In this document: positions 1 to 64,000 of the stretch, piece after piece
Position numbering within the stretch: the stretch's first letter is position 1
How the letters are laid out: every line of letters begins with the position of its first letter
Assembly: GCA_000004695.1 (NCBI GenBank)
Contig: CM000153.2
Span: 4,832,001 to 4,896,000 of the forward strand
DNA length: 64,000 nucleotides
Origin: Dictyostelium discoideum
Lineage: Eukaryota
Direction of reading: 5' to 3'
Translations under genes and position numbers: made by a program
The notes under the pieces: generated by a model
What the model was told of the DNA's origin: nothing
Database searches by the model: none
What the model saw: the letters and a program-made list of their open reading frames with translations, nothing else

Positions 1-72
1 AACAACAACAATTAAACTATATCTAAATCTAACAAATTGTGTTAAAAATTTAATTTCTTCACCACGTTTTGC

Positions 73-151
<79 letters not shown>

Positions 152-1029
152 TTGAATTAATAGAAATTTCTTTTTTTTTTTTTTTGTGAATAAATAAAAT
201 TTAAAAATTTAAAAAAAAAAACTTACACATCATTTTTTGAGAGAAATAATCTTCCCATGCATATAATTTAATAGTTTTAATTGCTTGAAACATTTCATTA
301 ACAACTTTAATACGTTGATCAGTGAAACCAACTAATTTTCTTCTATAGATTGATAATTGTGAACCTCTATTTAAACTGTATGGTAATGATATACCCATAA
401 CTAATAATGCTACAAATGATGGCCATCCAACACAATCATATAATAATATCATTGAAACTATAATCATAGGTACTGCAAATATTAAAGTATTAACCATTTG
501 AAATAACTCTAATAATCTTTGTGCATCGTTACTCATTAAATTTACAATTTCACCATTACTTTTTTTTGATCTACTTGAATTTGTTAATTTTAATGATTTT
601 TTATAAACATATAATACAATTAATGATTTTAACTTTTTATTATTATTATTATTATAATTATTATAAAGAAATTTTTATTATTATTATTATTAGTATTATA
701 TATAAACAATGAAAATGAATAATATATCTATGTATTAATATACATACTCTATTACCAGTTCTTGAAGTTATCATATTAGATTGATAAAGGAATATCGAAC
801 CTAACATTGAATTTACAAATAAAATTAACGCATAATAATAACCTAAATTTGGATCAACTGATCCAGGATTCTCTCTATATTGAATTACGAATGAAACAAT
901 TTTCTTTAAAAATATTGGTCCAATAAATTGACTAATTACATTTAATCCAAAATGAACCCAACTTAATGCAAAATGTTTTCCAAATGATTTAAATGCTGCT
1001 TTCATAAAATTTGGTCTTTTGAAAAAATA

Positions 1030-1074
<45 letters not shown>

Positions 1075-1706
1075 TAATAATAAAAATAAAAATAAAATAT
1101 TAATAATTATTTCTAAAATAAAAAAAATAAAAAATAAAAAATAAAACAAACAAACATAAATTACTTTTTACTATTTTTTAATTCATTTTGCCAATTTTTA
1201 TCCATTATATCAAATAGGTAACTTGATTTATCATAACTTGCTAATTCCCAAATTTCATCCAATTGTAAAATATTTTTGAAACAATATAAAACGAATTTAT
1301 CTGCCCATAAATATGTCATACTCGATAAGAAATTTGCATTCTCTTCTAATGATTTTAATCCTCCAAATCCTTTTTTGGGAAGTGGTAAATCTTTAAACTC
1401 ATTATCATGTCCATATGTAAATGATGATGTTTCATTCTCACCATTTTCTACCTTTTTATCATTTATATCTTCTTCTTCATTTAATATTACATATTTTTTA
1501 TTGTTCTTTTTTTTACTACCTTTATTATTTTCATAATCTAGACTATCATTATTATTATTAATATTATTATTATTATTAATATCATTATTATTATTACCTT
1601 CTAAGTTTATTTCCTCCAATTCAATTAAACTATCTCCTTCACTTTCATTGTTATTGTTGTTATTGTGGATGTCACTATCATCATTCTCCAAATTGTTATA
1701 TTTCAT
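1..1706 (-). CDS. ABC transporter, ABCC/MRP subfamily, N-terminal part (partial gene). ATG is at ~1706. Exons lie at roughly 1706..1165, 1019..748, 536..211 and 66..1, and the gene continues beyond the window start.
   Basis: Minus-strand ORFs 1161..1706, 661..1149 and 201..536 chain together through GTAAAT/GTATGT/GTAAGT donors and (T)nAG acceptors. The N-terminus carries the ABCC-type motif 'LEENANFLSSMTYLWADKFV'. The transmembrane segment carries 'IKTIKLYAWE', the conserved ABCC TMD1 motif 'KLYAWE'. The rc of 1..66 continues the frame ('AKRGEEIKFLTQFVRFRYSLIVVV'). Confidence 0.6.
71..150. repeat. (AAT)n microsatellite, ~27 units, inside an intron of the ABCC gene
   Basis: Perfect aat-aat… run visible directly in the sequence. 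Confidence 0.95.
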
Positions 1707-1737
1707 TTTATTAGATTTTATTTTATTTTATTTTATT

Positions 1738-1930
1738 TTATAATATTATATGTTATATATTATATTATATTATATTATATTATATTATATTATATTATAA
1801 TATATTATATTATATTATTATATGCTATATAGCATATATGTTTTATAATATTATATGTTATATGTTATATTTTATTTTTATTTTATTTTATTTTTATTTT
1901 ATTTTATTTTATTTTATTTTATTTTTTTTT
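1738..1930. repeat. Compound simple repeats: (TATTA)n at 1738..1800 and (TTTTA)n at ~1866..1930, in the ABCC 5' flank
   Basis: Direct pentanucleotide repeats 'ttatattatattatat…' and 'ttttattttattttat…'. Confidence 0.9.
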
Positions 1931-2025
1931 ATTTATTTTTTTATTTATTTTTTTTTTTTATTTCTTTATTTATTTTATTTTATTTGTTTAAAATTAATTC
2001 TTTTTTTTTTATTTTTATTTTTTTT

Positions 2026-2095
2026 GTGTGTGCCTCACACAATGACTTTTTGTATGTCGATTGATGTGAATGATTTGACATGTGTCATGAAAATG
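2026..2095. promoter_or_regulatory. GT/CA-rich palindromic island (G-box-like) in the ABCC 5' flank, ~330 bp upstream of its ATG
   Basis: 'ttgtgtgtgcctcacacaa' forms a 7-bp-stem hairpin (ttgtgtg / cacacaa). 'tgacatgtgtca' is a second inverted repeat. Both sit in an otherwise >85% AT background. Confidence 0.3.
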
Positions 2096-2469
2096 AATAA
2101 AAAATTTTAAAAAAAAATCTTTTTTTTAAAAAAAAATATAAAAAAAAAAAAAAAAGTTTATTTTTGCACAATTAATTTCTATGGAAAATTCAAAATTTTC
2201 GACATGTTACTAAATTTGATTGTGGTTACACAAAAAAATTATATTGATGCATCAATCAAAATAATGATAATAAAAAAAAAAAAAAAATTTAAAAAAAAAA
2301 AAAGTTAAAAAAACAGTGTTGAGTAAAAAAAAAAAAAAAAAATGAAAAAATTAAAATAAAAACCAAATATTAATCAATTAAAAAGCAATGTAATAATCTT
2401 TGTTCACAGATTTTTTAAATAATTCAAAATTATTTTTTTTTTTTTTTTTTTTTATACTTAACACTGTTT

Positions 2470-2680
2470 TTCTATTAAACTGCCAGTTTTCTTTTTTATA
2501 AAAAGAAATTCACTGAAGCTCCATTAAAAAGAAATCAATTGGCATAGCTTCAGAGTTGGCCAAAATTAAAAAAACTAAATAACAAACTAATAAATAATTA
2601 ATAAATTATTTAAAAAAATTTTTAAATAAAAATTATTCACTAAAATCAAATTTATTTTAAAAAATTGTAATAAATACATG
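2470..2680 (+). pseudogene. Orphan remnant of a paralogous 3'-terminal exon plus 3'UTR of the EGF/TIG surface-protein gene
   Basis: 2470..2560 ('ctgccagttttcttttttataaaaagaaattcactgaagctccattaaaaagaaatcaattggcatag') aligns to 8445..8527 ('gctgctagttttattatttacaaaaagaaatacattgaaaatccattaaaaaagaaattaagcagagcttca…taa'). 2631..2670 ('aaaattattcactaaaatcaaatttattttaa') aligns to 8611..8650 ('aaaattattcactaacaacaaatttattttaa'). The remnant translates to '…KKKFTEAPLKRNQLA*', against '…KKKYIENPLKKKLSRASQN*' in the intact gene. Confidence 0.45.
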
Positions 2681-2847
2681 TAAATTTTTTTTTTTTTTTT
2701 ATTTCCAAAAAATAAAAAATAAATAAAAATTAGAAAAAAAAAATAAAAAAAATAAAATAAAAATAACCGAAAATGTTACTAAAAAATTTATTAAAAATTA
2801 ATTCTGATGGAGAAAAACTTCAAAATAGAATAAATAAACGTAAAGAG

Positions 2848-2888
<41 letters not shown>

Positions 2889-3532
2889 GTTCATTGAAAA
2901 AAAATAGATATTGATAATTTAAAATTACCAAGCACTAAATAATCAAAATAAAAAAAAATAAAAAAAAATAGGAATGGTGACAAAATAAATAAATAAAAAT
3001 GCAAAAATAATATTAAATTAAAATTAAAATAAAAAAAAAAAACAAAACAACGAAAAAAAAAAAAAACCATCAAAATTAGTCCACTTCGGTTGGAATTAGA
3101 ATAATTGATTTTTTTTTTTTTTTTTGCATATTATCTAAAAAAAATCTAATGGAAAAAAAAAACTTTTGGAACCTTTTCCCACCTATTTTTTAATCTAACG
3201 CAAATTTTTTGCTTTGTTCCGTGTTTAGGTTGATTTTTTTTTTTTTTTTAGTTAACTTTTTTTTTTTTAATATTATATTGCCACCTTGTGGCCAATTGAT
3301 CTAAAACAATCAAAAAAAAAAAAAAAGGTAGAAAGTAAAAAAATGTTTTTTAAATAAAAAAAAAAAAAAAAAAAAAAATTAAAAAATAAAAAAAAAAAAA
3401 AACAAACCAAAACAAAATAAAACAAAACAAAACAAAACAAAACAAGCAAAAAATCAAATAAATAAATTTTCATTTTAATTATTTTATTTTTATTTTAAAA
3501 AATATAAAATAAAATAAAATAAAATAAAAAAA

Positions 3533-6500
3533 ATGAAAAACCAAATAATATTTTATTTTTTGATTTTATTATTTTCAACATTTTATATTTCATTTTCTAA
3601 TTCCCAAACCTTACAAGAATATAATTGTTTAGCCAATATTTTTGCCAAATTTAATTTATCAAATGCTTACCCAAAAAATGCAACTGGTGGACATACAAAT
3701 ATTTGTTCAAGTCCTGGTATTACATGTTCTAGTGGCACTGTTTTGTAAGTTTTATAAAACAAATTTTAAATTATTAATAAAATTGATATTAACAAATTTT
3801 GAATTATTATTTTTTTATTTTTTTTATTTTTATTTTTTTTTTAAATTATAGGGGAATAGAAATTACAGCTAATTTAGAATATCCACCTCCAAATGCGGTT
3901 CTTACACCAAACGATGTATTTTGTTTACCAAATTTATATTCTCTTAAATTTGAAAAAATGAAAGTCAACACAGATTTTATTTTTACAAAGTTTGGCAATG
4001 CAAAGTCATTCACTTTGTACCAAGTGCCTAGAGGTGGAATTGATATTAATATAATTGATAGACCTTTCCCTTCATACGATAACTAGTAATTATTATTATT
4101 AAAAAAAAAAAAACAAAAAAAAAAAACAAAACAATTTTATAGCAAAACTAATATTTTTATTATAAAAAAAAAAAAAAAAAAATTTACAGTTTCATAGCAA
4201 TTGAAGAATTTAATAATACAATTTTATATTCTTCATATTTAAATAATATTAAAAATTTTTATTTTCAATTATCTTTTGTTAGATTTATTATTAACGAAGG
4301 AACCAATTTTACAAATCTTAGTTTACTTTCTTTATGGTCTCTAAATATCCCAGATTTATCATCATACAAATCACTCAATTCAGTAGTTTTAACTTTAAGA
4401 GGAGATTATGATACATCATCAGTAAGCAATTATGCTAACATTAAATCATCAAAAATCCAAATTACATCCCTAGGAGGTCCAGCAGTCCCAAGTATTATTG
4501 AAACTAATCGTATGGTAAGTTCTGTTTCAATTTACTCCCTAAAATTTACTAAACCATCTGGTATAATTGATATGTCAACAGGTTATAATCTAAGAGATCT
4601 TATATTGAATGGTGTTGGTACAGATTTTAATGTGAATGGAGAATTTCCAATTATGTTTTCAAGTACTGTTCTTTCTGTAACAGTTAATGGTGGTCCATGG
4701 AAAACTGTCCCAGCCTTTGCTAATGTTTCAAATGGAGCAATCGCAGTTAGATCTTCAGGTTTAACAGATTTACCAGTTTTTTATACTGGAAATGCAACCA
4801 TTTTAGATTTTTCTAGTAACGCTTTGACAGGCACAATAGATAGATCTTATTGTGACTCTGAATTGATTGTTTCAAATAATAAATTAACAGGAACCATCCC
4901 AACATGTTACACTTGTTATTTTGGGTTTCCAATTACTACATCATACGGATCATGGTCAAAAACAGCATTTTACAATAGATTTAGTGGTAACACATTCACA
5001 AACTATGTATCAAATCCAGGTTGTACAACATTTGCTCCTCAAGTGAGAGCAAATGATAATTTATCAGGTTTCATTATTTCTGGTAATGATATTGGGTGGG
5101 AAGGTACACCTTATAAAATTAATGGTAGTTATTCATGTCCAAACGCTCTTGGTAGAGAAAAAAGAGCGTTTAATTGTGTTATAGCAAACAATATCATAAG
5201 AGGTGTTAGATATGCCAGTATTTTAAACACATGGCATAATACAAATTATACTTTCTCAATTATTAGTAGTCCACCAGATGCAACCTCAGTTTCAATTTCA
5301 ACCAATACTCTTACCATCGATGGTACTTACTTTTCATCTTATCTTGGTCAATCAATTCAAACTGTTAAAGTTGCCACTGTTGGTTGTACCATTAGTTCAA
5401 CCGATTTCTTTAAAATCGTTTGTACCACTGCTTCTTCGATTCCATCTTCTGCCTCGGCTAGTCAATTACTCACAATCGCAACCGCAAATGAAACTAAAAA
5501 ATTCTATATTCAAACTTCAAATGGCTACAAAAATACAAAAGTTTGTCCAAACGATTGTTCCACTAATTCAAGAGGTATTTGTGATTTAAGTACTGGTGCT
5601 TGTGTTTGTAACCAAGGTTTTAGGGGTAGTGATTGTAGTGAAATTCCATGTCCAACCTTTAATTCATTAGAATGTAATGGTAGTCCAAACGTTTGTAATA
5701 CTACAACTGGTGTTTGTCAATGCTCTGGAAGAAACTTTGGTTCTGCCTGTGGTTCTATCCAATGTGTTGTTCCAAGTTGCTCAAATTTCGGTACCTGTGA
5801 CACAACAATTGGTGTTTGTAAATGTGATTCATCTCATCAAGGTGGCGATTGTTCATTACCATTAATCCAATGTCCAACTTTTAATTCACTAGCATGTAAT
5901 GGTGGTTTAAATCAATGTAATAATCAAACTGGTATTTGCTCATGTGATTCATCTCATCAAGGTAAAGATTGTTCATTACCACTAATCCAATGTCCAACTT
6001 TTAATTCATTATCATGTAATGGTGGTTCTAACCAATGTAATAATCAAACTGGTATTTGCTCATGTGATTCATCTCATCAAGGTATTGATTGTTCATTACC
6101 ATTAATCAAATGTCCAACTTTTAATTCATTATCATGTAATGGTGGCTCAAATCAATGTAATAATCAAACTGGTACTTGCTCATGTGATTCATCTCATCAA
6201 GGTATTGATTGTTCATTACCATTAATCCAATGTCCAACTTTTAATTCATTAGCATGTAATGGTGGTTTAAATCAATGTAATAATCAAACTGGTACTTGTT
6301 CATGTGATTCATCTCATCAAGGTAAAGATTGTTCATTACCATTAATCCAATGTCCAACTTTTAATTCATTAGCATGTAATGGTGGTTCAAACTCTTGTAA
6401 TAATCAAACTGGTACTTGCTCATGTGATTCATCTCATCAAGGTATTGATTGTTCATTACCATTAATCCAATGTCCAGCTGTCAATTCTTTACCATGCAAT

Positions 6501-8527
6501 GGTGGTTCAAACTCTTGTAATAATCAAACTGGTACTTGCTCATGTGATTCATCCCTTCAAGGTGGTGATTGTTCATTACCATTAATCCAATGTCCAACTT
6601 TTAATTCATTATCATGTAATGGTGGTTCAAATCAATGTAATAATCAAACTGGTATTTGCTCATGTGACTCATCCCATCAAGGTAGCGATTGTTCATTACC
6701 ATTAATCGAATGTCCAAATGTTAATTCTTTACCATGTAATGGTGGTTCAAACTCTTGTAATAATCAAACTGGTAGTTGCTCTTGTGATTCATCTCACCAA
6801 GGTATTGATTGTTCATTACCATTAATCCAATGTCCAACTTTTAATTCATTACCATGTAATGGTGGTTCAAACTCTTGTGATGATCAAACTGGTACTTGTT
6901 CATGTGATTCATCCCATCAAGGTAACGATTGTTCATTACCATTAATCCAATGTCCAACTGTCAATTCATTATCATGTAATGGTGGTTCCAATCAATGTAA
7001 TAATCAAACTGGTACTTGCTCATGTGATTCATCCCATCAAGGTGGTGATTGTTCATTACCATTAATTGAATGTTTAAATGATTGCAGTGGAAATGGTATT
7101 TGTGATACATACAAAGGAAAATGTCAATGCACTCCAGGTAAATTTATTGGTGAAGATTGTTCAATCATTTATCATTATGTTACATCAGTTAAACCATCAA
7201 CAACCAAAGGTGGATTAGCTTCATTTTATGGTGTTTTTGGTAATGTTCATGATTCATTAACTATTAAAATTGGTGGATTGGATTGTAAAATTGAAATTGA
7301 CCAAGTTTCAGATAATCAAATCGATTGTATTGCACCAGCTGGAACAGGTATTAAATCAATCAATGTAACACAAAATGGAGTAACTTATTTCAAAAATAAC
7401 TATTACCAATATCAATCAATTGAAACAGTTTTACAATGTCCAAAAGATTGTTCAGGAGCAAACAATGGTATTTGTAATACTACAACAGGTCAATGTACAT
7501 GTATTAATGGTTATGGTTCACACGATTGTAGCGAACTTTCAAATAACAACAATAATAATAGTAACGGAGGTGGTAGTGATAGTGATTCAGAACTTCCACC
7601 AACAGTTATCGTTGTTGATCCAGGAAAGACAAATATTACAAATGGAGAAACCAACTTTTTAATTTACATTAAATCAATTTCAGAAATTGATTATGAAGGA
7701 AATATTTTAAAAACTTTCCCACTTAATAATGTTTGGGAAAAAGTTAATTCAACAGATTCAAATACCTATATTTACAAACAAAAATTGGAAAACACAAATT
7801 GTATTGTTGAATCAAAGATTGAAGAAATTACAAATAAAGATGGAAAATTATTTTCATTCGCAGATGTTGATTTTAAAGTTGAAAGTGGTTCAGTTAAATT
7901 CTCAATTTCAGTTAGTAATTATACATATATTAGTAATTTAAATAATCTTCAAATTGAATTAATTTCGGAAACATCACAATTAGCTCAAGATGATAATAAT
8001 TGTAATGAAGTTGATACATCATTAGATACATCAAATTTTAATAGTGAATCAAATTTGAACTATATTAAAATTTCAAAGAATAATAAAGTACTCTCTGGTA
8101 GATTCATTAATAAAGTAGTTTCAGATGGTAAAGTTACTTTCCTCGACTCAATAGCAACAAAATCAACATCAGATTCAATTTCAATTACATTAAATTTACC
8201 ACATTGTACATCTCAATGTTTAGTTGATCCAGGTATGTTTTTTTTTTTTTTTTTTAAATTTCTAAACTAAAACCAAAGTAAAATACTAATTTTTTTATTT
8301 TTATTTTTTATTTTTATTAAAAAATAGATTTTTCTGTTTTACTTTCATCAGATTTCAAATCAAAATGTGGTGAAAAAGATGATAAGAAATCATATGTTAT
8401 TCCAGTAGCAGTTGTCTCATCAGTTGTTGGTGTAGCTTCAATTGGTGCTGCTAGTTTTATTATTTACAAAAAGAAATACATTGAAAATCCATTAAAAAAG
8501 AAATTAAGCAGAGCTTCACAAAATTAA
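3533..8527 (+). CDS. Type-I cell-surface protein of ~1562 aa. Modules: signal peptide, plant-type LRR-like N-terminal region ('LTGTID/LTGTIP'), 11 tandem 40-aa EGF-like Cys repeats, an IPT/TIG domain, further EGF-like modules, a C-terminal transmembrane helix and a short cytoplasmic tail. Exons 3533..3744, 3852..4085, 4190..8232, 8328..8527.
   Basis: Exon 1 encodes 'MKNQIIFYFLILLFSTFYISFSNSQ' (signal peptide) and ends at GTAAGT (3745). Exon 2 follows 'tatag' (3851) and ends at GTAATT (4086). Exon 3 follows 'tttacag' (4189) and contains the long ORF with repeated 'CDSSHQGxDCSLPLIQCPTFNSLxCNGGxNQCNNQTGxCS' and the TIG-like segment 'IKIGGLDCKIEIDQVSDNQIDCIAPAGTGIKSINVTQNG'. It ends at GTATGT (8233). 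Exon 4 (after 'aaaatag', 8327) encodes 'VIPVAVVSSVVGVASIGAASFIIYKKKYIENPLKKKLSRASQN*'. Total 4689 nt = 1563 codons, frame-consistent. Confidence 0.7.
5823..7075 (+). repeat. Coding minisatellite: ~10.5 tandem copies of a 120-bp unit (one 40-aa EGF-like module each) with very high nucleotide identity
   Basis: 'tgtgattcatctcatcaagg' recurs at 5823, 5943, 6063, 6183, 6303, 6423, 6543, 6663, 6783, 6903 and 7023, an exact 120-bp period. Units differ by only a few substitutions (e.g. K/I/G/S/N at one residue). Confidence 0.9.
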
Positions 8528-8733
8528 AACCTTAATAATAATAATAATAATAATAATAATATATAAACAAATAAAAAATTTATAAAATTATTTAATAATT
8601 TTATAAAAAAAATTATTCACTAACAACAAATTTATTTTAATATATTAATAATAATAATAATAATATTTTAATAAATTTTAAAAATTGTATTTTTAAAAAA
8701 AAAAATAATAAAATATATTTATATATTTATTTA

Positions 8734-9072
8734 TTAATTCTCTTGGTGATAATTTATATAATTTAAACAATTTAATACTGTTTTAATTTTATCCATATCT
8801 TCAACTGGTACTTGAATATCAAACTCTTTCTCTATTTTAGCATATAATTCAAATAGTTTCCCATATGGTCTTGTTTCTGCAGTATTGGTAATTAATGTTG
8901 AAAGTTCGATTTTCTCTATTTTTGTACCTAAATATTTTGCTATAATCTTTTTTAATTTTTCTTCATTTTTACTTTTATCCTTTAATAGAAAAAAAAAAAA
9001 AAATTATTAATAATTAAATATATATCAATTATATTATATATAATAAACAATAATAATTACAATTTTGCCCAT
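8734..9072 (-). CDS. Small (83-aa) protein resembling the acyl-carrier-protein helical bundle but lacking the DSL phosphopantetheine-attachment serine. Exons 9072..9061 (MGKI) and 8979..8734.
   Basis: The rc gives 'ATGGGCAAAATT|GTAATT…(T)12ctattaaag|GATAAAAGT…'. Product: 'MGKIDKSKNEEKLKKIIAKYLGTKIEKIELSTLITNTAETRPYGKLFELYAKIEKEFDIQVPVEDMDKIKTVLNCLNYINYHQEN*'. The pattern I.A..LG…E.EF.I..P.E…KI.TV…YI mirrors the ACP consensus, but 'NTAETRP' replaces 'DLGADSLD'. Confidence 0.35.
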
Positions 9073-9264
9073 AGTTTTATATATAAAATATTTTTTTGAC
9101 TTTATTTTAAAAATAAACTAAAAAATAAAAATATTGTGTGTGTGGTTTGTTTTTTTTTTTTTTTTTTTTTTTAAATTATTTGTTTTTATTTTATATTTTT
9201 ATTTTTAATCATGTGATGAAAAATAAATAATTTTTATTTATAATTAATATTTTTTATAATTTAA

Positions 9265-11802
9265 AATTTAATTTAAAGATTCTTCAACAAAATCATCATT
9301 TTGTGGTGATTGTGTTGAAGTTTGAACTGGTGAATCAATTTGTTGTGGTTGTTGTGATGAATCTTGTTGTTGTTGTTGTTGTTCTTCATTCTTTGGTTGT
9401 TGTTGTTGTTGTTGTTGTTGTTGTAAATTTATAGATTGTGGTGGTTGTTGTTGTTGTGGTGGTTTAGTTGAAGTTATTGATTTTGGAGAATTCATAGTAT
9501 TTGAAATTGCAGCTTCATTTCTTTTTCTAGTAACAGCTTTATTAATAGCATCTTTCATTTTTCTTAAATTATTATTAATAATTTGAGATTGAATATCAGA
9601 AGCCAATTGAGTAACTCTTTGTTGAACTGTTGTAGTGGTATCGACTAAACGAAGACGTTCTTTTATCATTTGCATTGATGGTGAATTCTCTGGTTGTTTT
9701 AAGAAATCAGCAATATCTAAAACCAACATTGGCATATGTTGAATTGATTGATTACGTTTGAAACCAATTGAGAAATATTCTAAACCTACTGTAGTTGTTA
9801 AATTTTCATCCCAATATAAAGTTTTAATAGTTTTATTTACTTGAATTACACGACCTAAAGTAATGGCTAAATCATCACCAGCATGATGACCAGAGATATC
9901 GATTTCAGTGATTGTATCATTTTTTAAGAGAGCATGAGCCAATGGTATAATGTCACCCTTTACACGACCATTATTTTGACCAGCAAAATGTAAAGTTTCC
10001 AATGGACATAAACTAAAAGATGATGGTGAAATTAATTTAACCAATGATTTAACTGCATTACCTAATGAACCACTACCAACACCACCACCACTACCACCAC
10101 TACCACCACTTGAATCACCTGTAAGTTTTGAAGTTACTTTTGAAATTGATAATTTATTCATAATATCGGTATTGATAGTGAAATTACGATTTATATAAAG
10201 ATGTTTTAATTTTGGTAGGGTAGTATGACAGAGTATATCTACCAATGTAACAATACCCTCTTCCTCTAATTCATTATCAGAAAGATTCAAACGAATTAAG
10301 TTGATAACTGATGAAAGAATTGTATAGATTGAATTTGGTGATGGACAAGTTGATGATAAATCTATATCTGCAAGATTTGGACAAATCATTGAAAGGAACA
10401 ATGAAAGATCATTAGCATTTTGTTCGAGTTGTTGTTTATTTGATGCATTGAAATTCAATTTATTAGCAGATAAATCAAGTTTTGAAATGATTCTAGTCTC
10501 TTTTGATTTTTGAATGGTTGGTGGTGGTTTAATAGCTGACCAAGTTGGTTGACAATTAGACATTTCAAATTGACGCAATGCAGTTGCCTCTGATAAAAAC
10601 AATACCATATCAGAGGCAGCATCCTCCATACGATTACCAGAGACTGAAAGGAATTTCAAGTTCTTTGAAATCCATTTATTTTGTCTAAAAGCTCTGAAAA
10701 GGTTGGAAAGACCTTGCTTACCGATATTACATTTCGATAGATTGATGGAATGAATCTCATGAGAGATCGTAGATAACCAATCGTTACAAAGGAATTGCAC
10801 ACCACGATCTTCGATTGAATTATTTGATAAATCAACTTGAGTTAAATAGTTATTGAATGCCAATGACATCCAAGTCTCTGGTGTTATCCAAGATTCTCTT
10901 GCATTGATATTAGAAAGTTGTAATCTCGATATCTTTCTATTGGTTTCCAATACCCTATTGACTGAATGCACGCCATCATTACCAATCTTACATTGAGTCG
11001 ATGGTGTTGAGTTTGCCACAGTCACCGATTCAAACCATTGATTATACTTTAATGCATCAATCATTGCTCTACCTTGTTGAGGTGTTGGTGATTCTGGCCA
11101 ATCACTTAAATTTAAATCTTTAATATTATTAGACTCAAATAAATTATCAACTTCCCAACAAATATCCTCTCTAACTTGAATACCATAAAAATCTGAACAA
11201 CAACGATATGTTCTTGAAAATCCACCACATGCTCCAATATTTAAATTATTATTATTATTTGATGTTGTTGTTGTTGTCGTATTACCATTTTTACTCTCTT
11301 GCATACCAGGGAAATTTAATGAAAACATTTTCTTTATTGCAATTGATAATTCTTGAACTTTTTCAGAATTATTAAAGTTAATTGTAATTTGATTAAATTT
11401 TAAGGTTGCCTCTTGTTCTGAACTACCTTCAGTTGTTATTTGATAATCTAATAAATCTAATATATGTGCATCGAATAATGGTTTACTACTTGATGATGTT
11501 GAAAATACATGAAATCTAAATGATGAAACTATTAATATCTTTTGTTCTTCTTGTTGTTGTTTTGATGATGAAAAGAAATTCTTTTTTTTTAATTCTGTAT
11601 ATATTCCACTAAAATAAATTTGTTTTCCTCTTAAATATTGTTCAATATTTTCTTTTTAATTTTTTAATTTTTTTTTTTTTTTTATTATTTAATTAGTATT
11701 AAAATGAAGTTCAATTTTTGTTATTATTTTTATATTTTATATACTTTTTTCACTTGGACCAAAACTGGAGTCTGTTGGAAATATTAAACGATTTTCATCC
11801 AT
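9265..11802 (-). CDS. CARMIL homologue (capping protein / Arp2/3 / myosin-I linker family), ~814 aa. Architecture: N-terminal PH-like region, leucine-rich repeats, Q-rich C-terminus. Exons 11802..11745 and 11651..9265.
   Basis: 'GACGGFSRTYRCCSDFYGIQVREDICWEVDNLFESNNIKDLNLSDW…AMIDALKYNQWFESV' aligns with human CARMIL1 '[46 protein letters not shown]…IIAALEYNQWFTKL'. The upstream in-frame extension gives 'EEQKILIVSSFRFHVF…SIAIKKMFSLNFPGM', matching CARMIL 'ENKVLVLTSCRAFLV…CLRKIFPGL'. The first exon 'MDENRLIFPTDSSFGPSEK' ends at GTATAT. The acceptor is 'ttaaaaag'. LRR consensus 'LDLSxNxL' is repeated. Confidence 0.75.
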
Positions 11803-12156
11803 TTTTTTTTTTTTTTTTTTTTTTTGGTTTGTAATAAAACAATGATAAAAAATAAATAAAATAACAAAAAATAAAAAAAAAAAATAAAAAAATAAAAATC
11901 CCAAAAGGTGGTGAAAAAAAAAAAATAAAAAAAAAAAAAAAAAATAAAAAAATTTATTTGAAAAGAAATCAAAAAAAAAAAAAAAAACTGGTTCCCAAAA
12001 AATGTTATTTTTTATTTATTGTTTACATTTTTAAATAAATTTAATAAAAAAAAAAAAAACAAAATAAATAGAAAAAGATGTTTTTGCAAATTATAAAAAG
12101 ATATTATTATAAATAAAAAGAAAGTAAAAAGGTAAAATAAATTAATTATCATCAAA

Positions 12157-12240
12157 CCGGCTTTGGCGCAATGGTAGCGCGATTGACTGTAGTATTAATT
12201 AGTGATCAATCGGTTGCTAGTTCGAATCTGGCAAGCCGGA
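12157..12240 (+). tRNA. tRNA-Tyr (GUA) with a ~12-nt intron 3' of the anticodon
   Basis: Acceptor stem CCGGCTT/AAGCCGG. D-arm GCGC-AATGGTA-GCGC. Anticodon stem ATTGA/TCAAT flanks 'CTGTAG' plus the intron 'tattaattagtg'. Variable loop CGGTT. T-arm GCTAG-TTCGAAT-CTGGC. Discriminator A. Confidence 0.8.
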
Positions 12241-12269
12241 CTTTTAAAAAAGGATTACTTGAGATCACA

Positions 12270-12284
12270 GGTTCGAATCTCCTT
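12270..12284 (+). promoter_or_regulatory. External B-box (ex-B) downstream of the tRNA gene
   Basis: 'caGGTTCGAATCTcc' lies ~30 nt 3' of the tRNA. It duplicates the internal B-box 'AGTTCGAATCT'. A third degenerate copy 'GGTTGAAATCT' lies at ~12292. Confidence 0.55.
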
Positions 12285-12700
12285 TTAACATTCAGGTTGA
12301 AATCTATATTAGCCTCTATTAACGTCCATAAAAAACAAATACTGGAGTGGGACCGCTTTTGGGCAGTCCAATATTAATATTTAATTACTTAATCTTATAA
12401 TATAAAAAAAAACCCAAAATAATAAAGATTATTAGTTAATCTTATAAAATTTTAAAAAAAATCTTCAAAAAAAATGAAAATAATTTATCAAGTAATATTT
12501 ATGTTTATTTTAAAAAAAAAAAAATAATTTCAAATAAAATTACAATTGTTTTATTCATGATGATATCACTTTTTGTCACTAATTATTTTTTTTTTTTTAT
12601 TTTTTTTTTTTTTATAATCCACATAAACAAAAAAAAAAAAAAAACTCATTATATTAAAAAAAAAAAACTCGTTATATTAAAAAAAAAAAAAAAAAAAAAA

Positions 12701-13410
12701 ATGAACATTGTAACAATTAAAAAACTATCAAATAAATTAAAAAAATTAAAATCTTTATATGTTTTGATTCCAACAATTATTATATTATATTTTAATAATA
12801 AATTAATATATGAAAATGTTGTTTTAAAACTTAATGGACCAGTAAATATTTTAAATTAATCAACAACTAGTATATATATATATATTAAAACTATAAAATT
12901 AATAAATTTTTTTATTTTAAATAATTTATATAGGTATTGGATTCATTTTTGAAAGGGTATACTAAAGAAGAGGCAATAATGACATTAACAAATTTAGGAG
13001 ATGATGGAAGAGAAATTTATAAAACACTTTATTCAAGTTATTATGATATTACATTTCCAATAATTTTAGCAATAACATTAACTTCATTATTATCATTGAA
13101 TTATCCATTGTACAAAAAAGAGAAATCAACATCTACTTTGGGTATTTTCAATCTCTTACCTGTTTGTTATATGGTTTTCGATGAATTGGAGAATTATTGT
13201 CATATTCAAATTTTAAAATTCTTTAAACCAACACTATCATCAACTTCAATTGATAACTATTTATTCTTTGGTTCATACTTTTGTTTTTTAAAATATATAT
13301 TTTTTTTCACATGTTTATTTTTATTATTTTTAGGTATTTTAATCAATTTTGTACTTTTTGTAAACTTTAAAATTAATAATAATAATAAAAAAAATAAAAA
13401 ATTAATTTAA
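12701..13410 (+). CDS. Hypothetical multi-pass membrane protein (~205 aa). Exons 12701..12841 and 12934..13410.
   Basis: ATG follows an A-rich leader. Donor 'cca|GTAAAT' (12842). Acceptor 'ttatatag' (12933). Frame-consistent (618 nt). Hydrophobic segments 'ITFPIILAITLTSLLSL' and 'FFTCLFLLFLGILINFVLFV'. No recognisable family. Confidence 0.45.
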
Positions 13411-13532
13411 ACAATACATATATATTGTAAAATAATAAATAAAAATAAAAAAAAAAAAATAATTAAAATAAATAAATAAATTTATTAATTGGGAGGGGGA
13501 AAGGTTAAAAGTAACAATATGAATTTTAAAAT

Positions 13533-13826
13533 TTAGAGAACTTTAGCTTTAATATGAATTCCAAGTAAACCTAATAAATTGGCCATAATATCAGCATTGA
13601 TTAAACTTGTTGATTGATTACCACCAAATGAAGAAGTCATTCCTTTGGTATTACTTGAATTTACAGAGATTGTTTTGTTCAAAGAATTACCATTTTGAAT
13701 TGAACCAATGCTAGAAATTGAAGCTAAATAATTAAATAATTAAAATTTAGAAATCGAGGAGTTGTAATAAAAAAAAAAAAAAAAAAGAAATAATAATAAT
13801 ATTTTATATTTACAAATTAATGTCAT
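13533..13826 (-). CDS. hssA/2C/7E-family small Ser/Gly-rich protein, copy A. Exons 13826..13814 and 13723..13533.
   Basis: 13-nt exon 1 'ATGACATTAATTT|GTAAAT'. Acceptor 'ttatttag'. Product 'MTLISSISSIGSIQNGNSLNKTISVNSSNTKGMTSSFGGNQSTSLINADIMANLLGLLGIHIKAKVL*'. The MT(L/I)L…SIS.IG…GNQS pattern is typical of the family. Confidence 0.7.
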
Positions 13827-13868
13827 TTTGTTTGTTTGTTTGTTTGTTTGTTTGTTTGTTTGTTTGTT
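13827..13868. repeat. (GTTT)n microsatellite in the 5' flank of hssA copy A
   Basis: 'tgtttgtttgtttgtttg…' ×10. Confidence 0.9.
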
Positions 13869-14919
13869 TGTTGATTTGTTTATTTAAATTTTTGATTTAG
13901 TGAAAAAAAAAGTTTAATTTATAGAAAAAAAAAAAAAAAATACATTATTAAGAAAAATGATAATAATATTTAAAAATAATACAATAGTACAGTTTTTTAC
14001 TAAAAATATTTGAAATACATTTGATTATTAAAGAAGTAAAATTATTTTAAAAAGGAATAGATCAGTTTTGTTGAACTTTCTTTCTAATAATAATTTTAAA
14101 ATCTAGATAAAATATCTAATTTCAATTAATCAATATAAAGATCTAACTTTATTAAGTGGGAAAATAAATAAATGATATTTGTAAACAGAACAATGTTTTA
14201 GTGCCCTATTAAAAAAAAAATTAAAAAATTAAATCTCACCCACTTTTCTTTAACCACACAAACACAAAAAATTTTTTTTTTTCTCTTTTTAGTTTCAAGA
14301 TTTACCAATTTCTTTTAATAATCAATGTATATTGTGATATATTTGTTTGTTTGAAATTATTATTAATTTTAATTAATGATAGTTTATATATATTAAAAGA
14401 AGGAAGAAAATTTAATATCCAATTATAATAAAAAAAAAACAATAAAACTATTAATGTACAACCACTGAACATTAAAAAATAAAACTGTTTCTAGAATAAT
14501 TTTGGTTTATTTTATTAAAAAGAAAACCCTTAGAATATGTTGATAATATTGATAGTCAATATGTAATTGAAAAAAATAAAAATAAAATAAAATAAAATAA
14601 AATAAAATAAAATCACAAACCCACAGATTCTATTTTTTTATTTTTCTTTTTTTTTTTTTCCTTTTTTTTTTTTAAAACAAAATTAAACCCCCAAAAGTTT
14701 ACTATAATTTTATATATAAAAAAATTAATAAAAAGTAAAAATGGAAAATAATTGTAGAAAATTTTTTCTTTTATTTTTTATTTTTATAGTTAATTTAATT
14801 CTGAAAAATGATTAATTTAATCAAACTATAATAATTATAATTATAATCTATAGTAGAATTAATAATTTTATATTTTAAAATATATTTAATAAATTTAATA
14901 TTAAATTTGGCTTTTAATA

Positions 14920-15186
14920 TTAAAGTTGGGTAAATTGAATATATTTCAAGTAATTTGATCTATTAGGTATTCTTAAAATAGATATTGTAGATTGATTTCC
15001 ACTAAATGATGTTAATCCTTTTGCTCCATTATTGGAAATTGTACTGTTAGTTTTATTCAAAGAATTAAAGTTTTGAATTGAACCAATTTTAGAAATTGAA
15101 GCTAGATTCGAAAAAAAAAAAGATTTAAAATCAATACTAATTAATTAATATTAAAAATATAATTAATAATTACAAAATAAAGTCAT
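14920..15186 (-). CDS. hssA/2C/7E-family protein, copy B, with a divergent C-terminus. Exons 15186..15174 and 15101..14920.
   Basis: 'ATGACTTTATTTT|GTAATT'. Acceptor 'cgaatctag'. Product 'MTLFSSISKIGSIQNFNSLNKTNSTISNNGAKGLTSFSGNQSTISILRIPNRSNYLKYIQFTQL*'. Confidence 0.6.
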
Positions 15187-15815
15187 TTTTAAAGTTTTAG
15201 TTTTTTGTTTTTTGTTTTTTAATAATTTTATTTAATGATAAAAAAAAAGTTTAATTTATACAAATAAAATTTATAATTATAAATTAAATAATTAAAATTA
15301 AAAAATATTATTTTGAAAGATAAATTTAATAAAAAATAAAAAAATTCCCCTTTTGGAAAGTGAATTACAAGGTTTCAGTGAACAAGAGGATAATCTGTGC
15401 ACATGTTTTATATATTTTGAAATAATTTCATTTCAAAACCATTTGCTATTTTTAAAAAAAAAATATTTTTAATTTAATAAAAATCTAAAGAATAAAAAAA
15501 AAAATTCAACAATTTCAAATAACATAACCGAACATTTTTTTAAAAAAAAAAGAAATTAATATGAACACAACCACACCAAAACTCCTGGCACACAAATCAA
15601 CACAGCCACAAAAACTAAAAAAAATTGTGATGTTTGGTTTTTAAAGAGCATTATTCAATTAAATAGGGTGGTACACAAGAAATTCTTCATTGTTTTTCTT
15701 TTTTATCATTACATCTTTTTTTTTTAAAAATAATAATTAAGCTTTTAAAATAATTTATTGTTATTCATTTTTTTTTTTTGTTTTTTTTTTTTTTTTTTAA
15801 TTTCAAATCGGTTCA

Positions 15816-16078
15816 TCAAAAAAGCTTTCCAAAAAAGTAATAAGATCTACCCATATATATGGTAGATTGATTTCCACTAAATGAGGTTAATCCTTTTGCT
15901 TCATTATTAGACATTGTACTGTTAGTTTTGTTTTCGTTAATAGAATTACCGTTTTGAATTGAACCAATTTTGGAAACTGAAGCTAAATTTTAAAAAAAAA
16001 AAAAAAAATTTAAAAAATCAATACTATTTAATTAAAATTAAAATTAAAATTTATTTAATATTTCCAAAATAAAGTCAT
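15816..16078 (-). pseudogene. hssA/2C/7E-family copy C, probably a pseudogene: the splice donor is mutated GT>GG and the C-terminus is divergent.
   Basis: Exon 1 'ATGACTTTATTTT' is followed by 'GGAAAT', whereas copies B and D have 'GTAATT'. The exon 2 product '…SFSGNQSTIYMGRSYYFFGKLF*' departs from the family. Confidence 0.5.
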
Positions 16079-16739
16079 TTTAAAGTTTTTGTTTTTTGTT
16101 TTTGATTTTGATTTGTTAAAAAATATTTTAATGATAAAAAAAAAGTTTAATTTATGCAAATAAAATTTATAATTAAAAATTAAAATAATTAATTTTAATA
16201 CTTATTTTGAATAACATTTCTTTGTTCAATGATGCAAGGTCTATATTAATTTTTAAACCAAACATGAAAAAAAGCTCTTCCTTTTTGGTTAGTGAATTAC
16301 AAAGTTCCAGTTACAATTATGACGCAATTCAGTGTGTGTTTTATTTATTTGGAAAAAAAAAAAATACTTCATTTGTAATTTTTCATAAATAAAAATAAAT
16401 TTGAAAATAAAAATAAAAATAAAAAATAAAACTTTTGACCAACCACAAAAATAAAACACTTGAAAAAATAATAAAAAATTTTCTCATTTGGTGGGTGATG
16501 CAATAAACAATGTGTGTTGAGATATGCGCTATTTATTTTATAAAAAATTATTTTTATTATTTAAAAAAAGAATAAATTATCAATTGTCCCATTACAATTT
16601 TATCACTTTAATCTCATAAGCCCTATTAATATCAGGTAAAGTTATTTAATCAACTGCTTCAGGTCAATATTGTAATTATCGATTTTTTATTGTTCTTACA
16701 ACCAAAGTTGAACATTATTAAAACAAAATAACCAAAACT

Positions 16740-16960
16740 TTAAAAAAAATAATCTAGGTTTTTAATATTAAATCCTTTTACTTCATTATTAGAAATTGTA
16801 CTGTTAGTTTTGTTCAAAGAAATACCATTTTGAATTGAACCAATTTTAGAAATTGAAGCTATATTAAAAAAAAAAAAAAAAAAAAAGATTTAAAAATCAA
16901 TACTAATTAATTAATTAATTAACATTAAAAATATAAATAATAATTACAAAATAAAGTCAT
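16740..16960 (-). pseudogene. hssA/2C/7E-family copy D, truncated by an internal deletion (43 codons). Exons 16960..16948 and 16858..16740.
   Basis: 'MTLFSSISKIGSIQNGISLNKTNSTISNNEVKGFNIKNLDYFF*'. It lacks the 'LTSFSGNQST…' segment present in copies A, B, E and F. Confidence 0.45.
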
Positions 16961-17723
16961 TTTGAAGTTTTAGTTTTTTGTTTCTGATTTGTTAATAATT
17001 AATTTTAATGATTAAAAAAAGTTTTATTTATACAAATAAAATTTATGATTAAAAATTAAATAAATCAAATTATATTATTTTCAATTTAAATTTAATTCAA
17101 AAAAATTAATTTTAAAATAATTAATTTTAATACTTATTTTGATTAACATTTGTTTGTTCAATGATGTAAGGTCTATATTTATTTATAAACTCAACACAAA
17201 AATTTACCCATTTGTTAACTGAATTACCAAGTTTCTGTGACCTCGAGGATAACACAATTCGGTGTGTTTTATTTATTTAAAAAGTAAAAAATAATAATAT
17301 TTATTATTATTTTTTTTTTTTTTTTTTAGTTAATTTTTTTATTTATTTATTTAAAATCAATGCTAGGTTTGAAGTGTAATAGTAATAAATTTTATTTATT
17401 TGAACTTTAATTTTTTGATTAATAGAATTTTTATTATTTGGAAACACAATGTAGTTCCAAAGTTTTGCTTTTTTTTTTTTTTTATTTTTTTTTTTAAATT
17501 TTTTTTTTTTATTTTTAAATTTTTTTTTATTTTATTTTATTTATGGTTAAAATCACTGCAGGGAAATTTACAAATATATTTAAAGCGATTTGATATATTT
17601 GGAAGTCACTCACTAAAAGAGAAAAAAGTGGGATAACTCATTAAAAAAGAAGAAAAAAATTGGAATTAAAAAAAAATAAATTGTTTATTTTTGTTTTTTT
17701 TTTTTTTAGAGAAAAAGATGGGC

Positions 17724-17992
17724 TTATTTATTTTTTGTTGTGGCTTTAGTAATTATAGCAATTTGAAGTAATAAATCCCCTATAGATTTTGTTGATTGAT
17801 TTCCGCTAAATGATGGTGATCCTTTAGCTTCATTGTTAGAAATTGTACTGGTAATTTCGTTCAAAGAATTACCGTTTTTAATTGTGCCAATTTTAGAAAT
17901 TGAGGCTAAATTAAAAAAAAAAAAAAAAATTTAAAATCAATACCAATTAATTAATTTTAAAAATATAATTAATAATTACATAACAAAGTCAT
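17724..17992 (-). CDS. hssA/2C/7E-family protein, copy E. Exons 17992..17980 and 17905..17724.
   Basis: 'ATGACTTTGTTAT|GTAATT'. Acceptor 'aatttag'. Product 'MTLLSSISKIGTIKNGNSLNEITSTISNNEAKGSPSFSGNQSTKSIGDLLLQIAIITKATTKNK*'. Confidence 0.6.
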
Positions 17993-18929
17993 TTTAAAGT
18001 TTTAGTTTTTTGATTTTTATTTAAGGTTTTTGTTTTGTTTCTGATTTGTTAATAATTATTTAATGATGAAAAAAAAAGTTTAATTTATACAAATAAAATT
18101 TATAATTAAAAATTAAATAATTTAAATTAAAAAATATTATTTTGAAAGATAAATTTAATAAAAAATAAAAATAATTAATTTAATACTTATTTTGATTAAC
18201 ATTTCTTTGTTCAATGATGTAAGGTCTATATTAATTTTTAAACCAAACACAAAAAAAAACTATACCCTTTTGAGAACTGAATTACAAAGTTCCAGTTACG
18301 CTATTCGGTGTGTGTTTTATTTTTTTGGAAAAAAAAAAAAAAAAATACATAATTTGTAATTTTTCATAAATAAAAATAAAAATAAAAATAAAAATAAAAA
18401 TAAAATAAAAAATATATTTTTAAAACTTTTGATCAACCACAAAGATTAAACACAATCATAATAAAAAATTTCTGTTGGTAAGTGACGCAATAATCAATGT
18501 GTGTGTTGAGATATGTGCTATTTATTAAAAAAAATTATTTTTAATTTAATAATTATAATTAAAAAAGAGAATAAATTATTTCAAACTACATAATTGAACA
18601 TTTTTTTAAAAAAATGAAATTTATATGAACAAAAACACACCAAAACTCCTTATACACCAACCCGCACAGCCACAAAAATCACCAAAACTTTGTGATGATT
18701 GTTTTTTAGAGCATTGGATTAAATGGGTTGGTGCACAAGAAATTCTTCATTTTTTTTTTTTATCAATTGCCCCATGCCAATTTTATCACATTAATTTCAT
18801 TTATTATTATACATTTTTGGATTTATGAAAGCAAATAAAAAATAAACAAATTTTCGAGAAAAAAGGCTTTTTTGAAAAAAAAATAAGGGAAAATTTTTTT
18901 TTGTTTTTAATATGAACGTTTTTGGAAAA

Positions 18930-19420
18930 GAAGAATCAGATGAACCATTATTACCAGGTGTCCAAATTATTATTACATCAAATAGAACCTCAATTGCTGA
19001 TTAAAATGGTAAATACTCATTAAAAGATCAAGTACCAGGTTCATATTGTAAAAATGATTTTCCAGATCATTACATTCCACTCAAATATCAATTACATTAC
19101 CAATAGTCTTCAACAATCACCTATATTGATGGTGAGTTTCAATCATTTATAAGTAGGTGATTATTGCATCAAAGCAACACAACCAGATATATACCCATTT
19201 GTTGTAACTTCAAATGATTCAGTTGTTGACTCAACAGGCTAATTTTGTTTCAAACTAACACATTTAATCCAACTACAGCAACAACCTCGGCAACATGATT
19301 AAACTTCACAAACTCTATTTTAATAATGTCAAATTTGAATCAGTTACTAAATTAGGTTATGGATTCAATAGAAATTTAAACCTCCGATGACAACACCATT
19401 TGGAAAGAATGTTAATAGTA
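18930..19420 (+). pseudogene. Decayed gene fragment, possibly a carboxypeptidase-regulatory-domain-like (CarboxypepD_reg) repeat protein, with multiple in-frame stops
   Basis: 'PGVQIIITSNRTSIAD*NGKYSLKDQVPGSYCKNDFPDHYIP' resembles the '.G..V.v……TdadG.f.l..l.pG.Y' pattern. The frame is broken repeatedly downstream and there is no intact ORF. Confidence 0.25.
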
Positions 19421-20455
19421 ATAGTAATAGTAATAGTAATAGCATTAATAAGTAACCACAACTAATACAAACACAACGGCCAACTAACACAACAGCCGCC
19501 ACAAGTTCTTTTACAATATAATCAAATTGAACAATCAATGAAAATGTGTTATCTTGTAAATTTAAATCATCTATCAAAATCATTAGATTCAATTAAACTT
19601 AGTGGTGTGAATTAGTTTCTAAGTAATTAATAATCAAATTAGTGCTCTTAGTAATAGTGATATTTTAGCAAAAACTAAAATCGGTTATTTTAAATGTTTT
19701 TTTTTATTAATTCATCTTTTTTTAAAAATAATAATAAAACTTTTTAAATAAATATTTATTATTTATTGTTTTTTATTATTTTTATTTTTATTTATTTTAT
19801 CAGTTAATTTTTTTCTTTCCTAAATTTAATTTAATTTTTTATTTTTAAAACCTATAATTTTGTTTATTTGCAAATTTTGGGTAATCTGATTATTTAATCA
19901 AAGTTTGAATTAAATAATAATAGAAATAAATTTTTTTTTTTTTTTTTGAACGTTAATTTTTAATTTTAAAAAAGGGAATAGATTTTGATTAAAAATTCTA
20001 TTAACAATTAAAAATGAAGAAAGAATAGAATTAGTAAAGGATTAAACTTTGTCAGAAACTAAACCTTTAAATCTAGATTTAAAAATAAAAATAAAGATTA
20101 AATCCCAATCAATAAAAACAAATTAATTAAATCATTTAAGTAAACATATAAAAAAACAAAAAAAAAAAAAAAAACGTGTGTTTTAAAACTTTTGAATAAC
20201 CACACTATATTAAAAAAAAAATTCTTTTAATATTTTAGATTTGAAGATTTACAAATATATAAAAAATGATGCAATAATAAATGCAAATGATGAGATGATA
20301 AAAGAAAAAACTATTTTTCATTTGTAAGTTAGATTTTATTTTTTTTTTTAAAAAAGTATTGTTTGTTTGTTAAAAAAAAAAAATATAAAAAGGGATAAAG
20401 AAAATTTATAAATCATTTCAAAATAAAAAAAACAACAATCAAATAAATAATTTAA

Positions 20456-20497
20456 AATGACACTTATTTGTACGTTTCATCTTTATTTTTGTCTTTC

Positions 20498-20534
<37 letters not shown>

Positions 20535-20748
20535 TAATACTGACATTTAAATTTAAATTATAATAGCTTCAATTTCAAAGATTAGCTCAGTTAATATTAA
20601 TTGTTTAAATAATACAATTTCAAATGGTGTTTCTAGCCAATCATTAACATCTTATGGTGGTAGTGAATCAACAAGTTTGGTTAATGCAGATATTATGGCT
20701 AATTTATTAGGTATTCTTGGTATTAGAATTAAAGCTGAAGTTCTCTAA
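20456..20748 (+). CDS. hssA/2C/7E-family protein, copy F (inverted, plus strand). Exons 20456..20468 and 20567..20748.
   Basis: 'ATGACACTTATTT|GTACGT'. Acceptor 'ttataatag'. Product 'MTLISSISKISSVNINCLNNTISNGVSSQSLTSYGGSESTSLVNADIMANLLGILGIRIKAEVL*'. The C-terminus is nearly identical to copy A. 195 nt, in frame. Confidence 0.7.
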
Positions 20749-20996
20749 ATTTGCACTGTATATTGTTTATACCACATTTATTTAAAAAATAATAATAATA
20801 ATCTTTGTAAAACTATATTTCACAATTAATAAAATAATTTAATTTTATGATTCACCAAATTTATTTTTTTTTTTTTTTTTTTTTTCAGATATTTTTCTTT
20901 ATTGGATTTTTTTTGATTAAAAAAAAATGGGTTAAAATTTGATTTTTTTTTTTTTTTTTAATTTTTTTTTTTTTTTTTTTTTTTTTTATATATTAA

Positions 20997-21404
20997 ATGA
21001 ATCCAAAAGAAAGAATTTCAATCATTTCAAATCATTTAACAATGTCAGATACATCATCAAATTTAAAAACACATTCAACAATATCAACACATGTTTTAGA
21101 TACAACCACTGGATTACCAGCAATGGATATGAAAGTTATATTAGAAAAAGATAATGGTAATGGTCAATATATAACAATAAAAAGTGTTTTAACCAATTCT
21201 GATGGTAGATCAAGAGAATTTCCAGAATTAGAAAATGGAATTTATAAAATTACTTTCTTTACAGAAGAATACTTTAAAAATCAAAATGTTTCAAATTATT
21301 TCTTTCCAAAAGCAAGTGTTGATTTTATAATTAATCAAGCAAAACATTATCATGTGCCTTTATTATTATCACCATATAGCTTTTCAACTTATAGAGGTAG
21401 TTAA
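20997..21404 (+). CDS. 5-hydroxyisourate hydrolase (transthyretin-like / HIUase)
   Basis: 'ISTHVLDTTTGLPAMDMKV…' and the C-terminal '…YHVPLLLSPYSFSTYRGS*' (the YRGS tetrapeptide that distinguishes HIUases from transthyretin). Single exon. Confidence 0.8.
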   Translation: MNPKERISIISNHLTMSDTSSNLKTHSTISTHVLDTTTGLPAMDMKVILEKDNGNGQYITIKSVLTNSDGRSREFPELENGIYKITFFTEEYFKNQNVSNYFFPKASVDFIINQAKHYHVPLLLSPYSFSTYRGS

Positions 21405-21621
21405 ATAAATAAATAAATAAAAAAAAATTAAAAAAATTAAAAAAAAAAAAGAAGTTGAACTTTATAATTAAAAACTGAATATATATTTTATTTTATTTTA
21501 TTTTATTATAATTTATAATTTTTAAATAATTTATAAAATATATTATTATTTATGAAAATTATTTATTTACTTTATTATTTTTTATTATTTATATTATTTA
21601 TATTATTTATTTTTTCATTAT

Positions 21622-22902
21622 TTATAAATGAACTAAATATGGTGGTTTATAAACTTTTTTCTTTGAAAATACATTTTGAAGTGGTAGACCATTTTTAAAA
21701 GGTAAAATAGAACTATTAATATTACTACCATAGATTGAATTTGATGATTCAGCTTTGACAGCATCAAAACACATTAAACAAATTCTAACCTTATTGTTCA
21801 CACCAAAACCATATAAACAAACCTTTTGATTTGAACAAGCTTCACAAAACACACCACCACAAGCTCTACAATGATGAGTTCTCCTTATGATTGTAAATGT
21901 ATTATCACAAAGATTACAATTTGTAATTGATGATTCATCTTTCCATTTTGGTAACCATAATACTTTCCATTCTTTTGGTGGATTTAATTTAAATCTATCA
22001 TTATCTTCGTCGTCTTCATCATCATAAAATTCATCATCATAATTTTGTTGTTGTTGTTCATCTAAATTCTCTTCTTGTTCATTTAAATAATTACTACTAC
22101 TATGATTACTATTGCTATTACTACTACCACTACCACTACCACTACCACTACTACTATAACTATTTCTAATATTACCAAAACTATTACTTGTATGAAATGG
22201 TAAAGAATGAATATTATTACTAATTGTTGTGAAATTATTATCATCAAAACGTTGCCATAAATGAACTGGTATTTTTAATTTAAAATTTGAGATTGAAGGA
22301 ATAGAAATGATGAAAAAATGTTTAACAGTTGATAAAAAACCTCTAGTAGTTGGAAAAACTTGGTCATCTTCAATTTTAAATGGTATTAATATTTGTAAAT
22401 TAGTTGAACATAATATCTCTTGTGATGATGATGATGATGTTGTTGTTTGATTTTTAAATAATTCTCTACAATCATAATTATGTAATAGTATTTGAGTTTG
22501 TGATACTTTAGTTTTATCAATATTATGATCACTACTATTATTTCTATAATGATATCTATGACTACCACTACTCTTTTTATTTGATTTTTGAATATTTGAA
22601 ATACGATCATTACCAATACCGCCACCATTATTATTTTTATTACTACTACCACCACTACTACTACTATTACTATTTGATAATGTTTTTATAAATGAAATTT
22701 GTTGAAATAATTCAACACGAATTGAATTAATCTTTAAATTTAATGGATTCTTTAATTGTATGAAAAATGTTGCTTTTGATCCAATATAACAATTATTCTC
22801 TCTTAAACAAATTGCCATTTCAATTGGATTTGATTTATAATTATTACTAATACCAATATTATTATTATTATTAATATTATTATTAGTTATTGTAGAGGGT
22901 TG

Positions 22903-22997
<95 letters not shown>

Positions 22998-24076
22998 TAT
23001 TACTATTTGTATTAGTACCAAATGATAACCAATTTAAATAATGAGCAAGTTTATGAGAAGTGAAATGAGTTTTATTATATAATAGATAATCTTGATATTG
23101 TTTATTAATACCTGATATCCATAATTCAGAACTTTTCATAACTTTTTGATCTTTCCATTCTCTACCTTTTGAATAATCAACTTTACAATGCACTAAATAA
23201 AATATTGATAAATAACCAATATAATTCAATGATGGTGCTAAATATTTTGGTAATTGAAATGAAAATGGGTATTCATAAACACCACTTTCAAATTCATGTA
23301 TTGGTGTTGTTAATTGTTGTGAAAATGATGATGATAATGATGATACTGATGACATCATTCCTGTTGTTGTCGTTGTTGTTGTTGATGATTTTGAATTTAA
23401 ATTTGACGATAATAAAGTTGGTGATAAAGTTGAATTTTGTGTAGAAGTTGTTGTTGGTAATAATATTGGACTATTATTCTCTGAATTTGAAATTGGTAAT
23501 GAATTTAATGATGTAGTCTCAATATTTACATTCAATGGAGGTATATTTAAATTACCACTATAAAATTTAAATGTTTGATAGGTATTATTTGAATGTTGTG
23601 CATGTTGAAATATCTTTTCATATCCACATAATTGTAATTTCACCCTCTTTATACATTGTCTCTCTGTTAATAATATATTCACCTTACCACTTATTGTTTC
23701 TCCATTTGTAAAATATGATTTATCTAAATTAATCTTTAAATTACATCTATATATATATATATATAAAATATAAAGTAGAGTAATTAGTATTATAATAATA
23801 AATAATAAATAATAATAATAGTTTTTATATATATTTATATTACATTTGACCTTTTTCTGAAAGCTCCAATGGATATTTTGAAGAAGATGAAGGTGGTGGG
23901 GGTGGAATACTTGTTGAATTTAATGTTGGTGATAATTTCTTTTGTGGTGAAATAGAGTTAAATAATGAAGACGGCTGATTACTCTCATTTTGATTACTAT
24001 TAATTAAAACATGTTGTTGTGATATTTGTATTGGTAGTGAATTATTATTATGATGATTATTTAACAAAGTCGTCAT
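21622..24076 (-). CDS. Arrestin-domain-containing protein with a C-terminal FYVE zinc finger (AdcA-like), ~785 aa. Exons 24076..23844 and 23746..21622.
   Basis: The arrestin-N signature 'KINLDKSYFTNGETISGKVNILLTERQCIKRVKLQLCGYE' runs across the listed GTG 'start'. FYVE motif: 'WLPKWKDESSITNCNLCDNTFTIIRRTHHCRACGGVFCEACS…RICLMCF'. Upstream exon 'MTTLLNNHHNNN…KYPLELSEKGQ' ends at GTAATA. Acceptor 'tatatatag'. Long internal (AAT)n encodes poly-N. Sum 2358 nt, in frame. Confidence 0.7.
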
Positions 24077-24851
24077 TTTCTTTATATGCTTTTTCTTTAT
24101 ATGTTTTTTCTTTTTCTTTTTTTTTTTATTTTTTTTTTCCTCTCTCTACTAAGTAAAAAGTTTTTATATAAATAAATTTCTTTGGAAAAGTTTTTTTGTT
24201 TTTTTGTTTTTTTTTTTTTTTTTTAATTTTTTTTTTTTAATTTTTTTTGCCGAGAAAAACAAATAAATTCAAATAAATTTTGGTGTGTGTTTGTGTGTTA
24301 GTGTGTGATATAAAAGTATTAAATATTTTATTTTATAATTTTTTTTTTTTTTTTTTATAATTTTTTTTTTTGTTTTGTTTTGTTTTTGTTTTTCTATGCA
24401 GTTCCATAAGAACATTCAATCGAATTATATTTTTTTGTGAAATTAAAAAATTAAAAATATCTGAATTGTTTTTTTTTTTATTTTTTTTTTATTTTTTTTT
24501 TCATTTTTTTTATTTTCATTTTTTTTTATTGAATTCAAAAATAATGAATTATAATTTATTAATAAATAAATGAATTAAAAAATAGAAAAAAATAAAAAAA
24601 ATAAAAAAAACTTTATTTGTGATAATTAAAAACCAATTTAGATTAATTTACATAATTTTTATTTAATTTTTTAAAAAAAAAATTTATTTGCATGGTTTGG
24701 TTGAGATTGTTTATTGTTTTTTTTTTTTTTTTATTTTAACTATTTAAAAAAATAAAAAAGGATTGTTTTTAAAAAAAAAAAAGTGAAAAAAATGTTTAAA
24801 TAATAAATAATAAATAATAAATAATAAATAATAAATAATAATAAATGATAA

Positions 24852-25664
24852 TTATGGACTATTTCTTTTTGAAGATAATCTGGTATTTATAATCCAAATT
24901 AATAATTGTTGATAATTATCACAACTTATTAAATAACGTCTTTTTGGAGTTGAAATGATAAAACAAAAAGTACGACCTTCCAATTCTTGAATACTATCAA
25001 TTTGACCACAATCATGTAAACTAATTGAACCACAAGGCGTTTTATCTTGTTCATTTTTAAAATATTCCAAACGGTCATCACCTATAAATTTCATAAATCT
25101 TCTCTTCCAATTCTTTACAATTATACCTTTTTTATATACATATCCTTCTCTCTTTGAAAAATTTAATCTTTTCGCTCCAGGTACATCCTCTGGTACAAAT
25201 GCTTTATCTTCATATTTACATCTAATCCATGCCTCTTTTAATCCATTTGAATCAGCATATGTTGGTCTAATGAAATCAGATGGTACCAATGATTCCCAAT
25301 ATTCTTTAGCTTTAAGATTGGTGGTTTCTTTAAATGCTTCAATTTCACTCTTTAACCAATTATCAAGTTCACAACTTTTAACACGTGATATATGAGTACC
25401 TAATTATTATTATTAATTACTATTATTAATATATTATTTTTATTTATTATTTTATTATTTTATTATTTTTTACATACCTAATCGTCTATGTAAACCTGCA
25501 CAACTTAAACATATAAATATTCCTAAATTAACAGATGCCCATTGTGGTTCAATCATACCACATTCACCACAAAATTGATTCTCTGGTAATTTTAATAATC
25601 CTCTTATTATCTCTTTATTAACTGTATCTATATTAATATCATTAATTGATGATGTCATTGGCAT
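24852..25664 (-). CDS. ArfGAP-domain protein with a C-terminal PH domain, ~244 aa. Exons 25664..25478 and 25399..24852.
   Basis: ArfGAP C4 finger 'CGECGMIEPQWASVNLGIFICLSCAGLHRRLG|GTATGT…ttag|THISRVKSCELDNW'. PH-like 'YVYKKGIIVKNWKRRFMKF…LEYFK…FCFIISTPKRRYLISCD…W'. 735 nt, in frame. Confidence 0.75.
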
Positions 25665-26447
25665 TTTTATTTATTTATTTATTTTATTTATTTATTTTTA
25701 TTTATTTACAAGGGACTAATAGTTAAATTAATTTTTTTTTTTAAAAAAAAAAAAAAAAATTCTCTTTATCTTTTTTTTTTTTTTTTTTAATTTTTTTTTT
25801 TTTTTTTTTATTATTTATAATAAAAAGAGATTGGGTTGGGTAGTACTTTTTTTTTTTTTAAAAAAAAAATGTGTGTCTATTTTTTTTGAAAACTTATAAT
25901 AATTGAAAATAAAAAATAAAATATAAAAAAAAAATGAAATTGTAAAAAAAAAATTATAGATATCGGTGTTAAAAAAAATAAAAAAAAAAAAAATAAAAAA
26001 AAATAAAATAAAAATAATTTAGATTTTTTTTTTTAAATTTTATAAAATTGTTTGGGACCCATTTTAATTTAAAAATCCCAAAAAAAGAACACCCCATCCC
26101 ATTTTAAAAAAAAAAGATTTTTATTCCAAAAAAAAAAAAAAATAAAAAAATAAAAAAAAAATAAAATTAAAAATAAAAAAGATATCTTATTTGTAAAAAC
26201 GATCTTTTTTTTAACAAAAACTGGAATTAACACACCAACTGAAAATTAAAAATTCATTGTGATTTGTCATTTACATTTTTTATTTTTTTTTTTTTAAAAG
26301 TTACCACAACAATTATTCAAAATAAAATCTATAATAATCCGTTTTTGTCAACCCAATTAAATCAATCAAATCAAATCAAATCAAACTAAATCAAAAAAAA
26401 ATAAAAAATAAAAAATAAAAAAAGTTGATTTATTTTTTTATTTTATT

Positions 26448-26561
26448 TTATTTTTTTTTTAAAAATGACAATTCTAAAACTAAAGTTTTTAAATTAAATT
26501 CTTCAACTGATAAAACTACATTATGACCAACTGAGAATGGAATATCTTTTGAATGATCATA

Positions 26562-26651
<90 letters not shown>

Positions 26652-29600
26652 TTTAAAAGGTTTCTTTGAATTTGAGAATTTACTAAAAGAAGCTAATGAA
26701 GAATATTTATATTTTAATAATTCAACAGTAAAAGTTTTAGCACCATAGTCAATTGATTGTACAAGACCAACTAAAATTGGTTTAAATTTTGGATTACTTG
26801 AATTTTTAATTCTTTGACTTGAAATATCTTTATTAATTGATTGAAGTACGAAATAATCAACTAATTTCGATTCAAATGCTTGTTTTAAATCTAAAGTTTT
26901 AATAACTTCATTACCAATCGATGAAATATTATTCCAATTGAAAATTGGGTAAATATCATTTTGATTTTGATATTTTTTAATTAAAATTGAAGTTAATTGA
27001 ATTTGGTTAAATAAATGTGGGAAATTTCTAAGTGGTGAAGTTGCAGCTATAAATGTATTTGTGTTTGAAATACGTTGATAAGTCATTTGGCCAAACCTTT
27101 TATAAAATCCATGAATGCCATTCTTTTTGAAGAAATCTGTTAAAACATCATCGGTTGATGATAAGAATTCGTCGACTATTTCATTACCGATTGAGTGAAA
27201 TGATTTACTGACTTTGAAATCGACGTTACCATGATTAAAAGTGACAGAGTTGTCATTATCGAAAACGACAGTCTTTTTATCATTATCGTTGATGTAAAAA
27301 CCCTGTCTTTTAACTACCAATGAATTCTTGTCATTTGGAATTCTACTGAAATTTTCTAAATTTTTATTATTCTCAATACGGAATTGTTTTCTACGATTTA
27401 ATAAATCATATGCATCATATAATAATTTTTGACCAACACTAAATGATTCAATTACAGTATCGCCATCGGACTTAATTGAATTTAATGAATCCTCAATATA
27501 CCTTGTAGCTTGACCCTTTGTTAATGATACAACATTTGTTAAATAGGTTGGATAAATCTTATAAGAATCAATTTTACCACTACCTTTCAAAAAATTCATT
27601 TCAACAGTAATTGCTGAAATTGGTCTTTCTTTTGATGCACTTGATAATGAAATTGATAAAATTAATTCTGGTGGGAATAAATGATATGTACCTTGTGGGA
27701 AATAAGTTGATTTTAAATTCATAAAACTTGTTTTATATAAAATATTATTTAAAACTGATTCCTGTTCTTCTTTTTGTACTTCTTCTTGTTGTCGTTGTTG
27801 TTGTTGTTGTTCTTGTTGTTGTTCTTGTGGTATCCAACGAGAAACATCAGCAATATGAACATATAATTTATCAAATGTATCACTACTATTAAAATCAATG
27901 CTAAATGCATCATCGACAGCGATGGTTGTTTTATTATCAAGTGCAACCACTGGTAAATTTTCATTAAATATAACTCTATTTTCACTTAATTGATCTTTAA
28001 TTTCATTTGGTTGATTTATAATTTTTTCAATATATTCAAATAATTCGGTACTCCATAACCCAAAATTTGATTTGAATATTCTATCATTTCCATCATATAA
28101 ACAGTCACTATCTTTATCAAGGAAACCAATTGATTTTAATAATTTATTTGCACCTTTTGGAGACACTTCAAATTTTAATTCTGTTAAAATCTTTCTAAAT
28201 GCTTGATCATCTGAAAATGAATTAAATGGTGATAATGCTGCAACCTTTAATAAATTTAAATAATAAACATCACCAATACTTAATTGATTCTCTTTTGAAA
28301 TTATTGATTTATTATTAATTCTATTTTTTTTTAAAATTTTAATTTCTTTTTTTAAAATATCATTTTTTTTTTCTTGATCTTCTTCTTCTTCTTCAGATTC
28401 AGCTTCATTTTCTTCATCCTCTTCAGAATATTCATCTATACTTTCCTTTTCTTCTTCTTCTTCTTCCACTTCTTCTACTTCTTCTTCATCTTTAATAAAT
28501 TCATTATAATTATCAGTTTTATTTAAACTATTTTCTGTATAAATATTTAAAAATTCTTTAAGGAAATCTTCTTCCTCTTCTTCTTCCTCTTCTTCAACTT
28601 GTTCTAAATCATCTTCTAAATCATTAAATTCATCAAGTTGTTTTGAAATATTATTTTGTTTTTCAATTAAATAATTATTGATTTTCTTTATAAAACTATC
28701 TAAAAACTCATTTGTAGTAATAAATTGGAAACCATTTTTAGCTTCTTTTGATTTAATAACATTTGTATTTGTTGAAAGATATTTAAAAGCGAAATAAATT
28801 TGTTTTTTAGTTGGTATTGATGTATTGAAAATTAATTTTGAAACTGTGTTTGAAGTAAATTCTAATTCATTTTTAAATTTTGTATTTAATGAACTTGCTG
28901 ATAAATAACTATTAAATTCATAACTTTCCTTTCTATATTGTTTTTCCAATTCAATTAATTCTGAAATTTTAATTTCACCATATCTTTTTGTGCCCCATAA
29001 ATCAACAATATCAAATTTATTAACATAAATTATATCTGTTGAATAATCGTTATCTTGATCATTATTTTCATTATTATTATTATTGTCAAATGTTTTTAAT
29101 CTTTCAACTTTAAATACTCTCTTATCAGATGACACATCTAATACAATACCAATATAAAATTTATCACCAAATGAGAACTCAATTACTGAATTAATCAAAT
29201 TATAACTACCATCATTATAATAATCATTTAATGGTTTTTTAATTTCATTTACAATTTCTTTACCAAATAATAATCCCATATGTTTTAAACTTTCATTGTT
29301 TTTTTCCAAAATATTAAATTGTTTATTTTTATTGAAAATATCGGAACTGTTTAGTTGTTGTTCTTTTTCTTGTTGAAGTTTTTGACCATTAAATTCTTTT
29401 TCAAGTTGAGTTTGTTCAAATGAATTTTCATTTAAAATTTGTAATTTTTTTTTCATATTACTAGTAACTGAATTTGGATAGAGTAATCTAATTCCCATTG
29501 GTAATCTTTCAATACTTTTAATTGATTCATTTAATTGGTTTTTCTTTTCTTGATTTTTTTTATTCATTTTCTCTCTTTCCAATTCTAATCTTTTCACTTC

Positions 29601-29861
29601 CTTTTTTCTAGCTCTATTTTCTCTTTTTTCAACATCTGTTAATTTCTTTTTATCTTCAATAGATAATGAACTTTTAATTTTTGGTAATGGTAAACTTGAT
29701 ATTCTCTTCACTGTATCATTAATTTGTTGATCATTAAATGTTTCAAAATTTTCATTATTTTTAATATAAAAACGTTTAATTTGTGTTGTTGTTGATATTG
29801 ATGTTGTTACATTATAAATTTTTAAATTATTTTTTATTAAATTTACATTAACTTTTAACAT
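26448..29861 (-). CDS. RNB-domain 3'-5' exoribonuclease (RNase II/R / DIS3 / DSS1 family), 1137 aa, with acidic and poly-N low-complexity inserts. Possibly an organellar (DSS1-like) enzyme.
   Basis: RNB motif I 'IAVDDAFSIDFNSSDTFDKLYVHIADVSRWI' and 'ATSPLRNFPHLFNQIQL' (compare 'TSPIRRYaDlivHrqL'). Single long ORF. (ATT)n at 26570..26650 encodes poly-N. Confidence 0.7.
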
Positions 29862-30285
29862 TATTTAAAAATAATTTATTAATTAATTAAAAAAAAAAAA
29901 AAAATTAAAAAAAAATTAAAAAATAAAAAACTAAAAAACTAAAAAACTAAAAAAACGAGGAAAAAAAAATAAAAATAAAAAAAAAATAAAAATAAAAATA
30001 AAAATAAAAATAAAAAAAAACGAAAGGTTTTTGGTATTAAAAAAATATATTAATTATTTTAAATCATTTTTTTTTTTTTTTCTAAACACTTTTTTAATTT
30101 TTCAATTATTATATTACTTTTTTAATTTTTTATATAAAAAATATTATTATTATTATCCCGAAACCAAATATACATCCAATCAAAATTAATTTTTATATTT
30201 TTATTTTATTTTGATTTTCCCACTTATTTTTTTTTTTTTTTATTTTTCAACAGAAAATTCTGTTGATTAAAAGGCGAAAAAAAAA

Positions 30286-30323
<38 letters not shown>

Positions 30324-30449
30324 AATTTTTTTTATTTTATTTTTTTATTTTTTTAAACGGTTTAAAATTGGGAAATAGTAAATTAAAAAAAATATTATAT
30401 ATAATATATATCTATTTTTTTTGTTTTTCTATAAATAATTAAAATAAAA

Positions 30450-30818
30450 ATGAAATTCATTTTAATTGGAATTTTTTTGATTTCTTTATTGATTTCATCA
30501 GGAAATGCAGATTCAATTATTACATCAAAAGGTTCTCAAATTGATTTAACTACTTTTACACTTCCAACAACAAACACAAGGTAAATTTTTTTTTTTTTTA
30601 TTTTCACTTTTTATAATTATTTTATTTTATTTTTTTTTAGATATTTCAAATTTTTGTGTTTGCACCACACCAAAAATAAATAATTAACCAATTTTTTTTT
30701 TTTTTAATCAACGAAACACTCAAAAAAAAAAAAAAAAAAAAAAAAAAGTTACTCTTATACTGTCGCATCAACCAAGAATATAGTATGTCTTTATTTTTAT
30801 TACTTTAACAAAATTTAG

Positions 30819-30862
<44 letters not shown>

Positions 30863-31567
30863 AAAACTAACTTCAGTTAAATAATAATAGTATTATTTTA
30901 ATGTTATGGATTTTGCAGTTCCATGTAATACTAAAACAGCAGATAAAAACTCATCAATTTGTCAATATATTCCAGGTGCAAATCCACCAACTTCTGAAAA
31001 ATATTATTCATTTGGATCATTTACCAATTCATCAGCATCAGCACTTTCAAGTGGTTATGGCGCACAAATTTCATACAGTTCTTTCACTAATTGCGGTAAA
31101 AATGGTTATAGAACAACCTATATGAACCTTTTTTGCGCAAAACCTGATACTCAATTAGAAGTTACCAGTATTGTTGAACCACAATCTGAGGGTGGTGTTT
31201 CATGTCAACTCACTATTAATATCAATATTCCATGTAAATCAACTTTTATTGGTGGCGGTTGGATTTTCGTAATTGTGTATGTATTAATATATATTAAAAA
31301 AAAAAATTATTTAATTATAATAAATTATTAATTTTATAATTAATTTATTTATTTATTTATTTATTTATTAGACTTTTATCAGTTATAGTTCTTTATATTA
31401 TAATTGGTTCAATTATTAATTGGAAAGTTAGACATCAACATGGTGCAGAAATTTTCCCAAATGTTCATTTTTGGAGAAACTTTGGTGGTTTAATAAAAGA
31501 TGGTGTATTTTTTATCAAAGGAAAAATTACCGGTTCAAGTCAAACACCAGGTTACAGTCAAATTTAA
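30450..31567 (+). CDS. Hypothetical Cys-containing type-I membrane glycoprotein (~211 aa): signal peptide, extracellular Cys domain, one transmembrane helix, short tail. At least 3 exons; junctions uncertain (~30450..30531/30580, 30919..31276, 31372..31567).
   Basis: 'MKFILIGIFLISLLISSGNA' signal peptide. Exon 2 encodes 'VPCNTKTADKNSSICQYIPG…CGKNGY…FCAKPD…SCQL…CKSTFIGGGWIFVI' and ends at GTATGT (31277). Exon 3 (after 'ttatttattag') encodes 'LLSVIVLYIIIGSIINWKVRHQH…GYSQI*'. The strong GTAAAT donor at 30581 is out of phase with the only nearby acceptor. Only the weak GTTCTC donor at 30532 gives a frame-consistent 636-nt CDS. Confidence 0.4.
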
Positions 31568-31742
31568 AAATAAAATTAAATATAAAATAAATTAATTTAT
31601 TATAATAACTTTACCAATTTTTTAAAATTTTTTTTTGTGTGTGTCTGTGTGTGTATGTGTGTAATAAATAAAATAAATAAATAAATTTAAAAAGTTTTTT
31701 TTTTTTTTTAATAAATATATATGTAATTTTTTTTTTTTTATT

Positions 31743-32706
31743 TTATTTTTTTTTATTTTTTGGTTTTAATGGATCACCAAATTGTGAAAAAGTTTCTTTA
31801 TAAATTTGAGATTTTAAAAAGTTTTTATAAGAACCAACTCTAATCATTTCTAAAACAGATTGACCAGCAGATTTAAATGCTTCATGAATATGATCATCAT
31901 TATTTTTAGTTACTGCTTGTTTACATTGAGCTCTGATATCGTATTCAATGTTTACTTCTAATGGTGAACCATCACGAATAAAAGTTTCATAAATGTTATA
32001 AGCAACCTTGAGTGATCTTGGTTTACTTGATTTAACGAATGAATCAGTCTCTAATAGGAATAATAAAATCTCTTCACTCTTTTCTAATTTAACATATTTC
32101 TTGAATGCATCTAACCAATTTGGTTCAGTTAATATAATTGTAAATGGATCATTTGGATCAGAGTCAAAGAAAGTTGTAGATGATTGTTGATTTGTCGTAA
32201 ATCCACTACCACTACCATCATTACTAGTTCTAGGTGAAACACATCCTTGACCACTATTATTAGATCCTTGTTGTGATGACATTGATAATGGTGATGCCGA
32301 TGATGATGAATTACTACTATTACTACCAGTGATACCACCAATTATTGGTAAACCACCTAAACTTGGTGAAAACATTCCAATTACTCCACTTTTAATTCTT
32401 TCACTTACTCCATTTGATGATGATGATGATGACGATGAAGATGATGACGATGACGATGGTGTTGATTGAGAACTTAAATTTGGTGATGAAATTTTACTTG
32501 TACTATTACTACTATTATTATTTATATATGGATTATTTAATGACATTGATGAATTTGAACTTGGTAATTTTGACATATTATTATTATTATTATTACTACC
32601 AGTACTACTATTACTACCTACACTACTACTTAATGATGTTATTGCACTCGAATTATTATTTATATTTAAACTACTACTACCTCCACTATTACTTAAAGAG
32701 CTACTT

Positions 32707-32743
<37 letters not shown>

Positions 32744-35280
32744 TACTATTTGAATTACTACTACTATTATTTAAATTATTATTATTTAAATTATTATTAT
32801 TATTTTGAATATTTAATAAATAAGTTTTATATGATGGTATAACTAATTTGAATTTCTCTTTTAAAATCAACTCAAATTGTTGATCAATTTTTGAATCTTG
32901 TTTAATTTTCTTTTCTTCACGATCAATATATTTTTTCATTTTCTCTTCACGTTGTAACATTTCTTTACAAATATTTGAATTTAAAAATGGTTGAAAATAG
33001 TTATAAGCAATATGTAATAGAATATCTTGAGAAACATTTTTAAACATATTTCTAGTGACTGATTTCGAAGAGATTGCATCTTGAATGGTTTGATATTGAA
33101 TTGTTGTAATTTGTTTATCACAACCTGGTTTCAAATAAATATCATAGATATCCATTGCATACATTTCCAATAATTGATCATCTTGAGTATCTTTAAATTT
33201 ATTAGTTTCTAAATAAAATGAAATCATATTTACAATTTCTGATGGTGTATTATTGTTAACTAAAAATGGTGTAATTAATGGTTCTAATCTTGGTGATAAT
33301 GATAAAACCAATGGCGGTATTATATTATTATTATTTGAATTTATATTTGAACTATTATTATTTGAATTATTATTATTTGAATTGTTGTTATTATTATTAT
33401 TATTATTACAGTTGTCTATATTTAATTGTGACATTAATCCTGAAATATTTGTATTACTATTACTTTTTATTAAACTACTATTTGCTAAACTACTACCACT
33501 ATTTGATGAAACTGGATTCAATTGTTTTAAAAATAGAATGAAATATTCAATTGTAATTGGATTTTTAATAATTGAATCAACTGAATTAATACAATGGAAA
33601 ACACCTCTATTTTCATTTAATAATGTTTCAAAATTTGATAATGACGATAATGGTGATAATGAAATCGGTGATACAGATAATGTTGATGATGATGATGAAT
33701 TTTTAATTAATGTACTTGCTGAATGATATAATGGACTTGTCATAAATAATGGAAACATTGATAAATTTAAAATATTATAAACATTTTCAACTGCTAAAAC
33801 TAAACTTGAATAAAATGGTTGATCTTCTTCGACTGTATTCTTTCTATTTTCAATTAATTGTTTTGATCTTTAACAAAAGTAAATAAAAAAGAAAATTAAC
33901 AAATTAATATTAAATTTAAAATAATAATTAAAAAAAAAAAACATCTACACAACACACTTACTCTGAATCGATATTAATTTCATATTTACAATCATTTGCA
34001 ATATAATTACCATACATATTTAAAAATAAAGTTCTAATTCTATTTCTTGGATAATTATTAGTTTCTAAATCTTTTAAAGTTGTTGCATCTAACCAAAATA
34101 ATAAATTTTCAAGACAATGTTGTTTCTCTGCAAAGATTCTAAATGCTTTTAAATAAATTGGCATATCCAATAAATCTTTAAAATTTTGTGGTGGTACAAT
34201 TAAAACATGTTGTTGTTGTTGATTATTACTATTATTATTCAATAATAATGATGAAGAAGTTGGTGTTGTAATTGGTGATACTGTTGGCGATGAGTTATTT
34301 GAAAAAGCTGGTTTAACTTCTTGATTGAAATTACTTTTACCAAATCTAACAACTTGATGTAAATTTATCATCTTTTTTAAAAAAAAAAATAAAAAATAAA
34401 AAAAACAAAAAAAAAATAAAAAATTAATAAAATGAATATTATTATTATTAATATTATTATTATATATTTACTTGTTTTGAAATGTTAAATAAAAAATCAT
34501 GTTTTCTAGTAACAAATTCAGATAATTCATTTTCAATTAACATTGAATATTTTTCATATTGATACATTGATTGATTTAATTTGGCCATTGTATTTGCAAT
34601 TTTATCACTTGTACTATCAGATATTGATTTTGAATATTTTAATAATAATGATCTTAATTCTTTTCTTTGAACATTTGATTCAACTAAAAATTTATCCATT
34701 TCTTGTTTTAAACTTTTAAAAATTTCTGAATGATCAAATGGAATTCCATTTTCAAATGTATAATCTAATAAAAATCTACACTCTTTCTATAGAAATTTGA
34801 AATTTTAGAGAAAGAGAGAGGGAGAGAAAAAAAAAAAATATTAACATACATGTATGTTAAAAAATAAATATAAAATTTCACTACTTACTAATGTTTGAGG
34901 TAAAACTGAAGCAACTTCTTTATTAAATTGAATTACTGTTGATGAAATTGTAGAGATTGATGGGAATTGTAATGAAACTCTATTAAGATCATTTGATAAA
35001 AAAAATGATGATTGACCAAATGATTCTGCTGAACTTAAAAATGTTCTTGATGCTTCTAATGTATTTATTAATGAACTTCTCAAATTAACCAATGTGTGAA
35101 TATTTGCACTAAACCTTTTGGATGAGATTACTTCCATTTCAATGGAATCTTCTAATAACTATAAAAAAAATTAAAAAATAATAATAATAATAAATTAGTA
35201 ATAAAAAAAAAATTTTAAAAAAAAAAGATATTTTATATTAATAATAATAATTTAGATATAAAACTTACAGTAAAACCCAT
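31743..35280 (-). CDS. Multi-RGS-domain protein, 1043 aa. Exons 35280..35269 (MGFT), 35158..34889, 34786..34472, 34371..33962, 33867..31743.
   Basis: RGS signatures 'KAFRIFAEKQHCLENLLFWLDATTLKD' and 'NWLDAFKKYVKLEKSEEILLFLLETDSFVK…AYNIYETFI'. Donors GTAAGT (35268), GTAAGT (34888), GTAAAT (34471), GTAAGT (33961). Acceptors 'tatag', 'ctatag', 'aaaaag', 'ttaaag'. Total 3132 nt, in frame. Ser/Asn-rich internal low complexity. Confidence 0.65.
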
Positions 35281-35710
35281 TTTCTAATTATTATTGTTAT
35301 TAATATTTTCTTTTTTTTTATTTTTTTATTTTTTTTTTTTTTGTTTTTATTTTTATAGAAATACAATATTATTATTATTATTATTTTTTATTTTATTTTG
35401 TTTTTTTTTTCTTTAGATTTAAATAATGATAATTATAAAACAAACCATAAAAAAAAAAAAAAAAAAAAAAAATTTATAGTTAATAAATAATGTTAAATTG
35501 TTTGAATATTTGATTGATTTTAAAATAAAAAAAGTTAAAAATAAAAGTTATATAAATATTAAAATAATAATAATAATAAAAAAAAAAAAAATAGATTTAA
35601 AGATTAGTATCTAATGAACATGTTATATTATTGTGATTGGTTATTTGAAAAGATATATTTGAGATTTAATTTTATTGTAATAAACACCATAATAGTACCT
35701 TTTTGTTTTG

Positions 35711-35741
<31 letters not shown>

Positions 35742-36190
35742 ATTTTTAAACTTTTTAAATTTTTGACGAGGGTGTGAAATGATTAGATTTATTAATGGAG
35801 TGTGTGTGTTTTTTTTTGTGGTTTGTGATGTTTATTTAAGGTGTAAAATTGGTAAAAATTATAAAAATAAAAAAAAGATTTTTTTAAGTTTGGTAATATT
35901 TACTTAATAAACCTAAATTAAAGTTTTAGGTCTTGTATGCAATTAAATTTTTTTTTTTTTTTTTTTTTTAAATTTCAATTTTGTTTTTTTTATTTTTTTT
36001 AAAAAATTTTTTTTTTTTGATAATTCAACGGAAAGGGTTTTTTTTTTTTTTTTTTTATATTTTTTTATTTTTTTTTTACCAAATCTCTTGAGGAATCGCA
36101 CATCACTCTGAAGGATTTTTTTTTTTTTTTTTTTTTTTTCTTAATTAATTTTATTTTTTTAAGTTTTGTTTTTCCCAATAAAAATTTTCG

Positions 36191-36222
<32 letters not shown>

Positions 36223-36444
36223 CTTAATTGAATTTTCAATTAAAACTTAATTCTTATTGATATTCCCACCCAAATAAACAAAAGAGAATATCATTTTTAT
36301 ATATATTTGTTAATCATTTACCCAAATAAATAAATAAATAAAATAAAAAAAAATAAAAAAATAAAAAAAAAAAATTGGGAAAAAAAATAAAAAAAAAAAA
36401 AAATAAAAAAAAAAAAAAAAAAAATTTTCAAATATAATATTAAA

Positions 36445-37859
36445 ATGTATCACTCTGAAGCAAAAACTAAAAGAATTGTATTCAAAGGTGAATTAGGAGT
36501 ATTTAATAGATTACAATCAATTTATCATGATTCAAATTTTGTAGAAAAAGTTAGAGAATCATTATATAAAGGTTTACCATTAATAGCCAATTTAAGATGT
36601 GGGCTATGGTATAGTGAAAAGTTTGATGCAAAAGTTTATTTCAAATCTACAGATGGTCATTATGGTAATTGGAGTTTCAGTACAAATAGATTAAACCTTC
36701 ATCTATTAGATATAGTAAATAAATTCAATGGTGCAATAATTGTTGATTCAACTAGAAAAGGTAAAAAATTTCCAGACTCTTTCTCTAGAACTATTCCAAT
36801 TTGGACTTGTGTAATTAATAGAGTTTTATTAATTTTAAAAAAGCAACAACAACAAAAGCAACAACAAGAAGAAGAAGAGATTGAATGGGATACGGAATTA
36901 AATATGCCAGGATGGGTTAGTGATAGTGAAAAGGATCAAGTTGAAAATAAAGTTGTAAATAAATTTGTAAATCAATTATTAGAGTGTGGAGCTGATTTAA
37001 GTGGATTTTGTAAAAGTGTTAAAAAACCATTAAGACCAATTTGGATTTGTGTAGAGTCAATATTACAATGGTCAGATTCAATTGTGAATCCGGAGGAATT
37101 AAAATTTCATCCATTATATTTAGTATCATGTTCTGATAATAGAAGAGAGGGTCATCCATCATATCGTCAATATGTTCAAGGTGCTGGTGATGATGAAGAA
37201 CAATGGTCTTTTGGTTTAACTCCACAATTATTTTGGTCAAATCATAAAGAAATTTTAGCACAAAATAGAGATTACATTGAAGATTATATTTCACAATTAT
37301 TATTAGATTCAAAAATTAATTCAATTGAAATTGTTGATGAAATTAGTAATGAAAATGATGATAATAATAGTAATAATAATAATAATATTAATAATAATAA
37401 TATTGATTTTGGAGAAATTGATAAAGTTGGTGAAACTAATTTCTATATTAGTGATTCTTTAAAATGTAATTATTTTTTTTATTTATTTTAAAATTTTATT
37501 TTTTATTTACTAATTTTGTTTTAAAAAAAAAAAAAAAAAAATTAAAATAAAAAAGGTTTAAATAATAAAATTTGGAATAAATTTGATATTATTTTAAATT
37601 GTTCAGAAATTATTTATAAAGGAATTGTAAATGAAGAAGAAGGAAAAGATCAAGTTAGAAAATCAAATTATTTACATTTACCAATTAGAGAAGGTAAAAT
37701 TGGTAAAAATGATTTATTTAATCAATTACAACAAGCAGAAGATTTCATTATTAAAAAATTAATTGAAAATCCAAATTATAAAATATTAATTCATTCAACT
37801 ACTGGTAAAGCAAATTGTGTTTCAATTATAATGGCAATAATTACAAAATACTTTTTAAA

Positions 37860-37937
<78 letters not shown>

Positions 37938-38193
37938 TGGAAAGGATAATAATTCTGAAGATGATGATAATGATGATGAAGAAATTAATGAAAGTAATTT
38001 TTATTTTAAATTTTCAAATTCACCAAAATTTAAAGTTGAAAAAATTGATATAAAAATATCTTATTTATTCATTGAAAAATATTGTTCTCAGTCACTTCCA
38101 TGTAAATCAATGAGATTGGCTGTAAACAAACATTTAATGTCACCAAAACCAAGTTTGGTTTATAAAGGTTATTTAAAAGAAAATAAAAAATAA
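36445..38193 (+). CDS. Rit1-like initiator-tRNA 2'-O-ribosylphosphate transferase (N-terminal Rit1 domain plus C-terminal inactive DUSP-like domain). Two exons; the likely intron (37346..37606) removes an Asn-rich segment.
   Basis: 'GLPLIANLRCGLWY', 'RTIPIWTCVIN', 'RPIWICVESIL…GHPSYRQYVQGAGDDEEQWSFGLTPQLFW'. Exon 2 reads 'KIIYKGIVNEEEGKDQVRKSNYLHLPIREGKIG…ILIHSTTGKANCVSIIMAI'. The donor 'a|GTAATG' at 37346 plus acceptor 'ttcag' at 37606 give 1488 nt in frame. The alternative donor at 37466 would create a TAA. Confidence 0.55.
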
Positions 38194-38526
38194 TTATTTG
38201 TGTATAATTTTAATCAAAAATAATAATTTCAAAATTACTTTTATTTTAGTATTTCTTTTTTTATTTATTTTTTTTTAAAAATTCCAACATTTTTAGTTAA
38301 TTTAGAACAAAAAAAAAAAAAAAAAAAAAACATGACCATGAGATGACTTTTCAATCGAATTTTTTGATTAATACATAAAAAAAGTTTTTTTTTTATTTTT
38401 TTCTTTTTTTTTATTTTTTTTTTATTTTTTTTTTATTTAAACAGATAGAAAAAAAAAAAAGGGGTAGAGTCTTTTTTTTATTTATTTTTTTTTATTTTAT
38501 ATTTTATATTTTAAATATTTTAAAGA

Positions 38527-39049
38527 ATGTCAAAAGTTAATGACTTTGGGTTTTCAGAAAGTAATGGAGATGAAGTTGGTATTACTATGAGTACACCATT
38601 TTTAGAGAGTGACAATAGTAATACACAAAGTATTAGTGGTAGAATAGGTAGTAATAATAATAGTAATAGTAAAAACAGTGGTGGTATTGGTAGTGGTGGC
38701 GGTATAAATATTAATGGTGATCCATATGGTAATAGTGGTGGTGGTGGATCAAAAACAAGTAATAATTTCGGATCGGGTACAATTGCATTTATGAAAGGAT
38801 TAACTCATCCAGTAGCAGCATCAGTACATGTATTATTCAAATTATCAGCGATTTTATTATATTTATTTTCAGGTTTATTTGGTGGAGGTTTCATCCTTAC
38901 ATTCATTCTATGTATACTTTTATTAAGTTTTGATTTTTATAGTGTAAAAAATATAACTGGTAGACTATTGGTTGGTCTCAGATGGTGGAATCAAGTAGAT
39001 CCAAAAGATGGTTCAAATAAATGGTATTTTGAAACTGCACCAGAGGTAA

Positions 39050-39145
<96 letters not shown>

Positions 39146-39540
39146 GTATTAATTTTTTTTTTTTTTTTATATATTTATAAAATTAGGGTCATAGAGTTAA
39201 TCAAATTGAATCATTAATTTTTTGGATTACATTATATGGCACACCAATATTCTGGATTTTATTTTTTTTAAAGTGTATAATTTCTCTTCAATTTGCTTGG
39301 ATTTTAAGTATGGTTATAATTTATACAATTAATTTTTTATTGTTTTTCCAATTTCCTAATTTTTTTTTTTTTTTTCCTTTTATAATAAATTCAGTACCAA
39401 TAATAGCATTATCATTAAATATGGCAAACGTTTATGGATTTTATAAATGTTCAAATAGTAATGTTTCAAACGCAGCTGCAACATTTGCATCAAACTATAT
39501 TGGTAGATCACTATTACAGCGTGCAAGTTCATTTATGTAA
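38527..39540 (+). CDS. Golgi membrane protein TVP23 (FAM18 / DUF846) homologue. Exons 38527..39045 and 39187..39540, with a possible extra in-frame 87-nt intron at 39308..39394.
   Basis: 'THPVAASVHVLFKLSAILLYLFSGLFGGGFILTFILCILLLSFDFYSVKNITGRLLVGLRWWNQVDPKDGSNKWYFE' carries the TVP23 core motif 'GR.LVGLRWW…dG.s.W.FE'. Donor 'gag|GTAATA'. The intron contains (ATT)n. Acceptor 'aaattag'. Confidence 0.75.
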
Positions 39541-39671
39541 AAAAAAAAAAAAAAAAATATAAAGAAAATAAAAAAGTAAAATTAAAAGTAATAAATAAAA
39601 GTAATAAATAAAAGAATGGGAGGAGGTAAAGAATAAGATAAAGAAAATAAAAATAAAATAAAAACATTTAT

Positions 39672-42659
39672 TTATTTAATATTTCTCATTTTACCAATTA
39701 AATTACAAATATTCTTTTCAGCATTTGTTAGCAAAGATATATTATTTGTATTATTATTATTATTATTACTATTACCATTATTATTATTATTATTGTTATT
39801 ATTATTATGTAATTGTTGATGATAAAATGAAGTAAAAGTATCACGATTCATTTCTAATAATGATTGAGTTTTTTGTAATAAAGGTTCAGCACTAACACCT
39901 AAAGCAGATAATACATTAAATAAATAACCAATATCATTACTAAGTTGTTGACATGATGGTTCATTTAATGTTATAATTTCAACTATTGTTTGTAAATATA
40001 ATTTTTCAGTTGCTTTTGCTACAATTGTAATCCATTGATGAGCAATACCATCTTCCAATTCATCATCTTCATCATTTTCATCATTTTCATTATTATTATT
40101 TGTATTAATATTAATATCTTGATCAGCATCTTGTTGTTCTTTTTCTTGTTGTTGTTCTTTTTCTTGTTGTTCTTGTTGTTGTTCTTGTTTTTCTTTTAAT
40201 TTTTCAATTAATAATTGTTCATCATCAAATTGTTTTTCTCTTTGATATTGAATTAAAAGATTTTGATAAAAATCATCTTCAGAATTCGAGCATGTTTTAA
40301 TTGGATATTGTAATGATGTTGATAATGAAAATCTTGTTAATTCTTCTTCAGAGTATGGATCTAATTGTTGTGGTATAGTTAATAAATGATCAGTAATTTG
40401 TGATATGTAACTTAGACCGCCGCCACCACCACCGCCATTATTTTGACTTGGGTTATTATTATTATTATTATTATTATTCCATTCATTTGAAACTATTTTT
40501 GGTAATTCCTTTAATTTCAATTTAATGAAATAAATTAAAGTTTCATATACAAAATGTTGAGAAATTGATAAAAGTTTTGAAATTTGATTAAATGATTCTT
40601 GTAAAAGTAATGGTTTCTTTGAAATTGATTGATCTTTTGAAACTGATGATGATGATGATAGTGGAAGTGGTGATGATATTATATTCTCTAAATTTTGTAC
40701 ACTAATTTGTAATTTTTGAATTTTATTTAAATCTTTACCTAATAAAAATTTTCTAATATTACAAATGAATTGATCATTATCATTATTACTACTACTATTA
40801 TTACTATTATTACTATTACCAAGATAATGAATAATATTTAAACTAGTTGAATTATCAAATTGTTGAAATTTATTTAAAAGTTGATGAATTGATTGAAGTA
40901 AATTCATTGCACCTTGAAAGTATTCCCAATTTTGTAATGTTGCACTTGTTCCAACACTATTACTATTACTATTACCACTACCACTACCACTTCTTGAATG
41001 ACTTCTAGTATGACTATTTGTAAGTTTTTTAACTGGATCAACTTCACCATTAATGCTTGATGGTGTATTTATTTGTTGTTGTTGTTGATTAAAATTTGGA
41101 AAAGTACCACTACTACCAATAATATAATTTGTTGTTAAACCAGTTATAAATTTTAATTCATTAATTGTATCTCTTAGAATTAAAGAGATTTCAGTGAATA
41201 TTTGATTTAAAACTGTATTGACATAACTATCGATATCAGTTGTATGTGTGAAATCAAAGAATCTTTCAATTGATTGTTGTGCGATTTGAAATGATTTTGG
41301 TATAAATTGATTCTCGATATTTTTAATTATATTTGTAAAATCAGCATTACCACTACCACCACTGCCACCACCACTCTTCTTTTGTAAAGTTAAAATTGGT
41401 GAAATCGATTGCAATTGTGATTTAACTGATTTAATTTCATATTCACTAAATTTATTTTGAAAGTATTTATATGGTTCAAATATTACTTTAAATAATTTAT
41501 CTACTGCTGGTGAAGTAGTTGGTGTTGAAGAGGAATTAATTATGTTTGGAAATATTGGTGATAATGATTTTAAGAAAGAACAAGTTGTTTTATAAATTGA
41601 TAATAGTTCATTAACTTTAATTGGTTGTTGAGTTGTTTGATTGGCAATCGTAATGGCTTGATCAATTCTACTTTGAACATTTGGATTAATCGTAGTGAAT
41701 AAATGAATGATTAAATTCTCCAATACTTGAATATAATCTATTGGACATAATCCCGACAACCAATTGAATTCACTATTTATCATTACCAAAACTTCATCAT
41801 AAAATTTTGATAACCAATTATGAAAGTTTGATGATGACGATGACGACGACGACGACGACGAATAAGAATTCCATAATAATTTTAAAGGATCGATTCTAAC
41901 TTGATAATAATAAATAAAGAATTTATCTTGACGTTGAATATTTGTAAATATTTTTAAATAGTTTTTACAAGATTCTAAATCTTTTTGTTGTAATGATTGT
42001 TGAAGTGGTTGTTTTAATTGCGATTCTAAACGATCTTGATATACATTGAATTTCTTTGACTGTTCTCTAAACTCGGGTACGTCTGATAGGACTGATAATG
42101 ACTGTTTCACTTCTTCCAATTTATCAGAGATCATTAGGTAATCGTTTGATGAGAATAACTGGTCTACAGTTTTAGAGAAAGATAATAACTTCTCTGCCTC
42201 TTTTAACGAACGAATTGATATCTCCATTCTAGATTTCACCTGATCCAATTTCTCAATGACCGACACTGTCTCCATTGATTGGGGTGAATCATTATTCATC
42301 TCTCCGATTTTAGATGATATACTTTTAATACGGTTCTTTAAATGTAATGATTCTTTTCTAATTCTATCCACTTCTCTAATTGATTTTGGTACAATTAATA
42401 ATGATTCACTAGTTATACTCTCTAATGATATATTTAGTTCAATTTGATATAATTGTAATTTTGATAAATAGTTTGAACATATATTTTCAATTTCTAATTC
42501 TGCTTTTATATTATTTTGATCTGTTAATATTGATTGTTGATTAGATTTTGCATTACCACTACTACTACCACTACCACCACAATCACTTAATAAATTATTT
42601 ATCCATGTTTTTGAATTAAAATCATTTGAAGAAAATATATCTTTTAATTCATTATTGAT

Positions 42660-42713
<54 letters not shown>

Positions 42714-42716
42714 CAA
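39672..42716 (-). CDS. cog7: Conserved oligomeric Golgi complex subunit 7 (COG7). The first ATG at 42716 is followed by 17 Lys codons from a poly-A tract, so the probable true start is at 42662.
   Basis: 'DFNSKTWINNLL', 'VIEKLDQVKSRMEISIRSLKEAEKL' (human '[23 protein letters not shown]'), 'KFFIYYYQVRIDPLKLLW' (human 'QLLAYYYKCHKVQLLAAW'), 'SNDIGYLFNVLSALGVSAEP' (human 'ATDIDYLINVMDALGLQPS'). Confidence 0.8.
42661..42710. repeat. Homopolymer (T)50 (poly-A on the coding strand), fused to the COG7 5' end
   Basis: Direct inspection. Confidence 0.95.
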
Positions 42717-43041
42717 TCATATAAAATATATACATATATATTTATACAAATAATTTTTGAAACTGAACAACAAAATTAAATTTTTTTTTAAAAAAAAAAA
42801 AAAAATATCATAATTTTTCAAAAAAAAAAAAAAAATCTTTTTTTTTTTTTTTTTTTTTTATTTTTCCCACCTAAACTTTTAATTTTTATTTTTTTATTTT
42901 TTTTTTCTAATTTTTATTTTTTATTTTTCATTATTATTTGTATAAAATAAAAATATCTTTATACTTAATAACAAACTATTAAGTATATAGGGGGAAGGGA
43001 AAAATAAAATAAAATTAAATTAAATTAAATTAAATTAAATA

Positions 43042-45194
43042 ATGTCAGTCGAAATTGTTCCTTTACCATTAAGGATTAATGAAAACGAAAGTTTTTTATC
43101 ATATGATGATAGATTAAATAGAGTTGTATTTAAAACATCATCTGGATTTGGAGTAGTACTTTTAGATGATCCAGAAGCAAATAGAAGATATTATAGTTCC
43201 GATAAACCAATCATAGATGCAAAATTTTCACCAGATTTAAAATATTCTGCAATACAATTCTCAGATTATGATATTGTATGTATATAAAAACATATTATTT
43301 ATTTATTTATTTCTCTATATATAATACACATTTAAACAAATGTGTTAATACATATAATTATTTTTATTTTAAAATTAGGAAATATTACATTTAGAGAATG
43401 GTACAAGATATATTCAAACATGTAAATATAAATCTAGTAAAGCCACTATATTAGGATACTATTGGACCACAAAAGAAAATATACTATTAGTAACAAATGC
43501 ATCATTAGAATTATATGCAATGGGTTTGGATGGTTCATGTAAATTAGTTAAAGAAAGTAAAATTAAAATAACGAATTGTGTTTATTCTGTAAGTTTATCT
43601 ACATATATATACATTTTTTTTTTTTTTTTTTTTCTTCAAATTTTTTAACAACAACAACTAACATTAATAATAATATTATTTATATAAATATAAATATAAA
43701 TAGTTTAATTGTAATTTTGGAGTACTATTTTTACATTCAGGTGGTACATCAATTCAACCATACTTTTTTAGAACCAATTCATTTGATAAATTACCAAAGT
43801 TTAATATTGAAGGTAATGGGAATGGATTTAATATAAAGAATTTATATGTAACGAAATTACATGAAAAGTTTTTTTGTGTTTATGGTGATCAAGAGTATAT
43901 TTATCTATACGAGATGACATTAGAGACAATCTATAAGATTAAACCTATAAAGATATTATTATCAGGTCCAAATAGTATTCATTTCGTTGATAATTTAATC
44001 ATTGTACATAGTGAATTAAATATTTCAATTGTTTACGATTTGAAAACTATTCAACGTGATCGTGAACGTGGTCAAACTAATAAAAAAGAACCTGAATTTC
44101 CAATATCTGCAATACCAATGACACTTTCAACTATAAATAGTAATAATTTATTATATTTAATGAATAATGCTACAAAAACACATTCCACAACTTCAACTCC
44201 AATAATTAATTCTATTAATAATAATAATAATAATAATAATAATCCATCATCGTCATCATCACCTAGTAGTAGTAATAATTCACAATCATCATCACCAACA
44301 ATGATATCATCATATGAACAACGCCAAATTGATCAACATAAAGAACAACAATTACAAAAACCAAATGTTACATTATATTCAAAGAATTGGAGATTCATTT
44401 GTCCAAACTATATTTTCGATCCAGATTCTGGTATTTGGTATGAAGTTACATTAAACTTTGAAAAGATTTCAAATTTCCTTCAATTCGATTCTCATAAAAC
44501 TATACCTTTTCTTCAAGAACGTACTTTGTTAAGTGCAAAGTTTGCATTACTTTCGATCATTAAAACAATCATTGAATTTAAAACTGATACTCTTGATGGT
44601 ATTGGTAAAATTTATGATGATCTAAATAAAGTTTTATTTAGAACTACAAATAGACAATTAACTGAAAGTTTACATAAATCAATTAATCAACCAAATAATA
44701 ATAATAATAACAATAATAATAATAACAATAATAATAATAATAATACAGCACAAACTTTAAATTCAACTGGAAATCTATCAAATAGTATTTCAATAGGTGG
44801 AATGAATACATCAACTGATAATTTAACAACAACAACAACAACATCGTCATCAATATCATCATCACCATCAAATTCATTTATTGGTAATTCAAAAACCAAT
44901 GTAAATAATTTATCATATTTAAATTATAAAAAACAACAGCAACAACAAATGGAAAAACAACAACATATGCCAAATGATGATGAAGATTCTTTTAGTTTAA
45001 TTGGAGATGGTGGTAGTGGTGGTAGTGGTGGTAGTTTTTATAATACAAATACAAATACAACCTCAACTACCAATACCACTACTTCCCCATCTGGTAAAAG
45101 TAATAGTAATTTGAAATTATCACAATCATTAAATAATACACCAAATCAATCACCAAATAGTAGATCATCTTTAAATAATAGTAGTAATAATATA

Positions 45195-45248
<54 letters not shown>

Positions 45249-46196
45249 CATGTTGTACAAAATAGACAATCAAGAAGTAATCAATATATTTTAATTAACA
45301 GTCATGATATGTATGATTTCGTATTCAATCCAATTTATGAAAAATTATTAATTGAATCACAAAAAGAAAAAGAAAAAGAAAATGATAATAATAATAATAA
45401 TACCAATAATAATACCAATAATAATAATAATAATAATATTGAAGAATTAAATTCAAATGAAAAATTAGAATTAGATTCAAAATATTTAATTGCAGTGGTA
45501 ATTCAATATATTAAATCATTAAGTTTTAATCATTGTACTGGTATATCGGATAAATTATATAATCTATTGATTAGTTTATTAATTGATAATAATATGTTTT
45601 CAAGATTACATCAATTCTTACAATATTATGTAATCACTGATTCATTATCAATAGCTTATAAACTTTTATCAATTGGTGAACAATATCCACCAGTACTTCA
45701 ATTGTCATTGGATATGTTTAAGAGATTATCAATGCCAAATATTATCATCGAAACTTTATTAGAGAGAGGTCAAGTTATTCAAGCAATTCGTTTATTACGT
45801 TCAACAAAGGAAACTAATGAACAAGCTTATCAAGAGTTGTTGACCCCAACTTATCCAATTCAATTCTTGGCTAGTTCTTCAAATCAGTCCAATGATACTC
45901 TATTCTTTTCAGTGTTTAAATTCTTTGAAACTAATAATTTAATTATACCTTCACATCCATCCTTTGATAAGTATATAAAATTATTCATTGAAAAGTTTAC
46001 TGAAAAATCATTATCACCTCTATTATTAGATATTCTTTCAAATTTAAATAATAATAGTACTAGTGGTGGTGATATAACTCCAAAGAAAAATGTTGGTGGT
46101 AGTTTCTTAAATCAAAGTTTAAATAATTCTTCTCCAACTTTAAGATCTTCAAATTCTTTAAATAGTTCACCTAGACTTCAATATTCTAATAATTAA
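43042..46196 (+). CDS. RMC1/Mic1-like protein (C-terminal Mic1 domain; putative regulator of the MON1-CCZ1 complex), ~955 aa. Exons 43042..43275, 43379..43556 (or ..43588) and 43741..46196.
   Basis: C-terminal 'LHQFLQYYVITDSLSIAYKLLSIGEQYPPVLQLSLDMFKRLSMPNIIIETLLERGQVIQAIRLLR' matches the Mic1-domain pattern. Exon 1 donor GTATGT (43276). Acceptor 'aaaattag'. Exon 3 acceptor 'ttacattcag'. Only the weaker donor GTAAAA at 43557 gives an in-frame transcript (2868 nt). The strong GTAAGT at 43589 is out of phase. Confidence 0.5.
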
Positions 46197-46582
46197 TAAT
46201 TAATTATTTTAATTTTGGTTTTAAAAAAAAAAAAAAATTAAAAAAAAAAAAAAAAAAATTAAAAAACTCTGATCGATTTTATTTTACTCATCTCTAAAAT
46301 ATATAAAAATAAAAAAAATATAAAAAAATATATATATATATATATATAAAAATAAATAGTGTATATCTTTATAACTAAATTAATTTTTTTAGTCTTGGTA
46401 AAATAATTTTAATTTTTTATTATAAAAAAAAAAAAAAATCATTTGAAAAGTACATAAACTTGAATGATTTTTACAATAATAATATTAAAAAAAAAAAAAA
46501 AAAAAAAAGATATCTTATTTATATAACTAAATTAATTAATTTTATAATATTTGTAAATAATTATTTAAATAATTAAAATTTA

Positions 46583-47920
46583 TTATTTTTCAAATGATGA
46601 AGGTATTGGAAAAATTTCATTAAAAGTGATATCGAATAAATATTGAATTTCATCAGTCATTAATTCTATTCCATCATTTAAACATATTGAGTTTATAGTA
46701 AGTCTTAATTGATCAACTTTTTGAAATATTTGTTGAAAATTATCATTATTTAATTGAAGATATAATACATCGGATGTGGTTTTAATTGTACATTTTGAAA
46801 ATTTAATTGCAAATTGGTTATATAAATGTGCCATTTGGAAATCAGTTTTATTTCTAAAGAAATGTGAAGAGGTGATTTCTAAACCTGTGCCGAAATCTTC
46901 TTGCATTTTATACCATATCTTTCTATTGAAAACTTGAATTCCATGAGCTGGGAAATTTCTTTTATACTCTTGTCCATCTCCCCATATTATTGCCAATGCT
47001 CTATTTGTTAATAAAACTCCCATTGTATATTCATCAAATGATTTTGAATTTCCCGATTTTCCACCCAGCACGTCTTTATTAAAAAAAACAACTTGATTAA
47101 AATTTTCATCAAAATAATCACTTTGTTCAACTGGTCTACTTAAAATTATATCATCATTTAAATATAAAAAACAATTTGAAACTTCAATTGGTAAATTCCA
47201 AAAATTTGATTCAATTGAATTTGAATTAAATGATGGTAAATCTGATCTAATAATTTTAAAAAATAATGAAAAAAATAAATATAAAAATGAAAAAAAAAAA
47301 AAAAAATGAAAAATCTATTAATAATTATTCTTTGAAAAATGAAAAAATAAAAATTTAAAAATAAAAAAATTATAAATAATTTACTTTTTATGAAAATAAT
47401 CATCATGTGATATAAATCTAACATTTTCAGGATTTTCTATATTAAACCATGTCGGTATTTGATTTGCAGTAATTATAAAAATATTTTTAATCCATGGTGC
47501 ATATTGTCTAACACTTCTTAATGAATATTTTAATGTACCAATATCTCTAAAATTGGTTGTGGGTGGTGAATAACTAAAATTACCTATTCTTTGTATTTTT
47601 GATTCTTCATGTATTGGATCTGAGCCATTAACCCAAGTATAAACTAAATCTACATATTTACATTCTCTTGACATTATAACTTGTTTAATATTTCTTTCAT
47701 TTTCATTTAAACCAATAGGTTTTGATTTAAAATCATCATATATTTCTTTAGGAAAACTTCTATTACAAAATTTGAAAAAAATAATTAAATAAAAAATAAC
47801 AATTACCAATGTAAATATAATTGATTTTTTTTTATTTAAATTTTTTATCATTTTTTTTTTTTTGAATAAAATAAAATAATATAAAATAAAATAATATAAA
47901 ATAAAATAAAAAAAACCCAA
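46583..47920 (-). CDS. Stealth-family protein (GlcNAc-1-phosphotransferase / capsule phosphotransferase-like), paralogue A, 399 aa. Exons 47920..47385 and 47246..46583.
   Basis: CR1 'VDLVYTWVNGSDP', CR2 'LKYSLRSVRQYAPWIKNIFIITANQIPTWFN', CR3-like 'CFLYLNDDIIL'. N-terminal transmembrane anchor. Donor 'aaaaa|GTAAAT'. Acceptor 'aaaattattag'. 1200 nt, in frame. Confidence 0.75.
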
Positions 47921-48244
47921 AAGACACTAACTCTTGAAATTATTTATTTTTTTTCTTTGTCACTTTTTTAAATACTTTCAGAAAATAAAAAAAATAAAAA
48001 AAATAAAAAAATATATATTTTATAATAAATTGGATCAACCTATATGCTCAGAATGTCAAAAAAAAAAAAAAAAAAAAAAAAAAAAACAAAATAATTATTC
48101 TTTAAATTTCTTATGAAAACCCTGGTTTTTAAAACTAAAAATAAAAAATAAAATAAAAAAAAAAATTAAAAAAATTAAAAAAATTAAAAAAATCAAAATG
48201 CACAAAATAAAAATAGATTCGAACATTGCAAACGTTGTAAATGT

Positions 48245-48295
<51 letters not shown>

Positions 48296-48622
48296 ATTTT
48301 TTTTTTAAACACCAAAAGTGACTTGCACCAATTCCTCTAAAAAATTTTTTTTTTTATTTTTTTATTTTTTATTTTTTCATTTTTAAACCGCCAAAAAAAA
48401 AAAAAAAAAAAAAAAAAAACGAACCTTTTTAAAAAATAAAATAATTGATTTGAGTTGGACAATTTTTGTAAATAATTGTTAATAAACTCTAAACCCTCAT
48501 TTAAATTTAAACATATTGAGTTCATTTTATCTCTTTAATTTTTAAATTCCAATATCTATAAAACCAGGAGGTGGTGTTGGTGAATATTGTCAAACACCAA
48601 TACTGTTTTTTTTTAATTTTAT

Positions 48623-49941
48623 TTATTTTTCAAAATTAGATTTAATTGGGAATAGGAAATTAAAAGTATCATCAGATTTTTTTTGAAGATCATCATTAAT
48701 AAATTCCAAACCATCATTTAAACATATTGAGTTTGTTTCATCTCTGGAATTTTTAAGGATTTCTAATTTTTCATCAAAATTTTCATTATTTAATTGAATA
48801 TATAATACATCATCTGAACCTATAATTGGTTTTGAATATCTTAATGCAAATTGAATATATAAATGTGAGATTTGAAAATCAGTTATATTTCTAAACTTAT
48901 TTGAAGATGTAATTTCTAAACCTGCACCAAATTCTTCTTGCATTTTATACCATATCTTTCTATTGAAAACTTGAATTCCATGAGCTGGTATACTCCTTTT
49001 TCTATCTTGACCCCAAATTGAAGCCAATGCTCTATTTGAAAATAAAATTGCTTTTGAATATTGGTCATATAAATCTAGAAAATAGGCTTTTCTACCCATT
49101 AAATATTCCGTTAAAAAAACGGATTGTCTAAAATTTTTATTTTCATCAAAATAATCACTTTGTTTAACTGGTCTACTAAAAAATATATCATCATTTAAAT
49201 ATAAAAAACAATTTGAAACTTCAATTGGTAAATTCCAAAAATTTGATTCAATTGAATTTGAATTAAATGTTGGTAAATCTGACCTAAAAATTTTAAAAAA
49301 AAAATAAAATTACCATATTAATATTAATTAATTTATTTATAAAATTATTAAAAATTTAATTTAATTTACTTTTTATGAAAATAATCACTATGTGAAATAA
49401 ATCTAACATTTTCAGAATTTTCAATATCGAACCATGTCGGTATTTGATTTGCAGTAATTATAAAAATATTTTTAATCCATGGTGCATATTGTCTAACACT
49501 TCTTAATGAATATTTTAAAGTATTGAGATCTCTAAATGAAGATGGTATATATCTATTTACAGAGATATCATCAGCTTGTAAACTCATTCTAGTTTTCTTA
49601 TGACTATCGATATGTTTTGGATCTGAACCATTTACCCAAGTATATACTAAATCCACATATTCACATTCTCTTGATAATACAATTTGTTTTATTCTTTTTT
49701 CTTTTTCTGTTAATTCTATTGGTTTTGATTGAAAATAATTATAAATTGTATGTTCATCAAAAACTTTATTTTCACCATTAATCGTGTACCCAATTCTATT
49801 AAATAAAACAAATGGAAAATCTATATCTCTTAATTTACAAAATAAGAATGTATTACTTATTATTACTATTATTACAGCTATTAAAAAAACACCTCGTTTC
49901 AGTAGGTATTTTGGTATTCTCTTTGTAGCAGACAGCCTACT

Positions 49942-49988
<47 letters not shown>

Positions 49989-49992
49989 CCAA
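48623..49992 (-). CDS. Stealth-family protein, paralogue B (~411 aa counted from the second ATG at 49944). Exons 49992/49944..49370 and 49283..48623.
   Basis: Same CR1–CR3 motifs as paralogue A: 'VDLVYTWVNGSDP', 'LKYSLRSVRQYAPWIKNIFIITANQIPTWFD', 'CFLYLNDDIFF'. Identical intron position with donor GTAAAT. The first ATG is fused to a poly-A tract encoding K15. Confidence 0.75.
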
Positions 49993-50203
49993 CTTTACAA
50001 TTTAGTTAATTTTCAGTTTAATAAATATAATAAACTATTCAATTATTACTGTTACAATTATTATTACTGTTATTTTTTTTTTTTTGTTTTACCAGAGGAA
50101 AAAAAAAATTAAAAAAATTAAAAAAATTAAAAAAAAAATGTCAACTAAAAATAAAAAATATCTTAAATTTCAAAAAAAACCGATTAACATGAACAATCTA
50201 TTG

Positions 50204-50260
<57 letters not shown>

Positions 50261-50438
50261 TATTTTCGTTCAACCGGACAAATCCAATTGTTTGAAAAAA
50301 AAAAAAAAAAAAATTTTTTTCGACGCAGTGCAATAATATATAAAAAAAAAAAAAGTGAAATTTAGAGAAGAAAAATAAACAAAAAAAAAAAGATACTTTT
50401 TTCATTATTTTGTTGAAATAAATTATTTTTTTATTTTT

Positions 50439-50902
50439 TTAAATTTTATTTTTTGCTTCTAAAACGAATTTCTCTTCAAATTTATTCTTTGGTGTCATTG
50501 AGGCAGCAATGGTGTAATATTCATTTGCTTTTTCATATTGTTTTAATTGAGTGTAACAATCAGCGATTGAAACTATACATCTAATTAAAGTTGGATCAAT
50601 TTGATAGGAACTTAAAAAATAATCCAATGCTTCTTGGTATGTTGCATTTGGCACTTTACCAAATAAAGCATTTGCAACACCCCTCTCAATCCAACTTATT
50701 GATGCCACTGAATAACTCCATCTTCCTAATAAAAATAAGGTTATACTATCATTTGGTCGTAAATTTAAAGATTTTAATGCATACTCTTGAATTTTTGGTG
50801 CATTTCCCACTTTTTCTTTTGAACTTAAAAATTCACCTAATCCTGATGTTGAAATTGCCCACCACTTTATTATTTATTAATATTATTAATAATATTTTTT
50901 TT

Positions 50903-50936
<34 letters not shown>

Positions 50937-51209
50937 ACATACTTTATATAAATCAGGATGTTCATTAGTTGGTATGAATTTATTTATTATTTCTAATGAA
51001 GTTTGAATATATTTTAATTTTGTATCTCTATCTTCTTCTAAATCACTTTGATTATAATATGCACGAGCTAATCTCCAATTGATTTCAACATTCTTATTGA
51101 CATTATCTTGGTCCTCTTGTTGATTAATAAATTCAATGATTTCATCATGTTTACATTGGTCATGTAATTTATCTGCTTTATTAATTATTTCTTCCATTGG
51201 TAAAAACAT
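50439..51209 (-). CDS. TPR-like protein of the regulator-of-microtubule-dynamics (RMDN/FAM82) type, 230 aa. Exons 51209..50943 and 50864..50439.
   Basis: Donor 'TATAAA|GTATGT'. Acceptor 'aataataaag'. Product '…EHPDLYKWWAISTSGLGEFLSSKEKVGNAPKIQEYALKSLNLRPNDSITLFLLGRWSYSVASISWIERGVANALFG…'. 693 nt, in frame. Confidence 0.45.
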
Positions 51210-51289
51210 TTATTTTACAAGTTTTTTATTACTATAATTATTATTTTTTTTATTTTTTAATTACCAAAATAAAATTTTTTTATTACCCC

Positions 51290-51329
<40 letters not shown>

Positions 51330-51826
51330 AAATATTTTAAAATAAAATAAATTAAAATTTTAATTCTCAATGCTAACACCAAAACTTGACACATTCTGAA
51401 AGTTATATATAACTCTTTTAATCTTTTCTTTTTTTATTTCAAAACACCACACATAATATTTTTTTGATTATTTATTTTTATTTTCATTTTTATTTTTTTT
51501 TTTTTTATTCTCACTTTTGTTTTAATTTTTATTTTATTTTATTTTTATTTTATTTTTATTTTTATTTTTTTTAATAAAAAAGAGGAGGAAAAAAAAAATT
51601 GTTAAACCATGTGATAAATTTTCAGACACATCATACGAACAACACTTAACTATACGCTCTTACTCAAACATATGCATACATGTAGTGTGCCCAATATTTT
51701 TGGTTTTAAAAAAGAGAAATGTTTAAATCCTAAAATAAAATGTATTTTTTATTATTTAATTATTTATTTATTTAATTAATTATTTATTTTTTTATTTGTA
51801 TTTTTTTATTTTTATTTGTTTTATAT

Positions 51827-52270
51827 TTATAAAGCTAACATTGAGAGTAAAGCAAGGGCAAAAAGAGCAAAACTAGCACCAATTCTTGTAGAATCAGAAG
51901 AGTCAGACTCTGAAGAGTTTGTTTTGTCTGGAACACAAACAACTGAGTATGTTGTAGTACCAATTGCAACTTTTGATTTACCATCTACACAAGTAAATTC
52001 ATTTGAAGAAGTAGGAGTTGCAGCACATTTTGTATCTTGAGCACCAAATTGATTAAATGTAAACTTTGAGGTAGAACCAGTTACTGGTAATACATTAAGA
52101 ATTGAACCACAAGCAGATTGGCAAGTATTAACCTTTAATTCAACTGGTGTTGTTACACATGGAGAGCTGGCATCTGAATTTGTAACTTGAAAATTTGAGA
52201 AAGTTTCAGCTGCATTTGAAGAAGCAATAATTGCTACAATTAATAATAATAATGGTTTAGTAAATTTCAT
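51827..52270 (-). CDS. PsA (prespore antigen D19) / ponticulin-like GPI-anchored cell-surface glycoprotein, copy 1 (147 aa)
   Basis: Signal peptide 'MKFTKPLLLLIVAIIASSNA'. Cys pattern C…C…CG…NQFGAQDTKC…FTC…VVC, as in PsA. Ser/Thr-rich linker 'NSSESDSSDS'. Hydrophobic GPI tail 'ASFALFALALLSMLAL'. Confidence 0.7.
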   Translation of the reverse strand: MKFTKPLLLLIVAIIASSNAAETFSNFQVTNSDASSPCVTTPVELKVNTCQSACGSILNVLPVTGSTSKFTFNQFGAQDTKCAATPTSSNEFTCVDGKSKVAIGTTTYSVVCVPDKTNSSESDSSDSTRIGASFALFALALLSMLAL

Positions 52271-53048
52271 TTTGAATTGGTTTATTTTTTTTATGTATTG
52301 GAATTTATATATATATAATTTGTTTTTATATTGATTATAATTTTTTTTTTTTTTATTATTACTATTTTTTTTTTTATTCTCAATTTATACTAAAAAAAAT
52401 TATTTTTATTATTTTTTTTTTAATTTTCAAATATTTAGTATTAACACGTTGGTAAGAAACTTAATTTTTTTTTTCTAAACCATTGTTTTTTAAAAAAAAA
52501 AAAAACCAAGATTTATTTTTGATTTTTACTTGAAAAATGCAAGCAAAGCAATTTTATTTTTTTTTTTTTTTTTTTTTCTTGGAGAAATCTTTGATTGAGA
52601 AATTTACAATGACAAACTTTTTTTGTTATTTGAAAAATAAAATAAGGATTATTATTACTTAAAAAAACAAGAAAATTTATATATTTTTTTTTTTTAAAGA
52701 TAGTTTTACCAGGAGAAAATTTAAAATTAAAATATGGAAACAATAGAATTTTTAATATTGAAATTCGATGCGATTGTAGATAATACTAATTGATTTCATT
52801 TCATTTTTTAAGTTAGAAATTTAGTTAGTTTCCTAATATTATTTTAAATTCCATTTTAAAAATTAAATATTTCTTATGATTAATTATTTAAACTATGCAC
52901 AAAAAAGTTAATTTGTAAATTTAATGTTAGTAATATTTTAGATGATTAGATTTTTTATTTTATAATTTTGAACATATCATAAACGAATGTTAATTTTAAT
53001 GAGAGTGTGGAAAATTAATTTAATTTATTTATTTGTTTTTTTTGTTTT

Positions 53049-53492
53049 TTATATAGCTAACATTGAGAGTAAAACAGAGGCAGCAAGAGCAAAACTAGCA
53101 CCAATTCTGGTAGAATCAGAAGAGTCAGACTCTGAAGAGTTTGTTTTATCTGGAACACAAACAACTGAGTATGTTGTAGTACCAATTGCAACTTTTGATT
53201 TACCATCTACACAAGTGAATTCATTTGAAGAAGTAGGAGTTGCAGCACATTTTGTATCTTGAGCACCAAATTGATTAAATGTAAACTTTGAAGTTGAACC
53301 GGTCACTGGTAATACATTAAGAATTGAACCACAAGCAGATTGGCAAGTATTAACCTTTAATTCAACTGGTGTTGTTACACATGGAGAGTTGGCATCTGAA
53401 TTTGTAACTTGAAAATTTGAGAAAGTTTCAGCTGCGTTTGAAGAAGCAAAAACTGCAACAATTAATAATAATAATGATTTGGTAAATTTCAT
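53049..53492 (-). CDS. PsA/ponticulin-like GPI-anchored protein, copy 2
   Basis: Same 147-aa ORF. Variants: K6S, AVFASS, SDANS, tail 'FALAASVLLSMLAI'. Confidence 0.7.
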   Translation of the reverse strand: MKFTKSLLLLIVAVFASSNAAETFSNFQVTNSDANSPCVTTPVELKVNTCQSACGSILNVLPVTGSTSKFTFNQFGAQDTKCAATPTSSNEFTCVDGKSKVAIGTTTYSVVCVPDKTNSSESDSSDSTRIGASFALAASVLLSMLAI

Positions 53493-53594
53493 TTTTCTAT
53501 TTGATTTTTTTTATTGGGATTTATTTGTATGGTATAATTTGTTTTTTTTTAATTCTTATTTTTTTTAAAATGTTCTATTTATACTCAAAATCAG

Positions 53595-53629
<35 letters not shown>

Positions 53630-54229
53630 TTTTAAATGTTAGGTATTAACACGTTGGTAATAAACTTTTTTTTATTTTTCATCTTGAATTTCAAAAAAAA
53701 AAAAAATCCAAGATTTGTTTTCGATTTTTAATTGAAAAATGCTAGCAAAGCAAATTATTTTAAATTATAAAGAAACTAACAAACTGAATTTTATTTAAAA
53801 GTAGTGTTGAAAATTATATTTCTTATAAAAAAAAATAAAAATTAAAAAAATAAATAATTCGAGATCATTTTTATTAATTATTTTTTTATTTCACTAATAT
53901 TTTTAGTTTTTTTTTTTTTTTATTTTTTTTTATTTAATTATTTATTTAAATTAAATGAGTTTAAATCCCTATTCAACAAGAAAATTAAACTAAAATGAGT
54001 TTTTTAGTTTATATAATAAATAAATTTGAAAAATAATATAGTCACCCATTCCACCAATCATAACCTCGAATATTTACAAACAACATTATCCAGGAATAAA
54101 TCAGATAAAATTTTGAAAGATAATTTAAAAATAACTTTTTATGGAATATTCCATTTTAATAATTGTTAAAACTATGGACATATATTTCACATGATTATAT
54201 ATTTTTTTTTTATTTATTTTATTTGTTTT

Positions 54230-54673
54230 TTATAAAGCTATCATTGAGAGTAAAGCAGCGGCAGCAAGAGCAAAGCTAGCACCAATTCTTGTAGAATCAG
54301 AAGAGTCAGACTCTGAAGAGTTTGTTTTATCTGGAACACAGACGACTGAATATGTTGTACTACCAATTGCAACTTTTGATTTACCATCTACACAAGTGAA
54401 TTCATTTGAAGAAGTAGGAGTTGCAGCACATTTTGTATCTTGAGCACCAAATTGATTAAATGTAAACTTTGAAGTAGAACCAGTTACTGGTAATACATTA
54501 AGAATTGAACCACAAGCAGATTGGCAAGTATTAACCTTTAATTCAACTGGTGTTGTTACACATGGAGAGCTAGCTTCTGAATTTGTAACTTGAAAATTTG
54601 AGAAAGTTTCAGCTGCGTTTGAAGAAGCAAAAACTGCAACAATTAATAATAATAATGATTTAGTAAATTTCAT
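54230..54673 (-). CDS. PsA/ponticulin-like GPI-anchored protein, copy 3
   Basis: Variants: SEASS, GSTTY, tail 'FALAAAALLSMIAL'. Confidence 0.7.
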   Translation of the reverse strand: MKFTKSLLLLIVAVFASSNAAETFSNFQVTNSEASSPCVTTPVELKVNTCQSACGSILNVLPVTGSTSKFTFNQFGAQDTKCAATPTSSNEFTCVDGKSKVAIGSTTYSVVCVPDKTNSSESDSSDSTRIGASFALAAAALLSMIAL

Positions 54674-54973
54674 TTTTGTTTTTGATTTTTTTTATTGGAA
54701 TTTATTAATATGGTATAATTTGTTTTTAAATATATATTTTTTTTTTTTATAATTTTTTTTTTTTTTCAAAGTGTTCTATTTATACTCAAAAAATTTTCAA
54801 TAATTTATTTTATTTTTATTTATTTTTTTTTATTTTCAATTATTTGGTATTAACACGTTGGCAATAAACCTATTTTTATTTTTCATCCAGGATTTTAAAA
54901 AAAAAAAATAAAAACCAAGATTAGTTTTTGATTTTTACTAGAAAAATGCAAGCAAGGCAAATTTTATTTTTTA

Positions 54974-55009
<36 letters not shown>

Positions 55010-55441
55010 CGTGATGAAATCTTTGATTAGGCAAATATAAAATGAGAAACTTTTTATTTTATCTGAAAAACAAAATTAAGACTTTATTACTTGAAAAAAA
55101 CAAAACAGTATTATTTTTAGTTTTTTTTTATTTTTTTTATTTTTTTTTTTTTTTGTTGTAAAAATTAAAATATAATTATACCAAAACCCAAAAAAGGTTT
55201 AAAATTAATTAGATTGTTTTTTAAAATAATATTCCTTTTTAATTTCCTTAAATTGAAATCAAAAAATTTCTTTTTTAAACAGTATAATTTTTTATTATTT
55301 ATTGTTAAAATTGTGAGCGAATTTATAAATTAAATATTTTTTATTTTTTAAGTATGAAAATATTTTTAATTTTATAACTTTTCAAAAGCAAAAAGTAAAA
55401 TGAAATTGTTTTAAATAACTAATAATAATAAAATATATTAT

Positions 55442-55885
55442 TTATAAAGCTAACATTGAGAGTAAAGCAAGGGCAAAAAGAGCAAAGCTAGCACCAATTC
55501 TGGTAGAATCAGAAGAGTCAGACTCTGAAGAGTTTGTTTTATCTGGAACACAAACAACTGAGTATGTTGTACTTCCAATTGCAACTTTTGATTTACCATC
55601 TACACAAGTAAATTCATTTGAAGAAGTAGGAGTTGCAGCACATTTTGTATCTTGAGCACCAAATTGATTAAATGTAAACTTTGAAGTTGAACCGGTCACT
55701 GGTAATACATTAAGAATTGAACCACATGCAGATTGGCAAGTATTAACCTTTAATTCAACTGGTGTTGTTACACATGGAGAGTTGGCATCTGAATTTGTAA
55801 CTTGAAAATTTGAGAAAGTTTCAGCTGCGTTTGAAGAAGCAAAAACTGCAACAATTAATAATAATAATGATTTAGTAAATTTCAT
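55442..55885 (-). CDS. PsA/ponticulin-like GPI-anchored protein, copy 4
   Basis: Variants: AVFASS, SDANS, GSTTY, tail 'FALFALALLSMLAL'. Confidence 0.7.
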   Translation of the reverse strand: MKFTKSLLLLIVAVFASSNAAETFSNFQVTNSDANSPCVTTPVELKVNTCQSACGSILNVLPVTGSTSKFTFNQFGAQDTKCAATPTSSNEFTCVDGKSKVAIGSTTYSVVCVPDKTNSSESDSSDSTRIGASFALFALALLSMLAL

Positions 55886-56131
55886 TTTGTATTTGATTTT
55901 TTTGTTGGAATTTATTTATATGGTATAATTTGTTTTTAAATATATTTTTTTTTATTATTTTTTTTTTTTAAAATGTTTTATTTATACTCAAAAAAATTAT
56001 TTTTTTTTATTTTTCAAATATTTGGTATTAACACGTTGGTAATAAACTTTATTTTACTTTTCATCCTTGATTTCAAAAAAAATAAAAACCAAGATTTGTT
56101 TTCGATTTTTAATTGAAAAATGCAAGCAAAG

Positions 56132-56163
<32 letters not shown>

Positions 56164-56588
56164 CATGATGAAATCTTTGTTTATGCAAGTTTAAAATTAG
56201 AAACTTTTTTATTTTATCTGAAAAACAAAATTAGGACTACTATTACTTGAAATAAAATACCATTTTATTATTTTTTTTTTTAAACATATTTTGGTTGTAG
56301 TAAATTTAAAAATAAAATATATTAAAAAACAAATCAAGGTATAAAATTAATATTATACTATTTTTTAAATAATATTCCGTTTTTTTCCTTAAATTATTAT
56401 CAAAAATTGCTTTTTTTAAATTCGTATAATTTTTTATTATTTATTATCAAAACTGTGAATTTTTCATATTTTTATTTTTTTATAATTTTATAACTTATCA
56501 CAATTTTTCAAAAACAAACTATCCAATGAAATTGTTTTAATTAATTAATCTTAATAAAATATATTATTTTTTTTATTTGTTTTATGTT

Positions 56589-57032
56589 TTATAAAGCTAA
56601 CATTGAGAGTAAAGCAAGGGCAAAAAGGGCAAAGCTAGCACCAATTCTGGTAGAATCAGAAGAGTCAGACTCTGAAGAGTTTGTTTTGTCTGGAACACAA
56701 ACAACTGAGTATGTTGTAGTACCAATTGCAACTTTTGATTTACCATCTACACAAGTGAATTCATTTGAAGAAGTAGGAGTTGCAGCACATTTTGTATCTT
56801 GAGCACCAAATTGATTAAATGTAAACTTTGAGGTAGAACCAGTTACTGGTAATACATTAAGAATTGAATCGCATGCAGATTGGCAAGTATTAACCTTTAA
56901 TTCAACTGGTGTTGTTACACATGGAGAGCTAGCTTCTGAATTTGTAACTTGAAAATTTGAGAAAGTTTCAGCTGCATTTGAAGAAGCAATAATTGCTACA
57001 ATTAATAATAATAAAGAATTATTTAATTTCAT
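56589..57032 (-). CDS. PsA/ponticulin-like GPI-anchored protein, copy 5
   Basis: Variants: MKLNNS…AIIASS, SEASS, 'ACDSILN' (G>D), tail 'FALFALALLSMLAL'. Confidence 0.7.
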   Translation of the reverse strand: MKLNNSLLLLIVAIIASSNAAETFSNFQVTNSEASSPCVTTPVELKVNTCQSACDSILNVLPVTGSTSKFTFNQFGAQDTKCAATPTSSNEFTCVDGKSKVAIGTTTYSVVCVPDKTNSSESDSSDSTRIGASFALFALALLSMLAL

Positions 57033-57567
57033 TTTTGTTTTTTAAAATAATATTTTTTTTTATAATTTTTCTTTTTGATTGGTGCTCTATTTATACTTAA
57101 AATTTTTATTTCTATTTTTTTATTTTTGGTATTGACACGTAGTTGAAGTTTATTTTTATCTCTAAATCCTGGTTTTTTAAAAAAAAAGATTAGTTTTCGA
57201 TTTTTACTTGAAAAATGCTAGCAAGGCAAATTATTTTAAACACGCTTATATTATTTTTTTTTTTCTTTATAATGAAATCTTTGATATGAAAATTATAAGG
57301 AGAAACTTTTTATTTATTTGAAAGTTGTTTTTTTTTCAATTTTACATTTTTATTTTATTAATGGTTTGAGACAATTCACAATTAAAAAACTAATAATAGA
57401 AAAAAAAAAATCCAGCCAAAAAAAAAAAAAACAAATAAAAAGCTACACAAAAAAGATTATTTTTTAAATTATATATTTTATTATAATTTTTTTTTTTTTT
57501 TTTATTCTTTATACATATAAAACTATTAAATGTATAAAAGAGATAATATTATGATTATTTTGGTTTT

Positions 57568-57602
<35 letters not shown>

Positions 57603-57608
57603 AATTAA

Positions 57609-60600
57609 CTAATATTTAATAGAGGAAGAATTTGATAAATTTGGATTATTATCATGGAATTTTTTCAAAGCATGAGATAATTTCATATTTAATAACATGT
57701 TTACATTAGGATCATCGACTGGAATTACTTTAGATTTAACATCGCGATCTAATAAACCAAGATTTTGAGGTGGGTCAAATTCTAAAAGAACACCATCATC
57801 TACCATTTCATTTGATTTAATGAATTTGAAAGGAATTTGGAAGAGGAAAGAACTATGTAAGAAATTCTTTTTAGATTTTGATAAGATAATTCTATGATCA
57901 GAGATGATGATGGTACATTCTTGATTGATGATATGATGCCAAATGTAACTATCAGAAGCATGTTTACCTTTGTGAGCGGTTTTCAAAAGGAACCAACCTT
58001 CACTTTCAACTTCATCGAATGGACGTAAAACGTTATCATGAGAAAAGCATCTTGGAGGACGAACACGTTCTGCTTGACTTTGAAGATTTGTAGTGTTTTT
58101 AATACCTTCGGTTGTTTTAGTTGCTAAATCGATTACGGCGGTAGTTGGTTTAACTGCAACACCTACAACACCTTGAGCTAAACCTTTGGCAAAACCTGCG
58201 AAACCACCTTTCTTTGCACCTTCAACTGGTTTTGTAACGATACCTGTAATACCTTGAAGAATACCACGACCCAAACCAATACCACCCATTGCTAAACCTT
58301 CACCAACATGGGAAGGTTTACGAGCTTGATGTAATTTTCTTTCTTGAAGATATTTTTCATCAAATGAAAGAGTTGCAACACCAGTACCCAAAGTACCGGT
58401 TAACTTTGACAAAGTATTGAAAGTACCAAATACAGAGTTCTTTACAAAACTACTTGTACCTTTTGCTAAACCTTTAGTGAAGTCTGCTGGTGATTTAACT
58501 AAACCTTGAGCTGGCTCTACGAAAAAGTCATGAACACCAGTACCGAAATTTCTAAACAAACCAACAGGATTACCAAGGAAATCGACAGAACCTAAAATGT
58601 TATAAAATTGTCTGAGAGCTTGTTGAATGTATGATGTTTTAATCTTATCAATGATAGTTGATCTTGAAGTGAATGGATGTTCCATTAATAAACCTTGTAA
58701 TGTAATTGGTGCACGATCTAATCTTGTCAATGATAAACCTAAACCTTCAACCAATGATAAAATCTTATGATTGGATTTAATTAAACCATCATTTTGGAGA
58801 GCTAAAGTTAAATTGATCTTTATTGGATTCAAAACTAATAATGCGAAATAAACCATTTTAATTGTTGAAGAATCTGAAGTTGGTGGTTCAATTGAGACAG
58901 CATTATATAGTGTTGATGTTAAACTATCAAGACCACTACCACTTTGTCTCATTTGACTACTTGTCATTCCATTATTATTATTATTATTTGAAGCATTATT
59001 TCCACGACCAAATGATGGAATTGAATCAACGAAATCTAAAACTTCTTTAATCCAATGATCTTCGAGTTCAATTGTCATCTCTTGAATTAAAGTTGAAAAG
59101 TATCTAAAGTAATCAATATTATCAATGGTAGATTTAATGATAACAGCATGTAAAAAGTCTTTTCTATGTTCTTTATCTGGTGAAACTGTATGAATGAGTA
59201 CAGGGAAATCTGTTTTAATCAATTGATTATCAATTTGTAACTCTGCTAATTTAACCTCAACCGTATTTTCAATTGAACTTTGAGTTGCAATGATAAGGAA
59301 ATCTTTCATTGAAATGTAAGCCAATTCCTTTGGTGTCTTATCGATAATTGAACAACCAATACCAGAGCAACGAATATTGAAATGATATTCACTCTGTGAT
59401 TGTGATAAATTGACAGCTTTATTATCGGTCCAAGCTTTAATTGAACGGAATTTCTTTTCATTGGTAGAGAAGAGTAATACACGAGATGGACCATCGATTG
59501 TAATTGTAATGTAGAGATCAGTACGTTCATGTTGAAGTTTATAACCTTTAATCTTATTGACATTGATACGCTTTTTCAATGTTTTACCCTCTACAGCGAC
59601 AGAGAGAACATATTCTGCAGATGGTTCATCCCAACCATAGCAAAGCTTTTCTTTTGGTTCAATATAATCGATATTCTCTGGTGAATCACGTTGGAAGAAT
59701 GAGATTTTGAATTGAGTATCATTTTGAATGATATAAGGTGGACTTTCTTTACTTGAAAGTGGAATTCTAATGAAATGAGTACCTTGTTTCTCTTTGATAT
59801 TCACATGGAATAAGAGAGAATCGTGATCAGGACGTTCGGTATTTCTACTCTTTACAACGTAATCACTAATGGAATCAACAAAGAAACCACCTGACCAACG
59901 CCATTCTTGAGGATTCTTTTCATTGGTAATTGGTCTAATTGAAATCTTTTTATTTTCAACATTCTCTTCCCAATGGAATGGTTTATATTCACCAGGATCT
60001 AATCTTAGTTCACCTAGTAATCTAACAGGATTTGAAACACCTTTACCATTACTACCTGAACTACTACTCAAACCACTACCACTGAAATTGAGTGCCATCT
60101 TATCGATACCATCGATAGTACTAACACATTGAGCAACTAGAATTGGGAATGGTAAATCATTGCAAATTACATTCTTTGGTACAAAAGTGACGGTTTTAGA
60201 GAGACGGAATCTTTCATTTGGACAGAAATCAACTTTGTATGAGAGTTCATAAGTACGAGTTGGGTTTGTTAAAAAGATAGTATTTGGATTACCAACTGCA
60301 GAGATTGGGAATTTCTCACAGAAACTCTTATTCATTGGTTGTTCAGCTTGTAATGGAATACGAGCACGAATTGTGTTGTTACTATAGAGCACTGGTGGTC
60401 GTGGTAATTGATCTGGTAAATTGGGTGGTACCAATAGTACTTGATTATCGGATAACTTGACTTCAATTGGTAAGAGGGAATTATTGACTAACCAATATTG
60501 ACAATAAAATGATAGAGTACGAACGCCTTTAATCAATTCGGTACGTTCAATATCCAATGAAATTTCACGATTGTTTTGTTGAAGTTTGAATGTTTTTGTA

Positions 60601-63600
60601 AAAGTTGGAGAGGTTGCATCACCTGATACCAAGGTATGTTTAGTTTCTGGGAAATTCTCTAATTCACTTACGATCGCCACTAAATTTGAACCTGGTTGAT
60701 AGTAATGACAATCGATTTTCTCACCTGATCCCATGTTAACCTTATCAATGGTTGTACCTGGGATTGAGAGTTTAAATGGATATGGTAAAATGTTTTCAAT
60801 TTGAATGGGTGGGAAGAATTTAAAGGTATTATTGAAACGATCACAATTTCTATTGGCAATGGTTTTATGAACCAATGATACAAACATACCAACTTTATCC
60901 ACTGTTTGAAGTTTAAAGAGTTTACTATTTTCATGATCTGGTAATTTGTAAATATCGATTGGATCGGACCAATATGGTGAATTCTCTAACTTTATCCAAA
61001 ACTTGCAAAGATCCTTTGAGACTAAAATTGGTAAAGAGAATTTAGAATGTTTAGCGATTGAAAAGGGTGAACCATTCTCTTGACATTTCAATTCCAAATT
61101 TAATGATGTATTATTTTCAAATTGATCCATTGATTTAATGTAACAACATTTACTGCCATCAGGACGTAAACGTACTTCACAAGTGATGAATTCATTGGTT
61201 GAACCAATTCTATAGATTCTATAACCAACTGCATCCATTGATAGATTTGAAATCTTTGAGCCTTGAATAAATAATTCTATATTCAAATGTTCACCCATTG
61301 TTGCATCTCTACTCTTTGAAATTTTCATTGGTAATGATACTGGTTCCGATGATTCTGTCAATTGGAACATTTCACTATCAACCTTTGGAATATGATATTC
61401 TAATGTTACACCAGTTTGATTTGAAATCCAATGAGAATGGAATGAAATTTTACTATCATTCTTTTCACCACCTGGTAAATATTTATTTAAAACACTTGGT
61501 CCATTAAATGATTGAACTAAACCGCTACCACTGGTACTACTATTATTACTACCTGTTGAAGTTGTTAAATTTGATGCATTCAATGATGAACTTAAGTTTG
61601 CTGCATCCATTTGATCAATTTTCTCCACATGAATCATTGCACTACTAATAGTTTGAAGTAATGAATGTGAGACATTGATATTTAATAATTCACGAGTTGC
61701 CAAGAAACTACCTTTAATCTTACCGGTACGATTCTTTTTCAAATCGACAGAGAAACTCCAATCTTCAATAACTGGTTCAAATTTCATATTAGTTTCATTG
61801 AAATAATCACCTTTAATTGACATTGAAGCCTTTGATTCTAAATCTGTGCTCCAATTCATTGCACTTGCTTCAATATCTGCAAAGAATAATTCTATAATTG
61901 GTATATACATTTCTGGTGATTCATTAATAAATAAAACACTAACATTTGGACATGAGAATCTTAATTTTTCATTATTTGTAAATAATTCTTCATCTTTTTT
62001 ACCACTATTACTATTACCAGATGTTGAAGTTTGGAATGAATTTGTTGATTTATTTAATGATGGTAATGAAGTTGAACTTGAAGCCATATTATCAAATGAT
62101 AATTGTCTCTTCTTTTGTTGTTCTTGTTGTTTTTGTAGATTTGTTGTAATATTATTTAAAATCTTTAAGATTGCTTTTACATCATCATAAGAGAAGAAAA
62201 CTTTCATAGCGGTACAAGAGATACCAATATCTTGTTTCCACTCGGTTGAAGTTAAATTCTCTTTAATATATTTAATGGTGATCATTTCAATTGGTTTCAA
62301 AATTTGAATTGGTCTTGAACCTTGATTTTCAGATTCTGTTGAAGATGGTTTATAAATGTTAACTTTAGTATTTTCAATGACAACTGTAGCATTTTCAATA
62401 CCATGTGGATCTCTACGGAATTGTACACCAACACGAGTTTTCAACATTAAACATCTTGTAGTTGATAATGTTTCATCTTCAACCAATGTAACTGATGGTA
62501 CTAAAGTTGCTGTGAATGTAATGGTTGGTGATCTAAATATTTCTTTCTCTTCTTCATCTTCCATACCTGCTTCTTGTGGATATGATGATAATGAATTATT
62601 TGATATTGATGATGAAATTGTTTTAGATTCTTTACCACCAATTGATGAAGTTCTACTTCTATTTTGACCAATAATTGATTGTGATCTTACTTTTTGTTGT
62701 TGTTGTTGTTGAGATGGAATAAATGATGATGATGATGATTGTTGTTGTTGTTGTTGAAGATCATTATCATCTTTTTCAATTGATGGATCCATTAATGAAT
62801 TTAATTCACTTTCTAAACTTTCCAAATCTAAATCTAAATCAACATCCATATTATTTGTATCATGTTGTTCTGATAATGGTACCATAAAGAATTCAGAAAT
62901 CATTAAGAGAGGAGTTGGCGAAAGGAATAAACAAGTGTTATTAATATTGACATTAATATATTGATCACCCAAAAGATTATCACGAATATAACCAACTTGA
63001 AGGAATGGTGCAACTGATTCAGTGTTTACTTTATTCTCTAAGAGGTTCTTAAAGATATTGGTTGAATTTGAACGAGTATCAGAGAGTAAAATTGATTTCA
63101 TACTTAATTGAATGTTTGTTTTATTCTTATCGGTATTCTTTACATCGACATCAATGCCACGAACGATGAAATGAGCTATTTCACCTTGAGCATCCAATGA
63201 ACTAATCTTGAAACTAACATAGTCCAATACCAAATGAATACGTAATAAAACTTTACCCATTTTTTGAATAACCTCTTGTTCTGTGAAATATTGCATATCA
63301 TTAGAAGTAATACGACCCATTTCAAAAGGATCACCCATATTTGAAAGTTTTTTAATTTCTTGAACCTCTTTATTTGCAAGATCCAATTCTTTTTGTACAT
63401 TTTGACTTAAACCCAAAAAGAAACGATATTGATTTTCATCCAAATAGAAAGCGAAATGAGAAATTGATAAATCAATAGTTTGATCCTCAACTTCTGGATC
63501 AGTATTTGGTACCAAGAATTTTGAGATACCTAAATCAATTGTTAACTTCTCCAAGAAGTAACTTGATCTATTATCGGATAAAATGGTGATATTTGCATCT

Positions 63601-64000
63601 TGTAAATGAATTTTCATATTTTCCATTGGTGCCATTGTCTTATCATGATATTGCCAACCATTTGAAATAATGATTTTACCCAACTCCATAATTAAAGAAT
63701 TCTTTGATCTAGTTGCTTGTGGTATAACTAAAACTGGTGTTTCAACAACAATATCTAATTTCATCTTTGGTATATGTTTATTTGTATTTTGTTGAAGTGA
63801 TGTTAATAATTTTTTATTCTTTTCAAGATCTAATTCTCTTTCACTCTTTTCATGATTATCATCAGATCTTGGTGTTGATGTTGATGATGATGAAGATTGT
63901 TGTTCATTTAATTTTGAATCAATTGATTTTGATTTTTCAATTGATTTATTATTATTATTGCTATCATCTTGTTTTAAAATTGGATCTAACATACCACCTA
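57609..64000 (-). CDS. VPS13-family lipid-transfer protein, C-terminal 2127+ aa (partial). The ORF is open to the window end and the 5' end lies beyond it.
   Basis: Continuous 6.4-kb ORF. The C-terminal region '…FVEPAQGLVKSPADFTKGLAKGTSSFVKNSVFGTFNTLSKLTGTLGTGVATLSFDEKYLQERKL' is typical of the VPS13/ATG2 C-terminal domains and is followed by a PH-like tail. Size and composition fit VPS13. Confidence 0.7.
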   Translation of the reverse strand, partial: GGMLDPILKQDDSNNNNKSIEKSKSIDSKLNEQQSSSSSTSTPRSDDNHEKSERELDLEKNKKLLTSLQQNTNKHIPKMKLDIVVETPVLVIPQATRSKNSLIMELGKIIISNGWQYHDKTMAPMENMKIHLQDANITILSDNRSSYFLEKLTIDLGISKFLVPNTDPEVEDQTIDLSISHFAFYLDENQYRFFLGLSQNVQKELDLANKEVQEIKKLSNMGDPFEMGRITSNDMQYFTEQEVIQKMGKVLLRIHLVLDYVSFKISSLDAQGEIAHFIVRGIDVDVKNTDKNKTNIQLSMKSILLSDTRSNSTNIFKNLLENKVNTESVAPFLQVGYIRDNLLGDQYINVNINNTCLFLSPTPLLMISEFFMVPLSEQHDTNNMDVDLDLDLESLESELNSLMDPSIEKDDNDLQQQQQQSSSSSFIPSQQQQQQKVRSQSIIGQNRSRTSSIGGKESKTISSSISNNSLSSYPQEAGMEDEEEKEIFRSPTITFTATLVPSVTLVEDETLSTTRCLMLKTRVGVQFRRDPHGIENATVVIENTKVNIYKPSSTESENQGSRPIQILKPIEMITIKYIKENLTSTEWKQDIGISCTAMKVFFSYDDVKAILKILNNITTNLQKQQEQQKKRQLSFDNMASSSTSLPSLNKSTNSFQTSTSGNSNSGKKDEELFTNNEKLRFSCPNVSVLFINESPEMYIPIIELFFADIEASAMNWSTDLESKASMSIKGDYFNETNMKFEPVIEDWSFSVDLKKNRTGKIKGSFLATRELLNINVSHSLLQTISSAMIHVEKIDQMDAANLSSSLNASNLTTSTGSNNSSTSGSGLVQSFNGPSVLNKYLPGGEKNDSKISFHSHWISNQTGVTLEYHIPKVDSEMFQLTESSEPVSLPMKISKSRDATMGEHLNIELFIQGSKISNLSMDAVGYRIYRIGSTNEFITCEVRLRPDGSKCCYIKSMDQFENNTSLNLELKCQENGSPFSIAKHSKFSLPILVSKDLCKFWIKLENSPYWSDPIDIYKLPDHENSKLFKLQTVDKVGMFVSLVHKTIANRNCDRFNNTFKFFPPIQIENILPYPFKLSIPGTTIDKVNMGSGEKIDCHYYQPGSNLVAIVSELENFPETKHTLVSGDATSPTFTKTFKLQQNNREISLDIERTELIKGVRTLSFYCQYWLVNNSLLPIEVKLSDNQVLLVPPNLPDQLPRPPVLYSNNTIRARIPLQAEQPMNKSFCEKFPISAVGNPNTIFLTNPTRTYELSYKVDFCPNERFRLSKTVTFVPKNVICNDLPFPILVAQCVSTIDGIDKMALNFSGSGLSSSSGSNGKGVSNPVRLLGELRLDPGEYKPFHWEENVENKKISIRPITNEKNPQEWRWSGGFFVDSISDYVVKSRNTERPDHDSLLFHVNIKEKQGTHFIRIPLSSKESPPYIIQNDTQFKISFFQRDSPENIDYIEPKEKLCYGWDEPSAEYVLSVAVEGKTLKKRINVNKIKGYKLQHERTDLYITITIDGPSRVLLFSTNEKKFRSIKAWTDNKAVNLSQSQSEYHFNIRCSGIGCSIIDKTPKELAYISMKDFLIIATQSSIENTVEVKLAELQIDNQLIKTDFPVLIHTVSPDKEHRKDFLHAVIIKSTIDNIDYFRYFSTLIQEMTIELEDHWIKEVLDFVDSIPSFGRGNNASNNNNNNGMTSSQMRQSGSGLDSLTSTLYNAVSIEPPTSDSSTIKMVYFALLVLNPIKINLTLALQNDGLIKSNHKILSLVEGLGLSLTRLDRAPITLQGLLMEHPFTSRSTIIDKIKTSYIQQALRQFYNILGSVDFLGNPVGLFRNFGTGVHDFFVEPAQGLVKSPADFTKGLAKGTSSFVKNSVFGTFNTLSKLTGTLGTGVATLSFDEKYLQERKLHQARKPSHVGEGLAMGGIGLGRGILQGITGIVTKPVEGAKKGGFAGFAKGLAQGVVGVAVKPTTAVIDLATKTTEGIKNTTNLQSQAERVRPPRCFSHDNVLRPFDEVESEGWFLLKTAHKGKHASDSYIWHHIINQECTIIISDHRIILSKSKKNFLHSSFLFQIPFKFIKSNEMVDDGVLLEFDPPQNLGLLDRDVKSKVIPVDDPNVNMLLNMKLSHALKKFHDNNPNLSNSSSIKY

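Follow-up and report, generated by a model that had tools for sequence, protein, structure and literature searches.

A length-variable coding minisatellite of EGF-like domains in the ComC-family gene DDB_G0286677 of Dictyostelium discoideum

The gene DDB_G0286677 of Dictyostelium discoideum AX4 (UniProt Q54LE5) carries an in-frame array of 120-bp units, and among its syntenic orthologues the array differs in length always by whole units (4 to 15 full units). The array is probably a coding minisatellite, with one EGF-like domain as its unit, that changes in whole units by exchange or slippage together with gene conversion, and it would make up most of the extracellular stalk of a ComC-family membrane protein. 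As a repeat of variable length in a gene for a surface protein, it is clear-cut but unexceptional. Tandem Repeats Finder returned a single array at 5822-7073 (period 120, 10.4 copies, 90% matches, 0% indels, score 1979), the only long-period array in the 64-kb stretch of DNA that was analysed (called the window throughout). This confirmed, with a period of exactly 120 and in frame, the tandem 120-bp coding repeat that an earlier reading of the letters alone (the sequence-only reading) had placed inside an EGF/TIG surface-protein gene.

The gene lies on the forward strand at 3533-8527 and comprises four exons (3533-3744, 3852-4085, 4190-8232 and 8328-8527, stop included), whose spliced translation matches XP_637616.1 in length and sequence. 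The product is a ComC-family type I membrane protein of 1562 aa, with the domain order signal peptide, LRR head, two beta-sandwiches, EGF stalk, TIG, ComC_SSD and TM. The hydrophobic N-terminus MKNQIIFYFLILLFSTFYISFSNS (3533-3604) reads as a predicted signal peptide. The C-terminal part of the LRR_ComC head (Pfam PF24141; 4515-4886) was matched with E 1.7e-40 and 139.9 bits against a cut-off of 27; the ORF scanned covers profile positions 165-288, the domain beginning in exons 1-2. It is followed at 5022-5534 by two full-length ComC beta-sandwich domains, Beta-sand_ComC_1st (PF24142, 1.4e-18) and Beta-sand_ComC_2nd (PF24143, 4.1e-31). Three older, diverged EGF-like modules (5544-5822) lead into the array: A at 5544-5639, B at 5649-5753 and C from 5763, the array beginning within module C so that the last third of C is the array start. 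The position of modules A-C is conserved across all orthologues. Downstream of the array are the unique EGF module D (7071-7163), an IPT/TIG domain (PF01833; 7236-7412; E 1.8e-7, 31.4 bits versus a cut-off of 20.9) and a single EGF-like module E (7437-7532), which was recognized from its six-cysteine CPKDC...HDCS pattern in the spliced translation; its EGF_2 score was below significance (E 0.71), the scanned segment covering only the module's first residues. The membrane-proximal ComC supersandwich domain ComC_SSD (PF22933; 7608-8232) was matched with 9.9e-71 over profile positions 6-218 of 222, so that LRR_ComC, both beta-sandwiches and ComC_SSD, the domains that define ComC membership in Pfam, are all present. 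At 8396-8524 a predicted transmembrane helix (8396-8467; hydrophobic VIPVAVVSSVVGVASIGAASFIIY, then KKKY) precedes a basic cytoplasmic tail of 19 aa. The neighbours of the gene are an ABC transporter upstream and an LRR gene downstream; other large ORFs in the window encode VPS13, RNB nuclease, COG7, RMC1, RGS and FYVE/arrestin proteins, and when the 64-kb window was searched for another ComC paralogue or for a partner gene, neither was present.

All array units start at 5823+120k, every one in frame 0 of DDB_G0286677. The repeat finder and the translation together gave ten full 120-bp units on the forward strand (5823-7022) and a partial eleventh of 51 bp, or 17 codons (7023-7073), which completes the tenth in-register EGF domain and continues into module D; eleven modules had been claimed. 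Head-to-tail, in-frame units of this size, within the range of tens to hundreds of bp, make the array a minisatellite. In the register of the repeat finder the unit protein is CDSSHQGxDCSLPLIQCPTFNSLxCNGGSNQCNNQTGxCS, and in the domain register each EGF-like domain runs from CPTFNSL to SLPLIQ, with starts at 5871+120k. Each 120-bp unit thus corresponds to one EGF-like domain with six cysteines, spaced C-x7-C-x6-C-x6-C-x-C-x8-C in the domain register with the C-x-C between Cys4 and Cys5. An N-glycosylation sequon (N-Q-T), one per unit, is kept in nine of the ten units, and the whole array holds 63 cysteines and nine sequons. The Pfam profile EGF_2 matched four units with 9.4e-16 and 58.3 bits (cut-off 22.1), and EGF_TEN matched the whole protein with 92.1 bits (cut-off 65); with six cysteines in EGF spacing and a profile match, the units qualify as EGF-like. 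The EGF fold would have disulphides 1-3, 2-4 and 5-6; a sequence search of the PDB with four units gave no match at E ≤ 0.01, and a four-unit AlphaFold model, whose input alignment consisted of seven unit-shifted copies from the window, was discarded as unusable because of its mean pLDDT of 41.7 and pTM of 0.20. A gene in another coding frame or antisense to the array was rejected: no ORF of at least 50 aa was found in the other frames or strands, and the only open frame across the array is that of DDB_G0286677.

Unit number was compared among orthologues that were called syntenic by the flanking ABC transporter upstream and LRR gene downstream. Ten units are present in AX4 and FIT (both labelled D. 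discoideum), 15 in FIR and FIW (labelled D. discoideum) and in D. cf. discoideum FIY, four in D. cf. discoideum FIZ, eight and ten in two D. citrinum assemblies, and 12 in D. dimigraforme. The gene itself is duplicated in tandem in FIZ and present as two copies on one D. dimigraforme contig. Unit number therefore differs between strains (10 versus 15, and 8 versus 10 in D. citrinum), as in a VNTR, and the variable module number foreseen by the sequence-only reading was borne out across these orthologues, with the 10-versus-15 contrast being one between lineages with dS of about 0.06-0.10 at the locus rather than within one population. A literature search found no paper describing the new Dictyostelium assemblies.

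Short reads struggle with arrays of 1.2-1.8 kb made of 91%-identical units, and the copy number of the window, or that of any other assembly, might reflect collapse or expansion of a repeat that could not be resolved. We regard such an artefact as very improbable. GCA_054883475.1, a chromosome-level assembly made independently from the AX4 lineage, contains the same ten units base for base, which refutes the suspected collapse or expansion for the window, and it does so despite differences elsewhere: over 11 kb the two are 99.8% identical, with one mismatch and 20 gapped bases outside the array. The AX4 units are all distinct, with 29 variable columns, so that unambiguous tiling is possible. 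FIR and FIW, which were assembled separately, both have 15 units, 11 of the 15 being 98-100% identical, and the reading frame is intact in all arrays (ORFs of 1148 to 1561 codons). For AX4 the reference copy number is correct, and annotators and short-read mappers should expect mis-mapping in this region of 1.2-1.8 kb. A different objection accepts the copy numbers and holds that the array is ancient and stable, the similarity of its units stemming from AT-biased codon usage and purifying selection on a cysteine-rich fold. The units are less alike than had been described (identical in protein and nearly base for base in DNA): pairwise identity averages 91.0% in DNA (range 85.8-95.8%) and 87.8% in protein (range 80-95%), there are 29 variable columns out of 120, the ten protein units all differ, and amino-acid variation falls mostly at unit positions 8, 16, 19-20, 24, 29, 31 and 38. 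Mean dS within the array is 0.20, contradicting the very few synonymous differences reported before, and mean dN is 0.07; array dN/dS is 0.34-0.47, indicating purifying selection overall, as a stable array would have it. Codon usage was addressed by back-translating the protein of each unit independently with the codon usage from the rest of the gene (2000 simulations). The bias is indeed strong, with a simulated identity of 0.781 ± 0.011 (maximum 0.825), but the observed 0.910 lies 12 SD higher (z = 12), and identical residues use the same codon in 90% of cases against 64% expected. Nucleotide identity is therefore higher than amino-acid conservation and codon bias account for, one of the two points on which the sequence-only reading had said it would stand or fall. 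Identical residues shared between the older module B and the array units also use the same codon more often than expected (84% versus 63%); since module B too exceeds the null, the null is imperfect, the excess is better read as synonymous sites that are not saturated, and the weight of the argument passes from the codon null as a proof of recency to the dS comparisons and the tree.

Within-array dS (0.20) is about twice the AX4-FIR divergence and below the D. discoideum-D. citrinum dS of 0.34-0.52 for the orthologue and flanks. For AX4 and FIR, dS is 0.099 between positional unit orthologues and 0.06-0.10 between orthologues at the locus, with the adjacent LRR gene as the comparison gene; array units and the old module B are separated by dS 0.29 and dN 0.29. 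On this scale, calling the expansion 'very recent' was too strong. In a neighbour-joining tree of the 120-nt units, built without bootstrap support, the units cluster by species rather than by position: all units of the D. discoideum complex fall into one clade, whose sister is the last D. citrinum unit, and separate clades are made up by the D. citrinum block and by D. dimigraforme units 1-6. On average, units are 91% identical within the D. discoideum complex and 74% identical to the D. citrinum units. The expectation of concerted evolution thus held at the species level, as unit clades, but not within the D. discoideum complex, where AX4 and FIR/FIW retain recognizable positional unit orthologues, an observation in keeping with a stable array. 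Independent expansion could by itself produce species-specific clades, with no conversion involved. In a collinear alignment, AX4 units 1-10 correspond to FIR units 1, 3, 4, 6, 10, 11, 12, 13, 14 and 15, and since this map is gapped, several in-register indels separate the two arrays. In FIY, identity is 94.2% at lag 3 versus 90.8% at lag 1, and in D. citrinum FIV units 3 and 6 are 98% and units 4 and 7 97% identical; non-adjacent units reach 97-98% identity in both FIY and FIV, and these arrays show multi-unit duplications, which speaks against a stable array. The ancient-array explanation is hardly credible on these comparisons: the differences in copy number and the clades specific to each species already refute most of it.

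Smaller exchanges between units may also have occurred. Between the two 15-unit arrays of FIR and FIW, 34 of 1800 sites differ, and they lie in clusters (variance/mean 3.0). At 25 of these sites the change involves a state that sister units also carry at that column; codon 8 is among them, exchanged as a 3-nt block. These patches are suggestive of conversion, but hypervariable codons that mutate repeatedly could give rise to some similar ones. Exact tracts shared in register between units reach 61-81 bp, with a median of 33 bp. Long in-register identical tracts of this kind would allow misaligned homologous exchange or replication slippage to move whole units, at times in blocks of about three, while short-tract gene conversion would copy patches from unit to unit; we do not favour exchange over slippage as the molecular mechanism. 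Because 120 bp is divisible by three and spans exactly one domain, each event would preserve the frame and add or remove whole EGF domains. Over the long term the array may thus turn over by birth and death with partial homogenisation. The units of the D. discoideum complex would all derive from a single unit type younger than the split from D. citrinum, and unit number may since have changed by drift or under selection, within a range of 4 to 15. The likely outcome is an altered length and N-glycan load of a disulphide-rich, possibly rod-like stalk that would hold the fast-evolving LRR/beta-sandwich head off the membrane, with whatever effect this may have on adhesion or signalling.

The evolution of the head raises the question of whether selection in a recognition system shapes the locus. 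In the membrane-distal LRR/beta-sandwich head, dN equals or exceeds dS between AX4 and FIR/FIW, with omega up to about 3.9 in 60-codon windows, against about 0.15 in the C-terminal part and 0.03 in the neighbouring gene. For the part of exon 3 that precedes the EGF modules, the AX4-FIR comparison gives dN 0.083, dS 0.060 and omega 1.39, a value that derives from 81 nonsynonymous and 18 synonymous changes and that relaxed constraint would equally produce. Diversifying or balancing selection on unit number and sequence, with length and head variation defining specificity, would fit this picture, as well as the concentration of amino-acid variation at a few unit positions and the gene duplications in FIZ and D. 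dimigraforme. Against it stand the ambiguity of the head signal, an omega below 0.5 in the array itself and the literature searched, in which no paper mentions DDB_G0286677; we consider this explanation unlikely. A little less likely still is the more specific proposal that DDB_G0286677 is an unrecognised polymorphic recognition or adhesion receptor whose diversifying head and stalk of 4-15 domains together tune partner choice in aggregation. If true, it would be a second variable social locus alongside tgrB1/tgrC1, with a stalk that changes in steps of about 40 residues. With its fast-evolving head domain, the gene can be flagged as a candidate for kin discrimination. The public assemblies hold alleles of 4, 10 and 15 domains, a ready allelic series for relating stalk length to aggregation, sorting and signalling.

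The genes tgrB1 and tgrC1 belong to the IPT/TIG family (family listing in PMC4931340). Their products are single-pass allorecognition receptors of Dictyostelium with Ig-like (TIG) domains and an ectodomain that varies highly between strains. The head of DDB_G0286677 resembles them in that dN is at least dS; unlike it, tgr proteins have multiple IPT/TIG domains and lack an LRR_ComC head, an EGF array and ComC_SSD. In AX4, no same-family partner adjoins DDB_G0286677 and no ligand-receptor pair is evident, the neighbours being the ABC transporter and the LRR protein. With the ComC family the protein shares four family-specific domains in family order and with strong scores, a predicted signal peptide and one predicted TM helix, although it is a paralogue and not comC (communication mutant C), whose mutant phenotype points to a role in communication between cells in development. 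The latter is listed as developmentally essential, 'with EGF domains', secreted and transmembrane (PMC4931340), and a literature search found nothing connecting it with lagC or tgrC1 except a table entry. Other ComC-family matches that the search returned from the D. discoideum complex and D. citrinum are 865-1178 aa long and have only two to five CxC EGF signatures; the homogeneous array of 10-15 units is confined to the orthologue group of DDB_G0286677.

Adhesion is known to change quickly by way of length-variable repeats in surface proteins, and to our knowledge the cases that have been worked out are almost all unstructured Ser/Thr spacers from fungal and bacterial proteins. What varies in number in DDB_G0286677 is an entire EGF-like domain, presumably folded, and the protein belongs to a social-amoeba family linked to communication between cells. 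In human LPA (kringle IV-2) and Drosophila dumpy (EGF/DPY modules) the unit is likewise a whole disulphide-bonded domain, the units are highly similar in DNA, and their number varies between individuals through unequal exchange. In LPA an intron divides each kringle unit into two exons, and the units are almost 100% identical, whereas the array of DDB_G0286677 lies in one exon with units about 91% identical, in an unrelated organism and protein family. S. cerevisiae FLO1/FLO11 and C. albicans ALS offer the closest parallel in arrangement, with units of about 100 nt that keep the frame, lie in a surface-protein stalk and vary in number between strains via slippage, unequal crossing-over or conversion; for FLO1, adhesion strength scales with repeat length (reviewed in PMC3899988). 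The fungal repeats are Ser/Thr-rich, O-glycosylated and largely unstructured spacers of GPI or cell-wall proteins, whereas in DDB_G0286677 six-cysteine EGF-like domains, nine of the ten with an N-glycan sequon, are repeated in a type I membrane protein.

The array was recovered by Tandem Repeats Finder at 5822-7073 with a period of 120 bp (10.4 copies, 90% matches, no indels, score 1979) and was the sole long-period tandem repeat in the 64-kb window. The motif TG[TC]GA[TC]TCATC is found at 5823, at 5943 and onward as far as 7023, every copy in frame 0 of a long ORF that is flanked at both ends by GT...AG introns; no open frames besides the gene's own were found across the array. These data bear out the coordinates, period and copy number proposed by the sequence-only reading. 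Its description of the units as identical at the protein level and nearly so, base for base, in DNA did not hold: the ten full units share 85.8-95.8% of their DNA (mean 91.0%) and 80-95% of their protein sequence (mean 87.8%), 29 of the 120 columns vary, and all ten units are distinct at both levels. The array is thus real, exactly periodic and in frame, but at 91% unit identity it is not near-perfect. In domain register a unit reads C-PTFNSLx-C-NGGSNQ-C-NNQTGx-C-S-C-DSSHQGxD-C-SLPLIQ, i.e. a single six-cysteine EGF-like domain plus a linker of five residues. A stretch of four units matches Pfam EGF_2 at 9.4e-16, one N-Q-T sequon per unit is kept in 9/10 units, and amino-acid variation falls mostly at unit positions 8, 16, 19-20, 24, 29, 31 and 38. 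The DNA repeat is offset from the domain register, beginning at Cys5 of the unique module C and ending past Cys1 of the unique module D, as expected from duplication at the DNA level and unlike exon or domain shuffling. Simple repeats were also observed in the window, which is very AT-rich with about 20% G+C outside genes. About 57 copies of (TTA)n at 22835-23007 lie inside a minus-strand FYVE/arrestin-domain ORF (21622-23682) and most likely form a long poly-Asn tract on the coding strand, typical of Dictyostelium; about 39 copies of (TTG)n at 9340-9457, at the 3' end of a minus-strand LRR gene (9268-11328), are probably a CAA repeat on the coding strand encoding polyglutamine.

Splicing of the plus-strand exons 3533-3744, 3852-4085, 4190-8232 and 8328-8527 yields a 1562-aa product, which is the D. 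discoideum AX4 protein DDB_G0286677 (XP_637616.1, Q54LE5). Pfam matches comprised LRR_ComC (1.7e-40), ComC beta-sandwiches 1 and 2 (1.4e-18 and 4.1e-31), EGF_2 and EGF_TEN, an IPT/TIG domain at 7236-7412 (1.8e-7) and ComC_SSD (9.9e-71). By all four Pfam-defined domains DDB_G0286677 belongs to the ComC family. The earlier label of an EGF/TIG surface-protein gene was right and can now be replaced by a more exact name. Taken with the Pfam domains, a hydrophobic stretch at the N-terminus and, near the C-terminus, a hydrophobic helix with KKKY after it make the protein read as a type I membrane protein, in which the EGF region would connect a membrane-distal head with the membrane-proximal TIG and supersandwich domains. 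The gene is a paralogue of comC and distinct from it; the other ComC-family matches, from the D. discoideum complex and D. citrinum, have shorter sequences with 2-5 EGF signatures. In the literature searched, no paper was found that mentions DDB_G0286677, and comC itself is listed just as being essential for development and having EGF domains (PMC4931340). At the end of exon 2 (4010-4085), 23 residues (LYQVPRGGIDINIIDRPFPSYDNY) retained in the AX4 model are dropped by the newer NCBI annotations of the D. discoideum assemblies FIT and FIW, which accounts for the lengths of 1539 versus 1562 aa and 1738 versus 1761 aa. Its coding sequence is conserved in FIR (a further D. discoideum assembly), in the D. 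cf. discoideum assemblies FIY and FIZ and in D. citrinum, and the AX4 splice model therefore looks right.

A protein search yielded relatives in the D. discoideum complex, D. citrinum and D. dimigraforme, from recent NCBI assemblies; further strains were added from a cluster listing, and the DNA of eight loci was examined for gene neighbourhood. A minus-strand LRR gene lies downstream at all eight loci, which were treated as syntenic orthologues on this ground. On the upstream side seven loci have a minus-strand gene of about 1460-1480 aa, an ABC transporter wherever Pfam matches were recorded; the upstream neighbour is a second ComC-family gene at the FIZ locus, and the upstream gene was not called in D. 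dimigraforme. The number of full 40-aa units was 10 in AX4 and FIT, 15 in FIR, FIW and FIY, and 4 in FIZ. In D. citrinum, FIU has 8 full units plus a 38-aa first unit, with a 34-aa EGF module interrupting the array, and FIV has 10 full units with the same interruptions; the interrupted array of D. dimigraforme holds 12. The predicted variability in module number was therefore found, with 4 to 15 full units among syntenic orthologues. Length differences are whole units throughout and every array is in frame. A collapsed or expanded assembly, which had also been suggested, is refuted for the window: FIT (GCA_054883475.1), of the same strain lineage, is 99.8% identical over 11 kb (1 mismatch, 20 gapped bases) and carries the array base for base, so the reference copy number is no assembly artefact. 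The mismatch and the gaps all fall in AT-rich intergenic DNA upstream of DDB_G0286677, the 20 gapped bases within segment 1707-3532; positions 1699-2025 of the upstream intergenic region are taken up by about 65 copies of a simple repeat like (TATTT)n.

The DNA identity of the units was compared with a null in which each unit's protein was back-translated independently with the codon usage of the gene's 1162 non-repeat codons (2000 simulations). Observed mean pairwise identity was 0.910 and simulated identity 0.781 ± 0.011 (maximum 0.825), and identical residues used the same codon in 90% of pairs where 64% was expected. The units are thus more alike in DNA than amino-acid conservation requires, as had been claimed, relative to a null that stands for saturation and does not represent 'ancient'. 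The old diverged module B (5649-5753; 5649-5720 compared), whose position is conserved, also exceeds it, sharing 84% of codons with the units at identical residues (63% expected), which hints at occasional conversion with its array neighbours or at a site-specific codon preference. Timing therefore rests on the comparative data instead. Between AX4 and FIR/FIW, dS was 0.06-0.08 in the unique parts of DDB_G0286677 and 0.10 in the neighbouring LRR gene; from AX4 it was 0.10-0.20 to the two 'cf.' strains FIY and FIZ and 0.34-0.52 to D. citrinum. Units within AX4 differ by a mean dS of 0.20 and dN of 0.07 (Nei-Gojobori), and module B differs from the units by a dS of 0.29. This ordering indicates that the present units coalesce after the D. 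discoideum-D. citrinum split and, on average, before the lineage split inside the D. discoideum complex. The units are young, but the term 'very recent' overstates the case, since concatenated positional unit orthologues of AX4 and FIR have a dS of 0.099, below the 0.20 within AX4.

A neighbour-joining tree of 89 units placed all D. discoideum-complex units in one clade, with the last D. citrinum unit, the one past the interrupting module, as its sister; separate clades held the main D. citrinum block and D. dimigraforme units 1-6. Throughout the complex units average about 91% identity, but only 74% to D. citrinum units. Between species, this pattern is the hallmark of concerted evolution or birth-and-death and supports the earlier proposal of concerted evolution. 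Inside the complex, units can still be matched by position: AX4 units 1-10 correspond to FIR units 1, 3, 4, 6, 10, 11, 12, 13, 14 and 15, and the collinear pairs are 92-98% identical, indicating several in-register indels between alleles. Recent duplications of several units are visible in FIY, where unit identity is 94.2% at lag 3 and 90.8% at lag 1 (units 2/5/8 and 3/6/9, 95-98%), and in D. citrinum FIV (units 3/6, 98%; units 4/7, 97%). The closely related FIR and FIW (flank dS 0.014-0.026) have 15 units each, and their arrays differ at 34/1800 sites in a clustered manner (variance/mean 3.0). Of these differences, 25/34 fall in units 2, 8, 11 and 12 and 25/34 use states found at the same column in sister units, with codon 8 swapped as a three-base block. 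This fits short-tract conversion between units, with recurrent mutation as the alternative. Exact in-register tracts common to units reach 61-81 bp (median 33 bp), which is ample substrate for misaligned pairing. In D. citrinum and D. dimigraforme the 40-aa array is broken by the 34-aa EGF module (CNGQ..GEDCSG..C..PTCSG.G.C....G.C), followed by 1-2 more units; the D. discoideum complex is without this interruption. Given the sister relationship to the unit beyond it, the complex may have lost the proximal block and built its array anew from the distal unit.

The minisatellite in DDB_G0286677 lies in frame and has a unit the size of a domain; over evolution the number and content of its units change while frame and domain count stay whole. 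Unequal homologous exchange or replication slippage, together with gene conversion, would account for such changes; these are generic minisatellite mechanisms (PMC3899988). The product is predicted to be a stiff, N-glycosylated, disulphide-rich stalk that lengthens or shortens by one EGF domain per unit, and alleles of 4 and 15 units would differ widely in how far the head stands from the membrane. An AlphaFold model of four units (pLDDT 41.7) was unusable for stalk geometry, and no PDB sequence matches to four units were found.

Beyond the coordinates of the array, the observation of most interest concerns the LRR_ComC/beta-sandwich head (3533-5543, exons 1-3 before the EGF region). Between AX4 and FIR/FIW its protein sequence changes much faster than its silent sites (dN 0.083, dS 0.060, omega 1.39, up to about 3.9 in 60-codon windows); both the C-terminal half of the gene, with an omega of about 0.15, and the LRR gene next to it, with 0.03, are conserved. 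Either diversifying selection on this membrane-distal domain or a relaxation of its constraint could explain the head values. In FIZ the gene has a tandem duplicate, the upstream 1415-aa ComC-family gene matching window 6182-8595 at 91.8%, and a single 283-kb contig of D. dimigraforme carries a pair of copies, of 1645 and 1674 aa, whose EGF arrays are identical; this could reflect a recent segmental duplication or an assembly haplotig. The fast head, the variable stalk and lineage-specific tandem duplication make DDB_G0286677 a candidate recognition or adhesion locus, albeit with low probability. In D. purpureum, the gene model of the 2134-aa DICPUDRAFT_154641 looks like two adjacent ComC-family genes fused: midway along the protein, an end resembling ComC_SSD and a TM-like stretch (KWKIVVGVIVGVVGVV) precede a second LRR-like region. 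Between position 1527 and about 1773 its CxC motifs recur every 35 residues, which suggests an independent EGF array of different unit length.

In the fungal adhesins FLO1, FLO11 and ALS, repeat number is strain-variable and scales with adhesion (PMC3899988). The DDB_G0286677 array works like these coding minisatellites, except that each of its units is predicted to be a folded EGF-like domain. In structural terms it is closer to domain-sized VNTRs, such as the kringle IV-2 repeat of LPA.

Follow-up and report, generated by a model that had tools for sequence, protein, structure and literature searches.

An ancient head-to-head gene pair and its tail-less tandem relatives in a sigN/hssA/2C/7E gene cluster of Dictyostelium discoideum

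The cluster described here lies on chromosome 4 of D. discoideum AX4, in a window of 64,000 nucleotides (the whole stretch of DNA analysed, the numbering of which is used below). It is already annotated, is made up of tiny development-induced genes of the sigN/hssA/2C/7E family, and represents ordinary, known biology; within this small-protein family of about 100 members, it is a divergent offshoot. With a probability of roughly three in four, the cluster consists of an ancient pair of genes, A and F, kept by selection, and a lineage of tail-less copies, B to E, that lost its C-terminal tail once and was amplified in tandem.

The cluster, its gene plan and its family

The original prediction described six copies with a common gene plan, five on the minus strand and one on the plus strand. 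All six are present, in the order sigN175-sigN181-(pseudogene)-sigN178-sigN173/DDB_G0286689, and each has a 13-nt exon 1, an intron of 72–97 nt ending in AG and a phase-1 junction; the strand given for the plus-strand copy was right, but its ATG is at 20457, not 20456. The minus-strand ATGs are at 13826 (A), 15186 (B), 16078 (C), 16960 (D) and 17992 (E), giving spacings of 1360, 892, 882 and 1032 nt. The motif formed by exon 1 and the donor was matched six times, against 0.30 expected, and six matches were reached in none of 100 shuffles. The features of the cluster are as follows.

13533–13826, minus: copy A (DDB_G0286685/sigN175), 67 aa, intact; exon 1 13814–13826, intron 13724–13813 (90 nt, GT..AG), exon 2 13533–13723
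13536–13607, minus: conserved hydrophobic tail of A, codons 44–67 (SLINADIMANLLGLLGIHIKAKVL)
13903–13926, minus: TATA-like box and oligo-dT run 5' of A (alignment and regex search)
14920–15186, minus: copy B (sigN181 in the 2008 list), 64-codon ORF, tail lost; exon 1 15174–15186, intron 15102–15173 (72 nt), exon 2 14920–15101
14978–15762, minus: repeat unit of B (5' two-thirds of exon 2, intron, exon 1, ~0.58 kb of 5' flank)
15240–15263, minus: TATA-like/T-run block of B
15816–16078, minus: copy C, unannotated pseudogene, 59 codons if spliced; exon-1-like 16066–16078, intron-like 15983–16065, exon-2-like 15816–15982
15835–16617, minus: repeat unit of C
16064–16065, minus: splice-donor lesion of C, GG for GT
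16136–16159, minus: TATA-like/T-run block of C
16740–16960, minus: copy D (sigN178), annotated hssA/2C/7E family protein, 43 aa; exon 1 16948–16960, intron 16859–16947 (89 nt), exon 2 16740–16858
16771–17314, minus: repeat unit of D, the shortest
17014–17035, minus: TATA-like/T-run block of D
17724–17992, minus: copy E (sigN173/DDB_G0286781), 64 aa, open, highly expressed, without the conserved tail; exon 1 17980–17992, intron 17906–17979 (74 nt), exon 2 17724–17905
17766–18818, minus: repeat unit of E, the longest
18069–18092, minus: TATA-like/T-run block of E
18913–19414, plus: decayed ORF remnant in the E–F spacer
20457–20748, plus: copy F (DDB_G0286689), 64 aa, intact, divergently oriented; exon 1 20457–20469, intron 20470–20566 (97 nt), exon 2 20567–20748, tail codons 20674–20745

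The hssA/2C/7E family label initially given to the cluster is correct by both annotation and literature: the annotation assigns D and E to the hssA/2C/7E family, and the published 96-gene sigN table contains A, B, D and E as sigN175 (13//190, intron 89, 67 aa), sigN181 (13//181, intron 71, 64 aa), sigN178 (13//118, intron 88, 43 aa) and sigN173, with rows fitting the copies found here, and no row for C or F (PMC2257962, Additional file 1). A 13-nt exon 1 followed by an intron and exon 2 is the hallmark of the family, found in 89 of the 96 sigN genes (PMC2257962), and all six copies display it, C except for its GG donor. The proteins match XP_637620/Q54LE1 (A), XP_637622/Q54LD9 (D), XP_637623/Q54LD8 (E) and XP_637624/Q54LD7 (F, annotated “hypothetical”) exactly; the exact B protein is absent from current protein collections, and the C protein from protein collections.

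The cluster resembles the rest of the family (PMC2257962; PMC6198379) in having a coding exon 1 of 13 nt, one short intron and a second exon, proteins of less than 120 aa (F and C being unlisted as family members) starting MT(L/I)...S(I)S, small arrays with head-to-head pairs, thought to be derived from duplication, and induction at about 8–12 h of development with prestalk enrichment. It differs in that its proteins are shorter (43–67 aa versus 87–99 aa), are only 14–22% identical to SigN1, and lack the Gly/Cys-rich region and the four-Cys motif, whereas the intact members bear a conserved hydrophobic tail of their own. The proteins are Ser/Asn/Thr-rich (34–42%) and not Cys-rich: with 0–1 Cys each, none has the Ser/Gly/Cys-rich composition with four conserved cysteines of the SigN1 type. 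No copy reached the gathering score (21.4 bits) of PF05710, the HssA/B-related domain (bioRxiv 10.64898/2026.03.01.708701), which gave sub-threshold matches to eight of 14 clade members (best E=0.0077), and an exhaustive HMMER search with a profile of the A–F clade returned no classical sigN/hssA proteins.

Repeat units and flanking sequences

The repeat units were delimited by BLAST self-comparison, with the E unit as the reference. The arrangement is tandem, as predicted, but the unit is a gene plus 0.35–0.8 kb of 5' flank, not a simple 1-kb gene unit. For B, 14978–15346 matches 17782–18176 at 84% and 15262–15762 matches 18338–18818 at 67%; for C, 15835–16580 matches 17766–18579 at 75% and 16577–16617 matches 18760–18800 at 88%; for D, 16772–17314 matches 17819–18364 at 77%. 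Dictyostelium promoters have a TATA plus T-run architecture, and the TATA-like/T-run blocks upstream of the five minus-strand copies are putative core promoters by analogy with it; the TATA-like box of C is changed and reads GCATAAAT.

The E–F spacer remnant, which lies outside the gene family, contains multiple stops and frame changes. It gives sub-threshold Pfam matches to SdrD_B (E=6e-4) and CarboxypepD_reg (E=2e-3), and has no parent copy in the window or at the D. firmibasis locus.

The ancient A/F pair and its conserved tail

Copies A (minus strand) and F (plus strand) are shown to be an ancient head-to-head gene pair. The D. firmibasis locus, syntenic on both flanks, carries an orthologue of each (RB653_000209 being that of F). 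The site patterns of codons 1–43 fall into 17 of the orthology type, one of the species type and three others, and this ratio of 17 to one places the A/F split before that of D. discoideum and D. firmibasis. Bootstrap values are 100% for the F clade and 87% for A with its D. firmibasis orthologue (DfA), on copies of ~200 nt with ~80% A+T, such that trees, dN/dS values and homology endpoints all rest on few sites.

The C-termini of A and F are near-identical, as originally reported, with 20 of 24 residues in common (...DIMANLLGxLGIxIKAxVL). A conserved-tail subfamily is defined here by its last ~20 residues, (D/N)I(M/L)A(N/D/S)(L/I)LG(L/I)(L/I)G(I/L)x(I/V)xA(K/R/S/E)VL, a motif present in A, F, the chromosome 3 paralogue DDB_G0282551 and 63–68-aa relatives from five other species in four genera (D. 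firmibasis, D. purpureum, P. violaceum, A. subglobosum and C. fasciculata), which have the same gene plan with a 13-nt exon 1. The predicted protein plan of A and F (~65 aa) comprises an N-terminal helix beginning MTLIS..., a disordered Ser/Asn-rich linker and a hydrophobic C-terminal helix, and these three parts are conserved in relatives from six dictyostelid species. In A, the predicted tail helix (residues 48–57) is the best-confidence part of a structure model with low confidence overall (pLDDT 58.5), and the tail has a Kyte-Doolittle 19-aa mean of 1.43. The hydrophobic G-x-x-G tail helix probably has a membrane or self-association role in prestalk/stalk cells.

The similarity of the two tails is maintained by purifying selection; recent gene conversion, to which it had originally been attributed, is supported neither by tail DNA identity nor by dS. 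At 83%, A–F tail identity is at the level of orthologue pairs (85% and 82%), whereas DfX2/DfF, a pair genuinely formed by recent duplication or conversion, shows 100% identity; A–F dS is 0.52 for the tail and for the gene as a whole, and the drop is confined to dN (0.116 in the tail versus 0.231 overall). Since tail identity equals orthologue identity and the two halves of the gene do not differ in dS, the likeness is attributable to purifying selection, a fall in dN alone with unchanged dS being the signature of selection. Orthologue pairs give tail dN/dS values of 0.09–0.14 (0.09 for A versus DfA) at a dS of ~0.75, synonymous sites between the two species being near saturation. No tract in which the paralogues are closer than the orthologues at both synonymous and non-synonymous sites was found between A and F. 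A birth-and-death array whose distant members A and F owe their similar C-termini to mutual gene conversion is, in our view, very unlikely, although a 103-nt inverted repeat, 84% complementary, joins the two tails, and A–F tail dS (0.52) is not above orthologue dS (0.74–0.76), even though the paralogues are older. These low dS values are, however, at saturation for a two-state A/T third position, and the conservation of the tail in five other dictyostelid species means that the similarity can be explained without conversion. The tail also has two species-pattern sites and no orthology-pattern site, a hint of some old concerted evolution (Fisher p=0.059), and one of the two is non-synonymous, with Ala in all three D. 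discoideum copies and Thr in all four D. firmibasis copies; an old A–F conversion event is possible on the basis of these two sites.

Probable tail loss and amplification of copies B–E

The tree shows B–E as a separate old lineage that branched from the A side before the D. discoideum/D. firmibasis split. The B–E clade (98% bootstrap) is sister to A plus DfA, and at 6–8 sites A and DfA agree with each other and differ from a state common to B–E and F, versus 0–4 sites for either alternative grouping. The syntenic D. firmibasis locus lacks any B–E-type copy; a pre-split origin therefore requires loss there or a copy elsewhere.

By BLAST, A is homologous to B, C and E only as far as 13607–13609, the first codon of the tail, and with a profile of the intact members the tail went undetected in every frame of B–E. 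The common endpoint and the absence of the tail from every frame suggest a single ancestral loss, probably followed by tandem amplification. B, C and E are mutually colinear for 10–45 nt further past ...GNQST, up to a shared TTATTACTT block that keeps the A/F phase in E but is phase-shifted in B and C, and beyond this block no two 3' ends are significantly similar. The C-termini of B and E, said at first to be unrelated, are so beyond the block but colinear up to it. Simple frameshifts of one sequence, the explanation that was to be tested against independent divergence, account for the phase of B and C relative to E at this block, but not for the ancestral tail, which is unrecognisable in all frames.

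In the simplest mechanism, the B–E founder would have lost its tail in one event, a 3'-truncated partial duplication with its breakpoint at codon 43/44, and each copy would now run into unrelated AT-rich sequence up to a chance stop; run-on lengths of 9–19 codons are consistent with a per-codon stop probability of 0.10. The founder would then have been amplified by unequal crossing-over, the unit being the gene with 0.35–0.8 kb of 5' flank, and the younger copies would have gained lesions of their own: B and C a phase shift, C the GT>GG change and D a truncation at ~codon 34. Gradual erosion after loss of constraint would give endpoints identical to those of this presumed single breakpoint. 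Independent decay of four complete copies, by separate deletions and frameshifts after amplification, is unlikely. It would accord with the lesions private to each copy (the GG donor of C, the truncation of D and an extra segment of ~15 nt in B), and a 15-mer at the D breakpoint (TTAATATTAAAAACC) nearly matches the B tail (TTAATATTAAAAGCC), hinting at an internal deletion in D. This alignment is, however, not significant (score 19 versus an AT-rich null mean of 20.1), homology to A stops at the same position in B, C and E, and, with no trace of the tail in any frame of the four copies, a single loss in their common ancestor is more parsimonious.

The lesion proposed in the splice donor of C was borne out, GG being read at 16064–16065. 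C has no productive alternative donor, its sole other GT lying behind an in-frame stop, and its unspliced ORF encodes seven residues (MTLFWKY); from its sequence, C appears dead as a protein-coding gene. In D, homology to the other copies ends at 16771, at ~codon 34 (BLAST), and the intact-member profile matches positions 6–33 only. The 43 codons that D was thought to have lost are the length of its ORF, the loss amounting to ~21–24 codons of ORF length. B and D are probably degenerating, whereas E may still be under selection. The description of these members as decaying is too broad, E being strongly transcribed in development.

Copy number and comparison with other arrays

Birth-and-death evolution is a model of multigene family evolution due to Nei and Rooney. 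Its use for this array is supported, since copy number and the side that has expanded differ between species and at least C is a pseudogene: D. discoideum has four extra copies on the A side, D. firmibasis three F-type copies, D. purpureum two genes and P. violaceum three. Lineage-specific duplications and losses, a pseudogene (C) and, across species, a grouping of paralogues by gene and not by species are all seen, and nothing is unusual with respect to the model, the hints of old concerted evolution in the tail being weak and from few sites.

The groups of sigN genes on chromosome 2 (2008) are similar in their tandem and inverted near-identical small genes with conserved intergenic promoter regions, for which the authors proposed that a founding pair of genes in opposite orientations had been duplicated. 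The chromosome 2 genes are ~95% identical within a group and all intact, whereas the amplified copies here are 83–92% identical and have without exception lost the C-terminal motif, at least one of them being a pseudogene.

Expression and possible role of the tail-less copies

Published RNA-seq data cover A, E and F. All three are at zero in growth, peak at 8–12 h of development, are expressed more strongly in prestalk than in prespore cells, are enriched in the stalk and are co-expressed; they thus show the ~10 h induction with prestalk expression typical of the family. E has the highest expression of the three, with a peak of 1244 at 8 h that could include reads from the 83–92% identical B, C and D copies, and is RblA-activated in development; the literature evidence for SrfA dependence concerns chromosome 2 sigN genes only.

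It is possible that B–E are not decaying and that at least E belongs to a functional tail-less subfamily, acting as shorter proteins or as transcripts, as for hssA, the activity of which is reported to lie at the transcript level, frame-shifted constructs remaining active. The expression level of E, developmental and RblA-dependent like the regulation of its relatives, points this way, as do the retention of the TATA/T-run block in all five minus-strand copies and of splice signals in four of the five, the persistence of the lineage since before the D. discoideum/D. firmibasis split, and a synonymous excess on the path from E to B/C (p=0.01–0.02). However, the synonymous-change test detected no constraint within B/C/D, the introns of B–E are conserved as well as or better than their exons, a poor fit to constraint on E, and the published expression data found include none for B, C or D. 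The splice donor is missing from C, whose TATA box is also altered, the ORF of D is cut short, the B model has been dropped from current protein sets, and the 3' ends differ in every copy, with stops at chance-like distances. A more specific proposal, rather doubtful, is that B–E are a new gene type created by a 3'-truncated duplication that removed the tail, with E as the oldest copy, kept since before the species split and outexpressing its intact relatives. If so, E, lacking the tail, could antagonise the A/F proteins or serve as a soluble form of them, or could act at the RNA level as reported for hssA.

A six-copy array of sigN/hssA genes

The following six small-gene copies lie in a region with an A+T content of about 80%; they are listed by the position and strand of their ATG codons:

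13826, minus strand: copy A (sigN175), open reading frame (ORF) of 67 codons
15186, minus strand: copy B (sigN181), ORF of 64 codons
16078, minus strand: copy C (pseudogene), 59 codons
16960, minus strand: copy D (sigN178), ORF of 43 codons
17992, minus strand: copy E (sigN173), ORF of 64 codons
20457, plus strand: copy F (DDB_G0286689), ORF of 64 codons

All six are built to a common plan, with a 13-nt exon 1 (ATGAC...), an AG-terminated intron of 72–97 nt and a phase-1 junction, and splicing gives an N-terminus of the form MTL(I/F/L)SS(I/V)S.... The exon-1-plus-donor motif is found six times, against 0.30 matches expected, and none of 100 shuffles reaches six; together with the common gene plan, this establishes the six-copy array of the original prediction as real. 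A seventh, loose match to exon 1 (39180–39192, minus strand; ATGACCCTAATTT) lacks a GT donor and was taken as chance. Additional file 1 of Vicente et al. contains four chromosome 4 entries, sigN175, sigN181, sigN178 and sigN173, with just 14–22% identity to SigN1 (Vicente et al., 2008; PMC2257962); the lengths of their exons, introns and proteins fit those of A, B, D and E, so the array and its gene plan were already known. Neither F nor C has an entry in that file (PMC2257962). Exact-sequence look-up placed the window on chromosome 4 of D. discoideum AX4 and identified A as DDB_G0286685 (XP_637620, 'hypothetical'), D as XP_637622 (annotated 'hssA/2C/7E family protein'), E as sigN173 (XP_637623) and F as DDB_G0286689 (XP_637624, 'hypothetical'), and returned no match in the current protein collection for the models of B, which is absent from current protein sets, and C.

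The hssA/2C/7E family label holds, with support from the gene plan, the motif at the N-terminus, the published list and the pattern of expression. Significant sequence similarity is no part of this support, since matches to PF05710 (the HssA/B-related domain) are below threshold in 8 of 14 clade members (best E=0.0077), none of the 10 matches to the clade profile in an exhaustive HMMER search of 1.84 billion representative proteins is a classical sigN/hssA protein, and the clade proteins contain only 0–1 Cys, whereas classical members are Gly/Cys-rich proteins of 87–99 aa. Pfam gave nothing significant for the six A–F proteins, and a word-indexed protein search with the N-terminal 43 residues returned D and E only, with no classical sigN/hssA protein. 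F is a member of the family despite its 'hypothetical' annotation, and copy C is an unannotated pseudogene. The cluster, gene plan, family assignment and duplication origin are known from the reference annotation and Vicente et al. (2008), and the importance of the present findings, which will not surprise a specialist, is limited. The status of F and C and a reading of selection in place of conversion are added here; mildly new are a constrained-tail subfamily spanning six dictyostelid species and the age of a tail-less lineage with a highly expressed member, E.

A constrained hydrophobic tail in six dictyostelid species

A and F are members of a small subfamily that spans six dictyostelid species and is marked by a hydrophobic C-terminal helix under strong constraint; the helix lies in the tail, the last 24 codons (...DIMANLLGxLGIxIKAxVL). 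A homology search found two proteins, one A-like and one F-like, in D. firmibasis, and full-length relatives of 64–66 aa in D. purpureum, Polysphondylium violaceum, Acytostelium subglobosum and Cavenderia fasciculata. In all the relatives from other species, the 13-nt exon 1 is followed by a GT donor and an intron of 62–106 nt, and the tail ends in ...A(K/R/S)VL. The D. firmibasis locus (L002, on CM069766.1) is syntenic with the locus studied here on both flanks; its minus strand carries a single A-type gene and its plus strand a tandem of three F-type copies, and the tail is intact in all four. Two of the F-type copies, each encoding 63 aa with a 13-nt exon 1 and the conserved tail, lie between RB653_000227 and RB653_000209:

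L002:7747-8050, uncalled F-type gene
L002:8900-9160, uncalled F-type gene

Both are apparently intact and have no gene call in the D. firmibasis annotation; the copy at 8900 and the annotated gene at 10001 encode identical proteins. Small local clusters of the subfamily are also kept in other dictyostelids, with three genes (+,-,+) in 2 kb in P. violaceum (L004:898-2872, AJWJ01000387.1) and two tandem genes in D. purpureum (L003:693-1782, GL871548.1), each gene with its tail intact; D. discoideum was the only species in which tail-less derivatives were seen. On D. discoideum chromosome 3, DDB_G0282551 is an unlinked paralogue of A with 90% identity, compared as protein only, which would imply a fairly recent inter-chromosomal duplication of an A-type gene.

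An AlphaFold model from a 10-sequence alignment, of low confidence (pLDDT 58.5), predicts helices at residues 3–10 and 48–57 with a disordered Ser/Asn-rich linker between them, the tail helix being the best supported. The tail is uniformly hydrophobic (19-aa Kyte-Doolittle mean of 1.4–1.7), with a low helical moment and conserved G-x-x-G spacing, a hydrophobic character that has been lost in the tails of E and B. A role for the predicted helix in membrane association or self-association in prestalk and stalk cells is plausible, and the constrained tail offers a practical starting point for functional studies of a family that is otherwise uncharacterised.

Selection rather than gene conversion between A and F

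The near-identical C-termini of A and F had been attributed to gene conversion between distant members. Conversion produces a local drop in dS, whereas selection lowers dN alone. Over codons 1–43 of the A- and F-type genes of D. discoideum (DdA, DdF) and D. firmibasis (DfA, DfF), 17 sites follow orthology, one follows species and three show other patterns; the separation of A and F therefore predates the split between the two species. In the last 24 codons, A and F are 83.3% identical at the nucleotide level, a value like that of the orthologue pairs (84.7% and 81.9%), whereas DfX2 and DfF, a genuinely recent pair, are 100% identical. For A against F, the tail and the whole gene have the same dS, 0.52, and only dN is lower in the tail (0.116, against 0.231 overall), so selection fits the data; tail dN/dS in the orthologue pairs is 0.09 and 0.14, at a dS of about 0.75. 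On these substitution patterns, the apparent conversion is best read as purifying selection. Two tail sites follow the species pattern (Fisher p=0.059), one of them an Ala/Thr difference, with Ala shared by every D. discoideum copy and Thr by every D. firmibasis copy; these two sites make an old conversion event in the tail an unproven possibility.

An old, tail-less lineage

Copies B–E, whose repeat unit consists of the gene plus 0.35–0.8 kb of 5' flank, form a clade with 98% bootstrap support that is sister to DdA+DfA (87%); this lineage therefore predates the D. discoideum/D. firmibasis split. Sites at which DdA and DfA agree and differ from a state shared by B–E and F number 6–8, against 0–4 for either alternative. 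Within the clade, dS is 0.34–0.47 between E and the others and 0.10–0.20 among B, C and D. In BLAST comparisons, A stops matching B, C and E at 13607–13609, precisely at the first tail codon. When a profile is built from the intact members alone, its match to B, C and E, in their coding frame, spans positions 6–40 and its match to D spans 6–33, and the tail is recognised in none of the frames of these four copies. Beyond the mapped homology, no similarity between any two 3' ends is significant against an AT-rich null. The tail would have been lost once, in the B–E ancestor, most simply through a 3'-truncated partial duplication, with amplification and private lesions following. The birth-and-death reading of the array stands.

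Simple frameshifts of one sequence account for the differing C-termini at one place, a TTATTACTT block common to B, C and E, which is in the A/F phase in E and one base out of phase in B and C, but not otherwise, as the tail is in no frame. After this block, the ORFs run on for 9–19 codons, as expected at a stop probability of 0.10 per codon. The profile likewise gives no support to two by-eye readings, that E has an in-frame, indel-bearing homologue of the ancestral tail (DLL..I..KA) and that B keeps 'ILKAKF' in another frame. Global alignments are weak (A vs E, z=3.7, driven by the 5' part), the first BLAST, with the low-complexity filter off, gave mostly poly-A/T noise, and a relaxed-scoring BLAST of the spacers gave many uninformative matches of about 58–60% identity. 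Copy D was said to have lost 43 codons, a slip, as this is the length of its ORF; its homology to the other copies ends at about codon 34. A reading of D as the product of an internal deletion rejoined to a B-like tail was rejected: 14 of 15 positions match at the breakpoint, but the whole alignment is not significant.

The spacer between E and F contains one further feature:

18913–19414, possibly to about 19650, plus strand: decayed ORF with at least eight stops and two frame changes

Its conceptual translation (...LPGVQIIITSNRTSIAD*NGKYSLKDQVPGSYC...) has sub-threshold Pfam matches to SdrD_B (E=6e-4) and CarboxypepD_reg (E=2e-3), and neither the D. firmibasis locus nor the rest of the window contains a counterpart. 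The by-eye recurrence of a fragment of it downstream of D (16634–16770), which, if true, would set a duplication breakpoint inside the ORF, was rejected, as the local alignment scores 17 and other AT-rich stretches of the window give a null mean of 20.9.

State and expression of the copies

Copy C is dead as a protein-coding gene: GG replaces GT at its donor (16064–16065), no productive alternative donor was found, and the unspliced ORF encodes 7 aa. All five minus-strand copies carry a (T/C)ATAAAT(T/A)AAAC-T(7-9) block 60–90 nt upstream of the ATG. The TATA-like box of copy C (16136–16159) reads GCATAAAT, whereas A, B, D and E have (G/C)TATAAAT, possibly a second inactivating change.

Expression of A, E and F during development (RNA-seq values from supplementary file 5 of Kin et al., 2018; time course of Parikh et al., 2010; PMC6198379)
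Copy: 0 h, 4 h, 8 h, 12 h, 16 h, 20 h, 24 h
A: 0, 0.31, 74, 448, 166, 55, 65
E: 0, 0.65, 1244, 793, 262, 183, 102
F: 0, 0.33, 13, 228, 102, 51, 33

Expression of A, E and F is stronger in prestalk than in prespore cells, extends to stalk cells and is missing in vegetative cells (Kin et al., 2018; PMC6198379), and all three were classed as 'max mid devel, rblA-activated' (Strasser et al., 2012). No expression values for B and D were found in the published data searched. The description of the array as containing decaying members is apt for C and probably for B and D; among B, C and D, no coding constraint is detectable (p=0.1–0.5). It is wrong for E, which reaches 1244 at 8 h, a value to which reads cross-mapping among copies 83–92% identical may contribute, and shows an excess of synonymous changes relative to B and C (p=0.01–0.02), although introns are conserved to the same degree as exons. 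The B–E lineage is old, with a highly expressed senior member, E. Suppressor activity is kept by a frame-shifted hssA, as relayed by Kin et al. (2018; PMC6198379), so in the sigN/hssA family a lost reading frame does not necessarily mean lost function. Directly 5' of the start codon of A, its 5' leader contains a microsatellite, (GTTT)n/(CAAA)n, with about 11 units (13829–13875), the equivalents of which in the other copies are short, degenerate CAAAAA repeats.

Follow-up and report, generated by a model that had tools for sequence, protein, structure and literature searches.

The ponC array and its neighbourhood

The window, i.e. the whole 64,000-nt stretch of Dictyostelium discoideum DNA analysed here, holds five tandem 147-codon open reading frames (ORFs) on the minus strand, as a previous sequence-only reading had reported, with start-to-start distances of 1147-1222 bp. 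In rising coordinate order they were exact matches to ponC2, ponC1, ponC4, ponC3 and ponC5 of D. discoideum AX4, with sequences identical to the UniProt entries PONC1-5_DICDI, and protein records place the array on AX4 chromosome 4. The genes ponC1-ponC5 are already known and annotated as a tandem array; a tblastn search over the window returned exactly these five copies and no extra pseudogene. The array, whose copies are labelled a to e starting from the VPS13 side, is bounded upstream by a VPS13-family gene, single-copy and syntenic in all seven arrays and used as the dS yardstick, and downstream by an RMD1-3/TPR-like gene that is also syntenic in the other arrays.

57609..64000, minus strand: VPS13-family gene, 3' part (Pfam VPS13_M, VPS13_VAB and VPS13_C), upstream boundary
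56589..57032, minus strand: copy a, ponC5 (DDB_G0286723), exact match to PONC5_DICDI, first gene after VPS13
55442..55885, minus strand: copy b, ponC3 (DDB_G0286721), ORF and UniProt match
54230..54673, minus strand: copy c, ponC4 (DDB_G0286719), ORF and UniProt match
53049..53492, minus strand: copy d, ponC1 (DDB_G0286717), ORF and UniProt match
51827..52270, minus strand: copy e, ponC2 (DDB_G0286715), ORF and UniProt match, last gene of the array
50439..51209, minus strand: RMD1-3/TPR-like gene (ORFs; PF21033 annotation on orthologues), downstream boundary

The ponC proteins have a hydrophobic N-terminal leader, a Cys-containing beta core, a Ser/Asp-rich linker and a hydrophobic C-terminus, and are probably small, secreted, ponticulin-like glycoproteins with a predicted GPI anchor. 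Pfam assigned no family to them and no relative was found among solved structures. The label "ponticulin-like", already given from the letters, agrees with the UniProt names. A ponC profile detected another family member (P0029, E=1.9e-8), the nearest AX4 relative of which is DDB_G0282423, named "Ponticulin-like protein" (BLASTP, 35% identity over the full length, E=8e-16). The above layout is common to both. Membership of ponC in the family founded by ponticulin (ponA) was assigned through the names PONC1-5 and this relative. Published work assumes actin binding by analogy only, and among the proteins found on multilamellar bodies PonC ranks first in abundance (PMC4920372); consistent with co-regulation, the strongest upregulation in cln5- cells extends to all five ponC genes (PMC9686302).

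Mosaic variation among the five copies

The five AX4 coding sequences were 93.7-97.3% identical in pairwise comparisons and varied at 37 nucleotide and 15 amino-acid positions, grouped in roughly six variable blocks, where the sequence-only reading had counted about six differing sites. The combinations it had listed were correct: in its numbering of the copies, AII is found in 1 and 5 and AVF in 2-4, SDASS in 1, SDANS in 2 and 4 and SEASS in 3 and 5, GTTTY in 1, 2 and 5 and GSTTY in 3 and 4, and the GPI-tail variant FALFALALLSMLAL in 1, 4 and 5. The 20 informative sites define nine distinct splits, of which a five-taxon tree permits only two. In the four-gamete check that had been proposed, 92 of 190 site pairs were incompatible (Rm=8), the differences cannot be arranged as a nested tree and at least eight exchange points lie inside the 444 nt of coding sequence.

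The composition of the individual copies varied accordingly. Copy a has a 5' end (MKLNNS) and an upstream region unlike those of the other copies, this 5' end being common to copy a of both other D. discoideum isolates examined and to the D. cf. discoideum array, and beyond this end copy a groups with AX4 copy e. Copy b is b-like at its 5' end and c-like at nt 400-416, the non-adjacent copies d and b share a block private to both (nt 104, 189, 192 and 198), and the mosaic copy e switches at least seven times between segments of copy-a type and generic ones. The signal peptide, which is cleaved off, and the anchor signal at the C-terminus hold most of the amino-acid differences, and the five genes should therefore make an almost identical mature protein, which would be consistent with a dosage role.

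Spacer histories and differences between isolates

AX4, as represented in the window, was compared with isolates FIR and FIW, using public long-read assemblies, for a total of 14 D. discoideum copies. This provided the long-read comparison of copy number suggested earlier, with 5, 5 and 4 copies in the three isolates, FIW having the 4-copy array. The spacers were assigned as follows.

55886..56588, minus strand: spacer a-b, orthologous to spacer a-b in both other isolates
54674..55441, minus strand: spacer b-c, orthologous to FIR spacer c-d, position swapped relative to FIR
53493..54229, minus strand: spacer c-d, orthologous to FIR spacer b-c, position swapped relative to FIR
52271..53048, minus strand: spacer d-e (3' flank of d and promoter of e), not homogenised, orthologous to FIR spacer d-e

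The swap was seen in alignments of window positions 54986-53048 with L001 9711-11616 (88.9% identity, spacer c-d) and of 56143-54205 with L001 10901-12796 (89.2%, spacer b-c). Copy b has a promoter orthologous to that of FIR copy b and a 3' flank orthologous to that of FIR copy c; for copy c the partners are FIR copies d (promoter, 92%) and b (3' flank, 85%), and for copy d they are FIR copies c (promoter, 89%) and d (3' flank, 87%). Promoters and 3' flanks thus paired one to one between isolates, with 81-92% identity compared to only 48-74% for paralogous 3' flanks, and the copies of the array are therefore older than the isolates.

In 50-column windows, identity between paralogues equalled or exceeded that between orthologues only within the coding sequence. 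Three substitutions (nt 143, 253 and 256) were fixed in 5/5 AX4 copies against 9/9 FIR and FIW copies, and AX4 paralogues were as few as 12-14 nt apart, with 18-34 nt separating positional orthologues in FIR; VPS13 divergence between AX4 and FIR was just 1.5%. Nineteen paralogue polymorphisms were shared across isolates. The AX4 copies were poorly supported as a clade against the two other isolates (16/200 bootstraps), and homogenisation is therefore slow relative to isolate divergence. FIW copy c is a chimera: its promoter is that of c, its coding sequence is c-type as far as about nt 372 and d-type beginning around nt 381, and its 3' flank is that of d.

Unequal crossing-over of whole units alone, in which complete repeats are duplicated or deleted and no short-tract conversion takes place, would account for this chimeric c/d gene, for the swapped spacer order between AX4 and FIR and for the variable copy number (5, 5 and 4 in the isolates, 3-7 across species). 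It does not agree with spacers that were not homogenised, paralogous 3' flanks being 48-74% identical in AX4 and 24-75% in other species although coding sequences were 95-98% identical, nor with the eight or more exchange points and the switches in copy e; a long compensating chain of gains and losses would be needed, with four distinct orthologous spacers kept intact. We consider this explanation improbable and favour conversion together with crossing-over.

Arrays in related species

Arrays were present at the same VPS13/RMD1 locus in D. cf. discoideum, D. citrinum, D. firmibasis and D. dimigraforme, with 3-7 copies each; that of D. firmibasis includes an inverted block. The array of each species was monophyletic (200/200 bootstraps). 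Synonymous sites were homogenised, with dS of 0.045-0.109 between paralogues versus 0.25-0.76 between species (VPS13 dS across the same genomes, 0.10-0.47), and purifying selection on the protein therefore fails to explain the similarity of the copies. The contrast between coding and spacer identity was repeated in these species. A signal of GC-biased conversion, sought as an excess of GC3, was not detected in ponC (GC3 of 0.11-0.135 versus 0.19 in VPS13).

Monophyletic arrays of variable copy number would also result from independent recent amplification in each lineage, a birth-and-death process under purifying selection with no exchange between copies, and spacer orthology was weak beyond D. 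discoideum and D. cf. discoideum. For the more distant species, conversion is not fully separable from gene turnover through duplication and loss. Within D. discoideum, the one-to-one orthology of promoters and 3' flanks makes the copies older than the isolates, yet in the coding sequences there are differences fixed throughout an array, and some copies are nearer to a paralogue than to their orthologue. Recent amplification would make the spacers of one genome form a clade, the opposite of what was observed among the D. discoideum isolates, and a duplication tree cannot yield nine splits. Furthermore, the private 5' end and upstream region of copy a were kept across D. discoideum and D. cf. 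discoideum, with the remaining coding sequence following its own array. Independent amplification is thus very unlikely, more so than whole-unit crossing-over.

Recurrent mutation and assembly

Homoplasy, in which a few hypermutable sites would mutate recurrently or in parallel along a simple duplication tree, was simulated under AT and transition bias using the best tree. In its favour, many of the sites that vary are third positions of codons, in a genome with AT bias, and a PHI-like permutation test of adjacent-site incompatibility was not significant for the five AX4 copies alone (P=0.36), reaching significance only when all 14 D. discoideum copies were included (P<0.01); this points to very short blocks or to low power of the test. 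None of 3000 simulations, strong rate heterogeneity included, reached the observed nine splits and 92 incompatible pairs (means, 2.3-3.2 splits and 3-8 pairs; maxima, 7 and 54). Pairwise differences were clustered in blocks (Sawyer SSCF permutation test, P=0.0002 in AX4 and 0.0024 in FIR), and point mutation cannot create a chimeric gene or change copy number, leaving homoplasy with hardly any probability.

Mis-assembly is a well-known hazard with nearly identical tandem repeats in AT-rich DNA, but each copy has unique flanking spacers, a second contig (probably of the long-read AX2-214 genome of PMC12745789) encodes the same five proteins in the same order with consecutive accessions (KAM9941865-69), and the long-read genomes of other isolates and species, assembled independently, have 3-7 copies in the array at this locus, so that an assembly artefact of one or few genes can be practically discounted.

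Promoter modules

An upstream module of 102-115 bp was present in 5/5 copies.

57129..57230, minus strand: copy a promoter module, TTTGCCTTGCTAGCATTTTTCAA ... ACTACGTGTCAATAC (variant ACGT box)
56025..56135, minus strand: copy b promoter module, TTTGCTTTGCTTGCATTTTTCAA ... CCAACGTGTTAATAC
54847..54961, minus strand: copy c promoter module
53643..53754, minus strand: copy d promoter module
52438..52552, minus strand: copy e promoter module

Each copy is preceded by an upstream GC-containing box, a CCAACGTGTTAATAC box and a TATA box. The exact AACACGTTGG was found upstream of only four copies (52443, 53648, 54852 and 56030), the VPS13-proximal copy having the variant ACTACGTGTCAATAC in its place. 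The modules had been described as maintained equally well, which did not hold: identity among paralogues was 81-92% for four copies and 71-73% between these and copy a, versus 93.7-97.3% for coding sequences (mean of 85% for the modules, against about 96%). The copy a module was 93% identical to its FIR orthologue, and module orthologues (90-95%) were more alike than paralogues; the modules were therefore kept by descent and selection and not by homogenisation of the coding type. As to the proposed selection on co-regulation, the module is conserved, with boxes persisting as far as D. citrinum, which would fit regulatory selection, but its conservation is clearly below that of the coding sequence.

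Proposed mechanism

The ponC array very probably evolves in concert, through coding-limited gene conversion and unequal crossing-over. The earlier proposal that the mosaic goes beyond a single duplication order and needs repeated conversion or unequal crossing-over is supported by the splits, incompatibilities, simulations and permutation test in AX4 and, independently, by the isolate and species comparisons. Its term "ongoing" applies to the time over which the isolates diverged (VPS13 dS of 0.026-0.06).

Conversion would consist of short non-reciprocal exchanges among homologous coding segments of roughly 470 bp, between any two copies, adjacent or not, in patches of tens to about 150 nt that would be overwritten repeatedly. 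Such exchanges may shuffle old paralogue differences into mosaics and spread new substitutions to all copies, and we infer that they, and not many successive crossovers, made most of the patches. Occasional unequal crossovers with breakpoints within the coding sequence would add or remove copies and join promoters to new 3' flanks. The spacers, rich in A+T, are presumably too diverged to pair, and exchange would therefore end at the coding-sequence borders, each spacer retaining its orthologous history; promoter boxes would be retained through descent and purifying selection and not by homogenisation.

Relation to known systems

Concerted evolution of small tandem coding arrays with coding-limited conversion is known from Drosophila hsp70 pairs, primate alpha- and gamma-globin duplicates and polyubiquitin repeats. 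As in these examples, ponC paralogues are closer than orthologues, synonymous sites included, variants are mosaic, homogenisation ends near the coding borders with flank orthology kept, and copy number is sometimes altered by unequal crossover. Unlike them, ponC comprises five genes in a haploid, mostly asexual amoeba, with spacers of about 85% A+T, and its homogenisation is slow, with the 19 old paralogue polymorphisms persisting and no signal of GC-biased conversion. For these known genes the mechanism is well supported yet ordinary, a clean textbook case of concerted evolution.

Within Dictyostelium, tgrB1/tgrC1 is a hypermutable recombination hotspot with intralocus recombination, duplication and inversion among cell-surface paralogues, studied in the same long-read genome set as used here for ponC (PMC12745789). 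The inverted block of D. firmibasis ponC is a likeness to that locus; the outcome at tgrB1/tgrC1 is diversification and extreme polymorphism, whereas at ponC it is homogenisation, with mature proteins nearly identical within a genome.

The ponC array in AX4

Five ORFs of 147 codons were located at 51.8-57.1 kb on the minus strand of the window, an extremely AT-rich region (G+C 17-34% per 2-kb bin), with a spacing of 1147-1222 bp. They were identified by exact-sequence look-up of the AX4 proteins, named 'Ponticulin-like protein C1-C5' in UniProt, and are designated here copies a to e in the direction of transcription.

Genes of the ponC array and associated scan hits
51827-52270, minus strand, ponC2 (copy e), DDB_G0286715
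53049-53492, minus strand, ponC1 (copy d), DDB_G0286717
54230-54673, minus strand, ponC4 (copy c), DDB_G0286719
55442-55885, minus strand, ponC3 (copy b), DDB_G0286721
56589-57032, minus strand, ponC5 (copy a), DDB_G0286723
51904-51921, 53126-53143, 54307-54324, 55519-55536 and 56666-56683, plus strand, 'terminator-like' hairpin from the promoter/terminator scan

Copy a adjoins a VPS13-family gene (Pfam) and copy e a RMD1-3/TPR-like gene, and no sixth copy was found in the window by tblastn. A second contig encodes the same five AX4 proteins, with consecutive accessions (KAM9941865-69) and the array order kept, which argues against an assembly artefact. The ponC spacers (52271-57608) are 14-15% G+C and include long homopolymer runs of A or T, up to ~30 nt, whose lengths vary among paralogues and isolates and are the source of most gaps in promoter alignments.

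The hairpin found once per copy (CAGACTCTGAAGAGTTTG followed by Ts) was discarded as the output of a bacterial-type scan irrelevant for a eukaryote; it recurs five times because it is the antisense of the repeated stretch encoding the Ser/Asp-rich linker. A 91-aa ORF lying over ponC1 (52987-53262, plus strand) is likewise an antisense reading of ponC coding sequence and shows nothing to suggest a gene. Beyond the RMD1-like gene, two tandem paralogues with Stealth CR1-CR4 domains (window 45100-50180, minus strand; 15819-19012 of L001, the corresponding locus of isolate FIR) form a second tandem set beside the ponC array, far more diverged, with a mutual DNA identity of ~79-81% and products of 415 and 376 aa in other assemblies.

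Family and predicted structure of the PonC proteins

On sequence grounds, namely exact identity to UniProt PONC1-5 and a named relative, the ponC products belong to the Ponticulin-like protein family. A ponC profile searched against 1.8 billion representatives matched only dictyostelid proteins, and a Pfam scan assigned the ponC proteins to no family. Among the matches was the protein P0029 (E=1.9e-8), whose AX4 relative is named only 'Ponticulin-like protein' (BLASTP E=8e-16, 35% identity), so that its identification as ponticulin itself was dropped; ponA was not among the named matches of the ponC similarity searches. The profile also matched P0031 (E=9.8e-6), a D. cf. discoideum protein of 167 aa with a Pro/Thr repeat and a hydrophobic tail that is named 'hypothetical protein' at source and may resemble PsA (prespore antigen).

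In the AlphaFold2 model of PonC the core is all-beta (residues 22-118, pLDDT 74-90), and the PDB returned no meaningful neighbour for it. The N-terminus is hydrophobic (LLLLIVA...SSNA), as is the C-terminus (FALFALALLSMLAL), which follows a Ser/Asp-rich linker, and both stretches were modelled as low-confidence helices. Ponticulin is described as having a cleaved N-terminal signal peptide and a C-terminal signal for a glycosyl (GPI) anchor (PMC2290967), and the similar layout suggests that PonC would also carry a signal peptide and be GPI-anchored. PonC is the most abundant protein reported on secreted multilamellar bodies, where the peptides did not distinguish the five copies, and F-actin binding or nucleation at the membrane has been assigned to it by analogy only (PMC4920372).

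Mosaic variation among the five copies

The sequence-only reading had described a shuffled distribution of variants across the copies, and every distribution it listed was correct; the number of differing sites, put at about six, is in fact 37 nucleotide and 15 amino-acid positions. The replacements fall mostly in the N-terminal leader (residues 3-6, 14 and 15) and in the C-terminal hydrophobic tail (137-147), and between these the copies differ at residues 33, 35, 55 and 105 only. The 20 parsimony-informative nucleotide sites define nine bipartitions among the five AX4 copies; a tree of five taxa accommodates only two, and the best one, ((b,d),c,(a,e)), accounts for just 10 of the 20 sites. 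The proposed four-gamete test bore out the mosaic, with 92 of 190 site pairs incompatible and a Hudson-Kaplan Rm of 8. When homoplasy was simulated on the best tree with AT and transition bias and with rate heterogeneity up to strong, none of 3000 simulations reached nine splits or 92 incompatible pairs (maxima 7 and 54, respectively).

Pairwise differences are clustered in blocks, as indicated by Sawyer's condensed-fragment statistic SSCF (P=0.0002 in AX4, P=0.0024 in the second isolate, FIR). A private block at nt 104-198 is common to the non-adjacent copies b and d, and copy e carries patches of copy-a type with at least seven switches. Because a PHI-like adjacency test was significant with 14 copies from three isolates (P<0.01) and not with the five AX4 copies alone (P=0.36), the exchanged blocks are likely to be short.

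Comparison with other D. discoideum isolates

The ponC loci of two other isolates were fetched from the long-read assemblies GCA_054859385.1 (FIR) and GCA_054859355.1 (FIW). The source of these genomes is the long-read sequencing of AX2-214 and wild isolates (PMC12745789); which GenBank assembly belongs to which of its named strains is our inference. In these public genomes copy number is five in FIR and four in FIW, next to five in AX4, in agreement with the sequence-only reading, which had called for such a comparison. The coding sequence of the single-copy VPS13 gene differs by 1.5% between AX4 and FIR (dS 0.060), and its dS between FIR and FIW is 0.026. At corresponding positions, AX4 and FIR ponC orthologues are 18-34 of 444 nt apart, and some AX4 paralogues only 12-14 nt. 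The mean p-distance is 4.3% within AX4 vs 6.0% to the other isolates; AX4 copies were monophyletic against those isolates in 16 of 200 bootstraps, the within-genome similarity being weaker here than in comparisons between species. Three substitutions, at nt 143, 253 and 256 (N48S, T85A and P86S), all nonsynonymous and in the mature protein, are fixed between the five AX4 copies and all nine FIR and FIW copies, and 19 sites vary among the paralogues of each of the two lineages. The positional names ponC1-5 carry no orthologue meaning across isolates.

The flanks behave differently from the coding sequence. Over 330 bp up- and downstream, flanks paired 1:1 among the three D. discoideum isolates with 81-92% identity; paralogous 3' flanks are 48-74% identical and essentially unalignable. 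In 50-column windows, paralogue identity (0.95-0.99) equalled or exceeded orthologue identity (0.93-0.96) only between about -10 and the stop codon, beyond which orthologues are far more alike than paralogues. The flank pairing between AX4 and FIR is non-collinear.

FIR-type flanks of three AX4 genes
Gene b: promoter b, 3' flank c
Gene c: promoter d, 3' flank b
Gene d: promoter c, 3' flank d

From these pairings, spacers b-c and c-d have been swapped between AX4 and FIR, as confirmed by BLAST alignments across gene-spacer-gene; D. cf. discoideum, in which spacer orthology is ambiguous, did not polarise the ancestral order. FIW has one unit fewer, and its gene c combines promoter c with the 3' flank of d and a coding sequence that is c-type to about nt 372 and d-type from about nt 381. 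This c/d chimera is what an unequal crossover with its breakpoint in the coding sequence would be expected to yield.

Arrays in related species

All seven genomes have an array between a VPS13 and an RMD1-like gene.

Copies at the VPS13/RMD1 locus of related species
D. cf. discoideum: 5
D. citrinum: 3
D. firmibasis: 7, including an inverted block
D. dimigraforme: 4

Each species' array was monophyletic in 200 of 200 neighbour-joining bootstraps, with mean p-distances of 1.6-5.1% within arrays vs 11.8-23.6% between species, and many residues and indels are species-specific and common to all copies of one species. In the related species, too, coding sequences are 95-98% identical and paralogous 3' flanks 24-75%; spacer orthology is weak toward the more distant species. 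The dS of ponC is 0.045-0.109 for paralogues vs 0.25-0.76 between species, and that of the single-copy VPS13 gene is 0.42-0.47 for AX4 against the two most distant species, all of which carry the array.

Individual arrays had further peculiarities. In D. firmibasis (array locus L005, 7003-15259), five of the seven ponC-like genes are opposite in orientation to the VPS13-proximal and the most distal copies, and part of this array has therefore been inverted. The VPS13-proximal copy of D. cf. discoideum (array locus L003, 5130-5552; 140 aa) has a deletion within its C-terminal hydrophobic tail and sits on a long branch of the tree, and may be decaying or no longer membrane-anchored. The same species also has, in the interval from its last ponC copy to the RMD1-like gene, a 169-aa ORF on the opposite strand (L003, 10825-11401) that matches Urocanase (PF01175) and has no counterpart in AX4, FIR or FIW. 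A second D. citrinum assembly (proteins P0020, P0021 and P0026; locus tags ACTFIU_003253-003256) encodes shortened ponC-like proteins, of 140 and 137 aa with internal deletions, and, judging by locus-tag numbering, a nearby divergent member of 165 aa, so that within the citrinum clade, too, arrays differ in content.

Concerted evolution of the coding sequence

The ponC array has undergone concerted evolution, synonymous sites included. Independent amplification within D. discoideum does not explain the pattern, the flanks of the copies being orthologous 1:1 among isolates. Purifying selection would keep paralogous proteins alike but, acting alone, does not account for the low paralogue dS, since synonymous sites have been homogenised too. 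Repeated conversion or unequal crossing-over, which the sequence-only reading had proposed as the source of the mosaic, is supported by the simulations, by SSCF and by the comparisons among isolates and species. The process is most probably one in which short tracts are frequently converted between the ~470-bp coding segments, also those of non-adjacent copies, and in which occasional unequal crossovers with breakpoints in the coding sequence change copy number and re-link flanks. Exchange does not extend beyond the coding sequence, a limit presumably set by spacers too dissimilar to pair. No GC3 excess indicative of GC-biased conversion was detected in ponC.

Our literature search found no paper on gene conversion or concerted evolution of ponC; the genes themselves are known and the mechanism is a textbook one, so that current understanding is not overturned. 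The value of the array is as a compact and well-behaved example, with five copies of ~470 bp homology each, unique spacers that label every copy, and natural isolates in which a copy has been gained or lost, a chimeric gene has arisen, spacers have been permuted and substitutions have become fixed across the array. The ponC array is therefore usable as a natural reporter of ectopic recombination in Dictyostelium, for recombination rates and tract lengths in mitotic growth vs macrocyst meiosis.

The point of most interest at ponC is whether selection rides on this homogenisation. Between species, dN/dS is ~0.4 for ponC vs ~0.08 for the neighbouring VPS13 gene, and polymorphisms in the mature region are mostly synonymous, unlike the three fixed differences. 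A McDonald-Kreitman-like Fisher test was not significant and is suggestive only (P=0.24 overall, P=0.053 for the mature region). We consider it rather improbable that homogenisation is more than passive and acts jointly with positive selection, with conversion spreading advantageous variants of a surface protein through all copies simultaneously (adaptive concerted evolution); were it so, the array would offer a natural record of both recombination and selection in a haploid amoeba that is mostly clonal.

Promoter module and expression

All five copies have three upstream boxes, the first being TTTGCTTTGCTTGCATTTTTCAA at -198 to -288 and the second CCAACGTGTTAATAC at -111 to -188, which in copy a takes the form ACTACGTGTCAATAC; a TATA box (GAGTATAAATAGAACA) is present in four copies and more divergent in copy e. 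The flank motif singled out from the sequence alone, AACACGTTGG, is the reverse complement of CCAACGTGTTAATAC and is exact in four copies, copy a having the variant. The 102-115-bp module is 81-92% identical among copies b to e, 71-73% between copy a and the others, and 90-95% identical to its FIR orthologue. The flank modules are thus conserved, as had been claimed, but not equally well: less than the coding sequence, and outside its homogenisation. The boxes are recognisable in D. citrinum and for the most part not in D. dimigraforme or D. firmibasis. The module is plausibly kept by selection on regulation.

Co-expression is supported by cln5- cells, in which the five ponC genes all rank with those most strongly upregulated (PMC9686302). 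RNA-seq reads are hard to attribute to single copies, and per-gene assignments by RNA-seq, qPCR or proteomics are unreliable. A study of bacterial responses used ponC1 as a qRT-PCR marker gene (K7, apparently the Klebsiella response), and the primers published for it fall within the homogenised coding sequence (PMC7078664).
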